This document shows positions 1 to 64,000 of a stretch of 64,000 bases of DNA, piece after piece. A model generated the notes under the pieces. It ran no database searches and was not told the DNA's origin. It saw only the letters and a program-made list of their open reading frames with translations. Within the stretch, counting starts at the first letter, position 1. Every line of letters starts with the position of its first letter. Location: the IMG/VR virus record IMGVR_UViG_3300029267_003506; one strand, 5' to 3'. The position numbers were made by a program, and so were the translations under genes. Origin of the DNA: a virus. Taxonomy: Duplodnaviria > Heunggongvirae > Uroviricota > Caudoviricetes.

Positions 1-420
1 CGATGAAGAAGAAGAGGAAGAAGACCTGCTGCTCGACGAATTGCTGCTGTGAGACTCGCTACTCGTCGAGGAACTACTTGAGGAACTGCTTGAAGAGGTG
101 AGAGCGCAAGCCCCACCAAATACATCAGGAGGCGGATTGAGACCGGTAAACTCCACCCATTCTCCATCGTCGGGAGCGGTAGTGCCTGGCGTGGCGGGAG
201 GAATGGCGTGATAGTCTTGAATCGTCCCGCGTTGCCCGAGAGCCCATTGATTCGTCTCGGCCCAGAACAACTCCATGCCGTTGCTGTTTTCGTAGTAGGG
301 ATACTCATTGAAGTAAGAACCAGTAGCCGTGTAGGTGCCATCGTAGAGAAGATTCCCCGCGCCACGAACGCAATAGTCCGAGAGCAAAGGCACAGTTGAA
401 GAAGAACTTGAAGATGAACT
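1..420 (-). CDS. Ser-rich protein, partial (C-terminus lies beyond the window start)
   Basis: ATG at 420..418, translating MASSSSSSSTVPLLSDYCVRGAGNLLYDGTYTATGSYFNEYPYY... The reading frame stays open to coordinate 1. Absent from the ORF track because it runs off the window edge. Confidence 0.35.
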
Positions 421-447
421 GGACGCCATTTTTTACCCCGCACGCTC

Positions 448-720
448 CTACTCCGGCTTATCCTCACCACCGAACACCTGCATCGCTTCCATGACATCCG
501 CGAAGTAAGGATTGATGGCAGTGTCAAACAAGTCTCCGATTTTCCGCTTGGCTTCCTCTTCTTGAGGCGTCGAGGCAGCCACTTTCGGGAGAGTTTCCTC
601 GATGACCTGGATGCTAAGAAGAATGGCGTCAATAGCCTTGTCAATCTCCTCAAGGGCTGGGTCGCTTCCTTCGTCAGCGGCAATGCGAGTAACCATTTTG
701 TCAAGCCTCTCTTCGTTCAT
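448..720 (-). CDS. small acidic hypothetical protein
   Basis: 90-aa ORF directly downstream of the repeat protein. Acidic composition. ATGA stop/start overlap with the upstream gene at 717..720. Confidence 0.4.
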   Translation of the reverse strand: MNEERLDKMVTRIAADEGSDPALEEIDKAIDAILLSIQVIEETLPKVAASTPQEEEAKRKIGDLFDTAINPYFADVMEAMQVFGGEDKPE

Positions 721-3077
721 CTCATGCGTCTCCCTACGGCCGAAACTTTCAAATCGGGGTCCTGGTCAACGTCCTTATCTTGCTCAGACGGCTTCTTGTG
801 CTTCTTGCTCCAGGGCTTTTTCAGGTCTTCGCGAGGTGGCTTTTCCTTGGGCTCCGTCTTCTTGTACGAGCCGCCACCCGTATCTTGCATGAGGTCCTTG
901 TCTTTGCGATTCATCTGAAGACCTCGTGCGCCGGTAATCACCATGTCTTCCGCTGCACCGTTCCCTTCCGGTGCCTTTTTGCTCATCACCTTTTCAACCA
1001 ACCTGTCTATTTGCTCGGGAGAAAGCGTGGAAGAGTCGTTCTCGTCCTGACCCATCAAGAAGGCGGAGGCGACGCGTTCCTCGGCTGCACGACGTTTCTT
1101 GGCTTTCGGTCTTCCTTTCTTGCGGCGCGTGCGTTCCTCCTTCCGTTGCTTCTGTATGGTTTTCTTGCTGGGTTTTGTCCTACTCTTTGTGGCGACAGCG
1201 GAAGGATTAGACAACAACTCGTGAAAAAGCGTTCGTGTGGTCATTCCTTTTTCAATGGCTTTGGTGAGTTCCATGTTGCCGCTCATTAAGCCATCCAAGC
1301 CCTTCAAAACACGTTCGTTGACCTGCGAGGGCGTCTCTCCTGTTTTTTCCGCTACAGCCTCTACGGACTGCATGTGCTGCTTTTCGTCTGGTTCCTTCGG
1401 GTTCACCTTCTCAAGCGATTTTTTGGCTTCCGTGGTCTGTTTTTCGGTAACCTCTGGTGGGTTGCCGGTCCTTGGAGTTTTGAGCCCGAATTGTTTCAAG
1501 ACACCTTCGAAGAATTTCCGAGCATCCATGGTACCAGTGCTGGAATCTCTGGAGTCAATCCCTATCTTATCAATGGCATCCAGATCCTCCGCTGACATTT
1601 TTCGAGTCGCCTCTTCGAATTGCCCACTGAGTCCCGACCATTTTGCCATTGTTGCAGCAAGGTTCATTTCCGGACGCTTCTTCAAGGCGCTCCGGATCTC
1701 CTTGAGGCTCATCGGCTTCTTCTCAGGTTTTGCTTCCGGCTTTGCTTCCGCTTCTGGTTTTGCTTCCGCTTCTGGTTTTGCTTCCGGCTTCTTCTCAGGT
1801 TTTGCTTCCGGCTTTGCTTCCGCTTCTGGTTTTGCTTCCGGCTTCTTCTCAGGTTTTGCTTCCGGCTTCTTCTCAGGTTTTACTTCCGGCTTTGCTTCCG
1901 CTTCTGGTTTTTCCTCCGGCTTCATCTCCCGACCCATGCCTTTGTTGAATTTTTCCAGGTCGCTTCGAAAAACAGCAGCCTCGTCCTCGTCACCTCGCTC
2001 AGTAGCCGCGTCAATCTGCTTCTGGATAGCCGCCTCTACTTCGTCCGGGCTATGCTTCTCCAGTGGATTCTCATCACCAGGAAAATAGTTCTTGGCGATA
2101 CCTTCAGCCGTCTGTTCCTTTGGCTTCTGTGCGGCAGGAGCCTTCCATGTCTGACCCGCCTTCACCTTCTCGGAAAGCCTTTTTTTGGCTGCTTCTGGAA
2201 GATCACCAAAGCGGTAACTCTTGCCCGTTTTCGCATTGGTCATGATAGTGTCATCGCCAATTGGATAGTCACTTTCCGCCTTGGTAAATCCTTTGTCTGT
2301 CATGGCTTTTTCATCAGACAAGTCGAGCGGGTTGTCTTTGTCATACCAATCCGGAGATGGTCGGTCGAGTGCCTTCATTTCTGACTGCGACGGCTGCTTG
2401 CCCGACTCAGGCTTGACTTTCTCTTTCTGAGAGACTTTTCCTGGCTCCGTCTTCTGATAGACGACCTTTCCGGTCTCTGTATTTTTCCAGCCGGGCAATC
2501 CCTTCTTGTTTTTCGTCTTCATTGGTTGCCACTTCGCCAGCATCATCCGGGCAACCTCGATGTATGCGCTTGCAGCCTTGTCGATTTCCTGCTCTGACGC
2601 TTCTTTTACCGGCGTTCTTCCCGGCTTCGCATAAAGAAGCGCCATCACCATGTCAATCAGATCCCTCACCAAGGCAACCTCATCACCCGGGGTCTCACTA
2701 GGTTTCTTTGCCGGTTTGGGACTCTCCGCCTCTGTCTCGTCGCCCAGTCCCTCTACTACTGCCTTCCCGTCAAAGGTTCCCTCGCCGGCAGCCTCTTCCT
2801 GCTTTTCCTTGGGTTCGAGTTGGTCAAATTGCTTCTGGATATCCCTAGCCACCGCGTCATCGTAGCCCTTGGCTAACTCGTTCAAGCTACTTGCCACGTC
2901 AGCAATGTTGTCTTTCGTTACCTCGGCATCCCAATTGACGTCTTCTGCAGCCGTTCGGATGACAAGAGAACCGAGTCCCGCCTTTTCCAGGACACGATCA
3001 AGGATCTGGCTCTGATTAGCATTCGTCAGCCAGTCAACGGCACTCATGCGCACCAATGCTGATGTAATTTCGCTCAC
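717..3077 (-). CDS. large acidic head-module protein with (KPEA)n tandem repeats; possibly scaffold or minor head protein
   Basis: 786-aa ORF immediately after the putative portal. Low-complexity EAKPEKKPEAKPE... run encoded by DNA tandem repeats at about 1730..1920. The function is inferred from position only. Confidence 0.5.
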   Translation of the reverse strand: MSEITSALVRMSAVDWLTNANQSQILDRVLEKAGLGSLVIRTAAEDVNWDAEVTKDNIADVASSLNELAKGYDDAVARDIQKQFDQLEPKEKQEEAAGEGTFDGKAVVEGLGDETEAESPKPAKKPSETPGDEVALVRDLIDMVMALLYAKPGRTPVKEASEQEIDKAASAYIEVARMMLAKWQPMKTKNKKGLPGWKNTETGKVVYQKTEPGKVSQKEKVKPESGKQPSQSEMKALDRPSPDWYDKDNPLDLSDEKAMTDKGFTKAESDYPIGDDTIMTNAKTGKSYRFGDLPEAAKKRLSEKVKAGQTWKAPAAQKPKEQTAEGIAKNYFPGDENPLEKHSPDEVEAAIQKQIDAATERGDEDEAAVFRSDLEKFNKGMGREMKPEEKPEAEAKPEVKPEKKPEAKPEKKPEAKPEAEAKPEAKPEKKPEAKPEAEAKPEAEAKPEAKPEKKPMSLKEIRSALKKRPEMNLAATMAKWSGLSGQFEEATRKMSAEDLDAIDKIGIDSRDSSTGTMDARKFFEGVLKQFGLKTPRTGNPPEVTEKQTTEAKKSLEKVNPKEPDEKQHMQSVEAVAEKTGETPSQVNERVLKGLDGLMSGNMELTKAIEKGMTTRTLFHELLSNPSAVATKSRTKPSKKTIQKQRKEERTRRKKGRPKAKKRRAAEERVASAFLMGQDENDSSTLSPEQIDRLVEKVMSKKAPEGNGAAEDMVITGARGLQMNRKDKDLMQDTGGGSYKKTEPKEKPPREDLKKPWSKKHKKPSEQDKDVDQDPDLKVSAVGRRMR
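1730..1920. repeat. degenerate 12/24-bp tandem repeats encoding (KPEA/KPEK)n
   Basis: GGTTTTGCTTCCGGCTTTGCTTCCGCTTCT... periodic repeats inside gene 717..3077. Confidence 0.7.
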
Positions 3078-5089
3078 GACACTCCAGCCCCCGCCAACTC
3101 CTCAACCACTTCCCTGACTTCTCCCTCGTCCGCGTCCTCCGGCAATTCCTCTGCAATGCTCGTTGCCATCTCATCCAACGCAGATTCCTCTTCTGCCGCA
3201 GGTTCCTCCGCACCGAACCCACCCTCAAAGCCTCCACCGAATCCGCTCTCTCCGAATTCACCCTCGCCCTCACCTTGGGGCGCGGACACTTTGAGACCCA
3301 GGTACTTGCCAACCTTGTCCACGACGTCGGAACGCTCCACAAGCGCACGACCCACCTCGTCATCCACGTTCTCAATGGTACGATTGAAATTCGGGTCCTT
3401 GACCGTGAAAAGTTGCTCCTTGATTTTTTCATGAATGTAATCACTATCAAGATTGAACAACTCGTAGAGCACGTCGATATCCATAGAACCTTTCTGGTAG
3501 AGTTGAAACAGGTTCTCGAAGACCTCCTGATTATCCCTAATGCTCAAGCGGTTAAAGGCAACTCGCGGATACCAATATTTGCGCACGCCGTATCTCGTGT
3601 CCTCATACCACTTGTGCGCCTCTGCCACCGGCCGGAACAAACTCCGCTCCACATAACGCTGAAGCATCTGACGAGTGAGCAAAAAGATAGTGTTCAGGAT
3701 CTCAACAGTAATCCGATTGCCGCTATACGTGCCTTCGCCAGTCAACAACTCCCTCGTCACCCCCAACCCAGCGAATACCTGATTCTCGATCATCTCATAT
3801 TCGCTGGCAAGATCAAGCAAGCGAGCATCAGCGCCAATCTGCTCCCAATCCCACTCGTAGTTCGTGACTACAGAGTATTCAGGGTCCATGTAGGACAAGT
3901 CGATTTGAGCCCGCAATTGTTCAATTTCCGACTCATTCAAACCTGGAGCCGAGATCTTGTTTTTCGGCGTCATGTTTCTCGTAGCCAAGGCAAGTTGCGT
4001 GTAGCGGTAGTTTTCCTTCTGCAGCATGGGGACCAAGACGCGTTCTAACACGGAGGCACCCAAATCCATGTACGGACTGCGACGACGAGCAAAATGATAC
4101 GCAAAGGAACCAGGTCTGCCTCCAGCCATGGGATCGGTATCCATGACGATACAATCCTGCTCCCTTATCATCTTCACGACCTCGGGAGGGATATTCTTGA
4201 CCAGTGTTTTCATCATTTCAACTCGACTACATGCCGCCTTGTCTTCCTGCGGCACATCGTAACCTGTCACATCAGCCGATGCCTTGACAATTTGCATCAG
4301 TTTTTCAGGACGATACTCAATGCGTGCGTTATCACTGAACGGATAGGTAAAACAATTTACCTCTTCCGGCGGCAGCATCACAATTTTGTTCCATCGCTTC
4401 TCTTTCGCGGACCACTCATGAAAGAGGAAGGAGTTTCCGATCATGTTCCATTCCCACAAGATTTCCTGCAGGCGCTCAAAAAGATTCAAATTCTCGCACA
4501 TGTCCTGAAAGAATTCATAGATTTCGTTTTTGAGTCCTTTCTTCGGTATCTTGGGCATGTTCAGTGTGATTTTGCTCATCGGCAGGTCAGACAGCAACTC
4601 CAACGCCCGTCCAACATAAGCATCCGTTCTTGAGAAGTACCTATACCATTCGTACTTCTCACGGAGGCTAACGGGCCAGTAGAGAACGCCCCCGTTTTGC
4701 TGGTTCATCATCACAAAATAGGTCGGAACATCACGAACGCCGCCTCCATAGAGCGTATTTCCAGAGGCGTAACTTGTGTGATATGCATCGAGAGACGAAC
4801 TGCCCCAAAGGCCATCCATCCCCGTGGATTGACTCATCATCATTCCGGCAGTACGCATTCTCGGAAGCCCAGAAGCGATTAAACCGTTCTTTTCGCGGAC
4901 AGCAGCAATGCGTGCCTTGACATCATTTACCGGTCCACGCTGGAGTCCCGGGGAGGGAATGCCACCAATAGCGTCATCAGTTCGCGCAGAGGCTTCGGAC
5001 AATGCCTGTTCTACTGCCGCGTCCCGAAGCGTCGCTGTGCGTTTTCTCTGCGGGGTTCTTCTCTTCACCGGTGTTTTCCTCTTCGCCAT
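3074..5089 (-). CDS. putative portal protein
   Basis: 671-aa ORF two genes downstream of the large terminase. Size and acidic Gly-rich C-terminal tail (GEGEGEFGESGFGGG...) fit a portal. No specific motif was recognised. Confidence 0.5.
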   Translation of the reverse strand: MAKRKTPVKRRTPQRKRTATLRDAAVEQALSEASARTDDAIGGIPSPGLQRGPVNDVKARIAAVREKNGLIASGLPRMRTAGMMMSQSTGMDGLWGSSSLDAYHTSYASGNTLYGGGVRDVPTYFVMMNQQNGGVLYWPVSLREKYEWYRYFSRTDAYVGRALELLSDLPMSKITLNMPKIPKKGLKNEIYEFFQDMCENLNLFERLQEILWEWNMIGNSFLFHEWSAKEKRWNKIVMLPPEEVNCFTYPFSDNARIEYRPEKLMQIVKASADVTGYDVPQEDKAACSRVEMMKTLVKNIPPEVVKMIREQDCIVMDTDPMAGGRPGSFAYHFARRRSPYMDLGASVLERVLVPMLQKENYRYTQLALATRNMTPKNKISAPGLNESEIEQLRAQIDLSYMDPEYSVVTNYEWDWEQIGADARLLDLASEYEMIENQVFAGLGVTRELLTGEGTYSGNRITVEILNTIFLLTRQMLQRYVERSLFRPVAEAHKWYEDTRYGVRKYWYPRVAFNRLSIRDNQEVFENLFQLYQKGSMDIDVLYELFNLDSDYIHEKIKEQLFTVKDPNFNRTIENVDDEVGRALVERSDVVDKVGKYLGLKVSAPQGEGEGEFGESGFGGGFEGGFGAEEPAAEEESALDEMATSIAEELPEDADEGEVREVVEELAGAGVS

Positions 5090-5120
5090 TGTAAGGCTCC
5101 TCTATATTGTCATCGAGTTA

Positions 5121-5723
5121 TCAAGATCCATCTCGCTCAATGCGCTTGTCATTGAGTTTCGACGTAGTCAGTCCCCGATGCGTTGCAAGAAGCAATCTTT
5201 GCAGTCGTGTTGCCTTCACCATTGCACCTCCAATCAGGTCTTTTTCCAGGACCTGCACAGTACCTCCCACCTCCGCCGCATGCGTTGCCAGGGCATCAAT
5301 GGAACCGTTCACTTCCTTCATATGCTCCATCAATTTTCCCACCTCATCGCGTACTGTCGCGGTATGTTCAGCCAGTTCGTCCAGTGCCCGGTTCGTTTCT
5401 CCTGCGGCTTTCTGACTGGCTTTGTCAGCGCTATCCTCTGCCGCCCGCCGAGAGTGCCTCTTCTGTGCTCTCTTAGCGCGCCTAGCCTTCATACGCTCAA
5501 CAGCCTCGTGTTGCTGTTTCTCAAACTCCTGGCGCTGCTCAAACTGCTCACGCGCGCGCTCCATCGCCACACGCATTGGATGTCCCGCAGGCAGATCCTC
5601 CGCAGTTTCTCTTCCTTCTCTCCTACGTTTTTCTTTTTGGATGCGCTCTTGCTCGTCCAGTTGTGTCGCTGCTTGTATCACACTGGACAAATCCTCATCC
5701 GACAAACTTCCGTGCTTTTTCAT
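5121..5723 (-). CDS. coiled-coil hypothetical protein
   Basis: 200-aa charged, coiled-coil-like ORF between the terminase and the portal. Confidence 0.45.
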   Translation of the reverse strand: MKKHGSLSDEDLSSVIQAATQLDEQERIQKEKRRREGRETAEDLPAGHPMRVAMERAREQFEQRQEFEKQQHEAVERMKARRAKRAQKRHSRRAAEDSADKASQKAAGETNRALDELAEHTATVRDEVGKLMEHMKEVNGSIDALATHAAEVGGTVQVLEKDLIGGAMVKATRLQRLLLATHRGLTTSKLNDKRIERDGS

Positions 5724-5744
5724 ATTCCCACTCCTTTCAGAGTG

Positions 5745-7586
5745 CTAAACAAATCGCGTCCGCGTGTGGCTTCTTTCTACCCTCCTCGGATGCGCGCCGT
5801 GCATTCTGGACTGCGCTCGTTGGTGATTTTTCATCGCCATTGTCATTCCACGACTTCCAATTGCCGCTGCGCCGGCTCCTCCTGTCAGATTCGTGTTTTT
5901 TGGACCGTCAGCACCATACGCCTCAAAAATGGCTCGGGCGCAAGCATCGGCGAGGTCATCGTGCGCACCTCGCTTGTTAGGAGCCCGCACTTCTATCCTG
6001 GCTTTGGATTTGCGTTCAGCCTCCAACCCTAGAATCTCGGATTCCAGCGTTTCATCATCGTAAAACTCGATCATCTGTTCACTATACAAAGTCTTGAACA
6101 GTTGATAGGTGTCGCTGTTCATCCTGTCTGTCACTTGCTCCATGCGAAATTGCTTCAAGCCCATGGAGTGCAGGATTTCCAGAAGCGAATATCCATTCCA
6201 TTGATCAAACCACCCAGACTTGATTGGAAACCAGCGACACAAATTCTTAATCTCTTCGGCAATAAGAGCCACTGGAATCACGTCGTGTTCGGCATATTTA
6301 TTGCAACCCTTATAGATGTTGTTGGAAACCTCCCACACGTCAGAGGAGCCCGAGAACCAGACTTGCGCCCAATCCACGATAATGCGTGAGGGAGTGCCGG
6401 CAAACACCTTCCCCCGGCGATTGATGCCCTGTTCGCGGTGACAAATGACAATTGCTGTGCCGTCGTTCTTGACGCCCAGGTCAACACCCATGAAATAGTC
6501 TGTTCCCGTCTGTCCGCGCACCGGCTTGGGACGACCTCTAACGATGCACGCTTTGAATTTATCTTCGTCATCAACCCAACTTGTGACCTTATCGCTGAAC
6601 TCACCAGCGTACTCGGTCATGAAGCCAATGCGATCCCTCTGACGTTCCGCACGGAGAAACGCAGACGGAATGGTTGGATTGACGAGGGATGAATACATCT
6701 GAAACATGATAGTATTTTCACACTGATTGAAACTATCAACATACAAGTCCCAAAACTGTCCGTATTTGGCATAGGGAGAACTGATACCTACCATCTTGCC
6801 GTCGCCCTTGAACGAGCCAATGGAGGGTTTCAGAGCCTTGTAAACCTCGGAGCCAGAAAATCGACCGTTGTTGTCGATGAAGTGCGCCATCTCGTCCATC
6901 ACGACCACGATATTGTTATGCCCGCGCAGGCTGTTAGAAGCACAACCACCAGCCAAGGACATGATGCTAGCCCGGCGCTTTTTACTCGGAAGGTTGCGAT
7001 CAGAATCAGTTTGCACGTTGAAATAGGTCAGCGTTTGATTCACTATCCGGTCACGCAAGAAAGGGCAACCGAGAACGTTCTTCTGCAGCATATTGAAGAC
7101 AATGCTGGCTTGGTCATCAGTCGGCGCAACGTTCGTGATGGCGACAGTGGTGTCGGGGGGGAACCCGTAGAAAGCCGAAGGGTCGCCCCTTTTGACGAGT
7201 TTGTACACCTCGTAGCAAGAGATACAAGAGGCTATTGTTGACTTGCCACTTCGCCTGCCCATGACCAGAATGAGTTCGGTATACGGAGCCTCGATGATTT
7301 CTCGGCTGTTGCAACGACCTTCCTCATAAAGCCACTTCAGGAACTCAACCTCGGTAAATTCGTAGAGTATCTTGTCATTGATGATATTCGGGACCTGGAT
7401 GCTACGTTCCTGATTATCTAATGGGAGCCCGTAATACACCTTGAGTACGCACTTTTGGACCGGGAAAAGCGTCAGATTGAGACCCCATGGAGCCTCCACA
7501 AACGTAATCACGTCGGCTACATCCGTCGTGTTTCCGGAAAGAAACTCCTCGGTGAGTTCGTCCATGAAGTCGTTTTTTTTAGTCAT
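5745..7586 (-). CDS. terL: terminase large subunit
   Basis: Walker A (VMGRRSGKST), Walker B (VVVMDEMAHF), and a C-terminal RNase-H-like nuclease region (GVDLGVKNDGTAIVICH). 613 aa. Confidence 0.85.
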   Translation of the reverse strand: MTKKNDFMDELTEEFLSGNTTDVADVITFVEAPWGLNLTLFPVQKCVLKVYYGLPLDNQERSIQVPNIINDKILYEFTEVEFLKWLYEEGRCNSREIIEAPYTELILVMGRRSGKSTIASCISCYEVYKLVKRGDPSAFYGFPPDTTVAITNVAPTDDQASIVFNMLQKNVLGCPFLRDRIVNQTLTYFNVQTDSDRNLPSKKRRASIMSLAGGCASNSLRGHNNIVVVMDEMAHFIDNNGRFSGSEVYKALKPSIGSFKGDGKMVGISSPYAKYGQFWDLYVDSFNQCENTIMFQMYSSLVNPTIPSAFLRAERQRDRIGFMTEYAGEFSDKVTSWVDDEDKFKACIVRGRPKPVRGQTGTDYFMGVDLGVKNDGTAIVICHREQGINRRGKVFAGTPSRIIVDWAQVWFSGSSDVWEVSNNIYKGCNKYAEHDVIPVALIAEEIKNLCRWFPIKSGWFDQWNGYSLLEILHSMGLKQFRMEQVTDRMNSDTYQLFKTLYSEQMIEFYDDETLESEILGLEAERKSKARIEVRAPNKRGAHDDLADACARAIFEAYGADGPKNTNLTGGAGAAAIGSRGMTMAMKNHQRAQSRMHGAHPRRVERSHTRTRFV

Positions 7587-8188
7587 CGCTGGTTCTTCTC
7601 TGGATTCAACACCGAACTACCTTGCAATTCCGTCTTTAGTTCACCTTCCCATGCATCCATGACACTCGCAAACGTCCGAAAGAAAGTGTCGGAAGCCTCG
7701 TCACTGTACTTGAGAAGTTTGAACACATGTCTCACCTTGGACATGAAGAATTTGAAGATAACCCGCATGGCTGGGCTCTCCACGTCAATGCCATGGTCAC
7801 GGTCGAAAACCAGTTTTGTCTGTACCGCCTTGAGCGCCCTATCCAATACCTCTGCACGCTTTGTAGAGATAACCGAAGCGTCTCGTAATTCGCCGTCCTC
7901 AGTGGCTACCAACTCATTCCCGAGGAGATGATCCGTTTCCTGGATAATCTCAGCCACGATAGCCATAACCATGGCTTCGCTGTTATCCCGACCCTGGAGG
8001 CGCAATTTCTCAGCCAGCGAGGAAGCCCCGTGGTGGTAGTCACGCACCAGGTTTGCCCGATGCTCCCTCATGTTGGTAGCCGGCGGGGGAGTTTCGGTCG
8101 GCAGGTTAGTCTCGGGACTGGCAACTACAAGTTCGGTCGTCGGTCCCTCGTCAAAACCCTCGTCCCGGCTGAAATCGTCAGCAGCCAT
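7583..8188 (-). CDS. hypothetical protein; positional candidate for the terminase small subunit
   Basis: 201-aa ORF directly upstream of terL, with a 4-nt overlap. No motif was recognised. Confidence 0.35.
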   Translation of the reverse strand: MAADDFSRDEGFDEGPTTELVVASPETNLPTETPPPATNMREHRANLVRDYHHGASSLAEKLRLQGRDNSEAMVMAIVAEIIQETDHLLGNELVATEDGELRDASVISTKRAEVLDRALKAVQTKLVFDRDHGIDVESPAMRVIFKFFMSKVRHVFKLLKYSDEASDTFFRTFASVMDAWEGELKTELQGSSVLNPEKNQR

Positions 8189-8250
8189 TTAGTCCCTTCT
8201 CGTCGTTCCCAACTCAATTTTTCAGGCAGCACTTCATGCAGAAAACAACA

Positions 8251-9465
8251 TCAACCAAAGTCGATTTCTGCCGTCTCTTCAATGTCGAGAGGCGCGATTT
8301 GCTCTGCGGGTTCGTCCAGCCCAATGTCGGAGATGCCCTCAAACTCAGGATCAAGAACCACTGACGGGTCGATATCAAGATCCATCTCTGCTACTGCTGC
8401 GAGCACGATGTCTTCCTGCTCTACGTGCTGCACTTCAACATCTTCGACCGCGACCTTTTCGACTTCCCGGTCACTTTCGACCGTCAAACTCGCGACATCA
8501 ACCCCAAAGGTCTCAATCTCAGGAGTCGGCGCGTTACCAACCTCCGCCGTCACGATAGACGCTTCCATTGCGTAGTCGTTCGCCTTATCCGCAGCATTGA
8601 CGTTGCGATTCATATCCGCTGTCGCTTTGGCTTTGCGCTTACGATTGACGAGACGAAATGCTTGGCGCAATTTCTCAAAGTTGTCGGCTGATTCGCGGCT
8701 CTCAATCTCCTTGATTTCGTCATCATTCAACTCGCCAAATTGAGCCAATTCAAGCATGGTGGTGCCGTAGTTCTCGTCGCTTATGCTCTCCTCGTGTGGA
8801 CCCGAAGACATAACAATGATGGGCATGTTCAGAGGCTTGTAAACAGCCTGCTCCATAGTGCGCCTCTCGTCGTTACCCAAAAGCCCATCAATGGAGCCGT
8901 TTTCCATACTGGCTCTCGTCGCATAGTGCCTTTCCACGAGTGCGCTGGACTCAATCTGCTCAGGGGTCATAAGCACGTAACTGATGAAGCGTTTATAGGG
9001 CGACCTGCGGGATGCCTTGAGTGCTGCTTCGTGGTCTTTTTGTCCCCGCAGGTCCAGCGCCACACAGCCGATGATACCTTCCGCCGCCGTGAGTTTCTTC
9101 AACTCAGGAATAGCAGCCTTAATCACGTCGGGGGCGAAATGCGTCCGAAGAGCCGCAACCAAGTCACCGTGCATGAATCCCTGATGCATCAACACACGCG
9201 CTGCCGCCACACATGATTCCGTCGCCTGCCAGGGCATCTCGACATCCATTTCATCCTCAATGGTGGTCGGCGGCAGGTCCTCCGGGGAATTTACACTGCC
9301 ACGCCCCCACTCTACGGCGAGGTCATCCTTGGTGTTAATGTCCTTGTCTGCCGGCTCGAAAGTCTCTGCGTTCTGCAGCCAATCAAGGTTGGCAAGCGGC
9401 TCCTCAGCCATCATCCTGGTCAAATCCATATTGGCACCCTCTCTACTCGGAGAAGCCTTCAGCAA
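8251..9465 (-). CDS. acidic hypothetical protein
   Basis: 404-aa ORF with a D/E-rich C-terminal half. Confidence 0.5.
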   Translation of the reverse strand: MLKASPSREGANMDLTRMMAEEPLANLDWLQNAETFEPADKDINTKDDLAVEWGRGSVNSPEDLPPTTIEDEMDVEMPWQATESCVAAARVLMHQGFMHGDLVAALRTHFAPDVIKAAIPELKKLTAAEGIIGCVALDLRGQKDHEAALKASRRSPYKRFISYVLMTPEQIESSALVERHYATRASMENGSIDGLLGNDERRTMEQAVYKPLNMPIIVMSSGPHEESISDENYGTTMLELAQFGELNDDEIKEIESRESADNFEKLRQAFRLVNRKRKAKATADMNRNVNAADKANDYAMEASIVTAEVGNAPTPEIETFGVDVASLTVESDREVEKVAVEDVEVQHVEQEDIVLAAVAEMDLDIDPSVVLDPEFEGISDIGLDEPAEQIAPLDIEETAEIDFG

Positions 9466-9718
9466 GGTCTTCCTCGGTCAAAACATCTGTGTCAAAAACC
9501 GGCTCAATAGAACCACCATCCTCACTCACGCGCCAGAGAGCCTGAGTAGTGCGATGAATGAGCAATTTGCCGTCCCCAGCCGCGCGGAAAAACATGCTCC
9601 TGGCTTTGCGTGTATTAGGCAAGCGCGTACAAAACCGTTTGTGCCCGTCTACCACGCTGTCAATTCCGATAGCCGAATGCCAGACGAAGTCGCTGTAAAA
9701 TTCCTTACCCACGACCAA
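9443..9718 (-). CDS. hypothetical protein
   Basis: 91-aa ORF with protein-like composition. Confidence 0.3.
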   Translation of the reverse strand: MVVGKEFYSDFVWHSAIGIDSVVDGHKRFCTRLPNTRKARSMFFRAAGDGKLLIHRTTQALWRVSEDGGSIEPVFDTDVLTEEDLAEGFSE

Positions 9719-9786
9719 CCCCTCCTCGTGATAGACCGTCAGACCACGACAGCAGGAACACTGCTGTAACCCTCTAAAAAGACAGC

Positions 9787-9804
9787 ATTATCAAAAAAAT
9801 ATGC
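9787..9804 (+). promoter_or_regulatory. AATATCAAGAAAATATG-class motif (ATTATCAAAAAAATATGC)
   Basis: Intergenic. One of six copies, all in the same orientation. Confidence 0.35.
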
Positions 9805-9806
9805 AG

Positions 9807-10418
9807 TCAGGAGGCGCTATCGCGTGACTTATAAAGCCGCTTGACCTTATTCTTGTTACGGGCTATGGCGGCAAATATCTCGTAAGCGTCCCAATGTTTT
9901 CTCTCTCGCAACTGCTTTATGGCTTTGTCAAATGTATATCTGACATAGATTTGTGGCTTTCCGAGGACCTCTGAGGACTGGGTATACGAAGTGGTATAAT
10001 ACATGACGATGAGCGCTTCGATTATCTCGGGTTCGTACTCCTCCGCGCGAAATTCCAAAAAATCCAAAAAGATATCAAAAACGCGCTTGAGATAAACGAT
10101 GAACTCCATGCGTTCGCGTATGCGTCTAATGTCATACACCAGCATAGGTTGCGACCGCCGCAGGATACGGCGCACGGCTTGTTGTTTTTTTCTCGACACG
10201 TAGACGAGATAGAGCACATCCCGGTCTTTGGCGTTCAGCAGGTCAAAAAGGGCTTTGTTCTCCCGGACCTCGCTAACGTCAAAGTGTGGCCGTTGCCGGT
10301 AACTCTCTCTTCCCCACCGTCTTTTCCTGTCTCCATGCCGTCCTACGTGCCTTATTTTCAAGACTATCCCTCGCGCCTTTCCCAACTTGCGGTGAAAGCA
10401 ATCTGATATCAACAGCAT
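9807..10418 (-). CDS. hypothetical protein (start uncertain)
   Basis: 203-aa ORF whose 5' 140 nt overlap the 3' end of the upstream gene. The true start is probably a GTG or TTG near 10280. Confidence 0.3.
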   Translation of the reverse strand: MLLISDCFHRKLGKARGIVLKIRHVGRHGDRKRRWGRESYRQRPHFDVSEVRENKALFDLLNAKDRDVLYLVYVSRKKQQAVRRILRRSQPMLVYDIRRIRERMEFIVYLKRVFDIFLDFLEFRAEEYEPEIIEALIVMYYTTSYTQSSEVLGKPQIYVRYTFDKAIKQLRERKHWDAYEIFAAIARNKNKVKRLYKSRDSAS

Positions 10419-10977
10419 CGCCGATTGCTTTCACTCGGACCTTTACACCGTGGTCCCGAAACACGCTACCCCGCGCTGACAAGTTTCTTTCCGACACCTC
10501 TTCGATGAAATGCCGGGTGTGTAACCTGAACATGACCTCAAACCGGTCTTTTTTCCCCTCGCGCACAACCACGCCGTACAAGTTCTCCAAATAGCCACTG
10601 CGCACCAAAACAATATCCCCGACCGAAACGGGACTGTTATTGCCACACTTGACCCGAGCCGCCCGGTCAAACGTTTCAATGGCATCTTCAGAAACTATGT
10701 CGGGGCTATGGAAAGAAGGGAGAACAAGTTGAATGAGGGACGATGCTTTGAGACGTTGTGCGTGGTGTTCGTAACTGCGGCATTTCACAAAGGCGTAACT
10801 CTCGGAGTACAACTCGTAGGCGTCCTCGTCGAGCCGTTCGCCTATCAAGCGCACATCTTCAAAGTCATCGCCAAATATGAGACCCATCTCGCGCCAGAGA
10901 TGACGCTCGATGTCCTTGATTCCGCGCAATCTCTGGGAATCAAGCAGTAGGCAGTACCAATGCGCCGCTACGCCCAT
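10279..10977 (-). CDS. KOW-motif protein, NusG/Spt5-like
   Basis: VGDIVLVRSGYLENLYGVVVREGKKDRFEVMFRL matches the NusG C-terminal KOW pattern. Confidence 0.5.
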   Translation of the reverse strand: MGVAAHWYCLLLDSQRLRGIKDIERHLWREMGLIFGDDFEDVRLIGERLDEDAYELYSESYAFVKCRSYEHHAQRLKASSLIQLVLPSFHSPDIVSEDAIETFDRAARVKCGNNSPVSVGDIVLVRSGYLENLYGVVVREGKKDRFEVMFRLHTRHFIEEVSERNLSARGSVFRDHGVKVRVKAIGDAVDIRLLSPQVGKGARDSLENKARRTAWRQEKTVGKRELPATATL

Positions 10978-10981
10978 CCAG

Positions 10982-11431
10982 TCACCACCATCGGCATCGA
11001 ATTAAACTCCAAACCTCCCTGATGCTCGATAGCAGTGCCCTGATAAAACGGCGACGCCGGCTCCGGTCTTCCGGCATCTCCTGCAAGCACCAAAGGAGGA
11101 TTGCCAACTTCGGATGTTTCTGACCGCACAACGCGGGGTTCCGAAGTTCCTCGTGGAACTCAGCCCTTACCGAGTCCTCTGTGTGCTTACATTCGTAGCA
11201 TTCGCATTTTTCGGCAGTTTCGTCATCGTTGCAGACGAACAGGAAGCGTTGCCTCCTGGTAACGACTTCTGGGTTCACGCAAAAACCAACCCAGCCGTTC
11301 TTCCTAACACGTTTGACACTATTAAACTTACAATTTCTGTAACCCATAGTCAAGTAAGCATTTTGTCTTTTCTGCAAGACACGCCGATAAAGCATGTCAA
11401 ACTTGTCTCGGATGGTCTGCTCTGGCTGCAT
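10982..11431 (-). CDS. Cys-rich hypothetical protein
   Basis: 149-aa ORF with a CxC...CxxC cluster (CECYECKH). Confidence 0.45.
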   Translation of the reverse strand: MQPEQTIRDKFDMLYRRVLQKRQNAYLTMGYRNCKFNSVKRVRKNGWVGFCVNPEVVTRRQRFLFVCNDDETAEKCECYECKHTEDSVRAEFHEELRNPALCGQKHPKLAILLWCLQEMPEDRSRRRRFIRALLSSIREVWSLIRCRWW

Positions 11432-11433
11432 GC

Positions 11434-12066
11434 CTAACCTCGTTCCATATTTTCGATAAACCTCTGCAGAGCCTTACTCGTCCGGTGAATTTCCAAGAGC
11501 ATTCGGAGGTCGAGTTTTGCCTTCTTGCACTCGCCACCCGTTGGCCACCTGCCCAGTTTATCTCGCAATCTCACGTAATGCTCCAGGGTCTTCCAAGCCG
11601 ACCACCTTTCAGCGCAGTAAACGGCATTTGACCATCTGCCAAATTGATAACGCAGCCGGCTGATAGACGGCACAACCTCCGGACGCACCTGTCGCGCTCT
11701 TTCGTAGTCCTTTTGTCGCCATAGTTGAAACTGCACAATGACTTCCATGATATATTTCGCGTCATTCGGTGGCTCGTGCAAAAAGGGGTCTACTGCCTCC
11801 CTTCCGTATGCCATCTCCTTGAAAGCATTCCAAGAACCAAACACCTGCTTGAAAATGTAAAACGTTGGGTCGCCTTTCTCGCGCACAGCATCGAGTTGGC
11901 GCGTTGTTTTGATGTTGCGTTCTTTTGCCCACTCCAGCAACTCCTCTTGTGTATATTCGCGACGTGCCGCCGGTCGATATCGCTTGTGGCGTCTCACGTC
12001 GATACGCAGTCGCCGACGCTGCTCTGCCGGCATTTTGAGTATTTCCGTCAGAAACTTGTTCTTCAC
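11434..12066 (-). CDS. hypothetical protein
   Basis: 210-aa ORF tightly packed against its neighbours. Confidence 0.5.
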   Translation of the reverse strand: MKNKFLTEILKMPAEQRRRLRIDVRRHKRYRPAARREYTQEELLEWAKERNIKTTRQLDAVREKGDPTFYIFKQVFGSWNAFKEMAYGREAVDPFLHEPPNDAKYIMEVIVQFQLWRQKDYERARQVRPEVVPSISRLRYQFGRWSNAVYCAERWSAWKTLEHYVRLRDKLGRWPTGGECKKAKLDLRMLLEIHRTSKALQRFIENMERG

Positions 12067-12557
12067 GCGGTAGCCCCGGCAGCAACCCCCGCTGTCGTCA
12101 CCGCGCGCTTAGGAGTGCTGCTCTTTTTCTTCTCCAAGGGGTCTTTGGCTTCCGGATTCTCCATCCAGTTTGGCACCCCTCCGGCGGCTGCGAATTCTTC
12201 CGCAAACAACTCGTAGTCAGGCTTTTTGACCTTACCGTATTCCCTACTTTCCTTGTCAAATGCGCCTTCTGGAATAGCACACATCGTATGAAAAACAGCC
12301 AAATGACGTTGGGTTGGCGTCATCTCATTCCAAGTCGCGTCAGCCACCTGGATGATGTAAACCTTGTCAACCAGCATGTCAAACGGGTCGCGAACGGGCT
12401 TAATCTTCAAAGGACGACGCGTATCCTCTTTGCCTTTGTAGTGGAAGCACACTATCTCGTTGACGTCGAACCCCTCGAAGACCTCCGGATACGCCCGCAG
12501 GTGTTTCTCCATGATGTCAGCGACAGCAGGACTTACGAACCGCTCAGGTGTTGCCAT
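12063..12557 (-). CDS. hypothetical protein
   Basis: 164-aa ORF with a 4-nt overlap with the upstream gene. Confidence 0.5.
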   Translation of the reverse strand: MATPERFVSPAVADIMEKHLRAYPEVFEGFDVNEIVCFHYKGKEDTRRPLKIKPVRDPFDMLVDKVYIIQVADATWNEMTPTQRHLAVFHTMCAIPEGAFDKESREYGKVKKPDYELFAEEFAAAGGVPNWMENPEAKDPLEKKKSSTPKRAVTTAGVAAGATA

Positions 12558-12570
12558 TCCTTTTCTCCTC

Positions 12571-12972
12571 TTAACTGGTCACTTCGTTGTCGGCATCTTC
12601 GGGCTGCACGGTGCCGCTCTCGTCGCCCGTCATAGTAGTGGAGTCTGCGCTACTGACCGCGTTATCCTTTCTTCCCAGTCCCTTGGGCAACTCCAACACG
12701 AGACCTTCTTCCTGCTTCATCACATCGCTAAGGCTTACCAACACGACACTGTAAGGCGGCGATGCATCAAGGCTTATTTTAACCACCTTTTCATCGTGGC
12801 AACCTTCAGCCTGGGCAGCAACAATGACTCCGCGTATTTTATTGCGAATTTGATTGGCAATCGAAGGTAACTCTTGCGGGGTCGGGATGGACTTCACCGT
12901 TATGTAATCGTCGTATTCCTCGCCCGCGTGAGCCCCAATTGTCTCCTCAGTCGCAACCAACAGCGTTCTCAT
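12571..12972 (-). CDS. hypothetical protein
   Basis: 133-aa ORF. Confidence 0.45.
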   Translation of the reverse strand: MRTLLVATEETIGAHAGEEYDDYITVKSIPTPQELPSIANQIRNKIRGVIVAAQAEGCHDEKVVKISLDASPPYSVVLVSLSDVMKQEEGLVLELPKGLGRKDNAVSSADSTTMTGDESGTVQPEDADNEVTS

Positions 12973-12993
12973 CTTGCCTCCCCATGATCAATC

Positions 12994-14307
12994 TCAGGCA
13001 ACTTTTGCCTTATTATCTTCAATCTTGATGTATCTTCCCCACTTGTAAGGAAACCGGTCACGCGTCAGTTCGGTAGTCAGCACCCACAAGATAGGAATAT
13101 TATACCGCCTGTCGATGTGAGGCGCATAAAAATCGGTGAAATAAATAAGCGCGTCGTATTTTCCTTCTGTTTCCTTCAAGACCGGTTCCAAGTCCGTACC
13201 GCCGCGACCATGTATCTCTCCGGTGAACTTACCCTTGAATTTGTAGACCGCCTGGATATCGGCGTCGGCTTCGTAGACGGTCACAATAGAACCATTGCGC
13301 CATATCCAGCGAACCTCATTAAAGAACAACACCAACTGCGAATCGCTAATTGACCCGCTTGTATCGACGGCTACGGCAAGGTTGAGCACGTCTTCTTTTC
13401 GCGTGCCCGGTCGCGTACCGAAACGCTTACTTACGCGTTTCATCGTGTAATCCAAACTTGATTCCGTAGCACTCGCGGCGAAGTTCCGGAGCACCTTATT
13501 CCAGGGGACAATGGGTCGTCTTTTCTTGAACAAATCCTCTATCTGCTCGATTACCGCCCCTGGTATGTCACCGTACTCCTTACCAACGAGTTCCCGGGCT
13601 TTGCTGACGAGGTCTTTGCAAAATTCCTTCAGCAATGGGTCCTGCGCCGCTCGGTCCCACATTTCATGCGACCCAGACATATCCAGATCACCACCTTTTC
13701 CCTGTTTTCCACCTTTTCCCTGTTCTTCCTGTTTTCCCTGTTTTCCGCCTATTCCCTGTTTTCCGCCTTTTCCTTTGCTTTGTTGTTTTTGATTTCCCAT
13801 ATGAACGGCCAGTGTTTCATCCGCCAACTGCTTTTGGTAGTGCTCATTATCCACCAAGTGCGTGTAGTACCACATGGCGCTTTTGCCCTGCGCAAGGTTG
13901 TAGTCATTCGGAAAACAACAACCAGGAGGGAGGTGCTGCTCAGGAAGGTAGGAATTGACCGCCAAATCCACAGCCACAGCGCCGCGTGTTTTATCGTAGA
14001 ATTGGAGACTCAGGTGGTCAAAGACAATGTGTAAAACCTCGTGCTCCAGGATACAGCCTAGCCATTGTCTGGCCTGCTCGCTGTTTGCGGCTCTTTTCCA
14101 AATTTCCCGCACGAACTGCTCGTTTACACAAAGTTTTATCAAGAGATCATTGGCTTCCTTCCCGACTCCCATGGTCGGTATTCCCCATTTTTCGGCATTA
14201 TACACTTTGGGTATCTGTTGAAGTATGTGCCCGTAAAACAACTTGTGCCGAATCAAATCGACCGAGCCCCGCATCACCTCTCTTTTCACGTTAATATCGG
14301 GCATCAT
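12994..14307 (-). CDS. zincin-like (HEVLH) N-domain plus von Willebrand factor A domain protein (DUF2201-like architecture)
   Basis: HExxH motif (ILEHEVLHIVFDH). vWA MIDAS motif DxSGS (VAVDTSGSISDS). Gly/Lys/Gln-rich low-complexity linker between the two domains. Confidence 0.7.
   Translation of the reverse strand: MMPDINVKREVMRGSVDLIRHKLFYGHILQQIPKVYNAEKWGIPTMGVGKEANDLLIKLCVNEQFVREIWKRAANSEQARQWLGCILEHEVLHIVFDHLSLQFYDKTRGAVAVDLAVNSYLPEQHLPPGCCFPNDYNLAQGKSAMWYYTHLVDNEHYQKQLADETLAVHMGNQKQQSKGKGGKQGIGGKQGKQEEQGKGGKQGKGGDLDMSGSHEMWDRAAQDPLLKEFCKDLVSKARELVGKEYGDIPGAVIEQIEDLFKKRRPIVPWNKVLRNFAASATESSLDYTMKRVSKRFGTRPGTRKEDVLNLAVAVDTSGSISDSQLVLFFNEVRWIWRNGSIVTVYEADADIQAVYKFKGKFTGEIHGRGGTDLEPVLKETEGKYDALIYFTDFYAPHIDRRYNIPILWVLTTELTRDRFPYKWGRYIKIEDNKAKVA
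13686..13800. repeat. degenerate tandem repeats (CCTGTTTTCC-like) encoding the GKQGKGG linker
   Basis: Periodic CCCTGTTTTCC/ACCTTTTCC units inside vWA gene 12994..14307. Confidence 0.6.
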
Positions 14308-14316
14308 GGTCTCCCA

Positions 14317-14640
14317 CTATTCACTCGGTAGCACGATACACTGTCTGCCCTCTTCTTGACGGTGCATCTCGCTACATCGCTCTCTGATAATGTGAGCCAA
14401 CCTGTCATCGGGCTCCCGCATCGCCATCACACCAAGTTCGCTTGGCTTAAGGTTCTGGATAAGAAACAGGCGATGTCCCACTTTCATCTTCTCGCGAATG
14501 AAGGTAGACAACATTGACTCTACAAACCCATACGACCGCACGACATCCCCAAAATCTGCCGCCTCCCTCAACTCAGAATGGGAAAAAGTCTTACCAAATA
14601 TCTCCGTCCAATCTTCGCCCTCATCTGCTGGGTGACGCAT
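14317..14640 (-). CDS. hypothetical protein
   Basis: 107-aa ORF 20 nt downstream of the TGGTATAATG element at 14660. Confidence 0.5.
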   Translation of the reverse strand: MRHPADEGEDWTEIFGKTFSHSELREAADFGDVVRSYGFVESMLSTFIREKMKVGHRLFLIQNLKPSELGVMAMREPDDRLAHIIRERCSEMHRQEEGRQCIVLPSE

Positions 14641-14659
14641 TTTTTGTCCTCCACAGATG

Positions 14660-14669
14660 CATTATACCA
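14660..14669 (-). promoter_or_regulatory. sigma70-type extended -10 element TGGTATAATG
   Basis: Reverse complement of cattatacca. Sits 20 nt upstream of the start of gene 14317..14640 and just after a bidirectional terminator. Confidence 0.55.
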
Positions 14670-14686
14670 ATTGCTCCCCGAAATTC

Positions 14687-14720
14687 GTGAAAAAAGGCCG
14701 CCCGAAAGCGGCCTTTGTTG
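14687..14720. terminator. bidirectional intrinsic terminator
   Basis: GGCCGC-CCGAAA-GCGGCC stem-loop flanked by A6 on one side and TTTGTTG on the other. Confidence 0.6.
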
Positions 14721-14742
14721 AAAATTCTTCGAAAAATATCCC

Positions 14743-15810
14743 TTAACCAACGGGAAGCCCCTCTAGCATCCCCTCGCTGCTGCAGTTGAATTCCTTGATG
14801 CCGCCCTTTTTCACGATTTTCCTGAACTCCTCCTCGAAACAGAAGTAGAGACGAATAACGGCAGAGGGTCTTTCCTGCCAACCCTCCAAACCCAGGCTGT
14901 CGACCATCAATCCTTGACGAATCTTTGCGCCTGCTCCGATGCTTACCGACGCAGAACGCTTTTCGTTCGTGCTGCAACTTATGCTGCTTGTCCTGACGAG
15001 GTCGCTGTCCTGTGCCCCCGCCAAACTCTGTGCCGTGAAACTGGCAACGCCCATATCAACCGTTTGCGAGTACACATCCGGCTGCCTGTGGGAATACTTG
15101 ACGGAGGAACCGACATAATTGACTTCGTGGGGTACGAAAGACTTTTTCCAGCCAACACCCCTGGTCATACGAGGCGGCGGTGTACGGGGATTTTTGGGGC
15201 AGTAGAAGGCAAAACCAAAAGCAGGGACTGTGTTCTCTTTGCCAATCAATGCCGAAGCGATATCGCGCCTGTCTTCGTCTGTGAAGAAAAACTGGCGAAC
15301 GGTGCCATCCGGTTGCCTGAAACCATCCCACCACATCGTTGATTCGTAGGTGATATATCCTTGCGGTGGCCATTCCCAACCACATTCTTCGCAAAAACGA
15401 CCACCACCCTTGAATCGGGTGCCGTGCTTGGGACATTTTTCCACGTAACTTTCGAGGTACATTCCATCCAGCGGCATCCCAGTCAACGGATTCATTCCTT
15501 TGACTGAGGGAACAACTGCCGTGTTCATGTCCCTCTCGGCACCATTTCTCCAGTCGAACCAGATTCCTGTTCCCGTCTCCACAGGAACAACGTAGGAACC
15601 CCTCCCGCGCACCCAGGACTCCGGCACTCCCGGCAGACAGTCCACCTGCACAACTTCGGCAGCCCTCCCTGGTGGTAATCCGTGAGTAGATTTCCCTTCT
15701 AGTCTCTCGGCAAACATGATCTTTGCCACAAACCCGTCCAAGCGCATCTCACGCATCACAACATCTTTGCAGTCCTCAACCCACGGAAGAGGCTTATCCC
15801 ATGCTACCAT
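14743..15810 (-). CDS. hypothetical protein with Zn-ribbon (CPKHG...CEECGWEW)
   Basis: 355-aa ORF. Confidence 0.5.
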   Translation of the reverse strand: MVAWDKPLPWVEDCKDVVMREMRLDGFVAKIMFAERLEGKSTHGLPPGRAAEVVQVDCLPGVPESWVRGRGSYVVPVETGTGIWFDWRNGAERDMNTAVVPSVKGMNPLTGMPLDGMYLESYVEKCPKHGTRFKGGGRFCEECGWEWPPQGYITYESTMWWDGFRQPDGTVRQFFFTDEDRRDIASALIGKENTVPAFGFAFYCPKNPRTPPPRMTRGVGWKKSFVPHEVNYVGSSVKYSHRQPDVYSQTVDMGVASFTAQSLAGAQDSDLVRTSSISCSTNEKRSASVSIGAGAKIRQGLMVDSLGLEGWQERPSAVIRLYFCFEEEFRKIVKKGGIKEFNCSSEGMLEGLPVG

Positions 15811-15849
15811 TTTCGCTCCTTTCGGTCAGTTGCGCTGGTCATTCAGTCG

Positions 15850-16812
15850 TTAAAAGCGCCTCTTTCCGAAGGGGTCGGCAGAATTAGCCTGGTTCGGCTC
15901 CGATAGGCGGACTTTGAGATTTGGCAGATTGTCCGCTTCTTTGCGCTCCTGAAAAATGAGTGCGACATGCGGATAATCACGAGACAGACCCGACAAACCC
16001 TCTCCGCGCGCCGTGGCTATGAATTGGCGAATGTCAGGCTTGCTTTGTCCGGCTTCGCCTTCCTCCTGGGCAATTCGCGCAAACTGCATACATTCGTAGT
16101 CCACGCCTTCCCACGTCATCTTTGACTCGTCACAGTAACCATCCGTGAGAATGACATCGTGAAAAGGACACCGGAGGTCCAAGACACCTGGAAACTCCCC
16201 GGCACGATACAGCCGTTTCAGGCTATCGGACACCTGATACATGACCGGCATCTCACGCCGGCGCGTCTCACGGAGCATTCGGCAGCTTGTCTCTACGTCC
16301 ACACTCCCGTCCTGATTGAAAACCAAGAACGGACGGTTTTGACTCCGCTTTCTTAGGGCATCCACAATAGTAAGTTCGCAGTCAAAACCATAGGCTGCTA
16401 CGAGTTCTGTGTCTCTCCAATGCTCGATTGGACGAGTCTTACCCAACGCCTCAAGGAGGGCATCTGAGACATCGGATGCCCTCTCAGGCTCATGCTTCGC
16501 CTCGCCGCCACGAAGAATTGACCACATGCGCTTGAATCGCACAGGTGGGACGTTAGGGTCGCCATTCTCGCAAAAGGTACGCCGAACCTCTCCCTCCTGG
16601 CAATCATCCGACATCAGGAGATCATGTGAATTCTCGTCTTGATAAATGCCAAGTTGTGCCAAACGCGCCCAGACGTATGCCTGTGTGCGCTCAGCCAGGG
16701 TGCCGTCAGTATCGAGTGCATCGCAAAAGCCAGGAATGCTCTCTAAAACCTTCGCGGCTTCGACAACCTTTTCATTCAACGAGTCAAGAGTGGGTACAGT
16801 GTCGCTAGGCAT
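15850..16812 (-). CDS. hypothetical protein
   Basis: ATG at 16812 with RBS GAGAGGAAAAAA. The ORF track extends to 16830 through a GTG. A long 5' leader follows a sigma70-like promoter. Confidence 0.5.
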   Translation of the reverse strand: MPSDTVPTLDSLNEKVVEAAKVLESIPGFCDALDTDGTLAERTQAYVWARLAQLGIYQDENSHDLLMSDDCQEGEVRRTFCENGDPNVPPVRFKRMWSILRGGEAKHEPERASDVSDALLEALGKTRPIEHWRDTELVAAYGFDCELTIVDALRKRSQNRPFLVFNQDGSVDVETSCRMLRETRRREMPVMYQVSDSLKRLYRAGEFPGVLDLRCPFHDVILTDGYCDESKMTWEGVDYECMQFARIAQEEGEAGQSKPDIRQFIATARGEGLSGLSRDYPHVALIFQERKEADNLPNLKVRLSEPNQANSADPFGKRRF

Positions 16813-16837
16813 GATTTTTTCCTCTCTCACACGCTAC

Positions 16838-16940
16838 TTGCTTTCTCAACCGCCCTTTGCGGATGATTTCGCAGAGTAGTATTACCTGCCTGCTTTCTCA
16901 AACGCATCCTTTGCGAATGATTTCACACGGCAGTACCGCG
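16838..16940. repeat. two about 50-bp imperfect direct repeats in a 5' leader
   Basis: TGCTTTCTCAACCGCCCTTTGCGGATGATTTCGCAGAG... versus TGCTTTCTCAAACGCATCCTTTGCGAATGATTTCACACGG... Confidence 0.6.
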
Positions 16941-17005
16941 CACCACAATTTCAGGTCATCTTTCTCCCTCCTTAAAATGACAACGTCTCATCAAAATTCA
17001 GCACC

Positions 17006-17034
17006 GAGTCTCCCGCATTATACCACCTGGCTAC
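17006..17034 (-). promoter_or_regulatory. sigma70-type promoter: -35 TTGATT, 16-nt spacer, extended -10 TGGTATAAT
   Basis: -10 at 17007..17012 and -35 at 17029..17034. Drives the about 190-nt leader of gene 15850..16812. Confidence 0.6.
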
Positions 17035-17040
17035 CTTAAA

Positions 17041-17086
17041 TCAAACAAAAATCTCGGCTGCCCCACAAAAAAGTGAAGCAGCCGAG
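17041..17086 (-). terminator. intrinsic terminator (minus strand)
   Basis: CTCGGCTGC...GCAGCCGAG 9-bp stem. A U-tract (ATTTTTGTTTGA) follows on the minus strand, after gene 17096..17473. Confidence 0.55.
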
Positions 17087-17095
17087 ACAGGTTCC

Positions 17096-17473
17096 TTAAT
17101 CACTCGGAACGGGAGCAACAGTTTCCGCACTCGGTTCGGCAGGCAGCGCAGTTTCTTCGGGAAGTGGGGGCAAAGCAATCTTGAACAACAAGGCGATTCT
17201 TTCCGCCTCCGCTCTTACGTTGCCCAGCGCTTCTTCGGTTTTCTTGAGATTCTCCTCCTGCTTCGGGCTCAGGTCGGGCAACGTCGCCTTGAGTTGCGCC
17301 ACGCTTTTCTCCCCGAGCGCAGCAACGACGTAGGCTTCCTGCACTGCGTCCGTCACAGCGTCTTTTGGGTTCTCGTCAAAACCGAAGATGTATCCAACGG
17401 CGACTACCAGGACGATGATTGCCCCCGAACCAAATCCCTTCAGAAATCCTCCGGGCTTTCCTGTTTCAGTCAT
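17096..17473 (-). CDS. small membrane protein
   Basis: Start MTETGKPGG at 17473. One hydrophobic helix (GSGAIIVLVVAVGYIFGF). Confidence 0.45.
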   Translation of the reverse strand: MTETGKPGGFLKGFGSGAIIVLVVAVGYIFGFDENPKDAVTDAVQEAYVVAALGEKSVAQLKATLPDLSPKQEENLKKTEEALGNVRAEAERIALLFKIALPPLPEETALPAEPSAETVAPVPSD

Positions 17474-18275
17474 TTTCTTCCTCCTTTGCAACGTACTCCT
17501 CGCAAACAAATGACAAGGCTTCAGCGTTTGTCTTGAACCCGTATTTTTCCTTTGCCACGGTAATAGCCGATAAAACATGTTCGCGCTGTTGTACCGTTAC
17601 AGCATAGGAAATAGGGAAAAGTTGTTCGCTAGGCATTTCCGATTCATCCACCGGAGGCGTTGGCGGCTCTACCACATCCCCGTCCACAACGTCACCAACA
17701 CCGTCTGCCTCATCGCTGGTGTGTATTGCCTGGCTACCTGGTTCCCCTTTGAACTTATTGGAAACCGGGGCATCTTCGCCAGCCGCTTCTTCATTTTTCG
17801 CGGGTTTCCTTGGCGGTTCGGCTTCGCTATCCAGAAAACTCAAGTCAGCGTCGATATCCTCGAATCCTAAACTCTCAAAGCGTACCGAATCTTCTGTTTT
17901 GATACTAGCCAGGAGGTCATCCAATTCTTCCTGGATGAAGTCTCCTTGTGCCTCACGGTTGTTTAAGGCGACATTCAGCGCCTTTTCGGCAACAGAATTC
18001 GGCTCCAACGAAACCCAGGTAACATCTGCGCCACACACCCAGTCTTGCCCGAGAGCCTTCAGCGCCTTTAGTCGTTGGTGACCTCCCACAACACGGTTGC
18101 CCATGCGATTTACCGTCACCGTCATAGCCAACCGAAACCCCTCGTCGCGTTCTTCTTCTGTAAATGCGTTGCTTCCTTCTCTCACTGATGCTTTAAGGTT
18201 CTCAAGGTTCCGCGAACTGATTTTTCGCGGGTTGTATGGCAGTTCATTAAGACTGTCAATTTGTACTCTGTCCAC
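17466..18275 (-). CDS. ParB-like nuclease domain protein
   Basis: LPYNPRKISSRNLENLKASVREGSN...VVGGHQRLKALKALG resembles the ParB/Srx N-terminal fold. Confidence 0.55.
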   Translation of the reverse strand: MDRVQIDSLNELPYNPRKISSRNLENLKASVREGSNAFTEEERDEGFRLAMTVTVNRMGNRVVGGHQRLKALKALGQDWVCGADVTWVSLEPNSVAEKALNVALNNREAQGDFIQEELDDLLASIKTEDSVRFESLGFEDIDADLSFLDSEAEPPRKPAKNEEAAGEDAPVSNKFKGEPGSQAIHTSDEADGVGDVVDGDVVEPPTPPVDESEMPSEQLFPISYAVTVQQREHVLSAITVAKEKYGFKTNAEALSFVCEEYVAKEEEND

Positions 18276-18301
18276 CCCCGCCTCCTTGCTGTCGTGCTCT
18301 C

Positions 18302-19642
18302 TTAGTCAAACATTTCTAAGATCAACCCGCGCAATGCTGAATTATTGAGAAGCCACTTCTGATTTCTACCGTCCGCATCTGCACGCCTGGAGAGACGATT
18401 GCAAAGCGCATGACGACAATCTTCAGGGATGTGCTGGTTGGTGATAAACCTCTGAAAATTCTCAATGCGTTCGGGAGTTTGCTTGGTGCTTGGGTCAACC
18501 ATGGTCCCGAACAAGCGCTCTATCATGACACCGAGAATGTCACTACGCGGTTCGTGTTTGTCGCTGGACATCAGTTCACACAACCGTGCGGCTACGTCCG
18601 TCCGACCATCCAAAATATCTTCGGGCTCGACTATGTCCTCCATCTTGCGAGTGCAGAAGACGATAAAAGCGGTGACAGTTTCTTCGTCCAACAACGAATG
18701 AGCATGGAGCATTGCCTGCTTCCGAGCGTCCTCGTTCTGAAGGTTGCCAATGGCTGTCAGTTTCCGAAAGAAATGAGAAAGCGTCCGCAGATTCGTCCGT
18801 TCCTTGCCGTGCATCATTTCGGGCTGATATAACACCCACGAAATCCCGCGATGGTCAAGTTTTTGCTTCGCTGCCCACTCTGCCCACAGTTTGGCATCTT
18901 CAACCAGCGTGACGTGCTCGATGCGCGTTAGAATGGCTTTGTCAATGGTTGTGACCAGGTAATTCTGTTCGTCCGGGTTGCCAGTCAAAACAATATTGCA
19001 GCCCGCCGGGAGCGACCACGATACCATGCCGTAGTTTTGCAGAAGTTGCATGATACCCTTGATGATGCGAATGCTGGCGCGATTCCAGTCATCCAACAGC
19101 AAAATCGCAGGTCCTGGTTTCAAAGGAACCCAGTCAGGAGGAGCCATGATGGTACGGGGCTGAATGCTGGTGTCTACTTCCCAGCCGTCGTCTCGGAACG
19201 CCGCAATGGTCATCTCGTTCTGCGGCACCCATTGTTCTTCGCTCTCGGAATCGCCGTCTCGTCTCCGGCGCATCATGAGGCTATCCATAGGAATGCCGTG
19301 AAGGTCGCCCATCTCCTCGAACTGCGCAATCGGAACGTCATGCACGTCCCATCCAGGGTATTGTTTTCCACGCCATTCTACCGGCGTTTCGCGGAGTTGC
19401 TTGATAATTGAGGTCTTGCCCGTCCCTGGATGTCCCCACACACACTGAGCAATGCGCGGATTGCCGGCTTCTTCTTCGATGTCGTTAAAGCGAAAATTCG
19501 TAGTCAGAAAGTCAACAAGCCTATCCGCCTTGACCTGTAGACCATAGCAGCCTTCGTAGGTGCGCTCGTACTCGTTGAGCCGCTTGTCGTCGTTCGTTCC
19601 CATTCCCTTCCTTTCATTCACTTTCCGGTTGTTACCACTCAA
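18302..19642 (-). CDS. AAA+ ATPase, MoxR/CobS-like
   Basis: Walker A VWGHPGTGKTSI. Walker B ILLLDDWNR. Confidence 0.65.
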   Translation of the reverse strand: MSGNNRKVNERKGMGTNDDKRLNEYERTYEGCYGLQVKADRLVDFLTTNFRFNDIEEEAGNPRIAQCVWGHPGTGKTSIIKQLRETPVEWRGKQYPGWDVHDVPIAQFEEMGDLHGIPMDSLMMRRRRDGDSESEEQWVPQNEMTIAAFRDDGWEVDTSIQPRTIMAPPDWVPLKPGPAILLLDDWNRASIRIIKGIMQLLQNYGMVSWSLPAGCNIVLTGNPDEQNYLVTTIDKAILTRIEHVTLVEDAKLWAEWAAKQKLDHRGISWVLYQPEMMHGKERTNLRTLSHFFRKLTAIGNLQNEDARKQAMLHAHSLLDEETVTAFIVFCTRKMEDIVEPEDILDGRTDVAARLCELMSSDKHEPRSDILGVMIERLFGTMVDPSTKQTPERIENFQRFITNQHIPEDCRHALCNRLSRRADADGRNQKWLLNNSALRGLILEMFD

Positions 19643-20123
19643 ATTTGACCGCAGTCGTCGTTTTTACCTTCGTTGCCTTCTCCAAGATAGCCTTCGCCTC
19701 CGGAGAGTTAACCGCCACTACATCCTGCGCCCTCAGACTCCAGTTTACCTCGTATCCGTAGTTGTTTTCACCGAGAAAGTCCAAAAGGGACTCCATCTTC
19801 CCAGGTGCTACGCGAACAACAACTTGGCTACCGACTGCAGTGCTGAATTTTTCCCCTTCAAAGACGTTCCTGAACCGTTCCTCATCCTCTGCCCCGTCGA
19901 AACCAAGACTCACGGACTTCCGACACGTAACCACCGCGCTGTCGTTCTCTCCGGCTACGCGCACGCTGCTCTCGCCTTCCTCAAAAGAAACAGCGCCTGT
20001 CAATTCCTCCTTAATTTCTTTCAAGCGCGCTTGGTGCTTTTTGCTTTCTGCGTCGAGTTGCGCCCCCTCATCGACCAACCTCGTCACATCATCATCCACA
20101 CTCGCTGTTCTAATTTTCGCCAT
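19632..20123 (-). CDS. hypothetical protein
   Basis: Start MAKIRTAS chosen to limit overlap with the upstream gene. The ORF track extends to 20168. Confidence 0.4.
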   Translation of the reverse strand: MAKIRTASVDDDVTRLVDEGAQLDAESKKHQARLKEIKEELTGAVSFEEGESSVRVAGENDSAVVTCRKSVSLGFDGAEDEERFRNVFEGEKFSTAVGSQVVVRVAPGKMESLLDFLGENNYGYEVNWSLRAQDVVAVNSPEAKAILEKATKVKTTTAVKFEW

Positions 20124-20859
20124 CTCTCTTTGTTGCCTCCCCTTCTTCGTCGATAAATTCGCTGACATCTATCATTCGCACGACCGAGGTACCGTCTTTA
20201 TCCGTCACGTGCCAAGCAGAATCCGCCACTTCATGCATTGCCACGTGGTGCGACAGCATGATAACCTGCAAAGCCAAGCGATGTGAAACGTCGCACATAA
20301 ACTCGGCAACCCTGTCTACGCGCGTCAAATCCATGTGTTTGTAGCACTCATCCAGAATGCAGACGGGATCAGTTTGCCGTGACGCGAGAAGAACCAAAAG
20401 ACGGAGAGGCACGCTGATGGTGTCTGAAACACCGCCGCCAAAACCATCCATCTGCCTCCGGACAGGACCTTGGGGTGTTTCCTTCACCAATTCAATTTCC
20501 ATAAAACTCCGGTTGTTTTTCACGTCGTAAACCAACTCGATGCGATAGGTGTCCCCGTAGATAAACGACAAGGCTTCCGTGACAACATTTTCAATTTGCG
20601 CCTTCATCGCCCCTCGACGACTGTTAGCCACGTTCTCTAGGAACTGTAGGGCTTCTTGTCCCATTTCGAGTTGAGACACGCGCGATTTCACCTTTTCCAC
20701 GTGCTGTGCAATCTGGCGGTCGAGCGTTTGGTTCTCAATCTGAAGCCGGGTCAAAGTCGTCCGTCGCCCTTTGAGAATCCCTTCTACCATTGAAACATCC
20801 ACAAGTTCCGCCTTCCATTTTTCAACCAGCGCACCACTATCAGCGCGTCGCCTTGTCAT
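20110..20859 (-). CDS. coiled-coil plus ABC/SMC-like ATPase C-terminal-half protein (no Walker A); start uncertain
   Basis: Signature-like FGGGVSDT, Walker B CILDE, H-loop IMLSHH. The annotated ATG lies 2 nt downstream of a TATAAT box. Confidence 0.45.
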   Translation of the reverse strand: MTRRRADSGALVEKWKAELVDVSMVEGILKGRRTTLTRLQIENQTLDRQIAQHVEKVKSRVSQLEMGQEALQFLENVANSRRGAMKAQIENVVTEALSFIYGDTYRIELVYDVKNNRSFMEIELVKETPQGPVRRQMDGFGGGVSDTISVPLRLLVLLASRQTDPVCILDECYKHMDLTRVDRVAEFMCDVSHRLALQVIMLSHHVAMHEVADSAWHVTDKDGTSVVRMIDVSEFIDEEGEATKRDGEN

Positions 20860-20860
20860 C

Positions 20861-20870
20861 CATTATACCA
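20861..20870 (-). promoter_or_regulatory. extended -10 element TGGTATAATG overlapping an annotated start
   Basis: TATAAT ends 2 nt before the ATG at 20859. Confidence 0.45.
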
Positions 20871-21031
20871 ACGAAAGAGAAAATTGAGCGAAAAATAAAA
20901 CCGCACGAAAAATTCGCCCGGGAGTGCCCTCTTTCTCGACTTCCGTCACGCCCTATCCTTCTCCTGTAAAGCCACACTAACTTTGTGGTTACGACCAAAT
21001 AGGCTCCCGGCTTGGGATCTGTAGAGGCAAC

Positions 21032-21889
21032 CTAAACAACGACCAATTCGGAAATGCGCTCCGTCACCGTCTTGATTGCATCCTCAATAGTTGCTGAGAT
21101 TTCTTCCGCCTCTTCTCCGAATCCAGTGAGTTCGGAATAGGCTTCCAGCAGTGCGTTCTGTTCGCCAAGTTCCCCGCTTTTCCGCTGGAGGGAACTCTCG
21201 CGTTTGCTGATTTGCGCAACTTGAGACATGATCTTGTTTATCTGGGACGTCACCTCACGCTTTGCGGAGTCCCACAGCCACTCCATCGTCTCGCGGCAGT
21301 CCACCTTTGGCTCATACCAAAGCCGACCGACGCACAATTCCCTCAAAAAAGCATCCATGGACTGCAGGACAGGCAACTTGGAAGCCGGCACAAAGTAGAG
21401 ACCGCCAGTGGGTACAAGCCCAACGCCATTGCAGAAGCGACGCACAACGCGATAGAGAAAACTGCGCAAGTCGTTAGTAGTTAAGCCGTTTTCGTATTTC
21501 TCCTGGTACGTCCAGAAACGCTGCACCATCGCCTCGTTCCCCTCCGCCGTAACGCACCCGCTGTTTTTGTCGAAACGAATGGTCGCACCCTGATGATAGT
21601 AATTGCGGTCATGGCTTTCGTCATGTTGCTCGTCTAGGATACACCAACTTGCTTTTTCGGGGTTATTCGCAACCGAGCGCGTCAGGTGATCACGAAAGCG
21701 CCGATGAGTCTTGGCGGCTTCGTTAGCAGCACGAGCCGTCGCACGTTTCTTGGATGGGATGCAGAGATAGCCAAGGGGAAGATTGTGTTTGGCAGCCGCC
21801 GCCTTGACAAGGTCCGCACTGATTACCGTCGTTGTCAACTGGGCTTTGACCTGGTAGCCAATGATCTCTCCTTCAATCCGCTTAGCCAT
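21032..21889 (-). CDS. hypothetical protein
   Basis: Start MAKRIEGE at 21889 with RBS AAAGGGGAAAC. The ORF track extends to 22024, overlapping the upstream gene. Confidence 0.45.
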   Translation of the reverse strand: MAKRIEGEIIGYQVKAQLTTTVISADLVKAAAAKHNLPLGYLCIPSKKRATARAANEAAKTHRRFRDHLTRSVANNPEKASWCILDEQHDESHDRNYYHQGATIRFDKNSGCVTAEGNEAMVQRFWTYQEKYENGLTTNDLRSFLYRVVRRFCNGVGLVPTGGLYFVPASKLPVLQSMDAFLRELCVGRLWYEPKVDCRETMEWLWDSAKREVTSQINKIMSQVAQISKRESSLQRKSGELGEQNALLEAYSELTGFGEEAEEISATIEDAIKTVTERISELVVV

Positions 21890-22403
21890 TTTGTTTCCCC
21901 TTTCTCTGGTTGCTCTCCTTTCGCTTTTTATCTTTTCGCGCCGTTTTTGATGCTCCGATATTCCTGGCGCGCCCCGAAGAACCGCGACCCCTATTCCTGC
22001 GGGTATTCCGGGGAGGCGCAGCAAACAACGAAAAAAAGATGTGCTGCTTTTCCCGTTCCAACTCCCTCAAGGCGGCGTCTACCCCACTTCCTTTTCCCGA
22101 CGCAGTTTTGAGCGCCTCGAAGAATTCCTCGTCTGTTGGGTCCTCTTCGTCACCGTATACGAAGACCAAAGAAGCGTCTTCCTCCAAGTAAATGACAGAG
22201 TCAGGCTCACGGAAGACGTAGCGAACTTGACCAATTTCAATTTCGATTTGCTTATTCACCACGTCGCGATAGACGCTATCAACCACGCCCTCCACCGGCT
22301 TGTTTGTTCGCGCGCGCGGAAGACGAAAATTCACCATTTTTCCCATCATCTCGTAAATTGCGTATCTGTCTCTCTTCATGATTTCCCCAAGGCTGGAGTT
22401 CAA
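21882..22403 (-). CDS. hypothetical protein with basic C-terminal tail
   Basis: 173-aa ORF. C-terminus rich in R, K and G. Confidence 0.4.
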   Translation of the reverse strand: MNSSLGEIMKRDRYAIYEMMGKMVNFRLPRARTNKPVEGVVDSVYRDVVNKQIEIEIGQVRYVFREPDSVIYLEEDASLVFVYGDEEDPTDEEFFEALKTASGKGSGVDAALRELEREKQHIFFSLFAAPPRNTRRNRGRGSSGRARNIGASKTARKDKKRKESNQRKGKQNG

Positions 22404-23639
22404 TCAAACGTAATCCATGTCGGAATCGTCCGCCGCACTCTTCAGCACGTCAATACCGAAGATTTGCATTGCCTGCTCATTGTACACAGCCAGTTCGCCG
22501 CCGGGAACATTCGGATCTGGACTGTCATCCACAAGTTTCCCAAAGACCGCGTCATGCAACGCCCAAGCGATATCTTCGTCGTATTCCCGGTAGAGGTCGC
22601 AAACGCTCACGATGAGGCGCGTTGAGAATGGGGTTGTCACTTCTCCCTGTCGTTTGAGATTCCGTATGGCGTCACGGAACCGGAGCAACTTGCGGACCAT
22701 GCTGTCATTGCCGATCTTTTCTCGCAAGATCGATTCTTCAGCGCGGCGGTTATACCCGTAGTGAAAAATCGCGTCAATACGGTCAAGGGTACTGTCGTCT
22801 AGTGCGTCTCCCTGCGCCACGTAGCCTGCATCCCGCGTACTGAGGATCCCCCTCCCAATCGTATTGCCCAGCAACACAATCCGGAATCCACTGTGGCTCG
22901 TTACTACCCGAGCGCCATCAGCGTCAACCCGGATCTGCCGCCGTGGACTGAAGTTGTCAAGCAGGTTATTCAACCCTATGGCAATCCAACTCGGTATCAT
23001 CGGAAATTCGTCAACAACCAGGAGGGCTGGATTCCCAACTTCGTTGCCTTTTTCGTCAAGACCGCACTTCATGGCGCGGATGACAGGTCCTTCGAGAAAT
23101 TTGATGATACTCTGTTCCGTCTTCTCGTCTACCTCAATGGTTTTCTCGCCAATAAACGAAGCGGTGTCCATGTCCCGCTTGCAGTTGATGAGTTCTAGTT
23201 CCATGTTCAATTCTTCAGCCATCAGCCGCATATGTGTGGTCTTCCCACACCCGGTCGGACCCACGCCGCACACCACCAAGGACGAAGGGCTCTGAATGAG
23301 TTTTTTCATGCGCTGATGCAGGCGTGGCTTGATGTAGGTGTGCTGAATCTTCTTTTTGGACGTCCTTTTCTTGCCTCGTTCTTTTTGTCGCCCCTCTGAG
23401 TGAGTTCCCGAGATGGCAAAGAGCCGGACAGTTTTCGTCGTGTCGTAAATGTCCACAACGATGCTGTCTGCCCCTTTGACAAGACAGCGACGAACTTTGG
23501 ATTTCCGGAGTACGTCAAAGTGGTCGGCAACAACAGGATCGTCCCACCCCACCTCAACAGTTCCGTGTTCAGCAACGAGTTTTTTGACTGCCTCGACTAC
23601 TCGTTGCTCCTCATCTGTAAGACTGGCTTTTGTGGGCAT
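22404..23639 (-). CDS. AAA+ ATPase, MoxR/CbbQ-like (AAA_5-type)
   Basis: Walker A VVCGVGPTGCGKTT. Walker B LLVVDEFPM. Sensor-1-like RIVLLGNT. Confidence 0.75.
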   Translation of the reverse strand: MPTKASLTDEEQRVVEAVKKLVAEHGTVEVGWDDPVVADHFDVLRKSKVRRCLVKGADSIVVDIYDTTKTVRLFAISGTHSEGRQKERGKKRTSKKKIQHTYIKPRLHQRMKKLIQSPSSLVVCGVGPTGCGKTTHMRLMAEELNMELELINCKRDMDTASFIGEKTIEVDEKTEQSIIKFLEGPVIRAMKCGLDEKGNEVGNPALLVVDEFPMIPSWIAIGLNNLLDNFSPRRQIRVDADGARVVTSHSGFRIVLLGNTIGRGILSTRDAGYVAQGDALDDSTLDRIDAIFHYGYNRRAEESILREKIGNDSMVRKLLRFRDAIRNLKRQGEVTTPFSTRLIVSVCDLYREYDEDIAWALHDAVFGKLVDDSPDPNVPGGELAVYNEQAMQIFGIDVLKSAADDSDMDYV

Positions 23640-23670
23640 CTCGTTCCCTTCTCTTGAGTGCGCCTACATC

Positions 23671-23683
23671 TATAACCGGTCTC
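23671..23683 (-). promoter_or_regulatory. conserved phage motif GAGACCGGTTATA(GATG)
   Basis: About 30 nt upstream of the AAA+ gene start (23639). One of 8 copies. Confidence 0.5.
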
Positions 23684-23708
23684 ATTCTCCATTTGCCGCC
23701 CAAAAATC

Positions 23709-24362
23709 TTATTTTTTTCTCTTTTTTGAAAACCTGTCCATGCCGTAGCCTTTTTCCTCGCCAGCATCATTTTTCAATGTCACGATAGCACCCTCTCTTG
23801 CCACCGGAAGATACGACTCTCCCACGGTAAGTTCTCCCGGCTTTCCGTTCGCGTCGATGCAGTACAAAACAGGAAAATCCACTACCGCACCGTCTACTAC
23901 CGCAAGTGAGAATCCGGCAACCGACCTAAATTCCTCTGGATTCCCGTCGATAGAGACGTTGAAATCCTCATCTACGCGACTCACCTTACGCCATTGCCCA
24001 TTCTCTTCGTCGCAGACAACAATCCCCGGTCGCAGATTCGTGGCGTCAAGCAGTTCAATGCAATCACCGCCAAAATATCCGTATCCGGCAACCTCCAAAA
24101 ACTGTCCATCTACGCCCGTTATGGACAACACCTCTCCAGCGTCAAAGTTGCCATCCTCGCACACCCAGACCCCATAGACGGTCATCACCCTCTCGAAACA
24201 CCGGTCACTGTATTTCATCTTCAAACGCTCGTCGTTATCATCTACAATCATGAACCTATCGTCTGTTTTCGCGTCTGTTTCCATCTCATCTTTTACCGCG
24301 TAGATACGACCTACTGTAAACTCGCCTTCGGTCGTAAGCGCGGTACATCGCATGAACTTCAT
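23709..24362 (-). CDS. hypothetical protein
   Basis: 217-aa ORF. Confidence 0.45.
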   Translation of the reverse strand: MKFMRCTALTTEGEFTVGRIYAVKDEMETDAKTDDRFMIVDDNDERLKMKYSDRCFERVMTVYGVWVCEDGNFDAGEVLSITGVDGQFLEVAGYGYFGGDCIELLDATNLRPGIVVCDEENGQWRKVSRVDEDFNVSIDGNPEEFRSVAGFSLAVVDGAVVDFPVLYCIDANGKPGELTVGESYLPVAREGAIVTLKNDAGEEKGYGMDRFSKKRKK

Positions 24363-24748
24363 TTCGGCTCCCCTGCTGCTTCAAACTGTTCCCAATCGCA
24401 ATCAACCGGAACACCCTGGTTATCGGTTACTCGCAAATACTCTTCATCGTCATCATAGTAAAAAGCGGCATCGTAGACCGCTCCCACAGTGAACCTTTCC
24501 GCGATGCCTTCGTTGTTGATGCAGCGCACTCGTCTATCTACCATATTTCTTTCAAAATGAGGGCAGCCAACGGGTCTCCTTTCGCCCGCAGAGTACGCGC
24601 GGCAATGCTCGCCCGATTCACTCTTCGCCCAATTCCGGCAGTCAGGACAATTAGACTCGAAACCACATCGCTCTGCCAGGTTCGTGGCTTCGCGCTTCTT
24701 ATGTCTCCGGCGGGCAATTTCTTTGAGTTTTCTTGCACCTGTGCTCAT
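24359..24748 (-). CDS. Zn-ribbon hypothetical protein
   Basis: CPDCRNW...CPHF... Cys cluster. Confidence 0.45.
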   Translation of the reverse strand: MSTGARKLKEIARRRHKKREATNLAERCGFESNCPDCRNWAKSESGEHCRAYSAGERRPVGCPHFERNMVDRRVRCINNEGIAERFTVGAVYDAAFYYDDDEEYLRVTDNQGVPVDCDWEQFEAAGEPK

Positions 24749-25314
24749 TCTTCCACCACCACGCGAAAACGGTCACGATAACACTCGATTTCCCTCCCGC
24801 GCTTATCCGAGACCACAAACATCTCCTCGTCAATCTCATTCTCGACCACGTAGGTAACGCCGCTGCTGAAGTTGTCCTCCATCCCCGTGTTGTCAAGACA
24901 CATGACAACTATATCCTCACCATTCTGGGGTACGGGCACAGGTTTCCTGCCAGATAGAACTGCCCCGTCTACTACCGCTTCATTGTTATCCGTTTCGTCG
25001 CTATCCTGCTCTGCCTCAATATCATGTTCCAGGTATTCCGACATACGCGCAAATGTTAGCGGACCATCGTAGTCGGGATCTTCGATGTTCTGATAACCTT
25101 TTTTTATCTTGCTGCGGAACAATTGCAGAGCCTTGTCTTGCGCTTCCTGGAACGTCTGCGTGACGTGCTTAATCTGTTGGTGGAGGGCAGTTCCAGTCCT
25201 TCCCCACTTACCACCAACTCGATATTCACCGTCAGTCACTTTGATGACATAGACGAGATATGTCTTGTTGCTGCTGCCTCCTCTGTAGTGGCATATCTTG
25301 TTAAGCGCCATCAT
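24745..25314 (-). CDS. WGR-domain protein
   Basis: N-terminal KTYLVYVIKVTDGEYRVGGKWGRTGTALHQQ matches the WGR motif (W-G-R). Acidic C-terminus. Confidence 0.5.
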   Translation of the reverse strand: MMALNKICHYRGGSSNKTYLVYVIKVTDGEYRVGGKWGRTGTALHQQIKHVTQTFQEAQDKALQLFRSKIKKGYQNIEDPDYDGPLTFARMSEYLEHDIEAEQDSDETDNNEAVVDGAVLSGRKPVPVPQNGEDIVVMCLDNTGMEDNFSSGVTYVVENEIDEEMFVVSDKRGREIECYRDRFRVVVEE

Positions 25315-25320
25315 GTACTC

Positions 25321-27183
25321 CTACGCCCTGAAACGACCTCTTGTGATGATGTCCGCAAACCGACGGAAGAAATCTTGTCCCATTTGTCGCTCATCTTTCA
25401 GGTAGACAAAATAATCCCTCCCGTAAAACTTCCTCGGTTCTATTGTGCGCACACCGAACCCATATACCTCGACTCCCGCTCTTCGACTGCGCTCACAAAC
25501 GTACTTGAGAAACTGACCCATTTCCTGCTCGTTGTTATGTCCTGCTTCGGGACAACCATCGCTCAAACTGAAAATGATCCTACGGCGCTCTCGGCACGTA
25601 GACAAGCGCGCGACAGCCATCTCAATTGCCTCACAGTCCACATTGTGCTTGAAGGCTGAAATGCGAACTATGCGTGTTTTGACGGCTTCCCATCTCTCGG
25701 TGAAGGTCTTATAAATACGCAACCTGAGAGGGTTTGTTCGATCATAGCCCGGAATTAGTAACTTTCTGGGAATTTCGCCGCCAAAGTATTTCGTGGTACT
25801 TCCGACAATCTCAAAGCGAACCCCCAGTTTGTTCAGGGTCTCCCCCAACGCCGCAACAAGCCGCTGCATGGCGTATCGTGAAGCAGACATCGAAGCGCTT
25901 TCGTCCACAATAATGACTACCGCTGTATCCAATTTCTCACCGTCTCGAACCTGGTAAAAGACCCGTTTGTCCAATCCGGCTGCCGCATCCACAAGCCGCC
26001 GCATGTCAAGTTTTCCGCGTCGCATGTATTGTTCCTTACGAGAGCGACTAAGTGTGCGGAGAGCCTGGTCCAGTGCTCGACTGATACCCATAATGCTGTT
26101 TGCCACTTCTTCGCGGACTGCGTTGAACTGAGCCACACTGGTGCTATCGGGCACCTCGTATGCGTCGTTTTCCCTAATACTGCGATAGCGACGATCTGCC
26201 TCGGGAACTTCGTCGATTTGCGCTTCAAGTTCGCGCCGCAGGAATTCTCCCAGGTCCTCGCCTTCTGCCTCCTTCTCAAGCGCACCAGCAACCTCTTCGT
26301 CTGTTCGATCATCCTTCGTGTTTTCGACCTGTCCACTTGTTTCGTTGTCTGTACTCTCGCCTTCCCTGGGGTCCGCTGTTGCTGTCTCCTTCCCTTGTTG
26401 TCCCTCTTGTTGTCCCTCTTGTTGTCCCTCTTGTTGTCCCTCTTGTTGTCCCTCTTGTTGTCCCTCTTGTTGTCCCTTTTGTTCCCCTTGTTCCCCTTGT
26501 CCTTGCTGCTCTTTCTTTATTGCCTTAATGATGTCGTAAATCTTTCTGGCGATCACCAGGCAATCCCCTGTGGATTCTGCTCCACGCACCTCTTGGTATG
26601 TCTCATAGGCAGCGCTGATGTACTCTGCCGCGAGCCCCTCAGCGCGCCATGCCAACCGCGCCCCCTTGCACATTATCTCCATGGCGCATGCGGCTTCCCA
26701 AAGTGGAATCTCAACGGTTTCCCCACGTTGCACTTGTCCTGCAATTTTCTTGTTGTGGTAGTCCCGGCTCCAGTTGAAAACCACCCGGCAGCCTTCGTAT
26801 TTTCTTGCACCCTTCGCTTCAATTCGGTAATCATCCAGAGAATTCAAAATTGTCTTCAGAGCCTTGTTCTCACGGATTTCCTCCCACTGAGACTCCGAGA
26901 GATGGCTGTGAGCAATGTGGAGTACCTCGTGATAGTAGTAAGCCCGTGCCAACATAAGATCCTGTAGACCGTTGAGTGGCGGCATGAAAATGGTGCGGGT
27001 TTTCACATTGGCACAAGGGGGATTGCCGGGAGCCACATGCTTGATGGTTACCCTACCGTCCCGGCACATGTGTGGGATGATTACTTTGAGGGCACGCTCG
27101 ACCTCCTGAACGGCTTTGAGTTGTTTTTGCCGCTCAACATAGCGAGCATTCTTCTTGCTGTGTTTCGTCGTTGTGGCGCTCAT
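25321..27183 (-). CDS. zincin-like (HEVLH) N-domain plus vWA domain protein with (QEGQQ)n linker
   Basis: HExxH (YYHEVLHIAHSH). vWA MIDAS VIIVDESASMSAS. Low-complexity QEGQQ repeats. Confidence 0.7.
   Translation of the reverse strand: MSATTTKHSKKNARYVERQKQLKAVQEVERALKVIIPHMCRDGRVTIKHVAPGNPPCANVKTRTIFMPPLNGLQDLMLARAYYYHEVLHIAHSHLSESQWEEIRENKALKTILNSLDDYRIEAKGARKYEGCRVVFNWSRDYHNKKIAGQVQRGETVEIPLWEAACAMEIMCKGARLAWRAEGLAAEYISAAYETYQEVRGAESTGDCLVIARKIYDIIKAIKKEQQGQGEQGEQKGQQEGQQEGQQEGQQEGQQEGQQEGQQGKETATADPREGESTDNETSGQVENTKDDRTDEEVAGALEKEAEGEDLGEFLRRELEAQIDEVPEADRRYRSIRENDAYEVPDSTSVAQFNAVREEVANSIMGISRALDQALRTLSRSRKEQYMRRGKLDMRRLVDAAAGLDKRVFYQVRDGEKLDTAVVIIVDESASMSASRYAMQRLVAALGETLNKLGVRFEIVGSTTKYFGGEIPRKLLIPGYDRTNPLRLRIYKTFTERWEAVKTRIVRISAFKHNVDCEAIEMAVARLSTCRERRRIIFSLSDGCPEAGHNNEQEMGQFLKYVCERSRRAGVEVYGFGVRTIEPRKFYGRDYFVYLKDERQMGQDFFRRFADIITRGRFRA
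26390..26480. repeat. 15-bp tandem repeat (CCCTCTTGTTGTCCC x about 6) encoding (QEGQQ)n
   Basis: Perfect tandem copies inside vWA-zincin gene 25321..27183. Confidence 0.8.
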
Positions 27184-27213
27184 ATTATCGCCCCGGCAAA
27201 GTCCTCTACTTCC

Positions 27214-27226
27214 TATAACCGGTCTC
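27214..27226 (-). promoter_or_regulatory. conserved phage motif GAGACCGGTTATA(GGAAG)
   Basis: 30 nt upstream of the vWA-zincin gene start (27183). Confidence 0.5.
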
Positions 27227-27237
27227 GCGGCGCAGAT

Positions 27238-27558
27238 TCAGTTACTTTTTTCGAATTTCTGGACTAAACCAGACAAGATCTTGGTTTTCGCCTCCACAAT
27301 CACCCCTTCTGGGTCAGGATATCTCAGTTTCACGAGGGTCATTCGCGGCTTTCTGCCTTTTTCTTCCTTGTGACAGTTATCGAAAGACTCCTCGCCGTCC
27401 GCGTTGGTCGCCACCGCCTGCACGCCCACCTCGCCAGTTTCGTACTCGATAATCACCAAAGCCAACTCGTCCCTCATAACCTGTTCCTCAGAATGTAGGG
27501 CTCCGAATAAGCCCACATGCCCGTCTTCTCGTCCTCGGCTTCGGCTTCGCACCACCAC
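27238..27558 (-). CDS. hypothetical protein
   Basis: 106-aa ORF. Confidence 0.3.
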   Translation of the reverse strand: MVVRSRSRGREDGHVGLFGALHSEEQVMRDELALVIIEYETGEVGVQAVATNADGEESFDNCHKEEKGRKPRMTLVKLRYPDPEGVIVEAKTKILSGLVQKFEKSN

Positions 27559-27634
27559 CAGCCCTTGTTGTAGTGTTTCCCTTTCACCACGAAAATAACA
27601 TCAGCACTCGTCTCTCTAAATCGGGTGCCCTCTT

Positions 27635-28057
27635 CTATCTCAGCCACACTCGGACTTTGATCTTTCTGCGCCCCCATTCCTTCGCCTCCTGGTGTGTTCT
27701 AAAACGCACGTCAATTTGCGTCCCTTGAATCGCCCGACCCGTATCATCCGCCCGTATCCACGAGCCATTTCCGTTTGGTCCGCGATTATAACCAGGGATG
27801 TCAAAGTGTGTTCCTAGTGGAAAACCCTCTGGAAACGTCCCCGGGTCAACCGCAACACCAGCCTTATACGCATCGGTGCCTGTAGCCGTCAATCCGTCAG
27901 CGTTTTCTCCGCAGCACTTTTCGCATGGGCAATAAGCCGTCGCCACCACAGTCACATAGACAGCACGACGCTTCTCTTTCGCAACGGTGCTGTTCGTCCC
28001 CAATACAAACGTCAACACGGTGCCAATGATCAGAATTACTCTCCTGGCGTTCCTCAT
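27635..28057 (-). CDS. secreted 3D-domain (MltA/YuiC-like) peptidoglycan hydrolase
   Basis: N-terminal signal/TM segment. TAYCPCEKCCG...AVDP...IPGYN...ADDTGRAIQGTQIDVRFRT matches the 3D-domain pattern, with three conserved Asp. Confidence 0.7.
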   Translation of the reverse strand: MRNARRVILIIGTVLTFVLGTNSTVAKEKRRAVYVTVVATAYCPCEKCCGENADGLTATGTDAYKAGVAVDPGTFPEGFPLGTHFDIPGYNRGPNGNGSWIRADDTGRAIQGTQIDVRFRTHQEAKEWGRRKIKVRVWLR

Positions 28058-28059
28058 GC

Positions 28060-28386
28060 CTAGCGTCCGAACCGGTTACGCAATCGCTCTCGGATAGCCA
28101 ATGGCAGCGACTCGTCATCGCATGCCATCTTGCGACAAGACGGTTTGTCATCGCATGTCGGCTGCCCTTCGTTCGCGAGCATGTCTGCCAGTTCGTGGAC
28201 GCTCTGCGCAGGATTGCCGTCCAAACCAACGCCAGCACTCAAGAGATTGTCAGCCAAACGCCAATACGCCTTCCCGATTCGTCGCAGCAGCCCGATCTCT
28301 GGAACACCCGTGCTGCGGACTTGTTTGATTACTTCGGCGCTCATTTCCCGAATCGCGTTCATTGTCTTTGCTGTCTCATTGTCCAT
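28060..28386 (-). CDS. hypothetical protein
   Basis: 108-aa ORF next to the 3D-domain gene. Confidence 0.4.
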   Translation of the reverse strand: MDNETAKTMNAIREMSAEVIKQVRSTGVPEIGLLRRIGKAYWRLADNLLSAGVGLDGNPAQSVHELADMLANEGQPTCDDKPSCRKMACDDESLPLAIRERLRNRFGR

Positions 28387-28873
28387 GATGTTCTCCCAGC
28401 CTGTCGTCTAGGAACTCTCGTTTGTTGAGACGACCGGTCAACAGTGGCCAACCGTTTTCCCAGTTATCGATCACGCCATACTTCTCGCGCGTCAAAACCA
28501 CCTCAATCACGAACTCCGTGCGAAACGGGACGCCCATGTAAAACGCGCGCCGCTTGGGCAACATGGCACCCCAGGTTACGTCTATCACCGTTCCCTCTTC
28601 AGTTGCGACCCAAGCGTGGTGCATCGGGATCAGCCCCTCGCATAGCCCGTAGCCCTCGCAATAGATAAGGGACTTGTCATCAAGTAGTTCAAAGGCGTTA
28701 GCAAAACACCTGCGAGGCTCAGCGGGTTCAAAACCCTCTGGGAGTCCCTCGGCACTGAAGACAATCCCGTGCTGAAGGACAAAATCTTCCATGCACACGT
28801 ACAGGTACTCGGTCCTTGTCATGTTCCGGCGACACATGTCCACCACCGATGATAAATATTCTCTGAGTTCCAT
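28376..28873 (-). CDS. possible papain-fold (transglutaminase/NlpC-like) cysteine peptidase
   Basis: CFANAFELL...HHAWVATEEGTVIDVTW suggests a Cys-His-Asp arrangement. Start MELREYL at 28873; the ORF track extends to 28954. Confidence 0.35.
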   Translation of the reverse strand: MELREYLSSVVDMCRRNMTRTEYLYVCMEDFVLQHGIVFSAEGLPEGFEPAEPRRCFANAFELLDDKSLIYCEGYGLCEGLIPMHHAWVATEEGTVIDVTWGAMLPKRRAFYMGVPFRTEFVIEVVLTREKYGVIDNWENGWPLLTGRLNKREFLDDRLGEHHGQ

Positions 28874-28874
28874 C

Positions 28875-29426
28875 TCACACCACGCGAAATAGACCCTTCG
28901 GTCCCATACCCCACTTCCCAGGAAAAAACCTACGCAGGAGCGCCCACAAGGCAACTCGTTCCTTGCTCGGGACGCTGTTCATCCGGCGCTCAGAATCAAA
29001 ACGGCGTCCAGGTATGTCCCTCCACGCCTGAATGAACTCTTCCTTTTCACCGCGCCGAAAGGGAGTATCGACGAGAAGCCGGTCCCCGTCCTCCTCAATC
29101 GTAATCTCGTATTCTTGGCGGTCCCGAGCCTTAACGAAACGACGGCGCATGCGATTAGCCAGAGCAACGAGATTTTCGTCCAGTTTTTCCACCAGGTCAG
29201 CGTACTCAAGAACTTCCTGAGCCTTCCCTGCCATTGCTGCCTCAGCCGCGTGGTAGACATGCTCATTGGCAATCGTGCGGATATCCGGCTCCAAAAGTTC
29301 GAGCCCTCCCCGACATTCAGGTCCGATTCCTTGCGCGACGCTGTCAGCATCCAAAAGAAGCCGTCCGCAACACACACAGTGAACTTGGAGCATCTGGCAC
29401 GCCGGCGCTTTAACGTAGTCAGCCAT
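28875..29426 (-). CDS. Zn-ribbon hypothetical protein
   Basis: Start MADYVKAPACQ at 29426 with RBS AAAGGAGAC. VHCVCCGRLL. Confidence 0.5.
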   Translation of the reverse strand: MADYVKAPACQMLQVHCVCCGRLLLDADSVAQGIGPECRGGLELLEPDIRTIANEHVYHAAEAAMAGKAQEVLEYADLVEKLDENLVALANRMRRRFVKARDRQEYEITIEEDGDRLLVDTPFRRGEKEEFIQAWRDIPGRRFDSERRMNSVPSKERVALWALLRRFFPGKWGMGPKGLFRVV

Positions 29427-29456
29427 TTTCAGTCTCCTTTCTGAAGTGTCCACCTG

Positions 29457-29469
29457 TGTAACCGGTCCC
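29457..29469 (-). promoter_or_regulatory. conserved phage motif variant GGGACCGGTTACACAGG
   Basis: 30 nt upstream of the start at 29426. Confidence 0.45.
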
Positions 29470-29497
29470 AAAATACAAATGACCCGATTTTCTCAGT

Positions 29498-30139
29498 TTA
29501 TTCTGGTTTTTTCCTCTCAGTAGATTCCGCAAAGGCACGTCGAACGCTTGCAGGGAGGGCACTGCATGTCCTCACTCTTAAACACCACGAGCAGTATTTG
29601 CAGAGACAGGGCTTTTTCTCGGGATTTTTTACAGCAGCGACAATCGGCAGAACTATCTCCTCCGCTTCTGCATTGGAAAGGACTTCACTGACAATTTCCT
29701 CGGTTTTCCCGTAAAGCAAAGTCAGGCGCGCCTCAGATGTTCCCATCTTGCGCATCATAATCAGACCATAGACCGCGAGTTGAGGCAGATAGTGTGCCTC
29801 GCCGCCGGATTTGTAGTCAACGATGTGAATTCCGTCGCTGGTATCCAAAACGTCAATGAATCCGCGTCCCACAACCGCAATATCAGATCTTGAGGGGCGC
29901 ACCTCTACCTCGACCTGGCGTTGGCTGGAGGTATTCTTCTCAATCCATCGAATCGCCCATCGCACTTTCTTTTTTTCAGATGGCCAAAGGGACTTCCATG
30001 ATGGCTCGTTGCCTAGAAAGTGTTCCTCAATTACTGCGTGTTGTATCGACCCTCTTTCTGCCGCCAAGCCCGCCTCTGTTGACTGAAAGCACGGGCATTC
30101 GGCTAGCATCGGCAACTTTGACGGGGAACAATGACCCAT
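29498..30139 (-). CDS. PD-(D/E)xK nuclease, Cas4/RecB-like, with Cys cluster
   Basis: GFIDVL...IHIVDYKSG core. C-terminal CLCKYCSWC plus N-terminal ECPC. Confidence 0.55.
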   Translation of the reverse strand: MGHCSPSKLPMLAECPCFQSTEAGLAAERGSIQHAVIEEHFLGNEPSWKSLWPSEKKKVRWAIRWIEKNTSSQRQVEVEVRPSRSDIAVVGRGFIDVLDTSDGIHIVDYKSGGEAHYLPQLAVYGLIMMRKMGTSEARLTLLYGKTEEIVSEVLSNAEAEEIVLPIVAAVKNPEKKPCLCKYCSWCLRVRTCSALPASVRRAFAESTERKKPE

Positions 30140-30165
30140 CCGTGATTTCCCTTTCCTCTCAGACG

Positions 30166-31101
30166 TTACAGCAATGTTAACTGAACCATTGGCTTCTGCC
30201 TGCTCTTGCTCGCCTCCCGGTATAAGTCGAAAAGCCTGCTTGCCTCTGTTTTCAGCCCTGCATCACGAGACAAACCGGGGCTGAGTCGTCGTTCGTCAAG
30301 TGAGAGCCACTCACTGTCAAAATAAACTCTCCACTTCCCATATTTCAACCACTCATTCGAACCAGGGCGCAATGCCAATACGCGCCTGAGTTGGCTGTAA
30401 AACTCTTTGCGCGGCGCTTCGTTATAGAAAGCGCATTTATCAGCAAATGGACAAACATGACAACGCGCATGAAAACCACAAACATCCTGCCCGAAGTCTA
30501 CGAACGAACGGGAAAAATGCCCCAACTTCTCTGATCTGGTGTGCCTTCTAATTTCACGCTCAATTTTATAGTCACCTCCGCTCGGCTTGACGATTCCCAT
30601 TCGCTTTGTTATGCGCCGCACGTGAAGGTCAATGCCAAACTCCTCCTCGCCAAAGATAGTTGCCATCATGATGCTCGCGATATGTTTTCCGACTCCTGGC
30701 AATGATTCTAGTCCTGCTCGGCTAGACGGGACCTCGCCTCGTCGTTTGGCAACTTGGCGGGACAAACCAACAACAAAGTCAGCCTTTCGGTCAGCAAACT
30801 TGATCCTGGCTTTTTGGAGCGTCGCAGCCACTTGCGTTTGGTCAGCGTGTCCTAACTCATAAGCATCCTGGAAATCGCGGAACAGCGGCTCGATAGCCCT
30901 GAATGCAGCCTCTTCACTGCTGCCGCCGGTAAGGACAGTTTTAACAATGTGCCGCCAAGCCCATCTCATCGGTTTTTGGAAAGAGTGATTTCTCAGGTTT
31001 GCGCCCACTGGAATCTTGCCCTCTTGAGAAAGACCAAAATGCCAACGTCGCCACGGATATAGATGCGTCAGTTTTTCGCTGAGATGTTCGATGAGGTTCA
31101 T
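30166..31101 (-). CDS. HhH-GPD DNA glycosylase, endonuclease III-like, with [4Fe-4S] cluster loop
   Basis: LESLPGVGKHIASIMMA...GIDLHV (HhH motif plus Asp). C-terminal CGFHARCHVCPFADKC. Confidence 0.6.
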   Translation of the reverse strand: MNLIEHLSEKLTHLYPWRRWHFGLSQEGKIPVGANLRNHSFQKPMRWAWRHIVKTVLTGGSSEEAAFRAIEPLFRDFQDAYELGHADQTQVAATLQKARIKFADRKADFVVGLSRQVAKRRGEVPSSRAGLESLPGVGKHIASIMMATIFGEEEFGIDLHVRRITKRMGIVKPSGGDYKIEREIRRHTRSEKLGHFSRSFVDFGQDVCGFHARCHVCPFADKCAFYNEAPRKEFYSQLRRVLALRPGSNEWLKYGKWRVYFDSEWLSLDERRLSPGLSRDAGLKTEASRLFDLYREASKSRQKPMVQLTLL

Positions 31102-31451
31102 TCTTCGTCCTCATCTTGGGGCTCTTGAAAACGCAGGTGCCAGGCGTCCTCTGGCATCTCTTCAGCATGTTTTATTGTCCACCCATATACGCACCGATCA
31201 GATTCTGCGATTTGTAACGTGGATGCATCCCGGCGTACACACAAGACGCCTCTCTCGCAGGCAGGACACTCTCTCTTCCACCGCGACGTACCATCCGCGC
31301 TGCCTAAATCAACGTGCCGAACATGTTGGGGCGGCTCAGAAATCCTCGATCCTGCTATTTTTTCGTCCACTGCAATACCCTCCTCAAAGAAAGCCCCGCC
31401 GGAAAACCAGCGGGGCTCAGAAAATCGCGTGTTTTCCGGCAAGAATCTCAA
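31098..31451 (-). CDS. hypothetical protein
   Basis: 117-aa ORF with 4-nt overlaps to both neighbours. Confidence 0.35.
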   Translation of the reverse strand: MRFLPENTRFSEPRWFSGGAFFEEGIAVDEKIAGSRISEPPQHVRHVDLGSADGTSRWKRECPACERGVLCVRRDASTLQIAESDRCVYGWTIKHAEEMPEDAWHLRFQEPQDEDEE

Positions 31452-32551
31452 TTATCGTTCTGCATCTGCGATGTCGGTGCGCTCATTCGTGGCGCGTCCA
31501 ACCCAAAGAGAAACTGGCTTCCTTGCGGCAGAATCTGAGACGGCACGTTCCCGTTCCACTTCTCTGCCGCGATAAGTGCCGCCTTAGCCCGCATCTTCTC
31601 GATTTCCAGGCGCACCTGTTTAATACGTTCCTCAGCAGCCGCCGCAAATGCCTTGGCTGCTCTTGCTGACGCCTCGGCCATTTCAACCTCTTTCTTGTTG
31701 ACCTCCGCTTGTGCCAGACGCTCTTGGCGCTTTGCCTCGACTTTCATCTCTTCTTCATAAGCGTGGTCAATAGCGTCTTGAATTCTCTGGTTGTGATAGG
31801 TCAAGCCACCGACAATACCGACGTTCTCTACGGTCACGCCCCTGGATGAGAAATCCTCCTTCACTTCCTTCAGCATGATCTCCGTAATATCTCGCTTGTC
31901 GGTCTTACAATCTTTCAGAAGCCGGCTGCCAAACTCACGAGACAAAATAGCCGCCACAGCCCCGCGCACATTGGTGTCGATAACCTGCGCCAATGACTTC
32001 CCCGGATAGTAGTAGAGAAACCTGGATGCATCCTTCTCGGTCACAAACGCCGTGATGTTAATACCCACGCCGAACGAAATGCTATCTTTCGACTCTACGT
32101 CAATATCCTGTTTGGTGGTGTCGCTACCGGTCTGCATAGAGGCTGTCCATTCCCGCGTCACTGGTGTTCTGTTCACCCGAATCACGCGCACGGTCGGCAC
32201 CCACTCAAAATCCCCCAGGCTTGGCCAGCGTCCTGTCGTCTTTTTGCGCAATGGGATGTTGATGCGTTTGGTTGCTACCTTTGCTGCCTCAAGATATTCC
32301 ACCGAGCCGAATTTTCCCTGGACGGTTTTGTTTGCGCCCTCCAGAGGCACCACAAAGGCTGTCTCGTATGGCTGGATTTCTTCAAACCTCTCCACGCACG
32401 GAGGTCCCATCAACGAAGCAATAATCAACCACGCTACAATTCCCACCACCACAATCCCAACCAAAATCCCAATCACCTTAGTCACTTGCTTCTCCCTTCT
32501 CTTCATCCTTCTTGTCGATGTCCCACGCAGACACCGCCTTCGATAAGACAC
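31448..32551 (-). CDS. SPFH/band-7 (stomatin/prohibitin-like) membrane protein
   Basis: N-terminal TM helix, SPFH core, and a long coiled-coil C-terminus (EAKRQERLAQAEVNKKEVEMAEASARAAKAFAAAAEE). Confidence 0.65.
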   Translation of the reverse strand: MSYRRRCLRGTSTRRMKRREKQVTKVIGILVGIVVVGIVAWLIIASLMGPPCVERFEEIQPYETAFVVPLEGANKTVQGKFGSVEYLEAAKVATKRINIPLRKKTTGRWPSLGDFEWVPTVRVIRVNRTPVTREWTASMQTGSDTTKQDIDVESKDSISFGVGINITAFVTEKDASRFLYYYPGKSLAQVIDTNVRGAVAAILSREFGSRLLKDCKTDKRDITEIMLKEVKEDFSSRGVTVENVGIVGGLTYHNQRIQDAIDHAYEEEMKVEAKRQERLAQAEVNKKEVEMAEASARAAKAFAAAAEERIKQVRLEIEKMRAKAALIAAEKWNGNVPSQILPQGSQFLFGLDAPRMSAPTSQMQNDN

Positions 32552-32810
32552 TCAGCCACACCCATGCCAGAACTACGATTACGAGTCCCTGTTCCACACA
32601 AACCACCACTCCCCTCGTTACCACTCGACCGGCTACATAAGATGCGTCGTCGTCCTCCAGTTGCTTCACCGCCGCTGAACCCTCTATTGGCCCGCGCACG
32701 TTCTCGTAGACAGCGTCAAATACCAAATGCGCCGCCACAAGCAACACCGTCGCCAGCAATGCAAACCTGATAACCTGCCAGGGCGTTCGCTCACACTTGC
32801 ATTCGCTCAT
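32478..32810 (-). CDS. small membrane protein, partner of the SPFH protein (NfeD-like position)
   Basis: Two hydrophobic helices. Immediately upstream of and overlapping the SPFH gene. Preceded by the TGGTATAATGG element at 32843. Confidence 0.5.
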   Translation of the reverse strand: MSECKCERTPWQVIRFALLATVLLVAAHLVFDAVYENVRGPIEGSAAVKQLEDDDASYVAGRVVTRGVVVCVEQGLVIVVLAWVWLSVLSKAVSAWDIDKKDEEKGEASD

Positions 32811-32842
32811 CTGCGTTCCTCCGAAAACTGAATTCTGCCACC

Positions 32843-32852
32843 CATTATACCA
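32843..32852 (-). promoter_or_regulatory. extended -10 element TGGTATAATG
   Basis: About 30 nt upstream of the start of the membrane/SPFH operon (32810). Confidence 0.55.
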
Positions 32853-32989
32853 TCAAGGATGAAAAAAGAACCACAATTTTTCATTTTAGTTGCAACGTCT
32901 GGGCTAACTAGATATGCTGCCCTGTTTTAGGACAGTTGTTCTTGGGACTGGGGTTTCAAGGACTCTCTTGTCTCGGGTGTCCTAACTGC

Positions 32990-33583
32990 TTATGTGCCGA
33001 GAATGCGCGTCGCCAAACGCAGCAATTTCCTCACGGTTGCCTGCCTCTGTTTCTTCGCTTTCTCGTCCTTGTATTGCCTCAATAATCCTGGGAGAGCCTT
33101 CCAGCATGCCCTCTTTTCCTCGTCCCAGTCGTGTCTCAGTTCCTCGTCGCTACCACGCGGCACAAAACCGTCTTTCGTCCGCATGAGCCACCAGTTGCCC
33201 TCTTCCCTGGGCACGATGATACAAAACCTTTCCCCCGAACTAATGGGTCCGCCGCCCTCGTACTTCTGAATCCGAAAATAGTAGGTGCCTTGCTGCCAGT
33301 CTCCGCCCGCAGCGCATAGTTCGCACTTGCACCTCATCTTGTCGTTTACTGGTTTTCCGTCCTTCGCAGACTCAAAGGCATCTTCAGGAGTGTCGATAGC
33401 AACACGACGCTGCTCGATTGCATCGTCGTTCTCCAGGTTAAACTGAATACCCTGGCTTTTTTGAGCCTCTTTAACCTTCTCGCGCCAGTCGTCCCTGGCA
33501 AGGTCGCTCACGTCAAAGAAGTGCTTATCAAGTCTAGCCATGTCTCTCTCAATCCAGTGGTTCAAACCCAAAACTGTCCACAA
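32990..33583 (-). CDS. hypothetical protein
   Basis: 197-aa ORF. Confidence 0.5.
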   Translation of the reverse strand: MWTVLGLNHWIERDMARLDKHFFDVSDLARDDWREKVKEAQKSQGIQFNLENDDAIEQRRVAIDTPEDAFESAKDGKPVNDKMRCKCELCAAGGDWQQGTYYFRIQKYEGGGPISSGERFCIIVPREEGNWWLMRTKDGFVPRGSDEELRHDWDEEKRACWKALPGLLRQYKDEKAKKQRQATVRKLLRLATRILGT

Positions 33584-33971
33584 TCCACGCTTTGTTGCCG
33601 ATTTTGATTACGTCGCCGACAGACATAGACGTGTGATGTGCGCCTGACTTGCGAATGAAATCACGCGCCTCCCCGCCGGGTGACCACCTCTCACCTTGCA
33701 TCATGGCGAATATCTTGTTCAGGTTCGCCTCCTTGATGGAACCCAAAAGCACGTGTGTCTTTTTGAGCACCTTCGGGTCGGGCACTAATCCTTGCTTGCG
33801 CAGCCAATTCATTCCCATCATCCCGTCCCGCGCAAAACGGTCGTTCTGATACCAAATTTCGGTGCGTCCCGGAGCCAGTCCCTTCTCAAAAACCTCGAAA
33901 TCATTCAAGGTCCGAAACTGGGCAATTAGAAGCCTCGCCACAGCCAATATTTCTCTTGCGATACGTTCCAT
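33549..33971 (-). CDS. peptide-box family member (divergent N-terminal box MERIAREILAVARLL)
   Basis: N-terminal amphipathic box, then a unique C-terminal part. Confidence 0.5.
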   Translation of the reverse strand: MERIAREILAVARLLIAQFRTLNDFEVFEKGLAPGRTEIWYQNDRFARDGMMGMNWLRKQGLVPDPKVLKKTHVLLGSIKEANLNKIFAMMQGERWSPGGEARDFIRKSGAHHTSMSVGDVIKIGNKAWIVDSFGFEPLD

Positions 33972-33980
33972 GGGATCCTC

Positions 33981-36900
33981 CTATGCATATTTCCGCTTAA
34001 GATCAGCAACCATCTTCTCAACCTGCCTGATGCCCTCTTTGGTTTCAGGGATGCTCACCGTCTCTCCCCTATCAATGCGCTTGTGACGCTGGTAGATGCC
34101 ATTGACGCCCCACCCGGGTGTGCGCATGATAACCCACCGATAGAGCAACAACCGCACATCCTCTTCCTCGTTCAGGGGGATGCTATACATGTCCTTCGCG
34201 TGATATTTCATCCCCAGACGTCTTTCAAGGAGCGCGATGAAATCCTTTGGTCGTATCCTGTCTTCTTCCCCGGACTGCTCGCCAAATATCTTCTCCAGGC
34301 GACGAGCCGGCAGTACCACCTTCGGGTCGGCAGCATCCTTTGTCTCGTCCAGCGTCACAAACTTCGACTTGAAGATGTTAGTCTTCCTGCCGCCCACGAA
34401 AGCAACCGAATTGTAGAGCGCAGCATTGTCGTGGTGGGCGTACTTGTAGACGTCAAACGAAACGTAGTCATCTCCCTCCAGGTCTATCAGCACCTTTACC
34501 GTCCAGCCGTCTCTCGTCGCATGTGCCCTCTTGATGCCTGCCTTTTTGACTGGCGCGAATTTCTCAACCCATGCGCTGAATCTAGGAAGTGCGGATTTCA
34601 TAGTCCCCACGAAATCTTCCATCTCATCCTTTTGTTTCTTTTCCCTTTCTTCCTTTTCTTCCTTGGATTTCTCGTAGCGCTTTTCTAGTTCCTCACGCCG
34701 GCGTTGCTCTCTGACATCCTGGAGATTGATGATGTTCGGAGCCGTCGCCAAAATCGCCTGGGCAACCCTCTCCTCTACAGTCATCTCGGAAGAAAGCCTC
34801 ATGAGACCAGTTGTGCGCTCTCCGGTCTCCCTTGCGCGCTGTCTCACTTGTCGCATTGTAGGACCGCGCTTGACCCAATCCACGAGTTTCTTAAGGAGTG
34901 TTTCGTCGCCGCCTCGCTGCTTGATTGACCAGAAATCATGCTCGTTCCAGCGCTGGTCTCTCCCATCTACCAGCAAGTAGTTCGCCATGAAATCACGGGA
35001 ACCCACCCCAACACGCCGGGCACTATCCGGGAGTCCCATCTGCATGCCAGCCTTCCCGTGTCTCTCTCCCAAGTACTTCAACCCCAGTTCATGGAGTTTC
35101 TCTTTCAAAACCAGTGACCGTTCTTCCATTGTCTCATTGCGCTTCTGAGGCTCGACCCGGAAAACATTGACATAGGGCTCCTTGGTAAAAACATACGTGT
35201 CTTTCTCTCCCCGGTTGCCAATCACGGTCACAACGAGCGCGTCGTCCCGCACCTCAGCATACGGAATTTCTTGGACACCAATCTCGGCAAGGGCTTCATC
35301 TAACGGCTTCCCAAGTGGCTTTCTGGAAACCGCTTTGGGTCTCTTCGCGCGGTGTGTTTTGCCAGGAAAGATGGCAGCGTGAGACCATTTTGACCCGTTC
35401 CCGTATTCACGCACGACTTTGGCAAAATCCTTATGCGTCGGAACGTCCAAAACGGCAGCAGCAACCCTCTCGGCGATGCTGCTTTGGTCCAGAAAGCCAA
35501 TCTCTTCCTGGTCGTCGATTCCCGCCTCGCACGCAACAGTATCAGCAAGAAGACTCAACTCCGTCGCAATAACCTGCATATCCATAAGATCCTCCTCACT
35601 CGCCACCTTGAGCCCGTTAACTTTTCTGAACAAATATACCAGACGCTCAGGCATCGGTTTGTTCGTGATGTAATGCGCAAATGCCTCAGCGTAATCTTCC
35701 CGCGTATTGTTTTTCCCGTATTCCGTCGTGCTCTCCAGTTCAACAAGTGTCGCGCCGATTGATTTCCTCGCCGCATCCTTAAGACGCCCGAAAGGCTTGT
35801 GGACGTATTTTTTCATGAATTCATAGTCTTCCCTCGGTCGACCACGCATCCTGCTGGGAAGAATCTCCGGGTCTTGCTCGCCGGCTAATACCTCAGCCAC
35901 AGGCGGAATCCACTTGGCATCCCAGTAAGAACCGCCAAATGATCCCTCTTCGACTAGGTAGCCGATGTACTTCCTGCGAGCCGTCTTGATGTTGCCGCCT
36001 GAAAAACCGTGGGCGCTCCTCACTATCAAATCGTACACGTCTAGTAGCGCGTGCTTCGCCTGCCCCCTTCTAAGCGCAGCCAGAAATCTCTTGTATCCGA
36101 ACTCTGTCCAATTCGGATACTCAAACCCTAGCGCGTCTTTCTCGAACGGAACAGCCTTCTTGAACAACGCATAAACCATGTCCACCTGCTGCTTACTCAC
36201 TCTCGTCGCCCGGTTCTCAAAGTCCCCCTCCCACATCGCCCGCTGCGTCGAGCCCATCTTCTTGTACCAATGTCTGTGCCCCAGTTCATGTGCAAACAAC
36301 GTAGGATTTATGCTGTCCGCATTCACCACCACGATGTCCCTCGACTGGTCATAGTAGGCACCCGCCGTCATGCTCTTGTACTTCTTCGCCTGGTCGTTGT
36401 AAACGCTGAACCCGTCAAGCTTGCTAGAGACGACAATTATTGGACCATACAATACATTGCCGAAGCCGAGTTTCTTCATCTTGGCAATGACAGGCTTTAA
36501 CTCAGAAAGAGCCCTAGCCATGTGGTCATCATTTAGACCAGCATTGACAATCGTGAATGGTCCGTACTCGAACTTCTCTTTTATCTTACCGTAACCAGCG
36601 GCACCCTCTCCCTTGCCTGTCCCAAAGACGTAGCCGTGCTTCTCCAAGAGCGCCCGGAGCGTATCGGCACCTTGTTCGGCTCGCTGCAATAGGCTCGGGC
36701 GCTCAGACGATTCGAGACTCACCATGCTTGGGTCGTAGCCTTCCTTGAGAAGATAATCGAGTTTTTTGACTACCTCGCGTGTGTTATCGTCCTGCAGCAC
36801 GGCGTGGGCTAACGTCGATTTCTCGTTCGGTCCATAGAGACCATTGACCATCATGCCAAGTGAAACGCCATGGTCGCGTTTGAAATCAGTCATCGCGTTC

Positions 36901-37037
36901 TTGAGGTCGGACAAAGAACCACTCTTGGCTGCGTCGTACAAGATGGTCTGAAGATAATCGTTGACGGTGGGCTTGTCTGCCGCCTCTTCAGCAGAATGTT
37001 TAACGAAGGCTTCGGCAGTCGTGGATACGCACCTCAT
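33981..37037 (-). CDS. giant ankyrin-repeat plus zincin (HELGH) metallopeptidase protein; polyvalent-protein-like
   Basis: N-terminal ANK-like repeats (TLAHAVLQDD...VVKKLDYLLKEGYDP). HExxH at LFAHELGHRHWY. 1018 aa. Confidence 0.65.
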   Translation of the reverse strand: MRCVSTTAEAFVKHSAEEAADKPTVNDYLQTILYDAAKSGSLSDLKNAMTDFKRDHGVSLGMMVNGLYGPNEKSTLAHAVLQDDNTREVVKKLDYLLKEGYDPSMVSLESSERPSLLQRAEQGADTLRALLEKHGYVFGTGKGEGAAGYGKIKEKFEYGPFTIVNAGLNDDHMARALSELKPVIAKMKKLGFGNVLYGPIIVVSSKLDGFSVYNDQAKKYKSMTAGAYYDQSRDIVVVNADSINPTLFAHELGHRHWYKKMGSTQRAMWEGDFENRATRVSKQQVDMVYALFKKAVPFEKDALGFEYPNWTEFGYKRFLAALRRGQAKHALLDVYDLIVRSAHGFSGGNIKTARRKYIGYLVEEGSFGGSYWDAKWIPPVAEVLAGEQDPEILPSRMRGRPREDYEFMKKYVHKPFGRLKDAARKSIGATLVELESTTEYGKNNTREDYAEAFAHYITNKPMPERLVYLFRKVNGLKVASEEDLMDMQVIATELSLLADTVACEAGIDDQEEIGFLDQSSIAERVAAAVLDVPTHKDFAKVVREYGNGSKWSHAAIFPGKTHRAKRPKAVSRKPLGKPLDEALAEIGVQEIPYAEVRDDALVVTVIGNRGEKDTYVFTKEPYVNVFRVEPQKRNETMEERSLVLKEKLHELGLKYLGERHGKAGMQMGLPDSARRVGVGSRDFMANYLLVDGRDQRWNEHDFWSIKQRGGDETLLKKLVDWVKRGPTMRQVRQRARETGERTTGLMRLSSEMTVEERVAQAILATAPNIINLQDVREQRRREELEKRYEKSKEEKEEREKKQKDEMEDFVGTMKSALPRFSAWVEKFAPVKKAGIKRAHATRDGWTVKVLIDLEGDDYVSFDVYKYAHHDNAALYNSVAFVGGRKTNIFKSKFVTLDETKDAADPKVVLPARRLEKIFGEQSGEEDRIRPKDFIALLERRLGMKYHAKDMYSIPLNEEEDVRLLLYRWVIMRTPGWGVNGIYQRHKRIDRGETVSIPETKEGIRQVEKMVADLKRKYA

Positions 37038-37046
37038 AATCTCTCT

Positions 37047-37076
37047 CTGAAAAAGGGGGGCATTTAAGCCCCCTGA
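37047..37076 (-). terminator. intrinsic terminator or attenuator hairpin immediately 5' of the giant gene
   Basis: GGGGGC-ATTTAA-GCCCCC stem followed by TTTTTC on the minus strand. It ends about 10 nt before the RBS and ATG at 37037. Confidence 0.5.
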
Positions 37077-37112
37077 CCGGTGTTGTCCCGGCGTGTGGGT
37101 GCGCGGCGTTCC

Positions 37113-37700
37113 TTATGACCGCGCCCCAAATCCTTCCATTTCCAGCAACTCAACCGCTGCTAGTTCGTCTTCCGGCATCGTCTTCGACAGCGCCAGGACC
37201 CGTACCGTCACCCCTCGCGAATCGCCCACAATCCATGCCGGTTCCTTCCGAAAATCCAATTCCGGAATGTCACGCTCGATGGCAAACACTTCACGCTTTA
37301 ACCGCTGACGAAGTTCCTTCTCTGTCGCCGTCGCCCAACCAACAGAAACCAGGGAACCAGCAGGACCAATCGTCGTCTCAAATCCCAAAACAAACCCGCG
37401 CGCCGTGTAAGAGTAGAACTTCTCCGTGCGCACTGCAGCCGTTTTCTCGACCTCGGAGGCTACTTTCCGTTCTTCCAAATCCGGGAATTGGGACTGAATC
37501 TCCCTGGCTAACCACAGAGTGCCCTTTTCCTCTGCCTTTTCAAGCATCTGGTCAATCCTCCGCGCCGTCGCCGGAGAAAGCCCCCGTAGCCGGTTCCCGT
37601 CGTCGCGTAGCATCCACATGGCAAGGTTCAATGCCCACTTCTCGACACGAGCCGCTAGACAGATGACCTCATTCGCGATACGTTCTGCGATGCGCTTCAT
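37113..37700 (-). CDS. peptide-box family member (divergent box MKRIAERIANEVICLA)
   Basis: N-terminal box variant. 195 aa. Confidence 0.5.
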   Translation of the reverse strand: MKRIAERIANEVICLAARVEKWALNLAMWMLRDDGNRLRGLSPATARRIDQMLEKAEEKGTLWLAREIQSQFPDLEERKVASEVEKTAAVRTEKFYSYTARGFVLGFETTIGPAGSLVSVGWATATEKELRQRLKREVFAIERDIPELDFRKEPAWIVGDSRGVTVRVLALSKTMPEDELAAVELLEMEGFGARS

Positions 37701-38122
37701 CGGAACCCCTTTATCAGCGGAACTATACCCTTATCTGGCAGCCCTGTTTCCTTCTTGCCGAGAATCTTGTCCTTGTCGAGACCCAATCCGAAGATGTCCG
37801 AGAACTCAATCAGCCCACGCGGCCCCTCGCCGCTGTAGCCCCATGAGAACCCATCGAAATTGTGCGTCGCCCTGTGGCCGTCGCTCGGGCGCACAAAGTC
37901 CACCTCCAGGTCCCAGTTGACACCCGTCTTGTCGTACTCGTAGACCGGGTCATCTGCAATCTCATAGCCAGCGCCCTTGATGAGCCGGGCGTTCGCGATG
38001 CTGGCTCTGGTTGCCCCCTCGGTCTTTAGCTGTAGGGGTCTCATAATCGTGAACGGGCTTTTCACAGCCTCCAGCAGCTTGGCCACCCGTATGAGTTCAC
38101 CCGCAATGCGCCTGTCGTCCAT
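37697..38122 (-). CDS. peptide-box family member (MDDRRIAGELIRVAKLL)
   Basis: Canonical N-terminal box. RBS GGAGGAA. Confidence 0.6.
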   Translation of the reverse strand: MDDRRIAGELIRVAKLLEAVKSPFTIMRPLQLKTEGATRASIANARLIKGAGYEIADDPVYEYDKTGVNWDLEVDFVRPSDGHRATHNFDGFSWGYSGEGPRGLIEFSDIFGLGLDKDKILGKKETGLPDKGIVPLIKGFR

Positions 38123-38163
38123 CTCATTTCCTCCAAGGGCTTACGTTCACTCACCCGTACCAG

Positions 38164-38180
38164 AATATCAAGAAAATATG
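38164..38180 (+). promoter_or_regulatory. AATATCAAGAAAATATG motif
   Basis: Divergent intergenic region, 43 nt upstream of the ATG at 38223. Confidence 0.4.
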
Positions 38181-38222
38181 ACTTTTCAGGGACGTTCTAC
38201 GCTCGACCCTGATTAGAGGAAA

Positions 38223-38573
38223 ATGGAAAGGAGACCGTCCATGGGTGGACAAGCCGCAAGAAGACCATGTAAGCGCGTCGGACAGCAACTATACACGCAC
38301 CGACCATACGAGACGCAAGTCGTGCCAGACTATCTACTTGCGAACGCTAAGGAGCTGACTGGCTCGCGCATAGACGGTTACACCTGCGTGCGCTACGACG
38401 TAGACACGAAGGACGTGGCATTCCAGTTCTCGCCGGACTTCGATACCGCCGACGAGCCAACCGTCAGATACCACGACGGCTCCGTTGTGGGTCACTCCGC
38501 AGAGGGGGGACCCACAAATCTAGCACCACAAATGGATGTGGCTTACGGACGACTATCCCGGCTTCGACGTTGA
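38223..38573 (+). CDS. hypothetical protein
   Basis: 116-aa ORF with RBS AAAGGAGA. First gene of the plus-strand island. Confidence 0.5.
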   Translation: MERRPSMGGQAARRPCKRVGQQLYTHRPYETQVVPDYLLANAKELTGSRIDGYTCVRYDVDTKDVAFQFSPDFDTADEPTVRYHDGSVVGHSAEGGPTNLAPQMDVAYGRLSRLRR

Positions 38574-38632
38574 GGCAGCAAGCGCCACGAAGGAGGGGAA
38601 ACGGCATATTGGGACGCGCTCATCTACACGAA

Positions 38633-38649
38633 AATATCAAGAAAATATG
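38633..38649 (+). promoter_or_regulatory. AATATCAAGAAAATATG motif
   Basis: Upstream of the GAGACCGGTTATA motif and gene 38706. Confidence 0.4.
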
Positions 38650-38673
38650 GGATTTTAACGTCACCTACGATTT

Positions 38674-38686
38674 GAGACCGGTTATA
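38674..38686 (+). promoter_or_regulatory. conserved phage motif GAGACCGGTTATACAGG
   Basis: 19 nt upstream of the ATG at 38706. Confidence 0.5.
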
Positions 38687-38705
38687 CAGGCAGAAAGGAA
38701 AACCA

Positions 38706-39011
38706 ATGATCTGCCTACGATGTGGCTACTGTTGCAAACACTCATTCGTGGTCATCATCGACGACCCCGAACAGGGCTATGACCCCAACGACCCCGATTG
38801 CCAAGACAACATGGCGGTCGTCCTGGGAGATGGGACGCCCTGTAAACACCTGCGTGGGGAGAAACCAGGAGAATACTACTGTGCCATACATGACAAGCCC
38901 TGGTACAAACACACCCCTTGCGCCAAGCATCAGCAAATCGAACAGAAAAACTCGAACTGTCGCATGGGAGAGTATATTCTCTCCAGGGAAAATCAAGAAG
39001 GGAGGAAGTGA
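38706..39011 (+). CDS. Cys-rich hypothetical protein
   Basis: CLRCGYCCKH...CQD...CKH...C. Confidence 0.5.
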   Translation: MICLRCGYCCKHSFVVIIDDPEQGYDPNDPDCQDNMAVVLGDGTPCKHLRGEKPGEYYCAIHDKPWYKHTPCAKHQQIEQKNSNCRMGEYILSRENQEGRK

Positions 39012-39012
39012 T

Positions 39013-40038
39013 ATGTACCGCAAATTGGCTCTTTTGCTCGTGCTCTTTGGCTATTCGGTGACTCACGCTGGGGACGCCTATGTCATCACGCCAACATTCG
39101 TCCACGCAGGTCCCAACGCCACCCCTGAAAACCGCATCTGCCGACTCCACAAAGGCACCAAGGTCGCCGTCAAAGGAAACGTCGGTGACCTCTCCATCAT
39201 CAAATACAGCGGCTACGACCTCACCCTCACTGGCTACCTGCCCAAAGAATCCATCACCGACCAGGCACCCGAAGAACGCACCCCACCCGAGGAAACGACG
39301 CCTACCCATTACGTCAAGGAAGCCACCAAACTCATGAAGAGCGGCAGGCTTTCCGGGACCTTGGCTGAAATCACTGGCTATGGTCCGGGGGTCACTATTC
39401 TGGCTGCGGAGGGCGGTTTTCGGCGTGTTGCTTACTGTAGCCCTGATTTTGAAGTGCGTGGCTGGGTGGAGGAAGGTGTGCTAGTGTCTCAAAGCGAATG
39501 GGAGGCGGTGAGGACCAAACTCGCTACCGCTGCCAAGAAAGAGGCTGCTGAGGCGTCTAAGTACGGAAAGGTGACGGACCTGCCTCTCAAGAAAGAAAAA
39601 GCGCTGACTATGCCTCAATTCGTGCGTATCAATGAACGCAGTGACCAAGAACATGTCCGCGTCCACTCTATGCCAGTCCCGACTCGCGCCGACTGGGAAA
39701 AGCGAAAAGAGAGCCTGAAAACAATCAAGAACCGTCTTCTCTGGCGTCGGGTTACTGACACTTTTTTCGTCATAGGCACTTTCCATCATCCTCTAAGCAA
39801 AAACAAACCTGTCGTCATCAACGGTATCAGCCTGCGTAACTACATCGGCGTCAAGTTGGGTTGCAGTAAAGTAAAAAAGGCTAAAAAACTCGCAAAGCGA
39901 GTAGTTAGCGGCTACTCCGGTGACCAAAGATCTCTGAAACTCAAAGTGGGAGACAAGGTTAAAGCCAGTTTCATAATCTACAAAACGTCCTCCAACGGCG
40001 TCCCTTCAGCCGTTTATTTCGACGTTTGCCACAAATAA
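39013..40038 (+). CDS. secreted hypothetical protein (signal peptide)
   Basis: Start MYRKLALLLVLFGYSVTHAGDA at 39013 with RBS AAGGGAGGAAG. The ORF track's longer frame from 38722 overlaps the previous gene. Confidence 0.55.
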   Translation: MYRKLALLLVLFGYSVTHAGDAYVITPTFVHAGPNATPENRICRLHKGTKVAVKGNVGDLSIIKYSGYDLTLTGYLPKESITDQAPEERTPPEETTPTHYVKEATKLMKSGRLSGTLAEITGYGPGVTILAAEGGFRRVAYCSPDFEVRGWVEEGVLVSQSEWEAVRTKLATAAKKEAAEASKYGKVTDLPLKKEKALTMPQFVRINERSDQEHVRVHSMPVPTRADWEKRKESLKTIKNRLLWRRVTDTFFVIGTFHHPLSKNKPVVINGISLRNYIGVKLGCSKVKKAKKLAKRVVSGYSGDQRSLKLKVGDKVKASFIIYKTSSNGVPSAVYFDVCHK

Positions 40039-40067
40039 ATCCGAGATTTTGACCGCGTATTGATTTT

Positions 40068-40080
40068 GGCACCGGTTATA
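40068..40080 (+). promoter_or_regulatory. conserved phage motif GGCACCGGTTATACAGG
   Basis: 31 nt upstream of the ATG at 40112. Confidence 0.5.
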
Positions 40081-40111
40081 CAGGTAGTCCAAGGATAGAA
40101 AGGAAAAAGAC

Positions 40112-40351
40112 ATGACTACCAAAGCCCAGGAAGAGCGCGACCTTGTGGTCTCGTACATGTGCTGCACTGGCGAGAACTTTGGCAAACTCACCTCGCAACA
40201 GCACACCGAGGTTTACTTGCTCGGTGACGGCTTCGGGACCATCGACTTCTCCTTCGCGAACGAGCAGTGCTTTGATTGGAGCCATGTGCGAGATAGTTCG
40301 CCGGCAGCCTTCGCGCGCATGGCTGCTCACATCCGCCAATTGACCATCTGA
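40112..40351 (+). CDS. hypothetical protein
   Basis: 79-aa ORF preceded by the GGCACCGGTTATACAGG motif and RBS AAAGGAAAAAG. Confidence 0.45.
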   Translation: MTTKAQEERDLVVSYMCCTGENFGKLTSQQHTEVYLLGDGFGTIDFSFANEQCFDWSHVRDSSPAAFARMAAHIRQLTI

Positions 40352-40497
40352 GCCGTCTCCCTCCCTCACGCCGGGGGCTTCCCTCGCGGAGCCCCCGGTG
40401 CCCTCCTTCACCAAAATTCCAAACATTCCTGATTTTCGCCCAACCAAAAAGAGACACTGTTGGTATAATGCAGGGAAAATCACCCAAGGAGCAAAAA

Positions 40498-40812
40498 ATG
40501 CGTACCATCACCGTTCAAAAATTCGTTGCCGAAGCCAAAAGACGCTTCGGAGAAAAACCAGCGCTTTGGAAGGTCAAATGTCCAAGGTGCGGCACCCCTC
40601 AAACCGCCGAGGATTTCCGCGAGTATACGGACCTGGACGATGCGACAATTGCCACTCAAATCGGATATTCATGCATCGGACGCCACACCGAAGAAATGGG
40701 CTGTGACTGGACGCTCGGGGGGCTCTTCAGGATACATGAACTGGAGATAATCGACCCCGAGGGAAACCCCCACCCCCATTTTGAATTAGCAGACCCGGAG
40801 GCTACAGAATGA
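40498..40812 (+). CDS. Zn-ribbon hypothetical protein
   Basis: Start MRTITVQ with RBS AAGGAG. CPRCGTP...C...C. Confidence 0.45.
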   Translation: MRTITVQKFVAEAKRRFGEKPALWKVKCPRCGTPQTAEDFREYTDLDDATIATQIGYSCIGRHTEEMGCDWTLGGLFRIHELEIIDPEGNPHPHFELADPEATE

Positions 40813-41390
40813 GGTATTACGACAGGATGCTATACTGGATGCGCCGGTACCCAACAATTATGACCTGCGAGGCAACTACCCTTTGCCATATGCTTCTCTC
40901 AAAGGGTCTGGAATTCGACTGGCGCAAAAACGGCACTCTGGATAGCGCCAAGAAGCCTCAACCAAAACCGCTCATTTCACGAGCCTGGGCAGCACAACTT
41001 TTCATTCAGAAACACCTCATGTTCTACCCGCGCCCCACCCAGTCCGCCCCGCTGTTCCATCTGCCAGCCAACATCCGTATCGACTGGCTCATGGCTGTTC
41101 AGGATTTTGTCACCCTCATCGTCATGGAGACTACCGAGAAAGACTACCGCGCGATGCTACGGGGTCACTACCTGCTCAAATTTCGCCCCGACTCTACACA
41201 CGCTGCCAACCTCATCAAGAAGGGCGATAAAGCCTTCACAGAGACCAAAGTGATGGTCGAAACCCTGACCGTCCCGAAACTCAAAGAACTGAAACACATC
41301 CGCAAACGAGAAATCGTCGAGTTTTACCACAGTTCGGACTATGGCAGAGGACTAGCCGAGGTAGACAAATACCTGGCAGAGGGAAACTAG
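40809..41390 (+). CDS. hypothetical protein
   Basis: 193-aa ORF. Confidence 0.5.
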   Translation: MRYYDRMLYWMRRYPTIMTCEATTLCHMLLSKGLEFDWRKNGTLDSAKKPQPKPLISRAWAAQLFIQKHLMFYPRPTQSAPLFHLPANIRIDWLMAVQDFVTLIVMETTEKDYRAMLRGHYLLKFRPDSTHAANLIKKGDKAFTETKVMVETLTVPKLKELKHIRKREIVEFYHSSDYGRGLAEVDKYLAEGN

Positions 41391-41392
41391 AC

Positions 41393-41851
41393 ATGCACAT
41401 CATCTTGTCAAACGAGGAGGCAAATGCGCTCTGGGTACACTGCGATTCCCTCCAGACAGGTCCAAGACACATCATGCGAGAAATCTGCAACACAATTGAA
41501 AACGGCGAAGGATACGTGGAACTGCCCTTTGACGCGCTCGCTGGTTCTGCGCTGGAAGAATCAATCCAAGAAGCCATCGACCGCATTCAGAAGTGTGATT
41601 TTTTCCCTTTCGGCGTCGCTTTTGACCTGAATGACGAAGAAATTAGCGCCATCCTGGGACGCGACCCTGGTACCCGGAAACGCCCGAGACAGTGTCCTGT
41701 TTGCGGCTGTTCGACGCTCACAAAAACCAGTTCTGATATTGCAAGCGACATGATTCGGGTTCACGTGCCGGGTCGGAAAACATGTCTCGACGTTGTTGAC
41801 GCCTACCAATGTGCTGAGGGGCACGTCTTCTACATTGGGGCAGGAACTTGA
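41393..41851 (+). CDS. hypothetical protein
   Basis: 152-aa ORF. Confidence 0.5.
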   Translation: MHIILSNEEANALWVHCDSLQTGPRHIMREICNTIENGEGYVELPFDALAGSALEESIQEAIDRIQKCDFFPFGVAFDLNDEEISAILGRDPGTRKRPRQCPVCGCSTLTKTSSDIASDMIRVHVPGRKTCLDVVDAYQCAEGHVFYIGAGT

Positions 41852-42438
41852 TATATTTCTCAGCAGATACCCATTTTCGACATGCAAACATAGCACGTCA
41901 CTGCAACCGTCCTTGGGCTGCCGGCTACGTCGATGAAGACAACGAATGGCTCAGCAAAGAAGCCAAAAACACATGCGCCGTCGAAATGGACGAGGCTCTG
42001 ATAAGCATCTGGAATCAAATAGTAAGCCCAGAGGACGACGTGTATCACCTGGGGGACTTTGCTTTCCATGGCACGCGTGTGACCGTTGAGCCCCTGGTTG
42101 CACGGCTCAACGGACGCATTCGCCTCATCCTGGGAAACCACGACGCACGGGGAGTCAGAAACGCCACTGAGTTTGTGTGGGTCAAGAAAGAGCACACGAT
42201 GATTCTGGACGGCGTCAAACTCTATCTAAGCCACCGATACAACTGGCAATGGACTGGCAAGGAAAGCGGAACCTGGCATTTGCACGGTCACTCGCACAGC
42301 AAGTATTTCAGGAGCAATCTGTCTCTGGATGTTGGGATAGACGGCCACGACTATGAGCCGATGCCCTGGGAGCGGGTACAAGAAATCATCCATCAAAGCT
42401 ATCGCCCCAGCCGTTTCCAGCCAGGGCGATGTAATTGA
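41848..42438 (+). CDS. calcineurin-like metallophosphoesterase (phage Ser/Thr phosphatase-like)
   Basis: Motifs DTHF, GDFAFHG, LGNHD, GHSH. Confidence 0.75.
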   Translation: MIYFSADTHFRHANIARHCNRPWAAGYVDEDNEWLSKEAKNTCAVEMDEALISIWNQIVSPEDDVYHLGDFAFHGTRVTVEPLVARLNGRIRLILGNHDARGVRNATEFVWVKKEHTMILDGVKLYLSHRYNWQWTGKESGTWHLHGHSHSKYFRSNLSLDVGIDGHDYEPMPWERVQEIIHQSYRPSRFQPGRCN

Positions 42439-42456
42439 ATCTCTACGCTTGGCAGG

Positions 42457-42840
42457 TCAGCCTTTCAGCGGGCCTGTCTTCTCGTAGCCCCTGTCCCGAA
42501 GAATTTCCTCTCCGCTGTTCTCGTCGGCAAACTCGACAATGCCGTTCAGGATAACATACAGACCTTCTTTCGGAATGACCAGCGCCGTCTTCGCCCAGTA
42601 AATATCCTTCGCCTCGGGACTCAATCCTTTCACCTCGGACATGGCCACCTTTTTGATGTCTTCCTCGGTGTCTATGATTCCTTTGACTGTCCGGCTGCGC
42701 CCCAATGTTGCCCTCACGTGCCCGCGAATCTGGATGTGGAATTCGCCGTCACCTTTCGACAAATAGGTCTTGGTGCCTTTGTAGGCCGTCAGGTTCTTGG
42801 CCAATTGCACCAGATCTCGTGCTACCCGTCTCTTGTTCAT
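42457..42840 (-). CDS. peptide-box family member (MNKRRVARDLVQLAKNL)
   Basis: Start at the box Met, 42840, with RBS GGAGAAAACC. The ORF track extends further upstream in frame. Confidence 0.55.
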   Translation of the reverse strand: MNKRRVARDLVQLAKNLTAYKGTKTYLSKGDGEFHIQIRGHVRATLGRSRTVKGIIDTEEDIKKVAMSEVKGLSPEAKDIYWAKTALVIPKEGLYVILNGIVEFADENSGEEILRDRGYEKTGPLKG

Positions 42841-42850
42841 GGTTTTCTCC

Positions 42851-43936
42851 TCAGTCCAACAGACTCGTAACGGTACCGCCCTTGTACGGACCTTTGACGT
42901 GCAAATTCTTACGGCTCGACCCCCACACCCACTCGCCCCGGAACAAGTCGGCTGTGAATGCGACCTTGTCGAGCTTGTCCTGGAAGTTGGGCTTGAAAGT
43001 CTCCCGGTCGAGTTCATTGCGAGGAGCAAGGGTCCTCCCGAACTGCTGCACGATGAGTCCGCCCTTCGGTGTGACCTTGAGAATCTTGCCCACCCGCTCG
43101 CGCATGAGCCGGTACATGTCAATCACCACAAGACCACCTACGCCGCCAAACTCGTCCTGGGCTGCCTGAACCGCATCACGACCCTTCTTGTCGAGCATGG
43201 GAGCATCAGCCTTCACAAGATTCTCGCCGCCAATGGTCATCTGCTTTTTGTTGTTCACTCCTTTGAGATTGTACTTCACATGGACATACCGAATGCGGTA
43301 ACTCTGTCCCGCTTTGCCGTAGTTGGAATCGCGTTTCATCACAATATTGTCACCCACTTCGCCATGCCCGTACTTACCGGAAGGTCTACCATCAAACTGA
43401 AAAATCTTCCCCAGGGCTACGTGCGGGAGGCTAAACAGGTACTCGGTTTTGCCGGTGCGAGGGTTCGGTCCTTCCAGGGCATACTCGACGCTGAAGCCCA
43501 TCACCTCAAAGATGTTACGACTCCGACCCTCGAATTTCACAAGGTCTCCCGGCTGGAACTTGACAACATCGTGAGCCGTCCTCTGTCCGGCTGTCACAAG
43601 AAGCGACGCAATGCCCTGCAGTTCGTGGGCTACGGCAATGTTCGACGCCCGCAAAACACCCTCGTATCTCTCGGCAATGGCTTTGGCAAGGAACCGCAGA
43701 AAGTGGTTAACATCGCCATTTGCGAAGTCAATTTTGCGCAAGGTGTCCTCGATTTTCTTACGCTCCCCACCAGAAGTCAGAGCGATGTGTTCCACCACAA
43801 CTTCATTGGGGATAGTATGCAAGACGCCGTGAGAATCCTGGACGTCGAACAGCCTATCCGGAACGTCCTTCTCTGCAAAGAAATTGTAGAGATACGTCCC
43901 TTTACGAAAGTTCTTGTAGGCGTCTCGCATTGCCAT
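42851..43936 (-). CDS. hypothetical protein
   Basis: 361-aa ORF with protein-like composition. The antisense 394-aa ORF was rejected. Confidence 0.55.
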   Translation of the reverse strand: MAMRDAYKNFRKGTYLYNFFAEKDVPDRLFDVQDSHGVLHTIPNEVVVEHIALTSGGERKKIEDTLRKIDFANGDVNHFLRFLAKAIAERYEGVLRASNIAVAHELQGIASLLVTAGQRTAHDVVKFQPGDLVKFEGRSRNIFEVMGFSVEYALEGPNPRTGKTEYLFSLPHVALGKIFQFDGRPSGKYGHGEVGDNIVMKRDSNYGKAGQSYRIRYVHVKYNLKGVNNKKQMTIGGENLVKADAPMLDKKGRDAVQAAQDEFGGVGGLVVIDMYRLMRERVGKILKVTPKGGLIVQQFGRTLAPRNELDRETFKPNFQDKLDKVAFTADLFRGEWVWGSSRKNLHVKGPYKGGTVTSLLD

Positions 43937-44087
43937 CTCGCTCTCCTGTCTCCCAAATTGACCTCACAAGGTGCCTCTTAGACTCACCAGAAGGCTACAG
44001 AAGCCCGCTGTGCGTCCCAAGTGCCAAAAAGGCTCTGGTACACCGCCAGACACTCAAAAACCATCAGAGCGGCTTACAGAAAGCCAC

Positions 44088-44107
44088 AATATTAAGAAAA
44101 TATCATG
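44088..44107 (+). promoter_or_regulatory. AATATTAAGAAAATATCATG motif variant
   Basis: Immediately 5' of the terminator hairpin at 44112. Confidence 0.35.
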
Positions 44108-44147
44108 AAAAAGGGCTAATTCCCACATAGGAATTAGCCCTTTTCTT
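44105..44147. terminator. bidirectional intrinsic terminator
   Basis: AGGGCTAATTCC-CACATAG-GGAATTAGCCCT 12-bp stem, flanked by A5 and TTTTCTT. Confidence 0.65.
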
Positions 44148-44465
44148 GGCTAGTTGCCCTGTTTTATTCCTCGGACAGATCCCCCGTCCTCAACACTTCC
44201 GATATCTCTTTTCCGATGCGCTTCCCCAACAAAAACAAAAGTGTCTCAGCGACTCCCGCCGGGCTTCCCTCGATAACCGTCCCCTTCGGAAACGTGACTG
44301 TGACTTGTTTTGCAGCCTCTCTCTTAGCCTGACGTTCGGCTTCATCCGCCCGCAGTGATTCCACCTTTTGGCAACTCAATCCAGCAGGGTTCCTCATCCC
44401 GCTCCACTCGTCTGGTTGCGCTCTCGAAAGGTGTCCTTCTCCATCGGCACTTTTCGCATATCCAC

Positions 44466-44651
44466 CTAGCGACGCTCATCACCTTCTCTCATCATTTCAG
44501 AGTTAACTTTAGTCAGGCTCACCTCGTGCTCCAGTTGCTGGCGTATGCACAACAAGTATTCAATATAGCAGCCGTCGCAATACACGCCCTCCACGAAGCC
44601 ACAATACTCCCTGGGTTGTGCCGAGTAATGTTCACAAGTATCGCACTTCAT
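44466..44651 (-). CDS. small Cys-rich protein
   Basis: MKCDTCEHY...CGF...CDGCY. RBS AAAGGGG. Confidence 0.4.
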   Translation of the reverse strand: MKCDTCEHYSAQPREYCGFVEGVYCDGCYIEYLLCIRQQLEHEVSLTKVNSEMMREGDERR

Positions 44652-44697
44652 GGATGCCCCTTTCATGTGGTCAAGCAACGCCGTAACGATTCCTTTC

Positions 44698-44707
44698 GAT
44701 TATACCA
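44698..44707 (-). promoter_or_regulatory. extended -10 element TGGTATAATC
   Basis: Upstream of small gene 44466..44651. Confidence 0.45.
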
Positions 44708-44722
44708 ACAAAAAGTGAATTT

Positions 44723-44911
44723 TTACGCCCCGGATTCCATGAGATGTTCCAGCAAGAACGGACAATCTATCGGCACATCACGCTCGTCATATGGTTCCTT
44801 GGCTTTCAAACACTCTGCTCTCGCTCGCAGGCGCTCGTTCATGCACCGAAGCCAACGAGCCTCTTTGCACCTGTTGCAAACCATAAGATTGTGGTGGACT
44901 TGACTTTCCAT
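44723..44911 (-). CDS. small Cys-rich protein, CPFxLEHL family
   Basis: CNRC...C...DCPFLLEHLM C-terminal motif shared with three paralogs. Confidence 0.45.
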   Translation of the reverse strand: MESQVHHNLMVCNRCKEARWLRCMNERLRARAECLKAKEPYDERDVPIDCPFLLEHLMESGA

Positions 44912-44916
44912 AGCCC

Positions 44917-44928
44917 CATTTTATACCA
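44917..44928 (-). promoter_or_regulatory. extended -10-like element TGGTATAAAATG
   Basis: 8 nt upstream of the ATG at 44911. Leaderless candidate. Confidence 0.4.
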
Positions 44929-44990
44929 AGATCAGCCATTTTGGGATGCAAACATGAAAAAAATCCAGAATTCAACGGCATTTGCTCTTT

Positions 44991-45003
44991 GAGACCGGTT
45001 ATA
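44991..45003 (+). promoter_or_regulatory. conserved phage motif GAGACCGGTTATAAGG
   Basis: 22 nt upstream of the ATG at 45026. Opens the second plus-strand island. Confidence 0.5.
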
Positions 45004-45025
45004 AGGAAAGTAAGGAGGAAACCCG

Positions 45026-45193
45026 ATGAAAGCCGTGCTGATTGACGTTCGCAACAAACAAATCCGGGATGTGCATTGCGACGGTACGCTCGAAAACATC
45101 TACTCCCTCACAGGCTGCAGGCTCATCCAACCGCTGGACAGAAAGGAAATGAAGTTTGGGAGTGGTGTAGCCAAGAAACTGGTCAATGCTTAG
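45026..45193 (+). CDS. small hypothetical protein
   Basis: 55-aa ORF, too short for the ORF track. RBS AAGGAGGAA. Preceded by GAGACCGGTTATAAGG. Confidence 0.35.
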   Translation: MKAVLIDVRNKQIRDVHCDGTLENIYSLTGCRLIQPLDRKEMKFGSGVAKKLVNA

Positions 45194-45206
45194 AAAGGGT
45201 AAAACC

Positions 45207-45683
45207 ATGGGATATGAAACGCACATTGTTATAGGTTTCCTTGGAGATCCTGTACCAGAACTGGCAAAAGATTTGACTAACCCATATGAAGATGGGTCTG
45301 GGTATCCATATAAAAAGGATAAAGCCGGAAACCCAATCAAGACGGGGCGTATGCAACGATACTTGATGCCTGCTGTGCATCTTGACCTTAGCAAAATCGA
45401 CTATAGCAACCTCGACTTGTTGCATGATAAGTACCTTAAGGTCACCGAAGAAAATCAAAATGAGTTTGTGTATTTTTATCACAGTGACAGGTGTACCGAG
45501 TTTTCTGAAGACAACTATGGCGATCCACTTGTCTTGGTTCCTTTCAAGGATGTCTTAGAGGCGGTGCGCACTGACGTGCAGAACAGCGATTATCGCCGCT
45601 TTCGGTGGTTGCTGGGACTGATGGAAGCCATGGCACTAACCGATAACTCAAAACACCTGGTATGCGTCTTCTATGGAACGTGA
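45207..45683 (+). CDS. hypothetical protein
   Basis: Start MGYETH with RBS AAGGG. Confidence 0.45.
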   Translation: MGYETHIVIGFLGDPVPELAKDLTNPYEDGSGYPYKKDKAGNPIKTGRMQRYLMPAVHLDLSKIDYSNLDLLHDKYLKVTEENQNEFVYFYHSDRCTEFSEDNYGDPLVLVPFKDVLEAVRTDVQNSDYRRFRWLLGLMEAMALTDNSKHLVCVFYGT

Positions 45684-45918
45684 TAACATTACACAAGAGG
45701 CTTTTCTCCACTCCGAAACGCAGGGCTTTCTTGCCCGGTTTTCGCCTCGCCCTATTCTGGAGAGCGCTCTGATTCTTGGCACGGACCCTAAAACCGGAGA
45801 AGCCACCGACACAACTCTCAACGCAAACGACATCGAGGTTCAGTTCCTAAAATTCGACACTGCGCCCGAGCCACCGCCAGCCATTTTCCTGGTTTTGGAG
45901 GATGACCAAGATGCCTGA
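45673..45918 (+). CDS. hypothetical protein
   Basis: 81-aa ORF. Confidence 0.4.
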   Translation: MERDNITQEAFLHSETQGFLARFSPRPILESALILGTDPKTGEATDTTLNANDIEVQFLKFDTAPEPPPAIFLVLEDDQDA

Positions 45919-46252
45919 CACGAAAACAGCCCCGGAAACCGTACCCAAATGCCACGGTAACTACGACAGCCGTTTTTCCTGCGAGGACTGCGGATTCCAG
46001 CAAAGTTGCCGCAAAAGCCGCGCGTTTGTGCAGCACATACAATCCATTGCACAATGCTACGGCGAATACGAACCGGAAAACCAAAATTGCGAACAATGCT
46101 TACTTGTGGAGCACTGTCAATCCGCCACAGACGGCTGTCCCCGGGAACACTGCGGAATAGAGACGGGAACGCTTGCCGGTCTGAAATCCGCAATTGAGGC
46201 GTCCACCGCAGAAACACCGTTCTTCCTGGAACCGCCCAAAGGCGTATCCTGA
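45902..46252 (+). CDS. Cys-rich hypothetical protein
   Basis: CHGNYDSRFSCEDCGFQQSC...CEQC...C. Confidence 0.45.
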   Translation: MTKMPDTKTAPETVPKCHGNYDSRFSCEDCGFQQSCRKSRAFVQHIQSIAQCYGEYEPENQNCEQCLLVEHCQSATDGCPREHCGIETGTLAGLKSAIEASTAETPFFLEPPKGVS

Positions 46253-46283
46253 CAATTTGAAGCCTTTTAGAAAGGAAAGAACC

Positions 46284-46631
46284 ATGGAACTCGTCATCAC
46301 GGCTGTCCCCACAAACGAGAACCGCATACCAGCCATCAAAGCGCTCCGCGAAGTCACTAATCTGGGGCTCAAGGATTCAAAACTCATCATTGACTCGGTC
46401 GCAGCCGGTGAAACACGGCAAATCTCCCTCAACAAGGAAAAAGCCACCCGAGCGACAACAACACTCCACAACGCCGGCTTCACCTTCTCCACCTACGACC
46501 CAAGTGACGACATTATCCAACACATCAAGGCAGCCATCCAATTGGCAACTCAGCGAGAAATGCCTTCCGTGCTGCCGCATCTCACCGTGGCTTTTGCAAA
46601 AGCGCTTGAACTGAAAGAACAAATCACATGA
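46284..46631 (+). CDS. ribosomal protein L7/L12 C-terminal-domain homolog (stand-alone CTD)
   Basis: IPAIKALREVTNLGLKDSKLIIDSVAAGE...LNKEKATRATTTLHNAGFTF aligns with the bL12 CTD ([26 protein letters not shown]...). No N-terminal dimerisation or L10-binding domain. Confidence 0.6.
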   Translation: MELVITAVPTNENRIPAIKALREVTNLGLKDSKLIIDSVAAGETRQISLNKEKATRATTTLHNAGFTFSTYDPSDDIIQHIKAAIQLATQREMPSVLPHLTVAFAKALELKEQIT

Positions 46632-46840
46632 AATATCTCATTTGGAGCATCGAGCACAATGCCTGGTGGGCTCCCAACTCGCGGGGATACTCAACCGAAC
46701 TCAGCGGAGCCGGTATCTACGAACGGAACGAGGCGAGTAAAATCATCCGAGGCGCAAACAGGTGCGGCGAAACCAACGAATGTATGATTCCGGTCGCCGC
46801 GATGCTCTCTGGGCTCCACGCAGAAACAGAAACAGAGTAG
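46628..46840 (+). CDS. hypothetical protein
   Basis: 70-aa ORF. Confidence 0.4.
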   Translation: MKYLIWSIEHNAWWAPNSRGYSTELSGAGIYERNEASKIIRGANRCGETNECMIPVAAMLSGLHAETETE

Positions 46841-47009
46841 GTGAAAACGTCCCTGATCCAAACAGTAGAACTCAAGGGACCGCTCGAATAATCAGCAACT
46901 GTCCTGACACGCCTTCACATGAGTGGATTCAAAGCCACAAGGGGAGGTCCAGACGCAGATGACCCCGCCAACCGTTATCATGTGATTGCTGACAGGCGAG
47001 TACTCTAGG

Positions 47010-47189
47010 TCACGAGCCCGGCGTTCGCTTCATCAGGTGTTCAAGCACGAAAGGACACCAGGACGGCAATTCCTCCGGTTTCCTCGCGATAACTCTCACT
47101 GTGCCATCTGCCTCTCGCAAGTGCTTCCTTTTGAAACACCTGTGGGCACGGCGGCAATGTTTCTTGCACAACTCATAATCCGGCTTCAT
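47010..47189 (-). CDS. small Cys/His-rich protein, CPFxLEHL family
   Basis: MKPDYELCKKHCRRAHRC...SWCPFVLEHLM, not in the ORF track. The ATG sits 6 nt downstream of TGATATAAT, implying a leaderless transcript. Confidence 0.4.
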   Translation of the reverse strand: MKPDYELCKKHCRRAHRCFKRKHLREADGTVRVIARKPEELPSWCPFVLEHLMKRTPGS

Positions 47190-47194
47190 GTTTT

Positions 47195-47204
47195 CATTAT
47201 ATCA
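47195..47204 (-). promoter_or_regulatory. extended -10 element TGATATAATG
   Basis: 6 nt upstream of the ATG at 47189. Leaderless candidate. Confidence 0.45.
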
Positions 47205-47301
47205 CCTCAGCGCGACACCGGACACAAAAAATGATCCCCACTCTTGCGAGCAGGGATCACGTGAGGAGAACAGCCGCTGGGAGAGGCTGGTTCCGTGAAT
47301 T

Positions 47302-47439
47302 TCAGGTGGCTTTTTTCAGGTCCTTGGCTAGCGTATCCATTGTCCTCGAAACGGTGGACAGTTTACCAGACAGTTCCCCACACAAGTTGCGCAGTAAAAA
47401 TGCCGCATCTTGCGTGTCGTAAAAATCCATTTTGTCACC
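47302..47439 (-). CDS. tiny hypothetical ORF
   Basis: 45 aa (MDFYDTQDAAFLL...) with RBS GGCAGAGGTGA. Speculative. Confidence 0.2.
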   Translation of the reverse strand, partial: GDKMDFYDTQDAAFLLRNLCGELSGKLSTVSRTMDTLAKDLKKAT

Positions 47440-47489
47440 TCTGCCACTATCCAGCGCTTTCAACGCCTCTCGGAGTTCTCGGAAGGTAC

Positions 47490-47924
47490 TCAGAACGTCA
47501 TCTGACCGCGCATTCTCTTTTCGAATTGCTTCAGTTCCCTGCGTTCTGCGGAGGTCAGGTCAGGTTCTTTGTCCCAGAGTTCCTTGACCCTCTGGCGTTC
47601 TCTCTTGTTCAGGTTGCTCGGTTCGTCCGCCGCTACGATTTCCTTCGCCAACCGCAGCAACTCGGATGCTACCGCAGAGGCAGACAGGTTCCTCATCAAG
47701 CCCTTCTTGTTTTTGATGACTTGTTGCAGCCCTCGGATTACGCTCTTGGCTCCGTCCTCGCTCAGGTTCTCCACTGATTCGCCCCTCTGAATCTTCTTCA
47801 GGGCATCTTCGTACCAACGCAGGTCAGCCTCGTCCTTTTTCAATGCGGCTTCCCATTCCTTCTTCGTCGTCCTGGGCATCTGACTCCTCCATCTAACCGT
47901 CGCGCAAGTTTTCTTACGCGACAA
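47490..47924 (-). CDS. peptide-box family member (box internal: SAVASELLRLAKEIVAA)
   Basis: The box lies at about aa 84-97. An alternative start MRNLSAS at 47696 would make it N-terminal. Confidence 0.5.
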   Translation of the reverse strand: MSRKKTCATVRWRSQMPRTTKKEWEAALKKDEADLRWYEDALKKIQRGESVENLSEDGAKSVIRGLQQVIKNKKGLMRNLSASAVASELLRLAKEIVAADEPSNLNKRERQRVKELWDKEPDLTSAERRELKQFEKRMRGQMTF

Positions 47925-48094
47925 TTTCTCGGTTCAACTCAATTTGCACTTCATCTGATTCTTCTTCGCCGCACCTGTTTCGCAAGATGCGCTGAACGGA
48001 GTATAGCATACTCAGCAGCGTATTACATGACCGAATGACTTGCGTTTCCGAGGTGGGCTCATCGGTCAAGTCTGACACACTCATCGCACACCTC

Positions 48095-49444
48095 CTAGAA
48101 CATCATACTCGGCAATTTTATTCCCAAAGCGTGTGCTGCCTTGAAGATGTTGTTTCTGTGAAGGTCCGCTCCCCTTACATGACCGCTCACGCTCATCTTT
48201 AGTCGGTTTATGGCTTCCCTCTGATTGCGGTCAGGCGTGAAATCCTTAGCAAGTTGAACCGCAACCTTGAGTGCCAGTTCATACGTCTGCTCGTCTACTT
48301 CGCTTTTCAATTTGTGAATGTCCTTCGGGTCAATCAGGGCATAGAACAAACTTTCAGATGCTTGCCTGTTGCCTTCTTCTGAGGCGCTTTTCTTCTTCAG
48401 TGCTGCGAGGTCCTTTTTTAACGCAGTTTCGACCTTCTTGATGTCAACGTCGTCAAGATCAAGATGTCCAGCAAGAGCCTTCAGACTGGCAACGTCTTCC
48501 CTGAGCGCCTGTTGTACCCGGTTGCGCAAGAGTTTGAGGTCGAGCTTGTCACCTTCGGCTTTCGTTGCCTTGTCGTGAAGAGCCTGCATTTCCTTCACAG
48601 CGTCTTGGACCTTTTTCTTGGCTTCCTCTGGCGTCATGTTTTTGGTGGGTGCGTAGGTAATCCTCTTTGCCAGCCGCACCAATTCTCTCGCGACCTGTCT
48701 CATCTCTGCTCCTTCTCTCGGATGTTTCCAGACCCGTTCCTGCCGGCTACATCCCTTCGGTTTTCCGTGGCACGTTCTTTTCCGCTGCTTTTCCATTTCT
48801 CTCTGGATTTGCTGCTTGTGTTTCTGGTTGTATTTCCGTTGCTCTTTGATTTTTTTCTTGCGCTGGATTCCCTTTAATGGTGGTTCCTTGGTTACAGCCA
48901 TTTGCGTCGCCGAAGAAGTTACCATCTCCGTCATGACCTTCGTAATCTTTTCCTTCAGTTTTCTGAGGATGTACGCCGGCACCTTCCTTAAAGCGAGGGG
49001 TATCGTCCTGATTATGCTACCCATTTCGTCATCCATCAAGAGGGCGCGCGCATGGTGCATTCTGCTGCTTATCTCCTTTTCACCATTTTTCTCCATGACC
49101 ATTAGCAAGCCATCGTATGCCTCTCGCGCCAGCTCCCCGACGAGGGCATTTTTGAACGTTTTCATAGCCTGCTCAAAGCGCTCCTGGATACCCTTAATCT
49201 CCTTCTGTACTCGGTGTTTACCATCCGGAGTGTAGTAGTGTGTGAACCAGTACCACAGCCCAGCAGACTTTACGATGCCAAACCAGGCACGTCGTAGTGA
49301 TTTCGACGTTAAAATCACGTCAGCCCACCAATTCAGCGGCAACCGGTCAAGGCAAATCGTCATACAGCTCGCGTGAACGGGACCATATTTCCCCTTCACG
49401 CGCTTGCATGCTGCCAAAACAAAATCAGGGACCTCGTCTGTCAT
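48095..49444 (-). CDS. peptide-box family member (box internal: MRQVARELVRLAKRI at about aa 248)
   Basis: 449-aa ORF. There is an in-frame ATG at 48702 with RBS GGAG, so it could be two products or one protein with an internal box. Confidence 0.5.
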   Translation of the reverse strand: MTDEVPDFVLAACKRVKGKYGPVHASCMTICLDRLPLNWWADVILTSKSLRRAWFGIVKSAGLWYWFTHYYTPDGKHRVQKEIKGIQERFEQAMKTFKNALVGELAREAYDGLLMVMEKNGEKEISSRMHHARALLMDDEMGSIIRTIPLALRKVPAYILRKLKEKITKVMTEMVTSSATQMAVTKEPPLKGIQRKKKIKEQRKYNQKHKQQIQREMEKQRKRTCHGKPKGCSRQERVWKHPREGAEMRQVARELVRLAKRITYAPTKNMTPEEAKKKVQDAVKEMQALHDKATKAEGDKLDLKLLRNRVQQALREDVASLKALAGHLDLDDVDIKKVETALKKDLAALKKKSASEEGNRQASESLFYALIDPKDIHKLKSEVDEQTYELALKVAVQLAKDFTPDRNQREAINRLKMSVSGHVRGADLHRNNIFKAAHALGIKLPSMMF

Positions 49445-49454
49445 TTTCCAGTCC

Positions 49455-49799
49455 TTATCCGGTCACAACAATCCTGGCTATCTTCACCAGTTCAGAAGCC
49501 ACGTTAAGCGCCAAACCGGTAGGAACAGTATGGTATCTCGCCAGACTAATGGGATAGCGCCGGTCGTTCGTCAAACGCACTCTTAATGCCGTTTGTTGAT
49601 CCTTCAGCATGATCTCTTTTTGACTGCGCTTCGACACTTTCCAGCCGGCAGAAGTCAAAACATCCACAACGCCGAAAATGTCATCGCTCGACACTAAGAA
49701 TCGTTCTATCGCGCCACTCATCGCGTCGGGTTTCTCAACCACGCGAAAGCCTGCCCGCTTGAGAGTGTAGGGTATCGCAGGTTTGGCTCGTCGCTTCAT
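49455..49799 (-). CDS. peptide-box family member with the box at the C-terminus (ALNVASELVKIARIVVTG-stop)
   Basis: 114-aa ORF. Confidence 0.5.
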   Translation of the reverse strand: MKRRAKPAIPYTLKRAGFRVVEKPDAMSGAIERFLVSSDDIFGVVDVLTSAGWKVSKRSQKEIMLKDQQTALRVRLTNDRRYPISLARYHTVPTGLALNVASELVKIARIVVTG

Positions 49800-51307
49800 T
49801 TTCTCGTGTCCCAGCGCGTCACAGTCAAATCAGGATCGACCGTGAACAAAAAAGCACCCGAGTTGTTTATCGGATTCAATGCCTCGTTTTCCTTGAACGT
49901 CACTCTCCACACCGCCGTTCCGTAGGAGTTACCAGGATAGACATACGCTCTTTGCTCGTGCTTTCCGGCATAGTAGCCCCCAGAGATAACCGCGCTGTTA
50001 ACATCTCCCTTGTTCCGAGCCTTGAGTTTCATTCCCTGGAGTTGCTCGGTTACTCGCTTTTCGGCACGTCCATTCGTCATCCGCAATTTCATGCTAGCCC
50101 TTTTTGCGATTTTCACCATCTTCAGTCGGGCGCGCTTCACTTTTTTGATGACCTCGCCGTCTGATTCGAATTCCCCCGCGATGGTCATGGTCTTGCCCTT
50201 AAGCACTGGTCTGGGAGAAACATCCTCGTATCCATTGAGCCACGCATCAAAATCATCTGCCATGTCTTGAGGCAAGTTCCTGTCCAACCAATCAGCGCTT
50301 ACCATGATAAAACAACGTTCAGGGTAACGCTTATCCACTCCTCCTAAACCGACCGAGGTTCCGTACTGTCCTTCGTAAACCTTCACGAACTGTATCTTCA
50401 GTTCTAGTTCAGTCTTAGTAGGAGCCCGTGGAAATCCTTCGAGTGCGTCCTTTGTACTCTCCCTCTCGGCATCTTCTAACATGCGTTCCCACATCTTGTC
50501 TGGAATACGCACACCGTCATCTAATTCCCCCAGCCATTTCTTCCAGAAATCGTTGTCGCCCAACCATTCTTTGGCAAAGTCGATTTCTTTCCGGTGCTCA
50601 TCAAACCACGGATCTTCTTTCTCTTCTTGAACGAGCCCGAGATTTGCTGGGCGGTCAAACGTAACTTGGAAACCGACAAGTTCAGGACCTAGCCCCTCCT
50701 TCTCGTTGTACTTCATCTTGCCTTTTAACTCTCGCACAATACCGTAATCATCGACAAAATACACGTAGAGCATGTATCGCTGCTTTTTGCCCCAGTTTCT
50801 CCCGTGCCAGTATTCCGTACCAACAATGCCCGTGTAAGGCTGGGAAGGTGCCTTGGCAAGCATCTTAGCAGAAAAATAGCCACTCGTCGGGCTCTTGCCA
50901 CCTCTCTGAATCATACGTTTGATGAAGTCACGTTGCTTCGGGGACTCCCAAAGACCATTGTTGCTCTTTGTCAAAGACCTCAGTGACCGATATAGCCGTC
51001 CCTGCGGTTCTCCTCCCCCTGCTTCATCCATCAAGAACTTTGCCCTGGAACCCAACAGCAAGTCGGCAACTCTGATTAGTTCGACAGCAATACGCCTGTC
51101 TGTTGTCTCACCGTCTTTTTTCACCGACATCCTTGCCGTGCGTTTCCGGGCTTTCAGTCTGGGCTTCTGCCTGTCTATTTCCCACTGCCCCTTTCGCATG
51201 ATCCAAGGCACACCTTCATACCAAAACAACGTCGCCCCCATCTGCGCCGCCGTTGCTTTGGCTTTTTGGAAAGTAATGTTGGTATATGTGACGTCAGCGA
51301 TACTCAT
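49796..51307 (-). CDS. peptide-box family member (box at aa about 70: TDRRIAVELIRVADLLLG)
   Basis: 503-aa ORF. ATGA overlap with the upstream gene. Possible alternative start MSVKKDGETTDRR. Confidence 0.55.
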   Translation of the reverse strand: MSIADVTYTNITFQKAKATAAQMGATLFWYEGVPWIMRKGQWEIDRQKPRLKARKRTARMSVKKDGETTDRRIAVELIRVADLLLGSRAKFLMDEAGGGEPQGRLYRSLRSLTKSNNGLWESPKQRDFIKRMIQRGGKSPTSGYFSAKMLAKAPSQPYTGIVGTEYWHGRNWGKKQRYMLYVYFVDDYGIVRELKGKMKYNEKEGLGPELVGFQVTFDRPANLGLVQEEKEDPWFDEHRKEIDFAKEWLGDNDFWKKWLGELDDGVRIPDKMWERMLEDAERESTKDALEGFPRAPTKTELELKIQFVKVYEGQYGTSVGLGGVDKRYPERCFIMVSADWLDRNLPQDMADDFDAWLNGYEDVSPRPVLKGKTMTIAGEFESDGEVIKKVKRARLKMVKIAKRASMKLRMTNGRAEKRVTEQLQGMKLKARNKGDVNSAVISGGYYAGKHEQRAYVYPGNSYGTAVWRVTFKENEALNPINNSGAFLFTVDPDLTVTRWDTRK

Positions 51308-51594
51308 TTCACGGTTGCCTTTGCCTGCTCAAAGAGACCATGCACCGTCGAATTCATTGTGCGCAGAGCCGGAATGATGTGGGCGTCAATAATATCCGGA
51401 GAAATCGTCCTGCCTGCTCCTGCCCGCTGCGCTCCCTTAAGTTGCCTCTGAGCAGCGTCCACGGCTTTCTGCACCCGATCTAAGTCCTGCTGCAGAATCT
51501 TCACCAACGAGTCACCGCTCTCGATAAGCCGGGTTGCCTGTTCCCACTGCTTTTCGCTATATGCTACGCGCTCGGCAATTTCGTTTTGATTCAT
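51304..51594 (-). CDS. hypothetical protein (MNQNEIAERVA...)
   Basis: Start at 51594. Its N-terminus resembles that of gene 58176..58526 (MNQEQVADRVA...). Confidence 0.45.
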   Translation of the reverse strand: MNQNEIAERVAYSEKQWEQATRLIESGDSLVKILQQDLDRVQKAVDAAQRQLKGAQRAGAGRTISPDIIDAHIIPALRTMNSTVHGLFEQAKATVK

Positions 51595-51607
51595 GCCACA
51601 ATCTCCA

Positions 51608-52024
51608 TCAAAAAGCCTGCAGACGGAATTTCTGTCTCTTAACGACTTTCTCCGCAGCAGCAACATCGTCAGCAGAAAACGAAGCGCCCCCGGAGACGTA
51701 CATGCGACCACCAACATTCAACAAGACAGCATCCGTCGGCTTCTCGGTTATCCTGTACGCCGAACCATTTCCCTTCAACCCAGCCTCGACAGCGGAGAGT
51801 TTCTTAGCCATCTGCTTGACTGCATCATTGGCGTCGGCGTTGACGTCCTTGAGAATGTCACCAGTTCTTACCTCCCTGAGTGCTTGCAGGATAATTGAGT
51901 CACCGATAACGTCATACACGAAAAACATCCCAGCCGCTTCTTTTGCCCCGCCAACGAGTTCCTTGGCTAGGCGCACCAATTTCTCGGCTACCATCTTATC
52001 TGAAACACGCGCCTTCTTACTCAT
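51608..52024 (-). CDS. peptide-box family member (MSKKARVSDKMVAEKLVRLAKELVGG)
   Basis: 138-aa ORF. Confidence 0.55.
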   Translation of the reverse strand: MSKKARVSDKMVAEKLVRLAKELVGGAKEAAGMFFVYDVIGDSIILQALREVRTGDILKDVNADANDAVKQMAKKLSAVEAGLKGNGSAYRITEKPTDAVLLNVGGRMYVSGGASFSADDVAAAEKVVKRQKFRLQAF

Positions 52025-52047
52025 CCTTTTCCTCCGTCTGCAGAATC

Positions 52048-52524
52048 TTAAACCGATGCCTCAACGCTCACCATCTTACTCATCACATCCTTGAATGCAT
52101 CCAAGGCAACATTGAGTTTTTTGACAGTGTTCCGGATAACAGGCTCCCGGCTCCGCTTCATCTTATCCCTGACCGCAGTAAACTCGTCCTGCAGCCTTTC
52201 TAGCCGTGAAATAGCCATTGCGATTACTGAGCCCATGTCCGCGCCAGCAACAGGACGATGAGAAGCCGTCAAGTACAAACTCTCAGCACTCCTTTTCAAC
52301 CGAGCCAGCAAAGTCACCATGCTCTTGAGGGCGTCATTTAACAAACTCGCGGCGTCAGGATTGGACTGGCGCAGGTCACGATACCACCGATTCAGGGAGT
52401 TGTATTCAGTGTCGAGTTTGTCAATCAGTTCATAGGGAAACTTCGTTTGCCACTCGTCCACTTCAGGAGAAATATCTCTGGCGATGGCAACCAGTTCCTT
52501 GGCGATCTGAATGTTGTTCATCAA
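52048..52524 (-). CDS. peptide-box family member (variant MMNNIQIAKELVAIARDI)
   Basis: 158-aa ORF. Confidence 0.5.
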   Translation of the reverse strand: MMNNIQIAKELVAIARDISPEVDEWQTKFPYELIDKLDTEYNSLNRWYRDLRQSNPDAASLLNDALKSMVTLLARLKRSAESLYLTASHRPVAGADMGSVIAMAISRLERLQDEFTAVRDKMKRSREPVIRNTVKKLNVALDAFKDVMSKMVSVEASV

Positions 52525-52583
52525 GTGCTCCTAAAACAGACTGGCTTTGATTTTCGAAGTTGTCACGCCAGAGCCCGTCCCCC

Positions 52584-52979
52584 TCATGTAAAAACCGCAG
52601 CCAGGTGAGCAGCGATCCTACGAACCGGAAGAACACCCTCACCCTTCACCCAGTTCATCATATCGGCTTCGTCGCTCCAATCAGACCGTTTCCCGCTCAG
52701 GTGGATTTCGAACTTTTCACCCTCGAAAATGATACTCAGCGTCGCCGTCGCAGCAATGTCACTCGCCGCGTAACCACTCATGAACATATTGTATTCCCGC
52801 GCGGCACGATGGGTACGCTGAATTTGCCGGATGCCTTTGAACTCGGACTTGATCTGCTTCTCCAGGTCATCCATTAGATCGCTGTAGGCACGATGGAGAT
52901 ACGCCGTCACACGCAAATCGTCAGCCTTCGCCATCAGCGTCTTCGCCATCCTCAATAGCGCACTGGCTACCTCTTTCAT
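52584..52979 (-). CDS. peptide-box family member (MKEVASALLRMAKTLMAK)
   Basis: Start at the box Met, 52979. The ORF track extends to 53051. Confidence 0.5.
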   Translation of the reverse strand: MKEVASALLRMAKTLMAKADDLRVTAYLHRAYSDLMDDLEKQIKSEFKGIRQIQRTHRAAREYNMFMSGYAASDIAATATLSIIFEGEKFEIHLSGKRSDWSDEADMMNWVKGEGVLPVRRIAAHLAAVFT

Positions 52980-53022
52980 CTTCCCGCCTTTCTGTGCCGA
53001 GTACAATCGCAAAAACAACGTC

Positions 53023-54642
53023 CTACGGAACCGGACCCACGTGCGTTGCAATGCGGTTTATCGCCGTCGCAACGTCAACAGGCGGAGAACCACCCCAATC
53101 AGCCGGATTCGCAGTCAGACCCAACCCAATCGCATTCTGGGTCAAACTCAGCGTGCCACCAAAGCCGCCGGCAATCAAGCTACTGGCAGATCTCGCATCC
53201 GCATAGGCTGTGCTGCTCAAGTTGTACGTCGAGCCCCCAAACTCACAAAACATGAATGGAGCCCAACTGTACGTCCAAACCCCTACCACCGAACCACCAG
53301 TCACAGCAGTCGTAGCATCAATGTCACTGTACGTCACCTGCTCCGCTCCGTAAATCTTGGCATTACCCCTGATCGGCACCCCAAGATACGAGTCCAAAGC
53401 AGACACCTCCAGCGATGAATACACGCTGCTGAATTGCGACCCCATCTCCGACGAACTATCCCCGTTGCGAATGGAAGCGCTCCGGAACTCAGCATACCAC
53501 GAGAGATTGGATAGAGAAGCGTCCCCGGCAGGTTGCACAATGACGCCACCCTGCGGCAGCCTGGTTCTTTCGCAGTAAAACCACTGGTGATGACTTCCGT
53601 AGTAGCCCTCGCTGATGAGACGCACCCCATCCTCGATTGACAGACCAAAAGGCACATAAGCCGTCGGCGCGTGTCCCAGCAGGTGATAGCCAATGAATGT
53701 CTCGGCTGAGGTATTGGCAGCGTTGTTCAGTGGCTGTGGCACCATGCTTGTGACAGTGCCGCTGATGGTCGCCGGTCCTGTCCCCGAGTGCAATGTCAGA
53801 TTTCCAGACGGTGGGTGGGCACTGCCTATCCAACCGCCAACGTAAGCAGCCGCAGGGCGCACGTAAATCGTCATGAGGTCGTCTGCGTAGCCAATGGCGA
53901 CATACTCGTTTGACGCCCCATCCCGATAAACTGCTCCGAATGTTGAAGTTGCGTAATTTGACCCGTATGTAACGCTGATGTCCGGAGCACTTGCCGCTGC
54001 AGCCGACAGGTGATATGCCCAGCAGTCTGCCAGAGGGGGTCCAGTAATAACGGTGGCGGGATACGGCAACACATCCATGAAGGCAATCGCATTCGGCAAG
54101 TCAGCAATCGCATTCCGGCACGTGAGTTGCCCAGTGAAATACGCGAACTTACCCTCAACCCTGGTCACTCGGCGATGAGCACGCAGGGTAACGTTACCCT
54201 CATCATATACCCCGTCAGCCAGGTAGTAGGTCACACCCCGGGTCGCCCATTCGTCGTAATCGTTGCCGTGCGGGAAGTTGGCTGCGAACCACGTCTGCGC
54301 AGCCCCCAGCGTCAGGAAAGGCAATCCTCTTGAGCCGTCCGCTGTAGAGTCGTCGCCCCGAGCCGCGTCAATGTAAATCGAGTAGGGATACACACCACTT
54401 GCTGTGTAAAGACCGCCGAGTGCATTTTCTGCTCGTGATTCCGTATGAGTGCAATACGTCTGCCAGCCGGTATTTGCAATCGACAACCACCGACCCTTCA
54501 CCAGCAATGCCTCCCGCTCCTCTGATTCGTAGATAACCTCGCCGGCGGCAATGTTCAGGATGCTCCGATCATGCACCGGAATAACCTGTTGACCGATTTC
54601 TCCCAGTTGAAACGCCTGGTCTGCTGTCCATGTCTTTATCAC
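53023..54642 (-). CDS. tail fiber / tailspike-like structural protein
   Basis: 539 aa, rich in Gly, Ser, Thr, Ala and Tyr, with a beta-helix-like composition. GTG start with RBS GAGAGGAGAGAG. Assignment rests on composition only. Confidence 0.45.
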   Translation of the reverse strand: MIKTWTADQAFQLGEIGQQVIPVHDRSILNIAAGEVIYESEEREALLVKGRWLSIANTGWQTYCTHTESRAENALGGLYTASGVYPYSIYIDAARGDDSTADGSRGLPFLTLGAAQTWFAANFPHGNDYDEWATRGVTYYLADGVYDEGNVTLRAHRRVTRVEGKFAYFTGQLTCRNAIADLPNAIAFMDVLPYPATVITGPPLADCWAYHLSAAAASAPDISVTYGSNYATSTFGAVYRDGASNEYVAIGYADDLMTIYVRPAAAYVGGWIGSAHPPSGNLTLHSGTGPATISGTVTSMVPQPLNNAANTSAETFIGYHLLGHAPTAYVPFGLSIEDGVRLISEGYYGSHHQWFYCERTRLPQGGVIVQPAGDASLSNLSWYAEFRSASIRNGDSSSEMGSQFSSVYSSLEVSALDSYLGVPIRGNAKIYGAEQVTYSDIDATTAVTGGSVVGVWTYSWAPFMFCEFGGSTYNLSSTAYADARSASSLIAGGFGGTLSLTQNAIGLGLTANPADWGGSPPVDVATAINRIATHVGPVP

Positions 54643-54695
54643 GGCTCTCTCCTCTCACGAAAGATGCAAATCCTTCAAACTCCATTGAAAGCCGA

Positions 54696-54712
54696 AATAT
54701 CAAATAATTATG
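54696..54712 (+). promoter_or_regulatory. AATATCAAATAATTATG motif variant
   Basis: Intergenic between minus-strand genes, upstream of the tail-fiber-like gene start. Confidence 0.35.
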
Positions 54713-55034
54713 CGGCTTTGAGTAATGCCCGCAGCCTCACCACGCGTCCCATCAACGTTTCCAACTCCTCGCCCACAACCCCAGCCGCCTGATTGTACGC
54801 CTCCGCCATCTCCCTGTTTCCCCGCTCCAGCATCCAATCCTCCATGCCCAAAAGTCGATCAAATTCCATCTTTTTCATGTCATATTCTCTCAGGTTCTCT
54901 CTTAAAGCACGGCGTATTCCAGTTAGAATTCGGTCATACATGCCATTTCTCCTTCCAGCGCGTAAAGTCTCACAATGTCCGATAAGCATTCCACAGCGTC
55001 CGATAATGATTGCCACGGAAGCCTTATCGACCAT
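54708..55034 (-). CDS. hypothetical protein
   Basis: 108-aa ORF. Confidence 0.4.
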   Translation of the reverse strand: MVDKASVAIIIGRCGMLIGHCETLRAGRRNGMYDRILTGIRRALRENLREYDMKKMEFDRLLGMEDWMLERGNREMAEAYNQAAGVVGEELETLMGRVVRLRALLKAA

Positions 55035-55500
55035 TCCGCTTTCTGGAATTCAATTTTTCCGGGTAATTAGCAAAGGAAAACGGAGAAGAGGACACATGCA
55101 CAAGCCACTCGTCCGGCTCACGCCCACCGATTCCACCGTCAGAATCATCAAGAAGATTCACGGAGCCTTGTCAGGTGTCGCTGCCCGAGATTGGCACAGA
55201 GAAGCCCAGGTCGCATGCCGCAGCCTTGGCGTTTTGGGCGTTCTGAATACTGCCCCGCGCTTTGTACACATCGTCGTCGGAAACGACATTATCTGCTGAC
55301 ACCGCGAGACTATATCTCTTCCCCGTGACTGCCTTTATACCAGCACCAATCAGGGGGCACTTGGTCGACCGAAACGCCTCTTCCGCTGATGACCATGCCC
55401 AGCCTGCAGCATACCGTTCTCTCCAACCTCCAACGCTCCTCGTCGAAATGGACCCACCCACCGCGATGTTCTTGGATGCACTGTTGGCATACTTCCTTCT

Positions 55501-55965
55501 TCAGCACCGGTATTCCCCTGGCTTGTATGGGTTCCCGGGCACACCCTCTGCGCGCTCGGGACCACAAGCGTCAAACAACGCCCATAGGCTCTTGTCTTTG
55601 GGATATGCTGCGCCCTGGGGACGTGTTCTCCTCGTCCTGGCACAAAAGAGGTCCAACGCCTCGTCCACGGCGTCTTCCTGTATCACCAAAACATCCCCAA
55701 TAGCCTTGCGAAGTTCAGGGAGGCTTTCCGCCGTCACCTCAACCAAATCCGCAGTCCCCCACGCGAAGAGGTCGTTACACAAGATGCAAAATGTCACCAA
55801 TCCATAACACCCTCCGCACCTCCAAAAGACGCGGTCCCTGATATCGTACTCATCCGTCAAAGCCAAAAACGGATAAACCAGGTCAATCGCAAGTTTCTCT
55901 GCCTGTGTCATCTCCTCATCCTTCCCTGCACGCTGAAAAAAGCACCCGACAAACGGAAAACCCAT
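55501..55965 (-). CDS. hypothetical protein
   Basis: Start MGFPFVG at 55965 with RBS GGTGGGGAAG. The ORF-track ATG at 56004 lies inside a TGGTATAATGG box. Confidence 0.45.
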   Translation of the reverse strand: MGFPFVGCFFQRAGKDEEMTQAEKLAIDLVYPFLALTDEYDIRDRVFWRCGGCYGLVTFCILCNDLFAWGTADLVEVTAESLPELRKAIGDVLVIQEDAVDEALDLFCARTRRTRPQGAAYPKDKSLWALFDACGPERAEGVPGNPYKPGEYRC

Positions 55966-56001
55966 CTTCCCCACCAAAGAGACTTCTCTTCTGCCGGCTG
56001 C

Positions 56002-56011
56002 CATTATACCA
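56002..56011 (-). promoter_or_regulatory. extended -10 element TGGTATAATG
   Basis: Contains the ORF-track ATG (56004). Likely the promoter for gene 55501..55965. Confidence 0.5.
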
Positions 56012-56074
56012 TCTGGGTTGATTTTTGAGCAAGTTTTTAGACGATTTCTCGGATTTTTCCCGACATTTTGGATT

Positions 56075-56087
56075 GGAACCGGTTATA
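56075..56087 (+). promoter_or_regulatory. conserved phage motif GGAACCGGTTATACATG
   Basis: 57 nt upstream of the ATG at 56145. Confidence 0.45.
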
Positions 56088-56144
56088 CATGTCGAAAGGA
56101 GCCCAGGTCCGTAAAACGCCACCTCAGAACAAGGAGAAACCCAA

Positions 56145-56288
56145 ATGAAGAAGATGCAATGCTCAACCGAAGGATGCGAAGAGGTCGAACAAGTAAACGA
56201 CAAGTGCCAATCGCTCAGGTGTTGGAAATGCACCGCCGGGCTCTACCCGACCGAAACAAAGGACGAACCCGAGCAGCAGTCAGAATGA
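56145..56288 (+). CDS. small Cys-rich hypothetical protein
   Basis: 47 aa (MKKMQCSTEGCEEV...CQSLRCWKC). RBS AAGGAGAAAC. Preceded by GGAACCGGTTATACATG. Confidence 0.35.
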   Translation: MKKMQCSTEGCEEVEQVNDKCQSLRCWKCTAGLYPTETKDEPEQQSE

Positions 56289-56297
56289 GATCCTGAC

Positions 56298-56843
56298 TCA
56301 CCTTGGCGTCGGTATTTCTGTCAGCGCCGCGTCACCAATGGGGCTCTTCCCCTCCTTGATGAGTCTGCTTGCTGCCACCACTGCGAAACAACTCTTGCTG
56401 TCATGAATCGTCGAATACAAAGATAGCAAGAACTCCGGCTCGACAACACGCCAGCCCCTCACCTCAATGCTCGGCACATCCCTCACAAAGAGGTCAATCG
56501 TCATCCGGATGTCCTTGTCGCCTACCAGAGTATATTTTTCATAGCGACGGAAATCCTCGGCGCTCGGCATCTTGTCAAACCGGGTCCTAACCTTCCGAAA
56601 GCCGTTAGCCTCTAAGTCCGCGATAACCTGCCAAAGAACCGGGGGCGAAACAAAGATATCCGCGTCCTTGTGATCATGGGCATGCTTCAGTTCCGTGTGC
56701 CCTGCCGGGGACATGAAATGCCACGCCCAGCCGCCAGACAACACCACGCGCTCCCTCAGCCTCTCTAAGTCAGCGAGATATGCGTCAATGCGCTCTTGAC
56801 GCCAAGTTTCTCCATACCGCCCTGGGTTGTGCGGTGCTGCCAT
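56298..56843 (-). CDS. hypothetical protein, possible nucleotidyltransferase fold
   Basis: LSGGWAW...(about 20 aa)...HDHKDADIFV, G[SG]...DxD-like. Weak. Confidence 0.4.
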   Translation of the reverse strand: MAAPHNPGRYGETWRQERIDAYLADLERLRERVVLSGGWAWHFMSPAGHTELKHAHDHKDADIFVSPPVLWQVIADLEANGFRKVRTRFDKMPSAEDFRRYEKYTLVGDKDIRMTIDLFVRDVPSIEVRGWRVVEPEFLLSLYSTIHDSKSCFAVVAASRLIKEGKSPIGDAALTEIPTPR

Positions 56844-57283
56844 GATACCTCCCTTCCCAGATTTTGACCGCCCCTAAAACCAGTTCCCCTGACTATCCTG
56901 CATGACCTCTTTTCCGCACCTCGAACACGTTGCATGAATAGAGCAGCCATCAAAGGAACGTTTGCCGCCGCTCCCGTCATGCCATCCCATTACCAAACAA
57001 AACGACTTGTCCTTGAAGCCAACCACCCAGTCATAGACGCCCACCAACCAGAAACCGCCAAAAACCACAAACAAGAAAATCCATATGTCAAACATGCCGT
57101 TCCCCTCCACACAAATCTCGCCATTTAACACGACTTATCGAAAACCACCATCTCAAATTATACGCTCTACCTAAAAAACCACGCACGAAAAAACCCCCTT
57201 TTCCCAAGGAGGTCAAGATAACTCCAAAACTCGTCACTACAGGCGATTTATCTCTACATCAAAAGCGCCCGACTTGCAGACCG

Positions 57284-57733
57284 TCAAATCTCACACTCAT
57301 CTCCCAGCAGCATGTCAAAATCAATCAGGTCCCCCAATTCACGCGGTGCAATCTCGGCCAATTTCGACGGGTCTACTATTATCCACTCATCACGCTCATC
57401 GCTCACACAATCGCGGAGACTATCAACTCTCTGGGCTTCCCTGGGCTCTCCTCGCTCCGGCTCCCCTGCCTGGTGCGCCGAATTACAGCGTTTTGCCATG
57501 AACCTCTCGGCTAAAACCAATGCCACCGGGTCGATACCTTCCTCTCCCTGGTCAGCCTGGGCTCGTAGTTCCCTCAGCGCATTTGGTCCCAGGTTGACAT
57601 ACCTGAACGCCGGCTCGGGATTCTGGTCGAGCAGTGGTTCGGCTCCATAGTCATCCGGGATGTATTCAGCCTCAATACCTTCTGGAGGCACCCCTGAAAT
57701 CATCTTCCTGAGCACTTCGTCGCGCGAGGTCAT
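57284..57733 (-). CDS. acidic hypothetical protein
   Basis: 149-aa ORF. Confidence 0.45.
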   Translation of the reverse strand: MTSRDEVLRKMISGVPPEGIEAEYIPDDYGAEPLLDQNPEPAFRYVNLGPNALRELRAQADQGEEGIDPVALVLAERFMAKRCNSAHQAGEPERGEPREAQRVDSLRDCVSDERDEWIIVDPSKLAEIAPRELGDLIDFDMLLGDECEI

Positions 57734-57736
57734 GTC

Positions 57737-58165
57737 CTACCAAGAGCCTTTCACGACTTTGAACCCGTGATTGCTGGATGCCTTCTGTAGCCGAGCCATA
57801 ATCTCGTTGCTCCACTCCAGGTCTTGGTCATCGTCGATGCTCCACCGAATTCTCGTTGACGCGACAAACCACTCGCTTTTTGCCCAGAATCGCAGGGGAC
57901 GAAAATATTCGAAGCGAGCCATGTGCTGGAAGGATTTCACAGCGTCATTCAATCTCTTGAAATCGCCCTCTGAGTCGCTGGCTTTTGTCTGGAGACTGCG
58001 CACTACATCTTTCCACTCGTCCCCCTCTTCCAACTCGACAACCCAGCGGAACACAATATCAACGAGTTTGCCCTTGCTGTTGATAAAAACTTGTTTGCCC
58101 GTCCAGGAACCAGCGAGTTCCTTGGCCATCCTCACGAGATTGCGTGCTACTCGTCTGTCGTCCAT
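57737..58165 (-). CDS. peptide-box family member (MDDRRVARNLVRMAKELAGS)
   Basis: Start at the box Met, 58165, with RBS GGGGAGG. Confidence 0.55.
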   Translation of the reverse strand: MDDRRVARNLVRMAKELAGSWTGKQVFINSKGKLVDIVFRWVVELEEGDEWKDVVRSLQTKASDSEGDFKRLNDAVKSFQHMARFEYFRPLRFWAKSEWFVASTRIRWSIDDDQDLEWSNEIMARLQKASSNHGFKVVKGSW

Positions 58166-58175
58166 TGTGCCTCCC

Positions 58176-58526
58176 CTATCTCGGAAAAATCTCTCTGCGC
58201 TGTTTGTCAGCGTAATCATCCGGTGTGCCGAATTGCTTGATGAATTTGCGCTCTGCCCCTGCGACGCGGTCAAACGCCTTGGTAGTCAGTGCATTGATGT
58301 GTTTGAGGAGTTTCCCAATGAGCACCACCATCTCCTTGGCATCCCTCTCCCCTGGTCCGCCGGAATAAGAGGCAGCAATGTCGTACCTGTCCCCCACCTG
58401 CCGCAGGGCTGTCTCGGCATCGTGCAACTTGTTCCATATTGGGTCAAGCGCCTCATTCACGGTCTCTGGTCCCATTAGAGCCACGACATGATTTGCCACC
58501 CTGTCAGCCACTTGTTCCTGGTTCAT
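58176..58526 (-). CDS. hypothetical protein (MNQEQVADRVANHVVALMG...)
   Basis: 116 aa. ATGA overlap with the upstream gene. The out-of-frame 296-aa ORF-track ORF that contains it was rejected. Confidence 0.45.
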   Translation of the reverse strand: MNQEQVADRVANHVVALMGPETVNEALDPIWNKLHDAETALRQVGDRYDIAASYSGGPGERDAKEMVVLIGKLLKHINALTTKAFDRVAGAERKFIKQFGTPDDYADKQRREIFPR

Positions 58527-59188
58527 GTCACCACCTCCCTTACCTTGCCCGGCTCTATTGCCTGCCAGCCGCTCATCATCCGCAAGAACCTCTTCACCGC
58601 GAAGTCGTCCCCGCGCATTAGCAAGTCCTTCGACTTGTTCCACAGCCAAACCACAGGCCGCTTGCCCATGAGCGGATGGCTGCCGTACTTGCTGAAGGCG
58701 ATGTTGGCTTGCTGCATCGCCTGCTTCGGGTCGCCCTTTATCTTGAAGGCCCTGAGTTTGACTTTCTGTTCGTACTCCTCGCGCTGTCTCTTCTCTTCCT
58801 TGGCTTGGGCTTCGAGGTTCGTCACCTTGCGCTGGATGCCCTCGACCTGGGACTTGCTCAACTCGCGCCGGTATCCCAGGGCGACATGCAGGTGGTCGGC
58901 TCCGTAGGGCTCGACCTTCCCGGTTTCCTTGTCCTTCACCCAGTAGACGTGGACAATCTTCCGGCCACAGCTCTTGCACTTCTCGGCGTTGTCCCAGTCG
59001 CTCACCTTCGCGGAGACAAGGCCGTCCTCGCGCTTGCTGTATACCTCGTCCCATTTCCAGCGCCACTCGTATGCAACAGCCTCATTACCGTTTGGACCTT
59101 CAAATGTCTTGCTAAATGAGCGAGGTGGTCCGGATGTGAGAATCCGGGCTACCTTTAGCAACTCTTGGGCGAGGAGGCAGTCGTCCAC
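58523..59188 (-). CDS. peptide-box family member (variant MDDCLLAQELLKVARIL)
   Basis: 221-aa ORF. Confidence 0.55.
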   Translation of the reverse strand: MDDCLLAQELLKVARILTSGPPRSFSKTFEGPNGNEAVAYEWRWKWDEVYSKREDGLVSAKVSDWDNAEKCKSCGRKIVHVYWVKDKETGKVEPYGADHLHVALGYRRELSKSQVEGIQRKVTNLEAQAKEEKRQREEYEQKVKLRAFKIKGDPKQAMQQANIAFSKYGSHPLMGKRPVVWLWNKSKDLLMRGDDFAVKRFLRMMSGWQAIEPGKVREVVT

Positions 59189-59194
59189 GGTTCA

Positions 59195-59677
59195 TCAGTC
59201 CAAATCAAAATCGCTCAGAGTCGCCGTCCACTTGATCTTCGCTTTCTGATAGTCCGGGAAATTGCGCAAAAACGGCCCCACTTCACTGGCATGTTTGAAG
59301 TAAAGCGGCTCGCCAAAGTCACCATCAACCGTTGTGATTTGCACGATGTAGTTGTATCCCTTCGCCTGCATCTTCTTGGCGACAGCCTTCTCCTTGTTGG
59401 AAAGAGCCGGAGCACCTGCAACCAGCGCCTTCGCCAGTCGCACAAGTTCCGTCGCCAACTCCTCTTTCGCCATCGGACACTCATCCGTACCACCCATCGG
59501 TCCTGTGCCATCCTGGGGACCTCTGCGAAGGTAACGTCTCCCTCGTGCCATCGGAGCATCATCTGTCATCGGGCACTCATCCGTACCACCGCAAGGACCA
59601 CTGCCATCAGGAATACCAGGTCCCATGATGCTGCCCGCAAGCCGCACAAGTTTCTTCGCCAATTCTTTCCTGTCCAT
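59195..59677 (-). CDS. peptide-box family member with two boxes and an internal duplication
   Basis: MDRKELAKKLVRLAGS...GSGPCGGTDECPMTDD // ...GTGPMGGTDECPMAKEELATELVRLAKALVAG. Confidence 0.55.
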   Translation of the reverse strand: MDRKELAKKLVRLAGSIMGPGIPDGSGPCGGTDECPMTDDAPMARGRRYLRRGPQDGTGPMGGTDECPMAKEELATELVRLAKALVAGAPALSNKEKAVAKKMQAKGYNYIVQITTVDGDFGEPLYFKHASEVGPFLRNFPDYQKAKIKWTATLSDFDLD

Positions 59678-59769
59678 CTCTTGCTCCCCTATGTAATCTC
59701 AATGTCCTCAACCAATTATAGCCCCGGGCGAATGACCACAAACTTCTCACAGGCGATGAGACCCGCGCA

Positions 59770-60201
59770 TCAGTCCAGCCAATTCGTGAACTTCCCTACG
59801 TTGGGGTTCTTTTCCAAGTACTCAACGACGGCTCCCGCGCCTTTTGCACCGCCGAATTTGACCACATACGGCACCGTCAACAACACAGAACTCGGTTCAC
59901 TCGCCTTTGAACCCATGCGCACGTCACCATCCGGTCTCATTTCCGCAGGCGACTTTGAAGCCACTTTCTCGACCCGTTCCCCAAAACGCTTCATTATGGT
60001 CGCAATGCCCTTGGCGTCTTCGCGGATGAAACTCACCTCCTGGCGAAAATACACACTGCCAGTCACCTCACCGCCATCAAGTGTGACCCAGAGACCACGA
60101 TAGGCAGCCTTCCTCGCTCGGGGTGTTCCGGAAACGTCAACTTTTGCCGTCAGTTCCTTTGCCAGTCGCACCAGTTCAGCAGCCACTCGTCTCTCATCCA
60201 T
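59770..60201 (-). CDS. peptide-box family member (MDERRVAAELVRLAKELTAK)
   Basis: 143-aa ORF with the canonical box. Confidence 0.6.
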   Translation of the reverse strand: MDERRVAAELVRLAKELTAKVDVSGTPRARKAAYRGLWVTLDGGEVTGSVYFRQEVSFIREDAKGIATIMKRFGERVEKVASKSPAEMRPDGDVRMGSKASEPSSVLLTVPYVVKFGGAKGAGAVVEYLEKNPNVGKFTNWLD

Positions 60202-60216
60202 CCCTCAACTCCTGCT

Positions 60217-60561
60217 TCAGAATGCCATGTAAATACGCTCGGCGGTTTCTTCATCAAACTCGCGCCTTACCTGTTCGATGCCCTTTTTGTAGAATTTGTC
60301 GTAAACCACCTTGCGAAGTCCAGCCGGCATGCTCCCAAAATAGTCTCGCAGGGCAATCACCGCACGCATCGCACTGGCAGCCTCCCTGTCCCGCAGCACC
60401 TTCGCGAATAGGTACAACAATGACTCCGAAAACCTATTCGAATCCGTCATGCGCTGAATAGTCTTGATGTGTTTTTCAACATCCACCGCCGTGCGTTTAC
60501 GGTCACTGCTTACCCCTTTCGCCAGCCGCACCAGTTCAGCAGCCACTCGTTTTTTGTCCAT
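60217..60561 (-). CDS. peptide-box family member (MDKKRVAAELVRLAKGV)
   Basis: Start at the box Met, 60561, with RBS AGAGGGA. Box DNA is almost identical to that of gene 59770..60201. Confidence 0.55.
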   Translation of the reverse strand: MDKKRVAAELVRLAKGVSSDRKRTAVDVEKHIKTIQRMTDSNRFSESLLYLFAKVLRDREAASAMRAVIALRDYFGSMPAGLRKVVYDKFYKKGIEQVRREFDEETAERIYMAF

Positions 60562-60607
60562 CTCAATCCCTCTCTTCGCGCAAACCTTGTTACCCGCTAC
60601 TTCCTCT

Positions 60608-60964
60608 TCAGACATCAACGACCACACCGATAAATGCCTCGCGCCCGTCGAGACCTGCCTGCACCTTCCCAGTACCACCAAATCTCTCGATTACGCTCCC
60701 GTCGTCGTCAAGCCCATCCATCTCAAACGTGAAACCGTGTTCCGAGCCCGACAACATCGGATTCTGCCAAATCTTCGTAAACTTCAATGAACCTTTGACA
60801 TAGCGAACATTTGGCGTGAAAGCATTGGGCACTTCCTTTTCCAGCATGCGTTCCACTCTGCGCTGGTACTTCACTGGCTTCCCAAAAGTCCCGAGACTGT
60901 AAACACCAGAAACGAGTCTTTTAGCCACCCGGACAAGTTCTCGCGCTACCTGTTTCTTGTTCAT
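60608..60964 (-). CDS. peptide-box family member (MNKKQVARELVRVAKRLVSG)
   Basis: Start at 60964 with RBS AAGGGGA. Confidence 0.55.
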   Translation of the reverse strand: MNKKQVARELVRVAKRLVSGVYSLGTFGKPVKYQRRVERMLEKEVPNAFTPNVRYVKGSLKFTKIWQNPMLSGSEHGFTFEMDGLDDDGSVIERFGGTGKVQAGLDGREAFIGVVVDV

Positions 60965-61023
60965 AATTCCCCTTTCGCTCGCCTGCTTTTCAGGAGGGTG
61001 AACGGCAACCAATCAACGTCTCC

Positions 61024-61371
61024 TCAGTCAATCTTGTCTTCTACTTCTCCGGCACCGTCATCCAACATCTCTTGTTCATCCGGCACCAACTCATTGAGAA
61101 GCCTTTGAAATTCACCAACATGCACCCGCTCCTCGTCGGCGATATCCTGAACGACACTCCGGACAAGTTCATTATCCGTCGCATCAGCAATGAATTCGTA
61201 GAGGTGAACCGCTTCCTCCTCCGCCGCGAGACCCTGACGCAGTAGCCTGGTCAACTCACGCTCGTTCACCTTGCGATCAGGGTCCAGGCAAACGCTCGGA
61301 TTGACAAATTGACCACCACTCAGAACCTTGGCAATGCGTACCAACTCTGCTGCAACGCGCTTGTTCGTCAT
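61024..61371 (-). CDS. peptide-box family member with ferritin-like ExxH pair
   Basis: MTNKRVAAELVRIAKVLSGG... then EEEAVHLYEF...DEERVHVGEF (two E-x-x-H motifs). Start at 61371 with RBS AGGAAGAG. Confidence 0.5.
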   Translation of the reverse strand: MTNKRVAAELVRIAKVLSGGQFVNPSVCLDPDRKVNERELTRLLRQGLAAEEEAVHLYEFIADATDNELVRSVVQDIADEERVHVGEFQRLLNELVPDEQEMLDDGAGEVEDKID

Positions 61372-61381
61372 CGGTCTCTTC

Positions 61382-61666
61382 CTATCTGAGTTTCTTGAGT
61401 TCTCCGAGGTAATTGGAACTACTGAGGGCATCAATCGCCTTCTTGATGACCGCCCGGATTGCCTTGATTGCCTTGTCGCGCTCTGACGGCTCTCCTCCCG
61501 GTTTCGCCACAAACGAATCTGAAAGCCTGTCATCGAGTTTCGCCAAAACCGTGAAAGCCTTGCCTATCTCCTTCCGCACATCGCCATCCAAGCCGGCTAT
61601 GCGCTCTGCAGCAATCATTTCCTTGGCAATCCGCACCAGTTCTCCTGCAATCCGTCTCTCGTCCAT
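61382..61666 (-). CDS. peptide-box family member (MDERRIAGELVRIAKEMIAA)
   Basis: 94-aa ORF. Confidence 0.55.
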   Translation of the reverse strand: MDERRIAGELVRIAKEMIAAERIAGLDGDVRKEIGKAFTVLAKLDDRLSDSFVAKPGGEPSERDKAIKAIRAVIKKAIDALSSSNYLGELKKLR

Positions 61667-61731
61667 CGCTTAGCTCCTCAAATAAGCAACTCGGTCCCTA
61701 CCGCCCAGAAAGGACAGCGCGACTCATTCAC

Positions 61732-61748
61732 CATACCAAGGAATATCA
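61732..61748 (+). promoter_or_regulatory. AATATCAAAGAATTATG motif variant
   Basis: Intergenic between minus-strand genes, at the boundary of the peptide-box array. Confidence 0.35.
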
Positions 61749-61753
61749 AAGAA

Positions 61754-61960
61754 TTATGAAGGTTTTTTGCCGGTCAGAAGATGCTCTAGCCGGAAGGGGC
61801 AATCAGACGGTGGAACCCGGATGGTGTCCACGCGAGGGTTACGAACAAACCACACTGAACGACAGCGATAGTTGCACGGATTGTCCTCTCCGCCGCCCGT
61901 GTAAAAAACCTTGCGGCATTTGAGACATACGTTAGGATTCACCGCTTTGTTTCCCGACAA
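61754..61960 (-). CDS. small Cys-rich protein, CPFxLEHL family
   Basis: CLKC...CNYRC...SDCPFRLEHLL. Confidence 0.45.
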   Translation of the reverse strand: MSGNKAVNPNVCLKCRKVFYTGGGEDNPCNYRCRSVWFVRNPRVDTIRVPPSDCPFRLEHLLTGKKPS

Positions 61961-62048
61961 CTACCAAAAGTGCAACAGGCTGCTGCATTTTTCTAATTCC
62001 TTTCCATAGCCCACTTTATGCTTTGTCAATTGTGCCGTCTGTAGCCAA

Positions 62049-62279
62049 TTAGTAGCCGTTCTTGCAAGGTGTAGCCTTTTCGGGAGGCGTACTGTTGCAC
62101 CCACAAGAACACGGCTCGCTCGGATAAAAACACCAACTTTTGTGATGGCTCTCCTCATGCTCGCGTTCGGTTCTGCAGCAACACGGTTCGCTTGGATAGA
62201 AATACCAATTCTCGTGGTGGTTCATCTGACCGGTATTTTGAAGCCCAGCGGTTCTCTCACGCCCACCGTCTCTTTTCAA
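62049..62279 (-). CDS. small Cys-rich protein with internal tandem duplication
   Basis: HHENWYFYPSEPCCCRTERE / HHKSWCFYPSEPCSCGCNST. Confidence 0.35.
   Translation of the reverse strand: MKRDGGRERTAGLQNTGQMNHHENWYFYPSEPCCCRTEREHEESHHKSWCFYPSEPCSCGCNSTPPEKATPCKNGY
62100..62235. repeat. about 63-bp tandem duplication inside a small Cys-rich gene
   Basis: CACGGCTCGCTCGGATAAAAACACCAACTTTTGTGATGG // CACGGTTCGCTTGGATAGAAATACCAATTCTCGTGGTGG. Confidence 0.55.
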
Positions 62280-62541
62280 GCCAAGCCAGCATCTCCCTTT
62301 CTCAACAAACGTGACGCCCTCTAGTATATCAAAATGCCCATCTCGTCTGAATCGCCCATCCCGCTTGCCCCCTTGATTGCCAAGATTGCCTCTCGCTTTC
62401 CCTCGGCTGCCCCCTCCTCAAGCGACGCCATGATTCCCTTCATTGTTGCCATCGTCAAAGCATACGTCGGCACAACAAACTTCGCGCCATCTGACAACCG
62501 AGAAACAACCGCCTCCCCCGTTACCACCTTCGCCCGAATCC

Positions 62542-62727
62542 TCACTCGTCACCGTCCTTCCAACCGCATTCCTCACACATTAACACCACCTCAACACACG
62601 AAGAGCAAGGAGCATGCCCAAGATGACAAGAGCAATTTTCAGACGCAGGATACCTCAACACTCCCTCTCCGCATCCAGGACACACGCCGCCCTCTTCTGG
62701 CTCCGCTGTCATCTCGCGCTCCTTCAA
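62542..62727 (-). CDS. Zn-ribbon hypothetical protein
   Basis: CPGCGEG...CSCH...CSSC...CEECG. Confidence 0.35.
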   Translation of the reverse strand: MKEREMTAEPEEGGVCPGCGEGVLRYPASENCSCHLGHAPCSSCVEVVLMCEECGWKDGDE

Positions 62728-62734
62728 AACGCCG

Positions 62735-62944
62735 TCAAACCTTCTGACTCCTCACATAATCATCCCATTCCTGACCGAGTGCCCTTCTCGCCTTCAACAT
62801 GTCGCAATTCTCGTCGTGTTCCCCTTCGTCAAGGTCCCTATCGCAAAACGCACAACACCGGTACATCCGATTGTCATACTCGCTCTCGTATTCAATCCCC
62901 CTTCGCAACCAGAAATGCGAATTCCTTGAAATCCGGCATCGCAA
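62735..62944 (-). CDS. Cys-rich hypothetical protein
   Basis: 69-aa ORF with CCAFCD...C. Confidence 0.35.
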   Translation of the reverse strand: MRCRISRNSHFWLRRGIEYESEYDNRMYRCCAFCDRDLDEGEHDENCDMLKARRALGQEWDDYVRSQKV

Positions 62945-62953
62945 ACCTCCTGA

Positions 62954-63133
62954 CTACAAAGCAAACCACTGCGCCTTTGTGGGAATGTCAGCATCCTCTA
63001 AACCCACGGCACACTCGCGGCACAGCGGCACATCCTTCGGCGTGTACCAATAAGCCGTCTCCCTCTCACACTTGCAACAATGCTCATACGGCTCAACACT
63101 TATCTCCATTGGCTCGTGCTCAACAGTAACCAC
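62954..63133 (-). CDS. small Cys-rich protein (start uncertain, GTG)
   Basis: The ORF-track ATG is embedded in a TGGTATAATGG box. Likely GTG start (VVTVEHEPMEISVEPYEHCCKCE...) with RBS AAGGAGA. Confidence 0.3.
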   Translation of the reverse strand: MVTVEHEPMEISVEPYEHCCKCERETAYWYTPKDVPLCRECAVGLEDADIPTKAQWFAL

Positions 63134-63172
63134 CGCTCTCGTCTCCTTCAAAAACCACCGTTGCTCGATTCC

Positions 63173-63182
63173 CATTATACCA
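63173..63182 (-). promoter_or_regulatory. extended -10 element TGGTATAATG
   Basis: Embedded in an ORF-track ORF. Likely the promoter for gene 62954..63133. Confidence 0.45.
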
Positions 63183-63519
63183 TTTCGGTTGTCTTTTTCG
63201 CTCGGTTTTTTCGTTTTTCTCGCTTCTTTCGTTGCCCTGCTTCCAGTAGTTGTTCCAGGTAGTACGGACACTCAGGTGACAATTCTACCTCCCGCACCCA
63301 CTTCCGTCTCACTTTTCGTAGCACCCACCAAACCAAAAGAGTCGCCCTGTTCCATTGCCTTTTCCACCGCCGCCGCAACCATCCCGGGCTCAATAGGCAT
63401 TCTACCTTCTCGCTCCAGAGATATTGATTCATTTGCCGGCAATACACCGAAACAAGATCATGACTCCGAACCATTGCAAACCCAGTGCAACGCTCGCAAA
63501 AATACGCGCGTACCTTCAT
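63175..63519 (-). CDS. Cys-rich protein, CPFxLEHL family (ECPYYLEQLL)
   Basis: 114 aa. N-terminal CERC pair plus the C-terminal family motif and a basic tail. Confidence 0.4.
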   Translation of the reverse strand: MKVRAYFCERCTGFAMVRSHDLVSVYCRQMNQYLWSEKVECLLSPGWLRRRWKRQWNRATLLVWWVLRKVRRKWVREVELSPECPYYLEQLLEAGQRKKREKRKNRAKKTTEMV

Positions 63520-63639
63520 CTAACTTATCTCCTTATAACGCTTTATAGGCAACAGCATAATCCATCTGACTTCTGGTCCTCGTCCAAAGTATACCGGAAA
63601 TCAGACATTTTTTTCGAATTTCAACAGCAAATCCGATTT

Positions 63640-63652
63640 GAGCCCGGTTATA
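63640..63652 (+). promoter_or_regulatory. conserved phage motif GAGCCCGGTTATAAAG
   Basis: 35 nt upstream of the ATG at 63688. Confidence 0.45.
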
Positions 63653-63687
63653 AAGAAGACAAAGGGCTCTCACTGAAAGGAAAAGTC

Positions 63688-64000
63688 ATGGAAATCATCA
63701 GGCACGAGGGAAATGGAATAGCGCCTCTGTACGTCCACTACGAGCGCCAATCAGAACCGCAAGGGGCGTACATCGAAATTGACCCGGAACAGCAGACAAT
63801 CAGCGCCAACTACAATTGCGAAATCGGTACCATGGTCCCTGCCGAGGTCTACTATGACCGCGTCTTTCGCCTCCCAATCTCCCCATGCATCAGCGCCGAA
63901 GCGTTATCCGAAACCATGGAAGCGATTTTGCCACACGCAAATCGTATCGCCAATGGATACGAATGCAAACGGGAGAAGGGCAAAGTAACCGGACACCTGA
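63688..64000 (+). CDS. hypothetical protein, partial (continues past the window end)
   Basis: MEIIRHEGNGIAPLYVHYERQ... with RBS GAAAGGAAAAG. Preceded by GAGCCCGGTTATAAAG. Confidence 0.45.
   Translation, partial: MEIIRHEGNGIAPLYVHYERQSEPQGAYIEIDPEQQTISANYNCEIGTMVPAEVYYDRVFRLPISPCISAEALSETMEAILPHANRIANGYECKREKGKVTGHL

Follow-up and report, generated by a model that had tools for sequence, protein, structure and literature searches.

What use would a tailed phage have for a single domain of a ribosomal protein? The stretch of phage DNA analysed here (64,000 nucleotides, referred to as the window) encodes a protein of 115 aa, MELVITAVPTNENRIPAIKALREVTNLGLKDSKLIIDSVAAGETRQISLNKEKATRATTTLHNAGFTFSTYDPSDDIIQHIKAAIQLATQREMPSVLPHLTVAFAKALELKEQIT, that resembles one part of ribosomal protein bL12, its C-terminal domain (CTD). 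Helices 4 and 5 of the bL12 CTD bear a conserved site with positive charge, by which IF2, EF-Tu, EF-G, and RF3 are recruited (PMC6753160). That phages carry ribosomal-protein domains is one of the few signs of direct phage interference with translation. For no phage bL12-domain protein has a function been demonstrated, and the 115-aa protein is a clean minimal case and a convenient construct for binding questions.

Viral genomes have been searched with ribosomal-protein profiles (Mizuno et al. 2019, Nat Commun 10:752; PMC6375957). In that study "bL12" was reported, by way of the Ribosomal_L12 domain, from seven cultured phages and many uncultivated ones. Some phages, RSB3 among them, have a protein taken up entirely by the domain; more often the domain lies inside larger unrelated polypeptides. 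The phage domains occur in widely different genomic contexts and were attributed to multiple independent acquisitions. Purified 70S ribosomes yielded a single peptide from a phage bL12-domain protein of 418 aa. Affinity purification through the tagged form of this protein failed, which the authors read as a weak or transient contact (PMC6375957). Beyond this study and a roseophage annotation paper, no literature on the function of phage bL12 domains was found.

The gene and its reading frame

The window belongs to a tailed phage, as identified by a portal gene (phrog_16240; 3074-5089, minus strand) and a large terminase gene (phrog_2/9; 5745-7586, minus strand), both assigned with PHROGs. The bL12-like ORF (46284..46631, plus strand) lies within a plus-strand cassette of small genes that extends over approximately 45.0-46.8 kb between minus-strand blocks. 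Its ATG at 46284 is preceded, 7 nt upstream, by the Shine-Dalgarno-like sequence GAAAGGAAAG (46270..46279, plus strand). The start context TTAGAAAGG..ACCATGG is found again at 45190-45210, 1.08 kb upstream, before another gene of the cassette. At the other end, the TGA stop codon (46629..46631, plus strand) overlaps the ATG of the next ORF in the form ATGA, which suggests translational coupling of the two genes.

The reading frame is well supported. An independent gene call on a metagenome contig returned the same 115 aa, and the identical protein is present on 8 metagenomic contigs, the longest of which is 132.5 kb. The bL12 CTD peptides quoted in the first-pass annotation of this DNA are present in the translation of the ORF.

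Similarity to the bL12 C-terminal domain

The protein matches the Pfam family PF00542 (Ribosomal_L12) at 37.2 bits (E=3.8e-9), where the gathering score is 25.9, and the alignment places residues 5-65 on profile positions 5-61 of 67. When the 115-aa protein was used to search the sequences of the PDB, the ten best matches were all bL12 chains. Judged by sequence, the relationship to the bL12 CTD is far beyond chance.

A domain alignment of 27 homologous segments was made with MAFFT, to which a truncated row of the query was added to place beta3. The alignment to the E. coli CTD covers all six secondary-structure elements. The correspondence had at first been described as residue-for-residue, which is nearly right: all six elements do align, and the two departures are 5 residues inserted after helix 5 and 2 residues missing before helix 6. 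The CTD part of the phage protein has a near-neutral pI of 8.1, compared to the acidic 5.1 of the E. coli CTD.

The AlphaFold2 model of the 115-aa protein has a mean pLDDT of 83.4 and a pTM of 0.55, with no segment below 50. Residues 1-72 (46284..46499, plus strand) are predicted to form a complete beta-alpha-alpha-beta-alpha-beta fold composed of beta1 (residues 2-7), alpha4 (11-25), alpha5 (29-40), beta2 (45-48), alpha6 (51-63), and beta3 (67-71). This predicted topology is exactly that of the bL12 CTD. In a Foldseek search of the PDB the structure ranked first is 1ctf, the E. coli L7/L12 CTD, with a probability of 1.00 and a TM score of 0.71 normalised to the target. Isolated bL12 CTDs are stable autonomous domains in solved structures, 1ctf being an example. 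The concern raised at the outset that the protein might be unfolded without the missing N-domain is answered by the model, which predicts folding at the mean pLDDT given above. The original proposal of a bL12 CTD homolog, and with it the expected Ribosomal_L12 profile match, is thus upheld by the Pfam score, by the leading PDB matches, and by the fold.

ClpS, the N-degron adaptor of ClpAP, was considered and rejected as the identity of the domain. Identity to ClpS in structural alignments is 7-16%, against approximately 30% to bL12 CTDs, and no ClpS family of Pfam matches the protein at E<=10. The conserved surface of ClpS differs from that of the 115-aa protein, and ClpS structures appear in the Foldseek ranking of the PDB only below a dozen bL12 chains. 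A ClpS-like protease adaptor is therefore highly improbable, and so is the idea that a captured piece of rplL survives here as a decaying relic without function. Such a relic is at odds with the intact ORF with its ribosome binding site, the well conserved core, the confident model, the structured tail that has been added to the domain, and the presence of related proteins on other phage-like contigs.

The missing N-terminal domain and the C-terminal tail

The ORF opens directly at beta1 of the CTD, with no hinge. The N-terminal family PF16320 (Ribosomal_L12_N) has no match in the 115-aa protein at E<=10 (Pfam), which bears out the earlier statement that the N-terminal dimerisation and L10-binding domain is absent. 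The upstream ORF has no Pfam match. No second L12-like gene was found in the window: of all its six-frame ORFs, a CTD HMM matches only the one at 46284..46631.

A ribosomal bL12 ortholog was ruled out by the absence of both the N-domain and the hinge, by the score against the bL12 equivalog TIGR00855 (24.7 bits with a cut-off of 84.4, over profile positions 62-120 of 125 only), and by the absence of an rplJ-rplL operon context; the gene sits in a phage window with a portal and a terminase. Compared to ribosomal bL12 (1ctf, 8yeq), the phage protein is without the N-domain and hinge and is distinguished by the insertion after alpha5, a near-neutral charge, a C-terminal hairpin, and its phage context.

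The extra tail of about 45 aa reported by the first-pass annotation is present as residues 73-115 (43 aa; 46500..46628, plus strand). This lineage-specific tail is predicted to be a helical hairpin, with helices at residues 73-90 and 97-114 and block pLDDT values of 82-90 (AlphaFold2). The packing of the tail against the domain is uncertain because the pTM is 0.55. The first helix is strongly amphipathic, with a hydrophobic moment of 1.52 versus a shuffle mean of 0.72, and only 1.9% of shuffles reach 1.52. As modelled, the amphipathic helical tail fits an interaction or oligomerisation element.

An exhaustive phmmer search of 1.84 billion representative proteins gave no credible match to residues 73-115; beyond residue 84, similarity is confined to weak stretches of 4-11 bits in P0007, a protein with 15 repeats. 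Searched alone at E<=10, the tail has no match in Pfam or among the sequences of the PDB. Overall, the 115-aa phage protein is predicted to be a folded protein in which a complete domain of bL12-CTD fold (residues 1-71) leads directly, with no hinge between them, into a unique helical hairpin (73-114).

The hairpin could take the place of the N-terminal hairpin of bL12 by a swap in domain order, form dimers, and attach to the ribosome at the uL10 helix or some other site, so that the protein would act as a ribosome-associated stalk substitute. We regard such a substitute as quite unlikely, and equally so its consequence, a phage-specific head on the host stalk. In size the two elements agree, as the bL12 N-domain is roughly as large as the 43-aa tail with its two helices. 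In addition, a phage bL12-domain protein has been found in 70S fractions (Mizuno 2019, PMC6375957). The substitution is disfavoured by the lack of a hinge and by the lack of similarity between the tail and the N-domain; BLASTP of the tail against the E. coli bL12 N-domain returned no alignment.

Relatives of the domain

The exhaustive phmmer search with the whole protein identified 287 proteins at E<=1e-3, and the top matches are not ribosomal bL12. Among the matches listed (the best 149 of the 287), two stand apart, the query and P0144 with its single match; every other one carries 2-15 tandem bL12-CTD-like repeats. A strongly hydrophobic segment of transmembrane type is present in 72 of these best 149, within the first 40 residues in 46 cases. 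P0003 bears a signal of lipoprotein type, and in P0008 the signal peptide is a classical one. The bacterial tandem-repeat proteins (for example P0002, P0003, P0006, and P0008) have the same domain or helix-hairpin motif (NKI...) outside the ribosome. They are cellular, have 2-15 repeats, and are often membrane-anchored or equipped with a signal peptide, whereas the query is a phage protein with a single domain.

The bacterial proteins with 2-15 tandem bL12-CTD-like repeats (P0002-P0150, including P0007) form a large uncharacterised population in their own right. No literature on bacterial bL12-CTD-repeat proteins was found. A binding result for the phage protein would also bear on these non-ribosomal proteins.

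The best relatives by per-domain score are P0144 (156 aa; 35.8 bits) and P0018 (320 aa, two domains; 31.4 bits), compared to 19.3 bits for the E. coli bL12 CTD. Both are encoded on phage-like metagenomic contigs that consist of strings of small orphan genes. The contig of P0018 also encodes a dCMP deaminase, a match to deoxynucleotide monophosphate kinase, and a nucleoside deoxyribosyltransferase. P0144 and P0018 have in common with the 115-aa protein the continuation "..VD.V..GE....I" after alpha5. They differ from it in that P0144 has an N-terminal region of 85 aa, P0018 has long spacers with its two domains, and neither has the tail of the 115-aa protein.

Because P0144 and P0018 lie on phage-like contigs, a long-standing phage-borne lineage is favoured over a recent accidental capture of host rplL. 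By the sequence comparisons the domain belongs to a branch of the CTD family that is old, diverged, and carried by phages, and is no recent copy of a host rplL. Closer relatives were not detected in the collections searched. Neither megablast of 12 kb around the gene nor tblastn of the 115-aa protein gave a match among 50,697 phage records, no relative of the protein was found in IMG/VR, and a word-indexed search of 5.8 billion proteins retrieved only the protein itself.

The non-ribosomal repeat proteins bring in another explanation. The domain may serve as a generic protein-protein interaction or scaffold module with a non-translational partner, either a phage protein (for example the coupled 70-aa product of the next ORF) or a non-ribosomal target in the host. 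We consider this possible, if on balance doubtful. It agrees with the non-ribosomal nature of most of the 287 matches and their 2-15 tandem copies, with the TM-like segments in approximately half of the best 149, and with the signal peptides of some. In phages the domain has been joined to many unrelated extensions, the PHROGs families that match the motif are all labelled "unknown function", and the fold is common to ClpS, an adaptor. However, no alternative partner is known for any such protein, the GTPase-binding face of bL12 is fully kept, and purified 70S ribosomes have in one case been found to contain a phage bL12-domain protein (PMC6375957).

The helix 4/5 face and its possible partners

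Helices alpha4 and alpha5 of the phage protein (residues 11-40; 46314..46403, plus strand) are the equivalent, in the alignment with the E. coli CTD, of the face by which bL12 binds translational GTPases. The residues implicated in E. coli bL12 reportedly include K65, V66, I69, K70, and R73, together with the turn and helix G79-K84 (Kothe 2004; Diaconu 2005; Helgstrand 2007). In alpha4 the phage equivalents are R14 (K65), I15 (V66), I18 (I69), K19 (K70), and R22 (R73). In the turn and alpha5 they are G28 (G79), L29 (L80), K30 (K81), D31 (E82), and K33 (K84). All of these contact residues are identical or conservatively replaced, all five basic positions are retained, and the protein conforms to the conserved motif K/R-V/I-x-x-I-K-x-x-R ... 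G-L-K-E/D-x-K.

Our leading hypothesis, to which we give somewhat less than an even chance, is that the phage protein would be a soluble mimic of the head of the ribosomal stalk. Through its conserved basic and hydrophobic alpha4/alpha5 face (R14, I15, I18, K19, R22, K30, K33) it would capture a client whose usual docking site is the bL12 CTD. The likeliest client would be the G domain of a translational GTPase of the host (EF-G, EF-Tu, IF2, RF3). From the helical hairpin would come oligomerisation, which would raise avidity as dimerisation does for bL12, or else attachment to a second partner. The outcome would be that factors are titrated or re-routed, and the protein would not act as a stalk subunit.

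A decoy or tether for translational GTPases had been put forward in the first-pass annotation, and is a plausible proposal. It is weakened because the helix 4/5 motif is also kept in the non-ribosomal repeat proteins, some of which are predicted to be exported. Across the whole domain family, nothing is more conserved than the alpha4/alpha5 motif. Because all relatives keep the same motif, conservation of helices 4 and 5 is no proof of GTPase binding. Some repeat proteins are predicted to be exported and hence out of the reach of translation factors; therefore the retention of this motif may be structural or may serve another partner.

The isolated bL12 CTD binds factors weakly. Because of this weak binding, a decoy would need high expression or avidity. 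The near-neutral CTD part, unlike the acidic one of E. coli, also counts against the mimic. A free stalk head in which a hairpin-mediated oligomer presents several CTD faces, and so sequesters host GTPases to reprogramme translation or decoys immune ribonucleases of the Cami1 type, can be envisaged, and we judge this elaboration to be unlikely.

The immune side of this idea can be taken separately. As an anti-defence decoy, the free stalk head would titrate immune effectors of the host for which the bL12 CTD is the necessary docking point on the way to the ribosome. One such effector would be Cami1, a CRISPR-associated ribonuclease, which is said to be captured by the ribosomal stalk (Mogila et al. 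2023). In PDB entry 8phj, the structure of cA4-bound Cami1 on the 70S ribosome, the bL12 CTD chain matches the model of the phage protein (Foldseek), and the neighbours of the gene are small orphan genes, as is typical of loci for counter-defence. The case is purely circumstantial, the cassette has no PADLOC match, and we regard such a decoy as very unlikely. No link of phage bL12 domains to defence was found in the literature, and none of Cami1 to bL12 in open-access text. If true, a decoy of the Cami1 type would be a form of counter-defence through ribosomal-protein mimicry.

Comparison with known phage bL12-domain proteins

The 115-aa protein is not the first phage protein to have a bL12 CTD without the rest of bL12. 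The first-pass annotation had treated a truncated, CTD-only version as a distinct case, and this claim finds no support. The set of Mizuno 2019 was detected by a CTD profile. Ralstonia phage RSB3 ORF10 (98 aa) also begins at the CTD, has no N-domain, and ends in an unrelated tail; its only Pfam match is to PF00542, at positions 6-40 of 67. In Streptomyces phage Anedea gp3 the motif is found in the C-terminal half.

Many small phage proteins with the bL12 CTD fold are also present in BFVD. Those named "bL12 C-terminal domain-containing protein" include crAss-like cr50_1 (141 aa) and cr126_1 (308 aa), RSJ5 (92 aa), and Vibrio phage Vp_R1 (64 aa), and those without such a name include cr1_1 (132 aa) and cr10_1 (116 aa). 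Dinoroseobacter phage DFL12phi1 (106 aa) and roseophage DSS3P2 (107 aa) are further known examples. The CTD-only state is the usual one for phage homologs of bL12, and the class has been described since 2019.

Like the query, the known phage bL12-domain proteins are found in tailed phages among uncharacterised neighbours, match the CTD profile only, are small, and carry an unrelated extension. They have no detectable close sequence relationship to the query, as tblastn against the 50,697 phage records gave no match. RSB3 ORF10 and Anedea gp3 keep approximately positions 6-40/45 of PF00542, whereas the query keeps 5-61 of 67, and the hairpin tail of the query is unique. Two features are particular to the 115-aa protein, the near-complete CTD and the unique helical hairpin. 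By itself, the finding adds one divergent member to the class described in 2019.

The surrounding cassette

Approximately 37 genes were called within 10 kb on either side, and a Pfam match was obtained for the bL12-like gene and one other only (PF28055, VVA0879). The neighbours that were scanned have no match in Pfam or the PDB and no function in PHROGs. The cassette is made up of small orphan genes of the kind that phages use for host takeover.

The downstream ORF (46628..46840, plus strand) encodes 70 aa and has a homolog with 46% identity, a hypothetical protein of Erythrobacter phage ZS04, which is the only link of the cassette to a cultured phage. The 70-aa product could be a partner of the bL12-like protein. 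The upstream ORF (45902-46252, plus strand; 113-116 aa) is rich in Cys, with approximately 12 residues that include several C-x2-C pairs, and from this composition its product may bind metal. It has no PHROG or PDB match, as it has none in Pfam.

Two further Cys-rich ORFs flank the cassette at 44723-44911 and 47010-47189, both on the minus strand and of 62 and 59 aa. They have in common the C-terminal sequence CPF[LV]LEHLM (BLASTP E=1e-5) and may be paralogs.

No sigma-70-like promoter was found in the interval 43.9-48.1 kb. Two strong terminator-like hairpins on the minus strand flank the cassette at 44108-44145 and 47231-47260, with stems of 17 bp and 13 bp followed by T runs. A perfect 16-nt inverted repeat, AAACAGGTGCGGCGAA, is located at 46756-46771 and 47965-47980, with its arms 1.2 kb apart. 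By a rough estimate, chance alone would give approximately 0.003 such repeats per 5 kb. The pentapeptide NRCGE is encoded by each arm, the two small ORFs concerned being different and on opposite strands.

Elsewhere in the window, the minus strand encodes an unusually large HNH endonuclease of 437 aa (phrog_1314; 12994-14307), an ATPase of MoxR type (phrog_1297; 18302-19642), a protein that matches phrog_249 ("porphyrin biosynthesis") and weakly an ATPase PHROG (22404-23639), and a CobT/vWA-like protein (25321-27183). The phrog_1297 ATPase, the phrog_249 protein, and the CobT-like protein may together constitute a chaperone module of the MoxR/vWA type. Also encoded on the minus strand are a protein similar to HhH-GPD base-excision glycosylases (30166-31101) and an SPFH/Band 7 protein (31448-32551).

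Follow-up and report, generated by a model that had tools for sequence, protein, structure and literature searches.

A helical peptide of 19 residues, hereafter the box, marks at least 18 otherwise unrelated proteins of an uncultured tailed phage, part of which is covered by the window analyzed here (the whole 64,000-nucleotide stretch of IMG/VR record IMGVR_UViG_3300029267_003506). The box is selected at the peptide level, its position is modular, and the bodies that carry it are unrelated. On an encapsulated ferritin (EncFtn), it stands in place of the encapsulin loading peptide. From these observations, we infer that the box is probably a targeting signal, that its target is probably the capsid, with a head component as its probable receptor, and that it probably represents a new cargo-loading tag that is non-homologous to the encapsulin peptide. 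The explanation that we favor, with a little over an even chance of being right, is that this portable peptide loads diverse small proteins, including EncFtn, likely into the interior of the assembling phage head.

Results

The consensus of the box, M-[DN]-x-x-[RK]-[VI]-A-x-E-L-V-[RK]-[LIV]-A-[KR]-x-L-[VT]-[AGS], contains two heptads (V-A-x-E-L-V-R and L-A-K-E-L-T-A) followed by a small-residue cap, and A7, L10, and A14 are kept in 98–99% of copies. The first-pass annotation had noted two A-x-E sites resembling the cleavage consensus of phiKZ-type prohead proteases. Across 185 boxes, the first site is retained (A7 in 98%, E9 in 89%), but A14-K15-E16 is not, E16 being present in only 42%. The cleavage argument is accordingly weak, given this variable second site and a head protease lacking an informative family or structure match (Pfam gave only weak zinc-ribbon matches, and solved structures gave none). 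A simple cleaved propeptide also fits poorly, as residues on either side of the sole conserved A-x-E are conserved. The Gly/Ser-rich linker described earlier is not a general feature: small residues are enriched only at positions 18–20, with A, G, S, P, or T at position 19 in 94%, and from position 21 onward the composition is that of the body. The amphipathic helix, on the other hand, was supported by the hydrophobic moment (0.45 for the box vs a median of 0.26 for body windows) and by AlphaFold2 models of two members, in which it spans residues 3–14 (protein B) and 3–17 (protein L).

Because synonymous codons differ freely among box copies, the conserved entity is a peptide and not a DNA repeat. 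A Shine-Dalgarno-like motif precedes the Met of each box in the array at 57737-61666 and 176 of 192 box starts in the wider set, compared with 34% of random positions. Box positions 2–5 show genome-specific "dialects," with an amino-acid identity of 0.46 within a locus and 0.25 between loci, and codon identity at these positions is hardly higher within than between loci. It can thus be argued that the box has co-evolved with a phage-encoded partner or with other boxes.

The array at 57737-61666 comprises nine consecutive genes, all on the minus strand, rather than the ten first proposed. Eight of them carry a box, exactly as initially quoted, and the nine boxes score 15–35 bits with the box profile, whereas ORFs from this region reach 4.3 bits at most once reversed or shuffled. 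Box protein A (61382..61666, 94 aa) carries MDERRIAGELVRIAKEMIAA at 61607-61666 (29.8 bits) on a helical body for which no family match was found. Box protein B (61024..61371, 115 aa) joins MTNKRVAAELVRIAKVLSGG at 61312-61371 (30.7 bits) to an EncFtn body at residues 21–115. The boxes of proteins C (60608..60964, 118 aa; MNKKQVARELVRVAKRLVSG, 34.9 bits) and D (60217..60561, 114 aa; MDKKRVAAELVRLAKGVSSD, 29.4 bits) precede bodies that appear beta-rich and helical by sequence, respectively; family searches with C returned no match. The Met of D follows a Shine-Dalgarno-like AGAGGG, and public gene callers placed its start farther upstream. Box protein E (59770..60201, 143 aa; MDERRVAAELVRLAKELTAK, 33.4 bits) has an identical copy on ENA contig k141_1556585 (116.7 kb) and on JGI contig Ga0309772_1000243 (98.8 kb). 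Box protein F (59195..59677, 160 aa) does contain two boxes, as the first reading had it, at 59618-59677 and 59414-59473 (24.4 and 22.6 bits), with two PDG[ST]GPxGGTDECPM repeats between them and homologues at five metagenomic loci. Box protein G (58523..59188, 221 aa) opens at a GTG start with the degenerate box (V)DDCLLAQELLKVARILTSG, which at 15.2 bits still stands against a null maximum of 4.3, and its body combines a CxxC motif with a charged helical stretch. Gene H (58176..58526, 116 aa), which the public assembly also annotates as a gene, starts MNQEQVADRVANHV (N-terminus MNQEQVADRVANHVVALMG) and gave no match to the box profile at 2 bits or more; its N-terminus resembles a tag in decayed or variant form. 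Box protein I (57737..58165, 142 aa) carries MDDRRVARNLVRMAKELAGS (32.4 bits).

This array is real, but its limits had been drawn too narrowly, since further boxes occur at 33.5–53 kb and one more lies directly past the right end of the window. In total, 20 boxes scoring 10.6 bits or more were found in 79.5 kb of this phage, compared with the null maximum of 4.3 bits. The 11 listed for 33.5–53 kb at this threshold comprise six N-terminal, one C-terminal, and four internal boxes, the last lying in proteins of 503, 449, 160, and 129 aa, of which the 160-aa entry is the second box of 59195-59677. All genes in this group are on the minus strand. N-terminal boxes open the proteins at 52584..52979 (131 aa; MKEVASALLRMAKTLMAK, 14.3 bits; weak homologues in loci L087 and L020), 52048..52521 (157 aa; MNNIQIAKELVAIARDIS, 22.0 bits), and 42457..42840 (127 aa; MNKRRVARDLVQLAKNLTAY, 26.4 bits), and in the protein at 51608..52024 (138 aa) the box VSDKMVAEKLVRLAKELVGG (25.6 bits) follows a six-residue extension, MSKKAR. 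The 503-aa protein (49796..51307), without a match in family searches, holds the weak internal box TDRRIAVELIRVADLLLG at residues ~70–87 (~51050-51100; 10.6 bits), and the 129-aa protein (47490..47879) holds AVASELLRLAKEIVAAD at ~47630-47680 (21.2 bits). In the 114-aa protein (49455..49799), the box LALNVASELVKIARIVVTG is C-terminal and is followed immediately by the stop codon (13.9 bits). The charged, helical 449-aa protein (48095..49444) carries MRQVARELVRLAKRITY internally at residues ~248–266 (~48650-48706; 18.2 bits), and its last 90 residues (360–449) are homologous to the bodies of small stand-alone box proteins of other phages, with 46–53% identity to those in L020, L070, and L092. 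Box protein L (37697..38122, 141 aa; N-terminal MDDRRIAGELIRVAKLLEAV, 25.9 bits) was modeled with a low-confidence linker between its box helix and an alpha/beta body (pLDDT ~80) for which fold comparison gave no match. Finally, the 140-aa protein at 33549..33971 has the decayed box MERIAREILAVARLLIAQ (12.9 bits) and is 46–50% identical to box proteins of L060 and L059; the box of these orthologues is good (MDRKRVALQLVRLAKSLVAA in L060), and L060 is syntenic here, including the neighboring 1018-aa gene.

A DNA pattern scan recovered 76 metagenomic loci with 253 boxes on 192 unique proteins, which fall into 168 unrelated body clusters (151 singletons), and about 95% of the bodies matched neither Pfam nor PHROG. 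The first impression that the bodies lack mutual similarity was thereby confirmed, and the box is not the start of one globular domain family, as these bodies are not one family. A profile search, which the first-pass annotation had proposed, identified 160 box proteins at E<=1e-3 among 1.84 billion representative proteins. The 150 best matches contain 123 N-terminal, 66 internal, and 9 C-terminal boxes; 46 two-box and 2 three-box proteins are among them, including box-spacer-box proteins of 76–114 aa, although box scores add up and such a top-scoring list favors multi-box proteins. Multi-box proteins are equally consistent with self-association, within a capsid or without one. The box does not occur in 185,579 genomes of cellular species, is nearly absent from IMG/VR, and is lacking in the two closest complete relatives, the megaphages LR745208.1 and Tunturi_5, whose capsid proteins are 69% and 48% identical, respectively. 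The tag, which is limited to one lineage of uncultured phages, is therefore not predicted by the capsid protein alone.

The body of protein B is by sequence an EncFtn: it matched the Pfam family Rubrerythrin (1.7e-7) and, in the PDB, Pyrococcus furiosus EncFtn (5n5e, 1.1e-13), PfV (2e0z, 3.2e-12), and EncC (7s8t, 1.6e-11). In the AlphaFold2 model, coil at residues 15–24 separates the box helix from EncFtn helices at 37–64, 68–95, and 99–114 (pLDDT >92). Protein B is 60–69% identical to cellular EncFtn proteins that carry an encapsulin loading peptide (..PTVGDLKE). Among the 120 nearest cellular EncFtn proteins, T[VI]G[DSNE][LIM][KR] forms the C-terminus of at least 41, and for one of these the next gene downstream encodes a Linocin_M18 encapsulin shell. 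In contrast to these C-terminal peptides, the phage protein has no C-terminal loading peptide and bears the non-homologous N-terminal box and a short linker instead. In L105 (protein P0112), a C-terminal box directly follows EncFtn, where the linker and loading peptide of the cellular proteins begin. In L033 and L088, the box is found at this same place, with another 54 residues after it, and the L060 protein again has an N-terminal box together with a remnant, decayed copy at its C-terminus. An EncFtn without its usual loading peptide but with the box suggests that the tag is probably a new signal for loading into a capsid-like shell. The notion of a shared address tag on unrelated proteins is consequently much better supported than at first reading, given hundreds of metagenomic bodies, boxes in N-terminal, C-terminal, and internal positions, and this swap.

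Among the 67 window proteins, neither a bacterial microcompartment (BMC) nor an encapsulin shell family was matched. An HK97-fold shell is available in the phage-G-type capsid protein, which matched phage G gp27 (PDB 6wkk) at 1.2e-62. The window encodes the portal (3074-5089, minus strand; PHROG 8e-21) and the terminase large subunit (5745-7586, minus strand; PHROG 3e-24), and directly beyond position 1 on the same contig lie the head protease, scaffold-like acidic proteins, and the phage-G-type major capsid protein. In L096, the protease matched phrog_18299 (7.8e-15) and the major head protein phrog_2522 (6.7e-54). Visual inspection of the L096 scaffold-like proteins (18292-18990 and 19035-20081) suggested box-like stretches, but these score below noise level. 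An orthologue of box protein L (P0272, 56% identical) lies in the L123 head cluster, flanked by portal-side genes on one side and by protease and scaffold genes on the other. In L024, box genes border on the portal gene; in L040, they adjoin the terminase gene at its end; and in L105, 8 kb separate them from the terminase gene. Such adjacency is not statistically enriched, as about 3 of 76 short loci approximates chance for a 300–500 kb genome, and in this window 26–60 kb lie between the terminase gene and the box arrays. Eggerthella phage LE2-3, whose capsid protein belongs to the same family, has an EncFtn domain within a 948-aa protein encoded 2 kb upstream of its capsid-protein gene. A ferritin-like protein has been detected in phage G particles (PMC12484599).

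Discussion

An alternative that we regard as a real but minority possibility, at roughly one chance in five, is that the box is a self-associating coiled-coil unit, homotypic or heterotypic, that bundles all box proteins into a single multi-protein body or condensate within infected cells, which may lie outside the capsid as a cytoplasmic assembly or viral factory. Multi-box proteins would cross-link such a body, in which oligomeric cargo, for example decameric EncFtn, would act as a multivalent node. The wide hydrophobic face in a two-heptad pattern (V6/A7, L10/V11, L13/A14, L17) is typical of packing against several neighbors, dialects would keep the copies within a genome mutually compatible, no separate receptor for the box was found, and the two- and three-box proteins among the best matches point the same way, although additive scoring over-represents them there. 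However, binding by two heptads alone would be weak, and self-association leaves unexplained why EncFtn, which needs a shell for iron storage, exchanged its shell-loading peptide for the box. It is also compatible with a capsid, as an inner body inside the prohead, and differs from cargo loading mainly in location.

Docking on a non-shell hub, such as a phage or host chaperone, an AAA+ protease adaptor (with the box as a degradation tag that times removal), or an export machine, is unlikely. The box would then determine how the accessory proteins of a set fold, how stable they are, or whether they are secreted. A short helix at one or the other protein end is a typical docking signal, the genes of the window include those for a MoxR-type AAA+ ATPase (18302-19603) and for two VWA proteins (12994-14304 and 25321-27183), and phage G reportedly encodes ClpXP (PMC12484599). 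Nevertheless, the absence of the tag from cellular genomes, the genome-specific dialects, which a host hub would not favor, the lack of a hydrophobic signal-peptide core, and the internal boxes and box-spacer-box proteins, which are odd for a degron, all argue against it, and the exchange with the encapsulin loading peptide is again left unexplained. That the box has no targeting role, being the inherited first helix of a fast-evolving paralogous family or a favored translation-start or recombination sequence at the 5' end of accessory genes, accords with tandem arrays such as duplication would give and with the location of most copies at gene starts, but is very improbable and largely refuted by the unrelated body clusters, an EncFtn body resembling boxless cellular proteins, the C-terminal and internal boxes, the low-confidence linker that keeps helix and body apart in the AlphaFold2 models, and free codons, owing to which neither an RNA/DNA signal nor recent gene conversion fits.

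We therefore return to cargo loading, for which the capsid-targeting sequence of T4 internal proteins, already invoked in the first-pass annotation, is a good functional analogue (PMC3012670). The box would act as one short, N-capped amphipathic helix, at either protein end or between domains, that draws varied small phage proteins, the EncFtn ferroxidase among them, to one shared destination, most likely the interior of the assembling head of a phage-G-like megaphage. There, the helix may dock on a phage-encoded head component, be it the scaffold, the inward-facing side of the capsid protein, or a further protein with a box, and two- or three-box proteins would serve as multivalent linkers of the same assembly. 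The procapsid would thereby enclose the cargo, which would then accompany the DNA.

A peptide box repeated across the genome

Genes of the window lie on the minus strand nearly throughout, and those between 57737 and 61666 form a tightly packed array. The first-pass annotation had counted ten consecutive genes here that begin with the same peptide; nine were found, eight of which carry the box, a peptide of 19 residues, at their start. Six of these open with a plain N-terminal copy (61382-61666, 61024-61371, 60608-60964, 60217-60561, 59770-60201, and 57737-58165, minus strand), gene F (59195-59677, minus strand) has a second copy 68 residues in, and a gene with a GTG start has a degenerate one (58523-59188, minus strand). 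The ninth gene (58176-58526, minus strand) shows only a faint resemblance to the box, below scoring. The interval originally given does contain boxes but proved too narrow, since more occur elsewhere in the window and just beyond it. Using the profile, further N-terminal boxes were located at 52979, 52521, 52006, 42840, 38122, and 33971, internal boxes in proteins of 503 aa (49796-51307), 449 aa (48095-49444), and 129 aa (47490-47879), and a C-terminal box at the extreme C-terminus of the product of 49455-49799, all on the minus strand; an extra N-terminal box lies on the same contig, 2 kb past the right end of the window.

A profile made from 185 unique boxes, with reversed or shuffled ORFs as the null, detected 20 copies in 79.5 kb. 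These scored 10.6-34.9 bits against a null maximum of 4.3 bits, and the shared N-terminal peptide reported on the array genes is thus confirmed for eight of them. Synonymous sites are free to differ among the DNA copies, and a Shine-Dalgarno-like motif precedes every box Met in the array and, in the wider set, 176 of 192 box starts, compared with 34% of random positions. Together with the scores above the null, these features indicate that conservation acts at the protein level. A DNA repeat or regulatory element was ruled out, as synonymous sites vary and codon identity within a genome barely exceeds that between genomes. Searches of Pfam and PHROGs with the box of ten members matched no family.

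Some gene starts that do not score with the profile follow the pattern M-N-[EQ]-x-x-[IVL]-[AV]-[DE]-[KR]-[IVM]-[VA], namely those of 58176-58526, 51304-51594, 448-720, and 37113-37700 on the minus strand and that of 7855-10001 on the metagenomic contig L105 (for example, MNQEQVADRVA, MNQNEIAERVA, MNEERLDKMVT, and MNEEKIAEKIV). The gene at 448-720 lies within the head module and is conserved in contig L123. Such starts may be decayed boxes, or they may belong to another tag class that is more degenerate.

Conservation and predicted structure of the box

The consensus of the 185 boxes reads M1 [DN]2 [RNK]3 x4 [RK]5 [VI]6 A7 x8 E9 L10 V11 [RK]12 [LIV]13 A14 [KR]15 [ES]16 L17 [VT]18 [AGS]19, with A7, L10, and A14 conserved at 98-99%. 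Position 2, occupied by D or N, is a typical helix N-cap, the A, G, or S at positions 19-20 terminates the helix, and positions 6-19 form two heptads (V-A-x-E-L-V-R / L-A-K-E-L-T-A) whose hydrophobic face is broad. The amphipathic helix proposed earlier is supported: AlphaFold2 predicts a box helix at residues 3-14 of protein B (61024-61371) and 3-17 of protein L (37697-38122, minus strand); in both models a segment of low confidence comes next and the body folds separately. The hydrophobic moment of the box is 0.45, compared with a median of 0.26 for windows of the bodies. Two other details of the first description require correction. What had been called a Gly/Ser-rich stretch behind the box amounts to a short cap, two or three small residues long, and of the two A-x-E sites, A7-x-E9 is conserved, whereas A14-K15-E16 is not (E16, 42%). 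The sole conserved site sits mid-helix, with conserved residues on either side.

The box is conserved more strictly than amphipathicity demands, which points to a specific packing partner. Positions 2-5 differ across the family but resemble each other within a genome. Their amino acid identity rises from 0.25 between loci to 0.46 within a locus, whereas codon identity is barely raised (0.58 within versus 0.47 between loci), so this within-genome likeness is not explained by gene conversion. The pattern suggests that these positions co-evolve with another product of the genome, be it a receptor or the other boxes.

Distribution of the box

A degenerate DNA pattern encoding M-x4-[VI]-A-x-E-L-V-R-x-A-K retrieved 76 loci from metagenomes, in many of which it had two to four exact matches. 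A profile scan of their 360 kb yielded 253 boxes. Among the 233 boxes from outside the phage of the window, profile column 1 is Met in 195 and Val in 12 more. The 192 unique box proteins have a median length of 113 aa and fall into 168 clusters by body similarity, 151 of them singletons, which bears out the claim that unrelated bodies stand behind the box. The search of metagenomic proteomes with a profile that had been proposed at the outset was also carried out and returned 160 matches at E<=1e-3 in 1.84 billion representative proteins. Among the best 150 of these 160, 148 have at least one box of at least 9 bits; P0169 and P0231 were rejected on inspection as false positives arising from repeats. 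In the same best 150 matches, 123 boxes are N-terminal, 66 internal, and 9 C-terminal, and 46 proteins have two boxes and 2 have three; some multi-box proteins, of 76-114 aa, are hardly more than box, spacer, and box. Ten profile matches that were looked up are unnamed metagenomic singletons, save one labelled "hypothetical protein."

Other searches found almost no boxes. A 45-column box profile found none at E<=10 in a word-indexed database of 5.8 billion proteins, whose E-value scale penalizes a motif of 20 residues too heavily. The box is all but missing from IMG/VR: every one of the 14 loci from a first pattern scan was a chance internal match, and of the three from a second scan only L017 had boxes above noise. 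A tblastn search with a 25-aa box, which can detect near-identical boxes alone, gave no match in 50,697 GenBank phage records. The box was absent from the cellular genomes of 185,579 species (one genome each), where five pattern matches were due to chance, inside unrelated proteins. Among the nearest public relatives other than phage G, no box was found in the complete genome of LR745208.1 (485 kb) or in Tunturi_5 (300 of 309 kb scanned). Box phages have been recovered from metagenomes only, and no cultured phage with a box was found among those searched (50,697 phage records, Tunturi_5, and LR745208.1). Several box loci are clearly related to the phage of the window, for instance contigs L024 and L123, whose portal proteins are 62% identical to its own, and the terminase of L123 is 57% identical. 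Given these relationships and the absence of the box elsewhere, the tag is assigned to one lineage of uncultured huge phages. In the literature library searched, the box peptide strings occur in no paper, and among the papers listed by targeted searches there is no description of a shared tag in huge phages or of a phage-borne encapsulated ferritin.

Bodies of the box proteins and other genes of the window

The bodies, which are putative cargo, rarely resemble known families. About seven of 148 metagenomic box proteins had any Pfam match, the families met being DUF5661, DUF2958, DUF7273, winged helix, zinc ribbon, and EncFtn/rubrerythrin, and a search of 145 further box proteins against Pfam and PHROGs yielded little beyond a few DUFs. 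There is a tendency for the bodies to be basic (median pI 8.25; 49% above 8.5). Certain mini-modules recur after the box in several phages, including a CPxCG zinc ribbon, a PDGTGP repeat, and EFPSQDALDKYLKEHPDADKSKH- and KKGEVPEAFKKQWKNKDKD-type motifs. In proteins of different phages (P0122, P0136, P0121, P0135, P0170, and P0129), the box is followed by the modules EFP[ST]QDA[YL]DKY[ML]KEHPDADKSKHxVKK, KKGEVPEAFKKQWKNKDKD, and a zinc ribbon of the type TFPCPDCGTKVLEQTGYCVKCKKKV; some box proteins are chains of box-plus-module units. The AlphaFold2 model of protein L had no match among structures in Foldseek (best E 0.56), and a homologue search for this protein found one relative. Protein F and its relatives (L073, L062, L089, P0133, and P0192) contain post-box repeats of the form G-P-G-[IV]-P-D-G-[TS]-G-P-x-G-x-T-x-E-C-P, for which Pfam gave no match and which resemble the GDGTGP motif of small DUF5320 proteins of anaerobes.

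Several other features of the window were recorded. On the minus strand, 18302-19603 encodes a MoxR/CbbQ-type AAA+ ATPase, and 12994-14304 and 25321-27183 encode two VWA proteins (a DUF2201 metallopeptidase-VWA protein and a CobT-like protein), a trio known as a chaperone-like system, which could be a candidate partner for tagged proteins. A plus-strand gene island occupies 38700-46900 of the otherwise minus-strand genome, and the AT skew flips sign at 38-42 kb. Its products include a metallophosphoesterase and, at 46284-46631, a protein resembling the C-terminal domain of ribosomal L7/L12 (Pfam 3.8e-9 in a pooled scan, assigned by eye).

An encapsulated ferritin carrying the box

The single body of known fold in the window belongs to protein B, whose residues 21-115 form an encapsulated ferritin (EncFtn) domain. 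It matches the solved Pyrococcus furiosus EncFtn (5n5e, 1.1e-13, residues 21-112), the P. furiosus encapsulin-EncFtn fusion particle (2e0z, 3.2e-12), and EncC of M. xanthus (7s8t, 1.6e-11). The metal ligands E51, E53, H56, E80, E81, and H84 are invariant in an alignment of 58 sequences, the E-x-x-H pattern expected on each long EncFtn helix is present, and the helices are modeled by AlphaFold2 with pLDDT >92. In a search of 5.8 billion proteins, B was 60-69% identical, within the ferritin domain alone, to a large family of proteins of 100-130 aa from MAGs such as those of Brocadiia and Planctomycetota. At least 41 of the 120 closest homologues end in a family 1 encapsulin loading peptide (..VPTVGDMKE, ..LTVGDLKE), and about 15 more have variants of it, judged by eye. 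For one of them, the cellular P0068, a Linocin_M18 encapsulin shell gene comes directly downstream, and the locus also encodes Fur, rubrerythrin, and peroxiredoxin.

Protein B, in turn, has the box at its N-terminus and ends (..GAGEVEDKID) straight after the EncFtn domain, with neither linker nor loading peptide; a TVGSLK-type C-terminal motif was looked for in B and in P0112, the EncFtn of contig L105, and was absent from both. The box of P0112 (RRVAHEIVKIARMIVEG) is C-terminal; it comes after the last EncFtn helix and begins at the point at which cellular proteins start their linker and loading peptide. L033 and L088 have the box at the same point, followed by 54 more residues, and L060 has an N-terminal box plus a decayed C-terminal copy. 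Four phage contexts, all related, thus join the box to the EncFtn domain, on one or the other side of it. To our knowledge, EncFtn occurs only as shell cargo. The phage appears to have captured an EncFtn gene and to have swapped its shell-loading peptide for the tag that is used on at least 17 other proteins. Among the arguments available, this swap speaks most strongly for the tag being a signal for loading into a shell other than the host encapsulin. Other close EncFtn homologues (P0002, P0004, P0027, P0021, P0093, and P0062) have terminal extensions that are neither box nor loading peptide, such as an N-terminal MKRIRTAGLKKKIKNYKTA and a C-terminal AAWVRSIIKK; these may be further tag types.

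Head genes and gene neighborhood

The window encodes a terminase large subunit and a portal protein (3074-5089), and further head genes lie on the same contig beyond window position 1 (L096). Their products are a head maturation protease, two acidic proteins that resemble scaffolds (L096 18292-18990 and 19035-20081), a small protein of decoration type, and a 286-aa major capsid protein (L096 20897-21757). The capsid protein matches the solved gp27 of phage G (1.2e-62) and is 69% identical to that of LR745208.1 (a 485-kb uncultured phage), 48% to that of the Tunturiibacter phage Tunturi_5 (309 kb), and 38% to that of phage G. Because of these relationships, and since metagenomic contigs of 99-133 kb contain the window, it is taken to be a fragment of a phage-G-like huge phage. 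The capsid protein gene is the only HK97-fold shell gene in the roughly 80 kb of sequence seen; neither a microcompartment (BMC) shell protein (PF00936, PF03319) nor a Linocin_M18 encapsulin shell was matched among 67 window proteins. The head protease (L096 16559-17551) matches phrog_18299 only; Pfam gave weak zinc-ribbon matches alone and no peptidase family, and no solved structure matched.

Heads of the phage G type are very large, and observations of four kinds in relatives also point to the head as the shell. In the head cluster of L123, an orthologue of protein L (56% identical) is flanked on one side by the portal-side genes and on the other by those for protease and scaffold. Box genes are also immediate neighbors of portal (L024) or terminase (L040), and in L105 the distance from box gene to terminase is 8 kb. 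An enrichment of box genes beside head genes was rejected, as about 3 of the 76 short loci, near chance expectation, have this arrangement; except for the L123 orthologue, gene neighborhood is anecdotal as support for a link to the head. Presence and absence of genes is uninformative on the receptor, because the box-negative relatives share just the terminase, portal, protease, decoration, and capsid genes with this phage. Segments of the scaffold-like proteins (EGIARALLSLAQELTQEG and ASKAVRLAVLLLG) and of a 90-aa head-module protein (MNEERLDKMVTRIAADEG) were picked out by eye as box-like and rejected, as their profile scores were below noise level. In L123, the gene after the protease (14231-14683) has a box-like N-terminus, MDPTRELVHIARLLV, at 5.7 bits, just above noise.

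Ferritin-like proteins are also recorded in phages with related capsid proteins. Eggerthella phage LE2-3, which has a capsid protein of the same family, encodes an EncFtn domain in a 948-aa protein 2 kb upstream of its capsid gene. This head-module protein (LE23_74, "ferritin-like superfamily protein"; L104 5395-8241) has its EncFtn domain at about residues 200-290 and at least eight K/R-T-A-[SQD] motifs along the chain, resembling a polyprotein with repeated processing sites. A protein described as ferritin-like was found in phage G particles by multi-omics (PMC12484599).

Additional observations concern other genes. In L123, a topoisomerase I-family gene (PF01028; 2988-3752) is inserted between terminase and portal. 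The L105 contig has inteins (Intein_splicing plus LAGLIDADG) in the terminase and in a 2183-aa protein and also encodes an IS605 OrfB/Cas12f-like TnpB, the three genes concerned lying at 1023-7574, 15105-16067, and 18222-20357. Directly downstream of the portal gene of the window, a 786-aa protein (717-3077, minus strand) contains a low-complexity repeat matching circumsporozoite-protein repeats (E ~4e-7) and, at residues 417-503, a weak SUMO/SMT3-like ubiquitin-fold similarity (E 0.001-0.01); phmmer of this protein and of a 1018-aa protein against solved structures gave nothing useful.

Discussion

Short peptides that load unrelated proteins into shells are established in several systems. The T4 capsid-targeting sequence (CTS) has about 10 residues (MKTYQEFIAE) and is removed by the gp21 protease at L/I-x-E, and the genes for T-even internal proteins sit in hypervariable loci. 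Like the CTS of IPI, IPII, IPIII, and Alt, the box is a short conserved N-terminal peptide on unrelated proteins. T-even internal proteins are highly diverse defence proteins with the CTS alone in common, and the T4 CTS suffices for loading foreign proteins into the prohead core (PMC3012670). However, the two peptides have no sequence similarity, the box comprises 19 residues in two heptads, and it also occurs C-terminally, internally, and in multiple copies. The head protease of this phage had no match to gp21-type proteases (Peptidase S77) in Pfam or among solved structures, and whereas CTS-tagged proteins load into heads, such loading is a hypothesis for the box.

The family 1 encapsulin peptide, a C-terminal motif of the ..TVGSLK type on EncFtn, DyP, and similar cargo, tags proteins for entry into the lumen of an HK97-fold shell and shares with the box a variable linker to the cargo and the same EncFtn cargo domain. 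It is an extended motif, in contrast to the helical, mostly N-terminal box, and the sequences are dissimilar. In known encapsulin systems, the number of cargo types per shell is one or at most a few, whereas the box marks at least 18 proteins per 80 kb, and its presumed shell would be a DNA-filled phage head. BMC encapsulation peptides, at the N-termini of PduP, PduD, EutC, and EutE and the C-terminus of CcmN, consist of an amphipathic terminal helix of about 18 residues joined by a linker to unrelated enzymes, and are thought to bind the shell and also to aggregate cargo; the residue pattern of the EutC peptide MDQKQIEEIVRSVMAS is very like the box. The same helix-plus-linker arrangement is predicted for the box by AlphaFold2, and the hydrophobic moment agrees with an amphipathic helix. 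BMC peptides are conserved in pattern only, whereas A7, L10, and A14 of the box are nearly invariant, and the context of the box is a phage with no BMC shell match in the window.

We know of no shared portable tag defined in phiKZ-like phages. The propeptides of phiKZ and SPN3US and the Dar signals of P1 also belong to large or giant phages that place many different proteins in the head to be ejected, and papers on P1 and on giant phages mention capsid targeting (PMC9024508, PMC5694885). Processing in phiKZ-like phages takes place at S/A/G-x-E, whereas the box has only the mid-helix A7-x-E9 conserved, and P1 Dar proteins have no homology to box proteins. The C-terminal helix-turn-helix of the P22 gp8 scaffold is a basic amphipathic element that binds the inner face of the HK97-fold coat and is used in biotechnology to place foreign cargo in P22 particles. 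Its likeness to the box lies in being a short, basic, amphipathic helical element; however, it is confined to one scaffolding protein, whereas the box is spread over many genes, and the scaffold-like proteins of this phage are without a scoring box. By analogy, the box would function like the CTS, encapsulin, and microcompartment peptides, yet it is a member of none of these systems, given the lack of sequence similarity, of a gp21-type protease match, and of a Linocin or BMC shell in the sequence seen, and its more flexible position and copy number.

In the best-supported reading, the box helix would dock on a head component while the prohead assembles, so that tagged cargo becomes enclosed; multi-box proteins would cross-link the cargo, which would then travel with the DNA like T4 internal proteins. 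The main rival is that boxes bind each other and build a protein body at whatever location. The two-heptad pattern, the abundance of multi-box proteins, and the dialects of individual genomes fit such self-association, which is compatible with an inner body within the head. Docking on a chaperone, protease adaptor, or export machine is also possible but explains less than head loading does. Two further readings, a structural helix kept by inheritance and a signal at the nucleic-acid level, are largely excluded.

Extending the head-loading reading, we consider it possible, if somewhat short of probable, that in a phage-G-like megaphage lineage the head is an encapsulin-like container into which a new helical peptide, akin to no known loading peptide, loads dozens of fast-evolving proteins, including a ferroxidase from a host encapsulin operon with an exchanged loading peptide. 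Multi-box proteins would then form an internal matrix. If true, retargeting of encapsulin cargo to a virus capsid would be seen here for the first time in nature, and the proposed equivalence of scaffold and cargo between procapsids and encapsulins would gain direct evidence.

If the box loads proteins into heads, it would be a new portable signal for protein loading, for which the consensus is clear and natural examples number in the hundreds; it would be small enough for direct testing and for packing foreign proteins into very large capsids. Through shared cargo, it would connect phage heads with encapsulins. In a recent preprint, co-assembly of cargo-like proteins with procapsids was put forward as a hypothesis, along with biochemical functions for procapsids (bioRxiv 10.1101/2025.06.18.659913), and the EncFtn tag swap offers a concrete, testable candidate for this idea, with a named protein and a named peptide. 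A ferroxidase within the virion, if true, would be a new kind of virion function, for example, shielding DNA from iron chemistry. Furthermore, a large share of the small ORFans of megaphages could gain at least a location and, if the T4 analogy holds, would be proteins delivered with the DNA, for instance, against host defences.

Follow-up and report, generated by a model that had tools for sequence, protein, structure and literature searches.

A conserved peptide box on unrelated small proteins of an uncultivated tailed phage lineage: a possible cargo tag for the phage head

The encapsulation peptides of bacterial microcompartments, found on Pdu, Eut, and beta-carboxysome cargo, are amphipathic helices of about 18 residues that sit at either terminus, are joined to their proteins by a poorly conserved linker, and bring unrelated enzymes to one shell. 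Their sequences are weakly conserved, and they belong to cellular operons with BMC-fold shell genes. The leader of the internal proteins of phage T4 is about 10 residues long, is MKTYQEFIAE-like, and is cut off after Glu. The T4 internal proteins have only this N-terminal leader in common, and it directs them into the capsid; Ip1, Ip2, and Ip3 come from variable loci, are brought by the leader to the prohead scaffolding core, and are injected with the DNA (PMC3012670; PMC12373910). In Family 1 encapsulin systems, the cargo is tethered inside an HK97-fold shell by a short peptide that a flexible linker joins to it, and a consensus for this targeting peptide has been given (PMC11202242). In T4-type genomes, mobile regulatory cassettes (promoter-early stem-loops) mediate modular shuffling (PMC2839356).

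Here, we analyzed 64,000 nucleotides of an uncultivated tailed phage (IMG/VR record IMGVR_UViG_3300029267_003506), the whole of which is called the window below, and describe a peptide box of ~19 residues with the consensus MDxxRVAxELVRLAKxL. The reading that we favor, at a probability of roughly one half, is that the box is an amphipathic-helix cargo tag for the phage head, comparable to the T4 capsid targeting sequence (CTS) or the encapsulin targeting peptides, and that it is spread by recombination at the box.

The box and the genes that carry it

The frequency of the box in the window is far above chance. A six-frame translation of the 64 kb contained 14 matches to the pattern M-D-x-[KQ]-[RK]-[VIL]-A-x-E-L-[VL]-[RK]-[LIV]-A-K-x-L, all 14 on the minus strand, against a mean of 0.017 matches expected from nucleotide and triplet shuffles. 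Once a profile derived from 63 boxes was applied, the count was 17 boxes in 16 genes, the copies found with the profile only being a strong one (42457..42840, 127 amino acids [aa]; box MNKRRVARDLVQLAKNLTA, 25.7 bits) and two divergent ones (52584..52979, 131 aa, MKEVASALLRMAKTLMA, 13.6 bits; 52048..52521, 157 aa, MNNIQIAKELVAIARDIS, 12.4 bits). In nearly all cases, a Met with a Shine-Dalgarno sequence before it stands five residues ahead of the box. The placement of the box varies (N-terminal, internal, or C-terminal), and this independence of position fits a docking helix.

The main array of box genes lies at 57.7 to 61.7 kb; the box genes, shared stretches, and hairpin of the window are all on the minus strand. 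The first gene of the array (61382..61666, 94 aa) has the N-terminal box MDERRIAGELVRIAKEMIA (33.8 bits). It is followed by the gene at 61024..61371 (115 aa), in which the box MTNKRVAAELVRIAKVLSG leads over a linker to an encapsulated-ferritin (EncFtn) domain that lacks an encapsulin targeting peptide, and by 60608..60964 (118 aa; box MNKKQVARELVRVAKRLVS), a profile match whose body is 68% identical to a protein designated P0137. Next come 60217..60561 (114 aa; box MDKKRVAAELVRLAKGVSS) and 59770..60201 (143 aa; box MDERRVAAELVRLAKELTA), a pair with near-identical box DNA, and the double-box gene 59195..59677 (160 aa), which runs from box 1 (..LVRLAG) through GPGIPDGSGPCGGTDECP and RRGPQDGTGPMGGTDECP to box 2 (59411..59476) and on to its body. 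The gene at 58523..59188 (221 aa, GTG start) has the divergent box (V)DDCLLAQELLKVARILTS (18.6 bits), and 57737..58165 (142 aa; box MDDRRVARNLVRMAKELAG) is the last box gene of the array. A terminator-like hairpin with a T run at 57192..57214, downstream of the tandem array and picked up by a consensus scan only, is possibly the end of the transcription unit. A scan for sigma-70 promoters gave a signal no higher than in shuffles.

Elsewhere in the window, 51608..52024 (138 aa) has the box MSKKARVSDKMVAEKLVRLAKELVGG from residue 12, and a 114-aa protein (49455..49799) ends on a C-terminal box (..NVASELVKIARIVVTG, 16.5 bits). The gene at 48095..48703 (202 aa; box MRQVARELVRLAKRITY) has its own Shine-Dalgarno sequence but is in frame with an upstream open reading frame (ORF) to 49444, so that its box may alternatively lie inside a 449-aa protein. 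The start of the box ORF at 47490..47696 (MRNLSASAVASELLRLAKEIVA) is uncertain, and the box may be internal to ORF 47490..47924. The body of 37697..38122 (141 aa; box MDDRRIAGELIRVAKLLEA) is homologous to that of 10004..10720 in contig L017, where it stands behind another box and an extra domain.

Beyond the window, 172 box matches at an E value of ≤0.001 were found among 1.84 billion proteins. All are metagenomic, and their bodies, of 50 to 300 aa, are almost all unrelated. In the best 150 of these 172 matches, the box was N-terminal in 126, the median length was 124 aa, and 47 carried two or more boxes. No body similarity was seen among 57 complete box proteins, save for one linker motif common to two of them, and no Pfam or PHROG model covering the box was shared among 57 plus 148 box proteins. 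A PDB search with the box profile returned no natural match, and the motif strings had no match in the literature searched. The box family is previously undescribed. We also considered a RiPP-type leader (conserved leader, variable core, and tandem precursors), which was rejected because the bodies are folded proteins, 50 to 300 aa long and with at least one folded enzyme domain; no RiPP-modifying enzyme was found near the box genes.

A broader pattern retrieved two viral contigs with real box genes from IMG/VR, where narrow DNA and peptide patterns gave internal chance matches only. Among 50,697 phage records, there was no match to the consensus box by tblastn or to the array by blastn, and the first 50 kb of Tunturiibacter phage Tunturi_5, whose terminase is 28% identical, contained no box. 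A word-index protein search with the box alignment returned 112 candidates, none of which was scored, the motif being too short for the tool. A scan of 185,579 species-representative genomes gave nine matches, all rejected as chance: eight are copies of one multicopy ORF from Planctomycetaceae MAGs, where ..PRKLAIELVRLAKRI.. is internal (about 10 to 18 bits), and the ninth, from Haliea, fails the box profile.

The ferritin body and the possible partner of the box

The body of 61024..61371 is an EncFtn. It matches 5n5e at an E value of 1e-13 and the Pfam Rubrerythrin model at 32 bits, which is above the cutoff, and its AlphaFold model (pLDDT of 90) has encapsulated ferritins as all of its top Foldseek matches. 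The protein is 55 to 68% identical to cargo proteins, and 53 of the 119 closest homologues of its body carry an encapsulin targeting peptide (..PTVGDLKE or ..LTVGSLKK) at the C-terminal end. The C terminus of the phage protein (..DDGAGEVEDKID) has no L/F-x-V/I-G-S/T-L motif, and the box is present in place of the encapsulin peptide. An earlier note on this DNA had called for a search of related phages for cassette swapping at the box, and comparative evidence supports such swapping: the ferritin body occurs with an N-terminal box, with a box after the body, or with the encapsulin peptide instead. In contig L036, the box directly follows the ferritin domain, and in P0112 (contig L042), a box-like tail, RRVAHEIVKIARMIVEG, stands after it but scores only 4.5 bits against the box profile. 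The neighbors of 61024..61371 are other box genes, and none of the scanned ORFs, many of which are without any family, matched an encapsulin or capsid family.

The box itself is predicted to be an amphipathic alpha-helix followed by a small-residue or disordered hinge. V6, A7, L10, V11, L13, A14, and L17 fall on a hydrophobic face and R5, E9, R12, K15, and E16 on a charged one; the hydrophobic moment is 0.55 to 0.86, A-x-E motifs occupy positions 7 to 9 and 14 to 16, and columns 19 and 20 are mostly A, G, or S. The AlphaFold model of 61024..61371 predicts a helix-plus-linker anatomy, with the box as a separate helix (residues 2 to 14), a 22-residue nonregular segment, and a confidently folded body. 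A low-confidence model of the double-box protein likewise places box helices at residues 3 to 18 and 71 to 87 with a low-confidence linker between them. Conservation surrounds the entire helix, including E9, R12, and K15, and therefore fits any specific protein partner, not a capsid partner alone.

The phage in the window encodes a portal and a large terminase, and the portal gene has a head maturation protease gene (phrog_18299, E value of 7.8e-15) downstream of it. In contig L039, acidic proteins are encoded downstream of the protease, at 20304..21002 and from 21047 on. A relative with a 62%-identical portal has two box genes directly upstream of the portal gene, and another has a box gene directly upstream of a homologue of the gene that precedes the terminase. 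In the window, 50 kb separates the main array from the portal and terminase genes. Large neighbor proteins (503, 539, 786, and 1,018 aa and others) were compared with Pfam, PHROG, and PDB by sequence, and none of them was identified as a capsid protein, scaffold, or receptor. Genome-specific box residues, sought as a sign of coevolution with a receptor encoded by the same genome, gave a weak signal at columns 8 and 12 (P of 0.01 to 0.02).

We propose that the box may serve as a modular address tag of ~19 residues that acts at the protein level and is usually N-terminal on otherwise unrelated bodies. Its helix would dock the passenger on a receptor that all passengers share in the head during assembly, which could be the scaffolding core or the inside of an HK97-type shell, and diverse small box proteins would thereby be packaged and delivered with the DNA. 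New passengers would be gained when occasional recombination or duplication joins a ribosome-binding site and box to a new body, and multibox proteins would arise by fusion of neighboring box genes. Counting for a partner in the head are the constraint at the peptide level, the predicted anatomy, the independence of position, the many unrelated bodies, the tag swap on the ferritin, the proximity to head genes in relatives, and the T4 precedent. Counting against it are the 50 kb between the array and the portal and terminase genes, a box sequence dissimilar to the T4 leader and the encapsulin peptides, the lack of an obvious role for a ferroxidase in a DNA-filled head, and the weak genome-specific residue signal together with conservation round the entire helix.

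The strongest alternative, though we consider it rather unlikely, is that the box helix docks on a common partner outside the head, such as a phage hub, a chaperone or ATPase (MoxR-like AAA+ or vWA), a replication compartment, or one host protein. All evidence of a protein-level binding tag applies equally to such a partner, the conservation on all sides of the helix is suggestive of a specific groove or helix bundle, and the array that lies so far from the head genes shares the window with genes for MoxR-like AAA+, vWA, and CobT-like proteins. What this would leave unexplained is that an obligate shell cargo, EncFtn, has traded its shell-targeting peptide for the box and that box genes stand beside portal and terminase genes in relatives; in addition, no candidate hub co-occurs across contigs.

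It is improbable that the box is instead a self-association element whose helices pack as a coiled coil or helical bundle into mixed oligomers of different bodies. The hydrophobic positions (6, 10, 13, and 17) follow the 4-3-4 spacing of a coiled-coil heptad, the invariant Ala7 and Ala14 are seven apart, and a PDB search with the box profile gave de novo designed helical-repeat proteins (RELARELVRLA) as its best matches. A helix of about 13 to 17 residues is short for a stable coiled coil, however, and EncFtn already forms its own decamer (PMC11202242). The presence of at least two boxes in 47 of the best 150 of the 172 family members would suit self-association but is also accounted for by fusion of tandem genes, and the low-confidence double-box model cannot tell whether the boxes pack together.

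We give still less credence to the box as another kind of sorting or stability signal, whether for secretion, for binding to membranes as an amphipathic helix, or for timed turnover as a degron. An amphipathic and usually N-terminal box would suit such a role, but invariant Ala and Leu combined with charges conserved at set positions are seldom required in degrons or membrane helices. The box occurs internally and C-terminally too, and it has no hydrophobic core like that of a signal peptide.

Codon usage and shared box DNA

Selection on the box acts on its amino acids and not on a DNA or RNA element, as the earlier note had argued from two genes. The codons that it quoted for 61024..61371 and 59770..60201 are exact, and the two genes encode nearly the same peptide with different synonymous codons at 9 of the 10 same-residue box positions within codons 5 to 15. 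We compared codons in 61 distinct box DNAs, taken from the window and from about 18 metagenome contigs with 36 to 59% GC. The DNA is not uniformly conserved: the synonymous sites are saturated (pS of 0.69 to 0.78), whereas pN is 0.27 to 0.30. In this set, the codons of the invariant Leu10 number five and include TTR as well as CTN forms, all four Ala codons occur at the invariant Ala14, and Arg12 is encoded by AGR and CGN alike. As RNA, the 5' regions of four box genes are predicted to fold no more stably than shuffled sequences (z of −0.5 to +0.7). We place selection on the peptide because of the saturation at synonymous sites and the lack of any predicted RNA structure.

The converse reading, in which a nucleic-acid signal at the gene 5' ends (a translation enhancer, RNA structure, or recombination site) is the conserved element and the peptide a by-product, is already largely refuted and has very little chance of being right. 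In its favor, synonymous codon identity among the boxes of the window is somewhat raised (287 versus 223 ± 14 expected from codon usage) and some positions prefer a single codon across contigs (e.g., V6 GTA, V11 GTG, and K15 AAG). Against it stand near-saturated synonymous sites, up to five codons per invariant residue at 36 to 59% GC, no RNA fold above shuffles, and boxes within ORFs and at ORF ends. The codon evidence also led us to reject a downstream-box or translation signal.

The near-identity of some 30 nucleotides (nt) in the neighbors 59770..60201 and 60217..60561, which had been taken as a sign of recent duplication or gene conversion, is real. The stretches 60161..60190 and 60521..60550 match over 30 nt with one mismatch, and an exact run of 24 nt (60167..60190 and 60527..60550) reads A CGA GTG GCT GCT GAA CTG GTG CG. 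Under independent synonymous codon draws, such a run has a P value of 0.0006 (all 91 pairs, genome codon usage) or 0.003 when codon usage is taken separately for each box position. Upstream of the two genes, 22 of 60 nt outside the run are identical, which is the chance level, and no similarity was seen between the two bodies. A recent duplication or conversion is supported by these statistics and by recurrence in related contigs. In contig L018, two adjacent genes have 53 exact nt in common, a run that starts at the ribosome-binding site and stops where the box ends, and then diverge abruptly; in L032, the shared run is 43 nt, and one partner is a 22-aa box-only stub. Both of these runs end at the end of the box.

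The further suggestion that bodies are shuffled behind a constant tag, with the box DNA as a built-in substrate for recombination, is supported in its first part only. Comparative evidence for shuffling comes from the ferritin and from the double-box leader: P0137 carries a 75-aa double-box leader in addition to the body that it shares with 60608..60964, and five different bodies carry such a leader. Most box pairs have ≤13 exact nt in common, so the box DNA is not a standing substrate for homologous recombination, and such events are episodic.

Comparison with known systems

If the tag is a head-loading signal, it would provide a sequence rule for listing the proteins carried into the cell by a whole uncultivated phage lineage. 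The tagged proteins, almost all of them "hypothetical" now, would be prime candidates for counterdefense and host takeover. A short, position-independent helical tag would also offer a practical way to load foreign proteins into capsids. Even with a receptor outside the head, the box family is a clean natural case in which one conserved tag is joined to hundreds of unrelated bodies and the footprints of recombination are still visible.

Like the T4-type cassettes, the box is a short repeat at gene starts that is associated with the insertion, deletion, and replacement of adjacent small genes. Those cassettes are noncoding DNA or RNA conserved at the nucleotide level, whereas the box is coding and conserved as a peptide, with only occasional DNA identity. 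Like the encapsulation peptides of microcompartments, it is an (as predicted) amphipathic helix with a linker on unrelated proteins, but it is strongly conserved in sequence and belongs to a tailed phage.

The likeness to the T4 CTS is that the box is the only part common to otherwise unrelated small phage proteins, is mostly N-terminal, and occurs in a phage with a head maturation protease gene. It differs in having no sequence resemblance to the T4 leader with its L/I-x-E cleavage site, in its length of about 19 residues, in being also internal, C-terminal, and multicopy, and in its presence on at least 16 genes in 64 kb, compared with about 3 per genome in T4.

The link to Family 1 encapsulin cargo is through the EncFtn, about half of whose close homologues carry the encapsulin peptide. 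That peptide is an extended C-terminal L/F-x-V/I-G-S/T-L motif, whereas the box is helical by prediction, spans about 19 residues, and is usually N-terminal. The ORFs scanned here included no encapsulin shell gene, and the phage's own capsid would be the presumed shell. If head loading is true, the ferritin would be an encapsulin cargo re-addressed by a tag swap, which is undescribed as far as our searches show and bears on the relationship between encapsulins and phage capsids. We tentatively suggest, as a possibility on the doubtful side, that the HK97-type capsid of this phage lineage doubles as a general cargo compartment served by a dedicated, portable loading peptide and that an EncFtn captured from cells was re-addressed to the virion by exchange of its encapsulin peptide for the box. 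The packaged proteome, perhaps dozens of proteins that enter the cell on infection, could then be listed straight from the sequence, and the lineage would be a living link between phage heads and encapsulins.

The box and its carriers

The box, a peptide tag of about 19 residues common to otherwise unrelated small proteins, is encoded by small genes that lie in tandem on the minus strand, all with a Shine-Dalgarno sequence ahead of them. A loose regular expression for the box core gave 14 matches in the six-frame translation of the window, all on the minus strand, against 0.017 in shuffled window sequence. Rescanning with a profile built from 63 boxes added three copies on the same strand, one strong (42457..42840) and two divergent (52584..52979 and 52048..52521), bringing the count to 17 boxes, which are spread over 16 genes from 37.7 to 61.7 kb. 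Fourteen of the 17 are at or near the N-terminus, mostly five residues past the methionine, and two of these 14 (48095..48703 and 47490..47696) have uncertain starts and are possibly internal. The regular expression or profile also places an additional internal box in 59195..59677, a C-terminal box in 49455..49799, and a box from residue 12 in 51608..52024, all on the minus strand.

The consensus is M-D-x-[KQ]-[RK]-[VIL]-A-x-E-L-[VL]-[RK]-[LIV]-A-K-x-L-[TVS]-[AGS], with A7, L10, and A14 invariant or nearly so. As a helix, the box is strongly amphipathic (computed hydrophobic moment, 0.55-0.86). In the AlphaFold model of the 61024..61371 product, a box helix at residues 2-14 is followed by a nonregular segment of 22 residues and a confident domain; the model of the double-box protein (59195..59677), of low overall confidence, has both boxes helical and a low-confidence linker between them. 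Neither Pfam nor PHROG has a model that spans the box, its motif strings had no match in the literature searched, and its top matches in the PDB are de novo designed helical repeats.

The portal (3074..5089) and large terminase (5745..7586) genes identify the window as a phage, and the contig, beyond the window itself, encodes a head maturation protease some 6.5 kb downstream from the portal gene. The closest GenBank phage terminases are from a 485-kb uncultured phage (33%) and Tunturiibacter phage Tunturi_5 (28%), and the same genome is present in ENA and JGI metagenome assemblies in contigs up to 117-132 kb. Directly downstream of the portal gene, 717..3077 encodes a Lys/Glu/Pro-rich protein of 786 aa with PEAKPE-type repeats and no family match; it is 760 aa long in a near-identical strain (L038), so that repeat number differs. 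Two MoxR/CobS-like AAA+ ATPases, a CobT-like vWA protein, and a DUF2201 protein, the last a vWA plus metallopeptidase, are encoded by 18302..19642, 22404..23639, 25321..27183, and 12994..14307 and constitute a chaperone-like gene set. The sole large plus-strand ORF, 38722..40038 (438 aa), had no family match; the rest of the window is minus-strand.

A degenerate 42-bit DNA pattern, for which less than one chance match is expected, retrieved 21 metagenome contigs, most with several tandem small genes that every one start with a box (11 box genes in L036, 10 in L021, and 6 in L023). These contigs are relatives of the window phage. The portal of one (L018) is 62% identical to that of the window, with two box genes directly upstream; another (L030) has a box gene directly upstream of a homologue of the gene preceding terminase; and a third (L017) has four genes in common with the window. 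Among 1.84 billion representatives, a profile of the window's own boxes matched 172 proteins at an E value of ≤0.001. In the best 150 of these, with a median length of 124 aa, the box was N-terminal in 126 and only internal in 22, and 47 had more than one box. All 10 matches looked up were metagenomic, nine of them carrying no protein name and one being labelled "hypothetical protein." Two contigs in IMG/VR bear boxes, and a scan of 185,579 species-representative genomes gave no genuine box. The matches there were one that failed the profile and a multicopy ORF with ..WEGYQIMPPRKLAIELVRLAKRIDLTRYPKKKRGPKK.. at eight loci in Planctomycetaceae MAGs (L043-L046 and L048-L051), probably an insertion-sequence transposase, whose chance matches to the DNA pattern are a warning for pattern-based surveys.

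Selection on the peptide and exchange behind it

The codons quoted for box genes in the earlier note were exact, and its claim that selection acts on the peptide and not on DNA or RNA is upheld. The window and related metagenome contigs of 36-59% GC supplied 61 different box DNAs, in which the invariant Leu10 uses five codons from both Leu families, the invariant Ala14 uses all four, and Arg12 is encoded by AGR as well as CGN. Between pairs of boxes, pS is saturated at 0.69-0.78, with pN at 0.27-0.30, and predicted folding at the 5' ends of four box genes does not exceed that of shuffled sequence. The DNA pattern for finding relatives fixes amino acids and leaves synonymous positions free, and about two-thirds of the analysed boxes are not themselves matches to it; therefore, the case for peptide selection holds. 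It is highly improbable that the box is a nucleic-acid element.

Genes 59770..60201 and 60217..60561 have 24 exact nucleotides in common (30 with one mismatch), while exact runs in all other box pairs of the window are ≤13 nt. For a run of 24 nt or longer in any of the 91 pairs, the probability is 0.0006 with codons drawn independently given the peptides and 0.003 with codon frequencies per box position; synonymous codon identity over the window's boxes is in modest excess (287 versus an expected 223 ± 14). Neither the flanks nor the bodies of the two genes are related. The same pattern was seen in L018, where two adjacent genes share 53 exact nucleotides that begin at the ribosome-binding site and stop with the final codon of the box, past which they diverge completely; in L032, with a 43-nt run between a 22-aa ORF and the next gene's box; and in L031, with a 24-nt run. 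The 22-aa ORF (L032, 631..699) consists of a box and stop codon only (MNNEKVARELVRIAKKLMVGAT*) and looks like a recombination remnant. These data bear out the proposed recent duplication or gene conversion in the adjacent pair, and the shared runs, in the window and in the relatives, are footprints of such recent events, limited to the 5' module.

The suggestion that bodies, the remainders of the proteins, are shuffled behind a constant tag also stood. A database protein, P0137, has a body with 68% identity to that of 60608..60964 and, in addition, a 75-aa leader in which box 1 and box 2 enclose two PDGTGP..ECP motifs. The double-box leader was found before five different bodies, and the 37697..38122 body recurs in L017, preceded there by a box and a further domain of roughly 100 aa; a decayed internal box is also present. 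Multibox proteins would most simply be fusions of tandem box genes.

A second conserved motif, GPG[IV]PDG[ST]GPxxxx[PT]EC[PQ], follows box 1 and recurs past an Arg-rich stretch (RRRRYLRRGPQDGTGPRGGTPECP), with box 2 next. It is carried by 59195..59677 in the window, L031 1115..1480, L052 6767..7654, P0125, P0137, and P0161 and had no match in Pfam or the literature; the pairing of its Cys residues is a hint that they bind metal or form a disulfide. In larger proteins (profile matches P0127, P0163, P0138, P0121, P0128, P0134, and P0156), [IM][ED]FP[TS][QK][DE]A[YL]DKY[LM]K[ED]HP[DA]AD[KR]S[KN]H, without a match in the literature searched, stands directly after the box, and the unit of both is present in two to four copies per protein. 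The profile matches P0130, P0133, P0135, and P0149 have a recurrent linker after the box, SGCEKLPEGPMRDNCEKKKEEGK, probably the source of two weak CP12-domain matches.

A ferritin with an exchanged tag

The body of 61024..61371 is assigned as an encapsulated ferritin by its match to Pyrococcus furiosus EncFtn (E value of 1e-13) and further matches to the EncFtn-encapsulin fusion 2e0z and Myxococcus xanthus EncC and EncB, and Foldseek agrees. The 119 closest homologues match it over the body alone, at 55-68% identity; 53 end in a canonical encapsulin targeting peptide (..PTVGDLKE, ..LTVGSLKK), in agreement with the published consensus (PMC11202242), and 55 are short forms. Within the ferritin family set, an N-terminal box is unique to the window protein. 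In L036, a ferritin domain without an N-terminal box runs straight into a box and a 55-aa tail, and P0112, encoded on the related phage contig L042, has a box-like tail (RRVAHEIVKIARMIVEG) after the ferritin domain, whose score against the box profile, only 4.5 bits, makes it suggestive of a box without confirming one. Thus, a family that is known elsewhere as HK97-fold shell cargo has, in these phages, swapped its shell-targeting peptide for the box.

L042 (1023..7574 and 18222..20357) also has very large ORFs with intein domains (Intein_splicing, LAGLIDADG), one of them in the terminase homologue (MJ0330_N), and an IS605 OrfB/Cas12f-like TnpB gene. Only a few close homologues of the phage ferritin carry a name (P0011 and P0079), and these are from Candidatus Brocadiia and Planctomycetota MAGs, a weak hint of the donor or host lineage.

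What the box binds

It is established that the box is a portable binding tag acting at the peptide level. We give about even odds (0.5) to its directing carrier proteins into the phage head through a partner there, based on the ferritin tag swap, the prohead protease, the box genes beside portal and terminase genes in relatives, and the close parallel with the internal proteins of T4 (PMC3012670, PMC12373910). Conservation of the whole helix is compatible with any specific partner, in the head or elsewhere, and binding to another common partner is a possible, though clearly less favoured, explanation. That the box is a self-association element is unlikely, and that it is another kind of signal is somewhat less likely still.

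T4, encapsulins, and microcompartments already provide examples of diverse cargo sharing a short tag; what is new is the box tag as a sequence family. The box is unusually strongly conserved, is position independent, serves many more genes in each genome, and sits on a bona fide encapsulin cargo.
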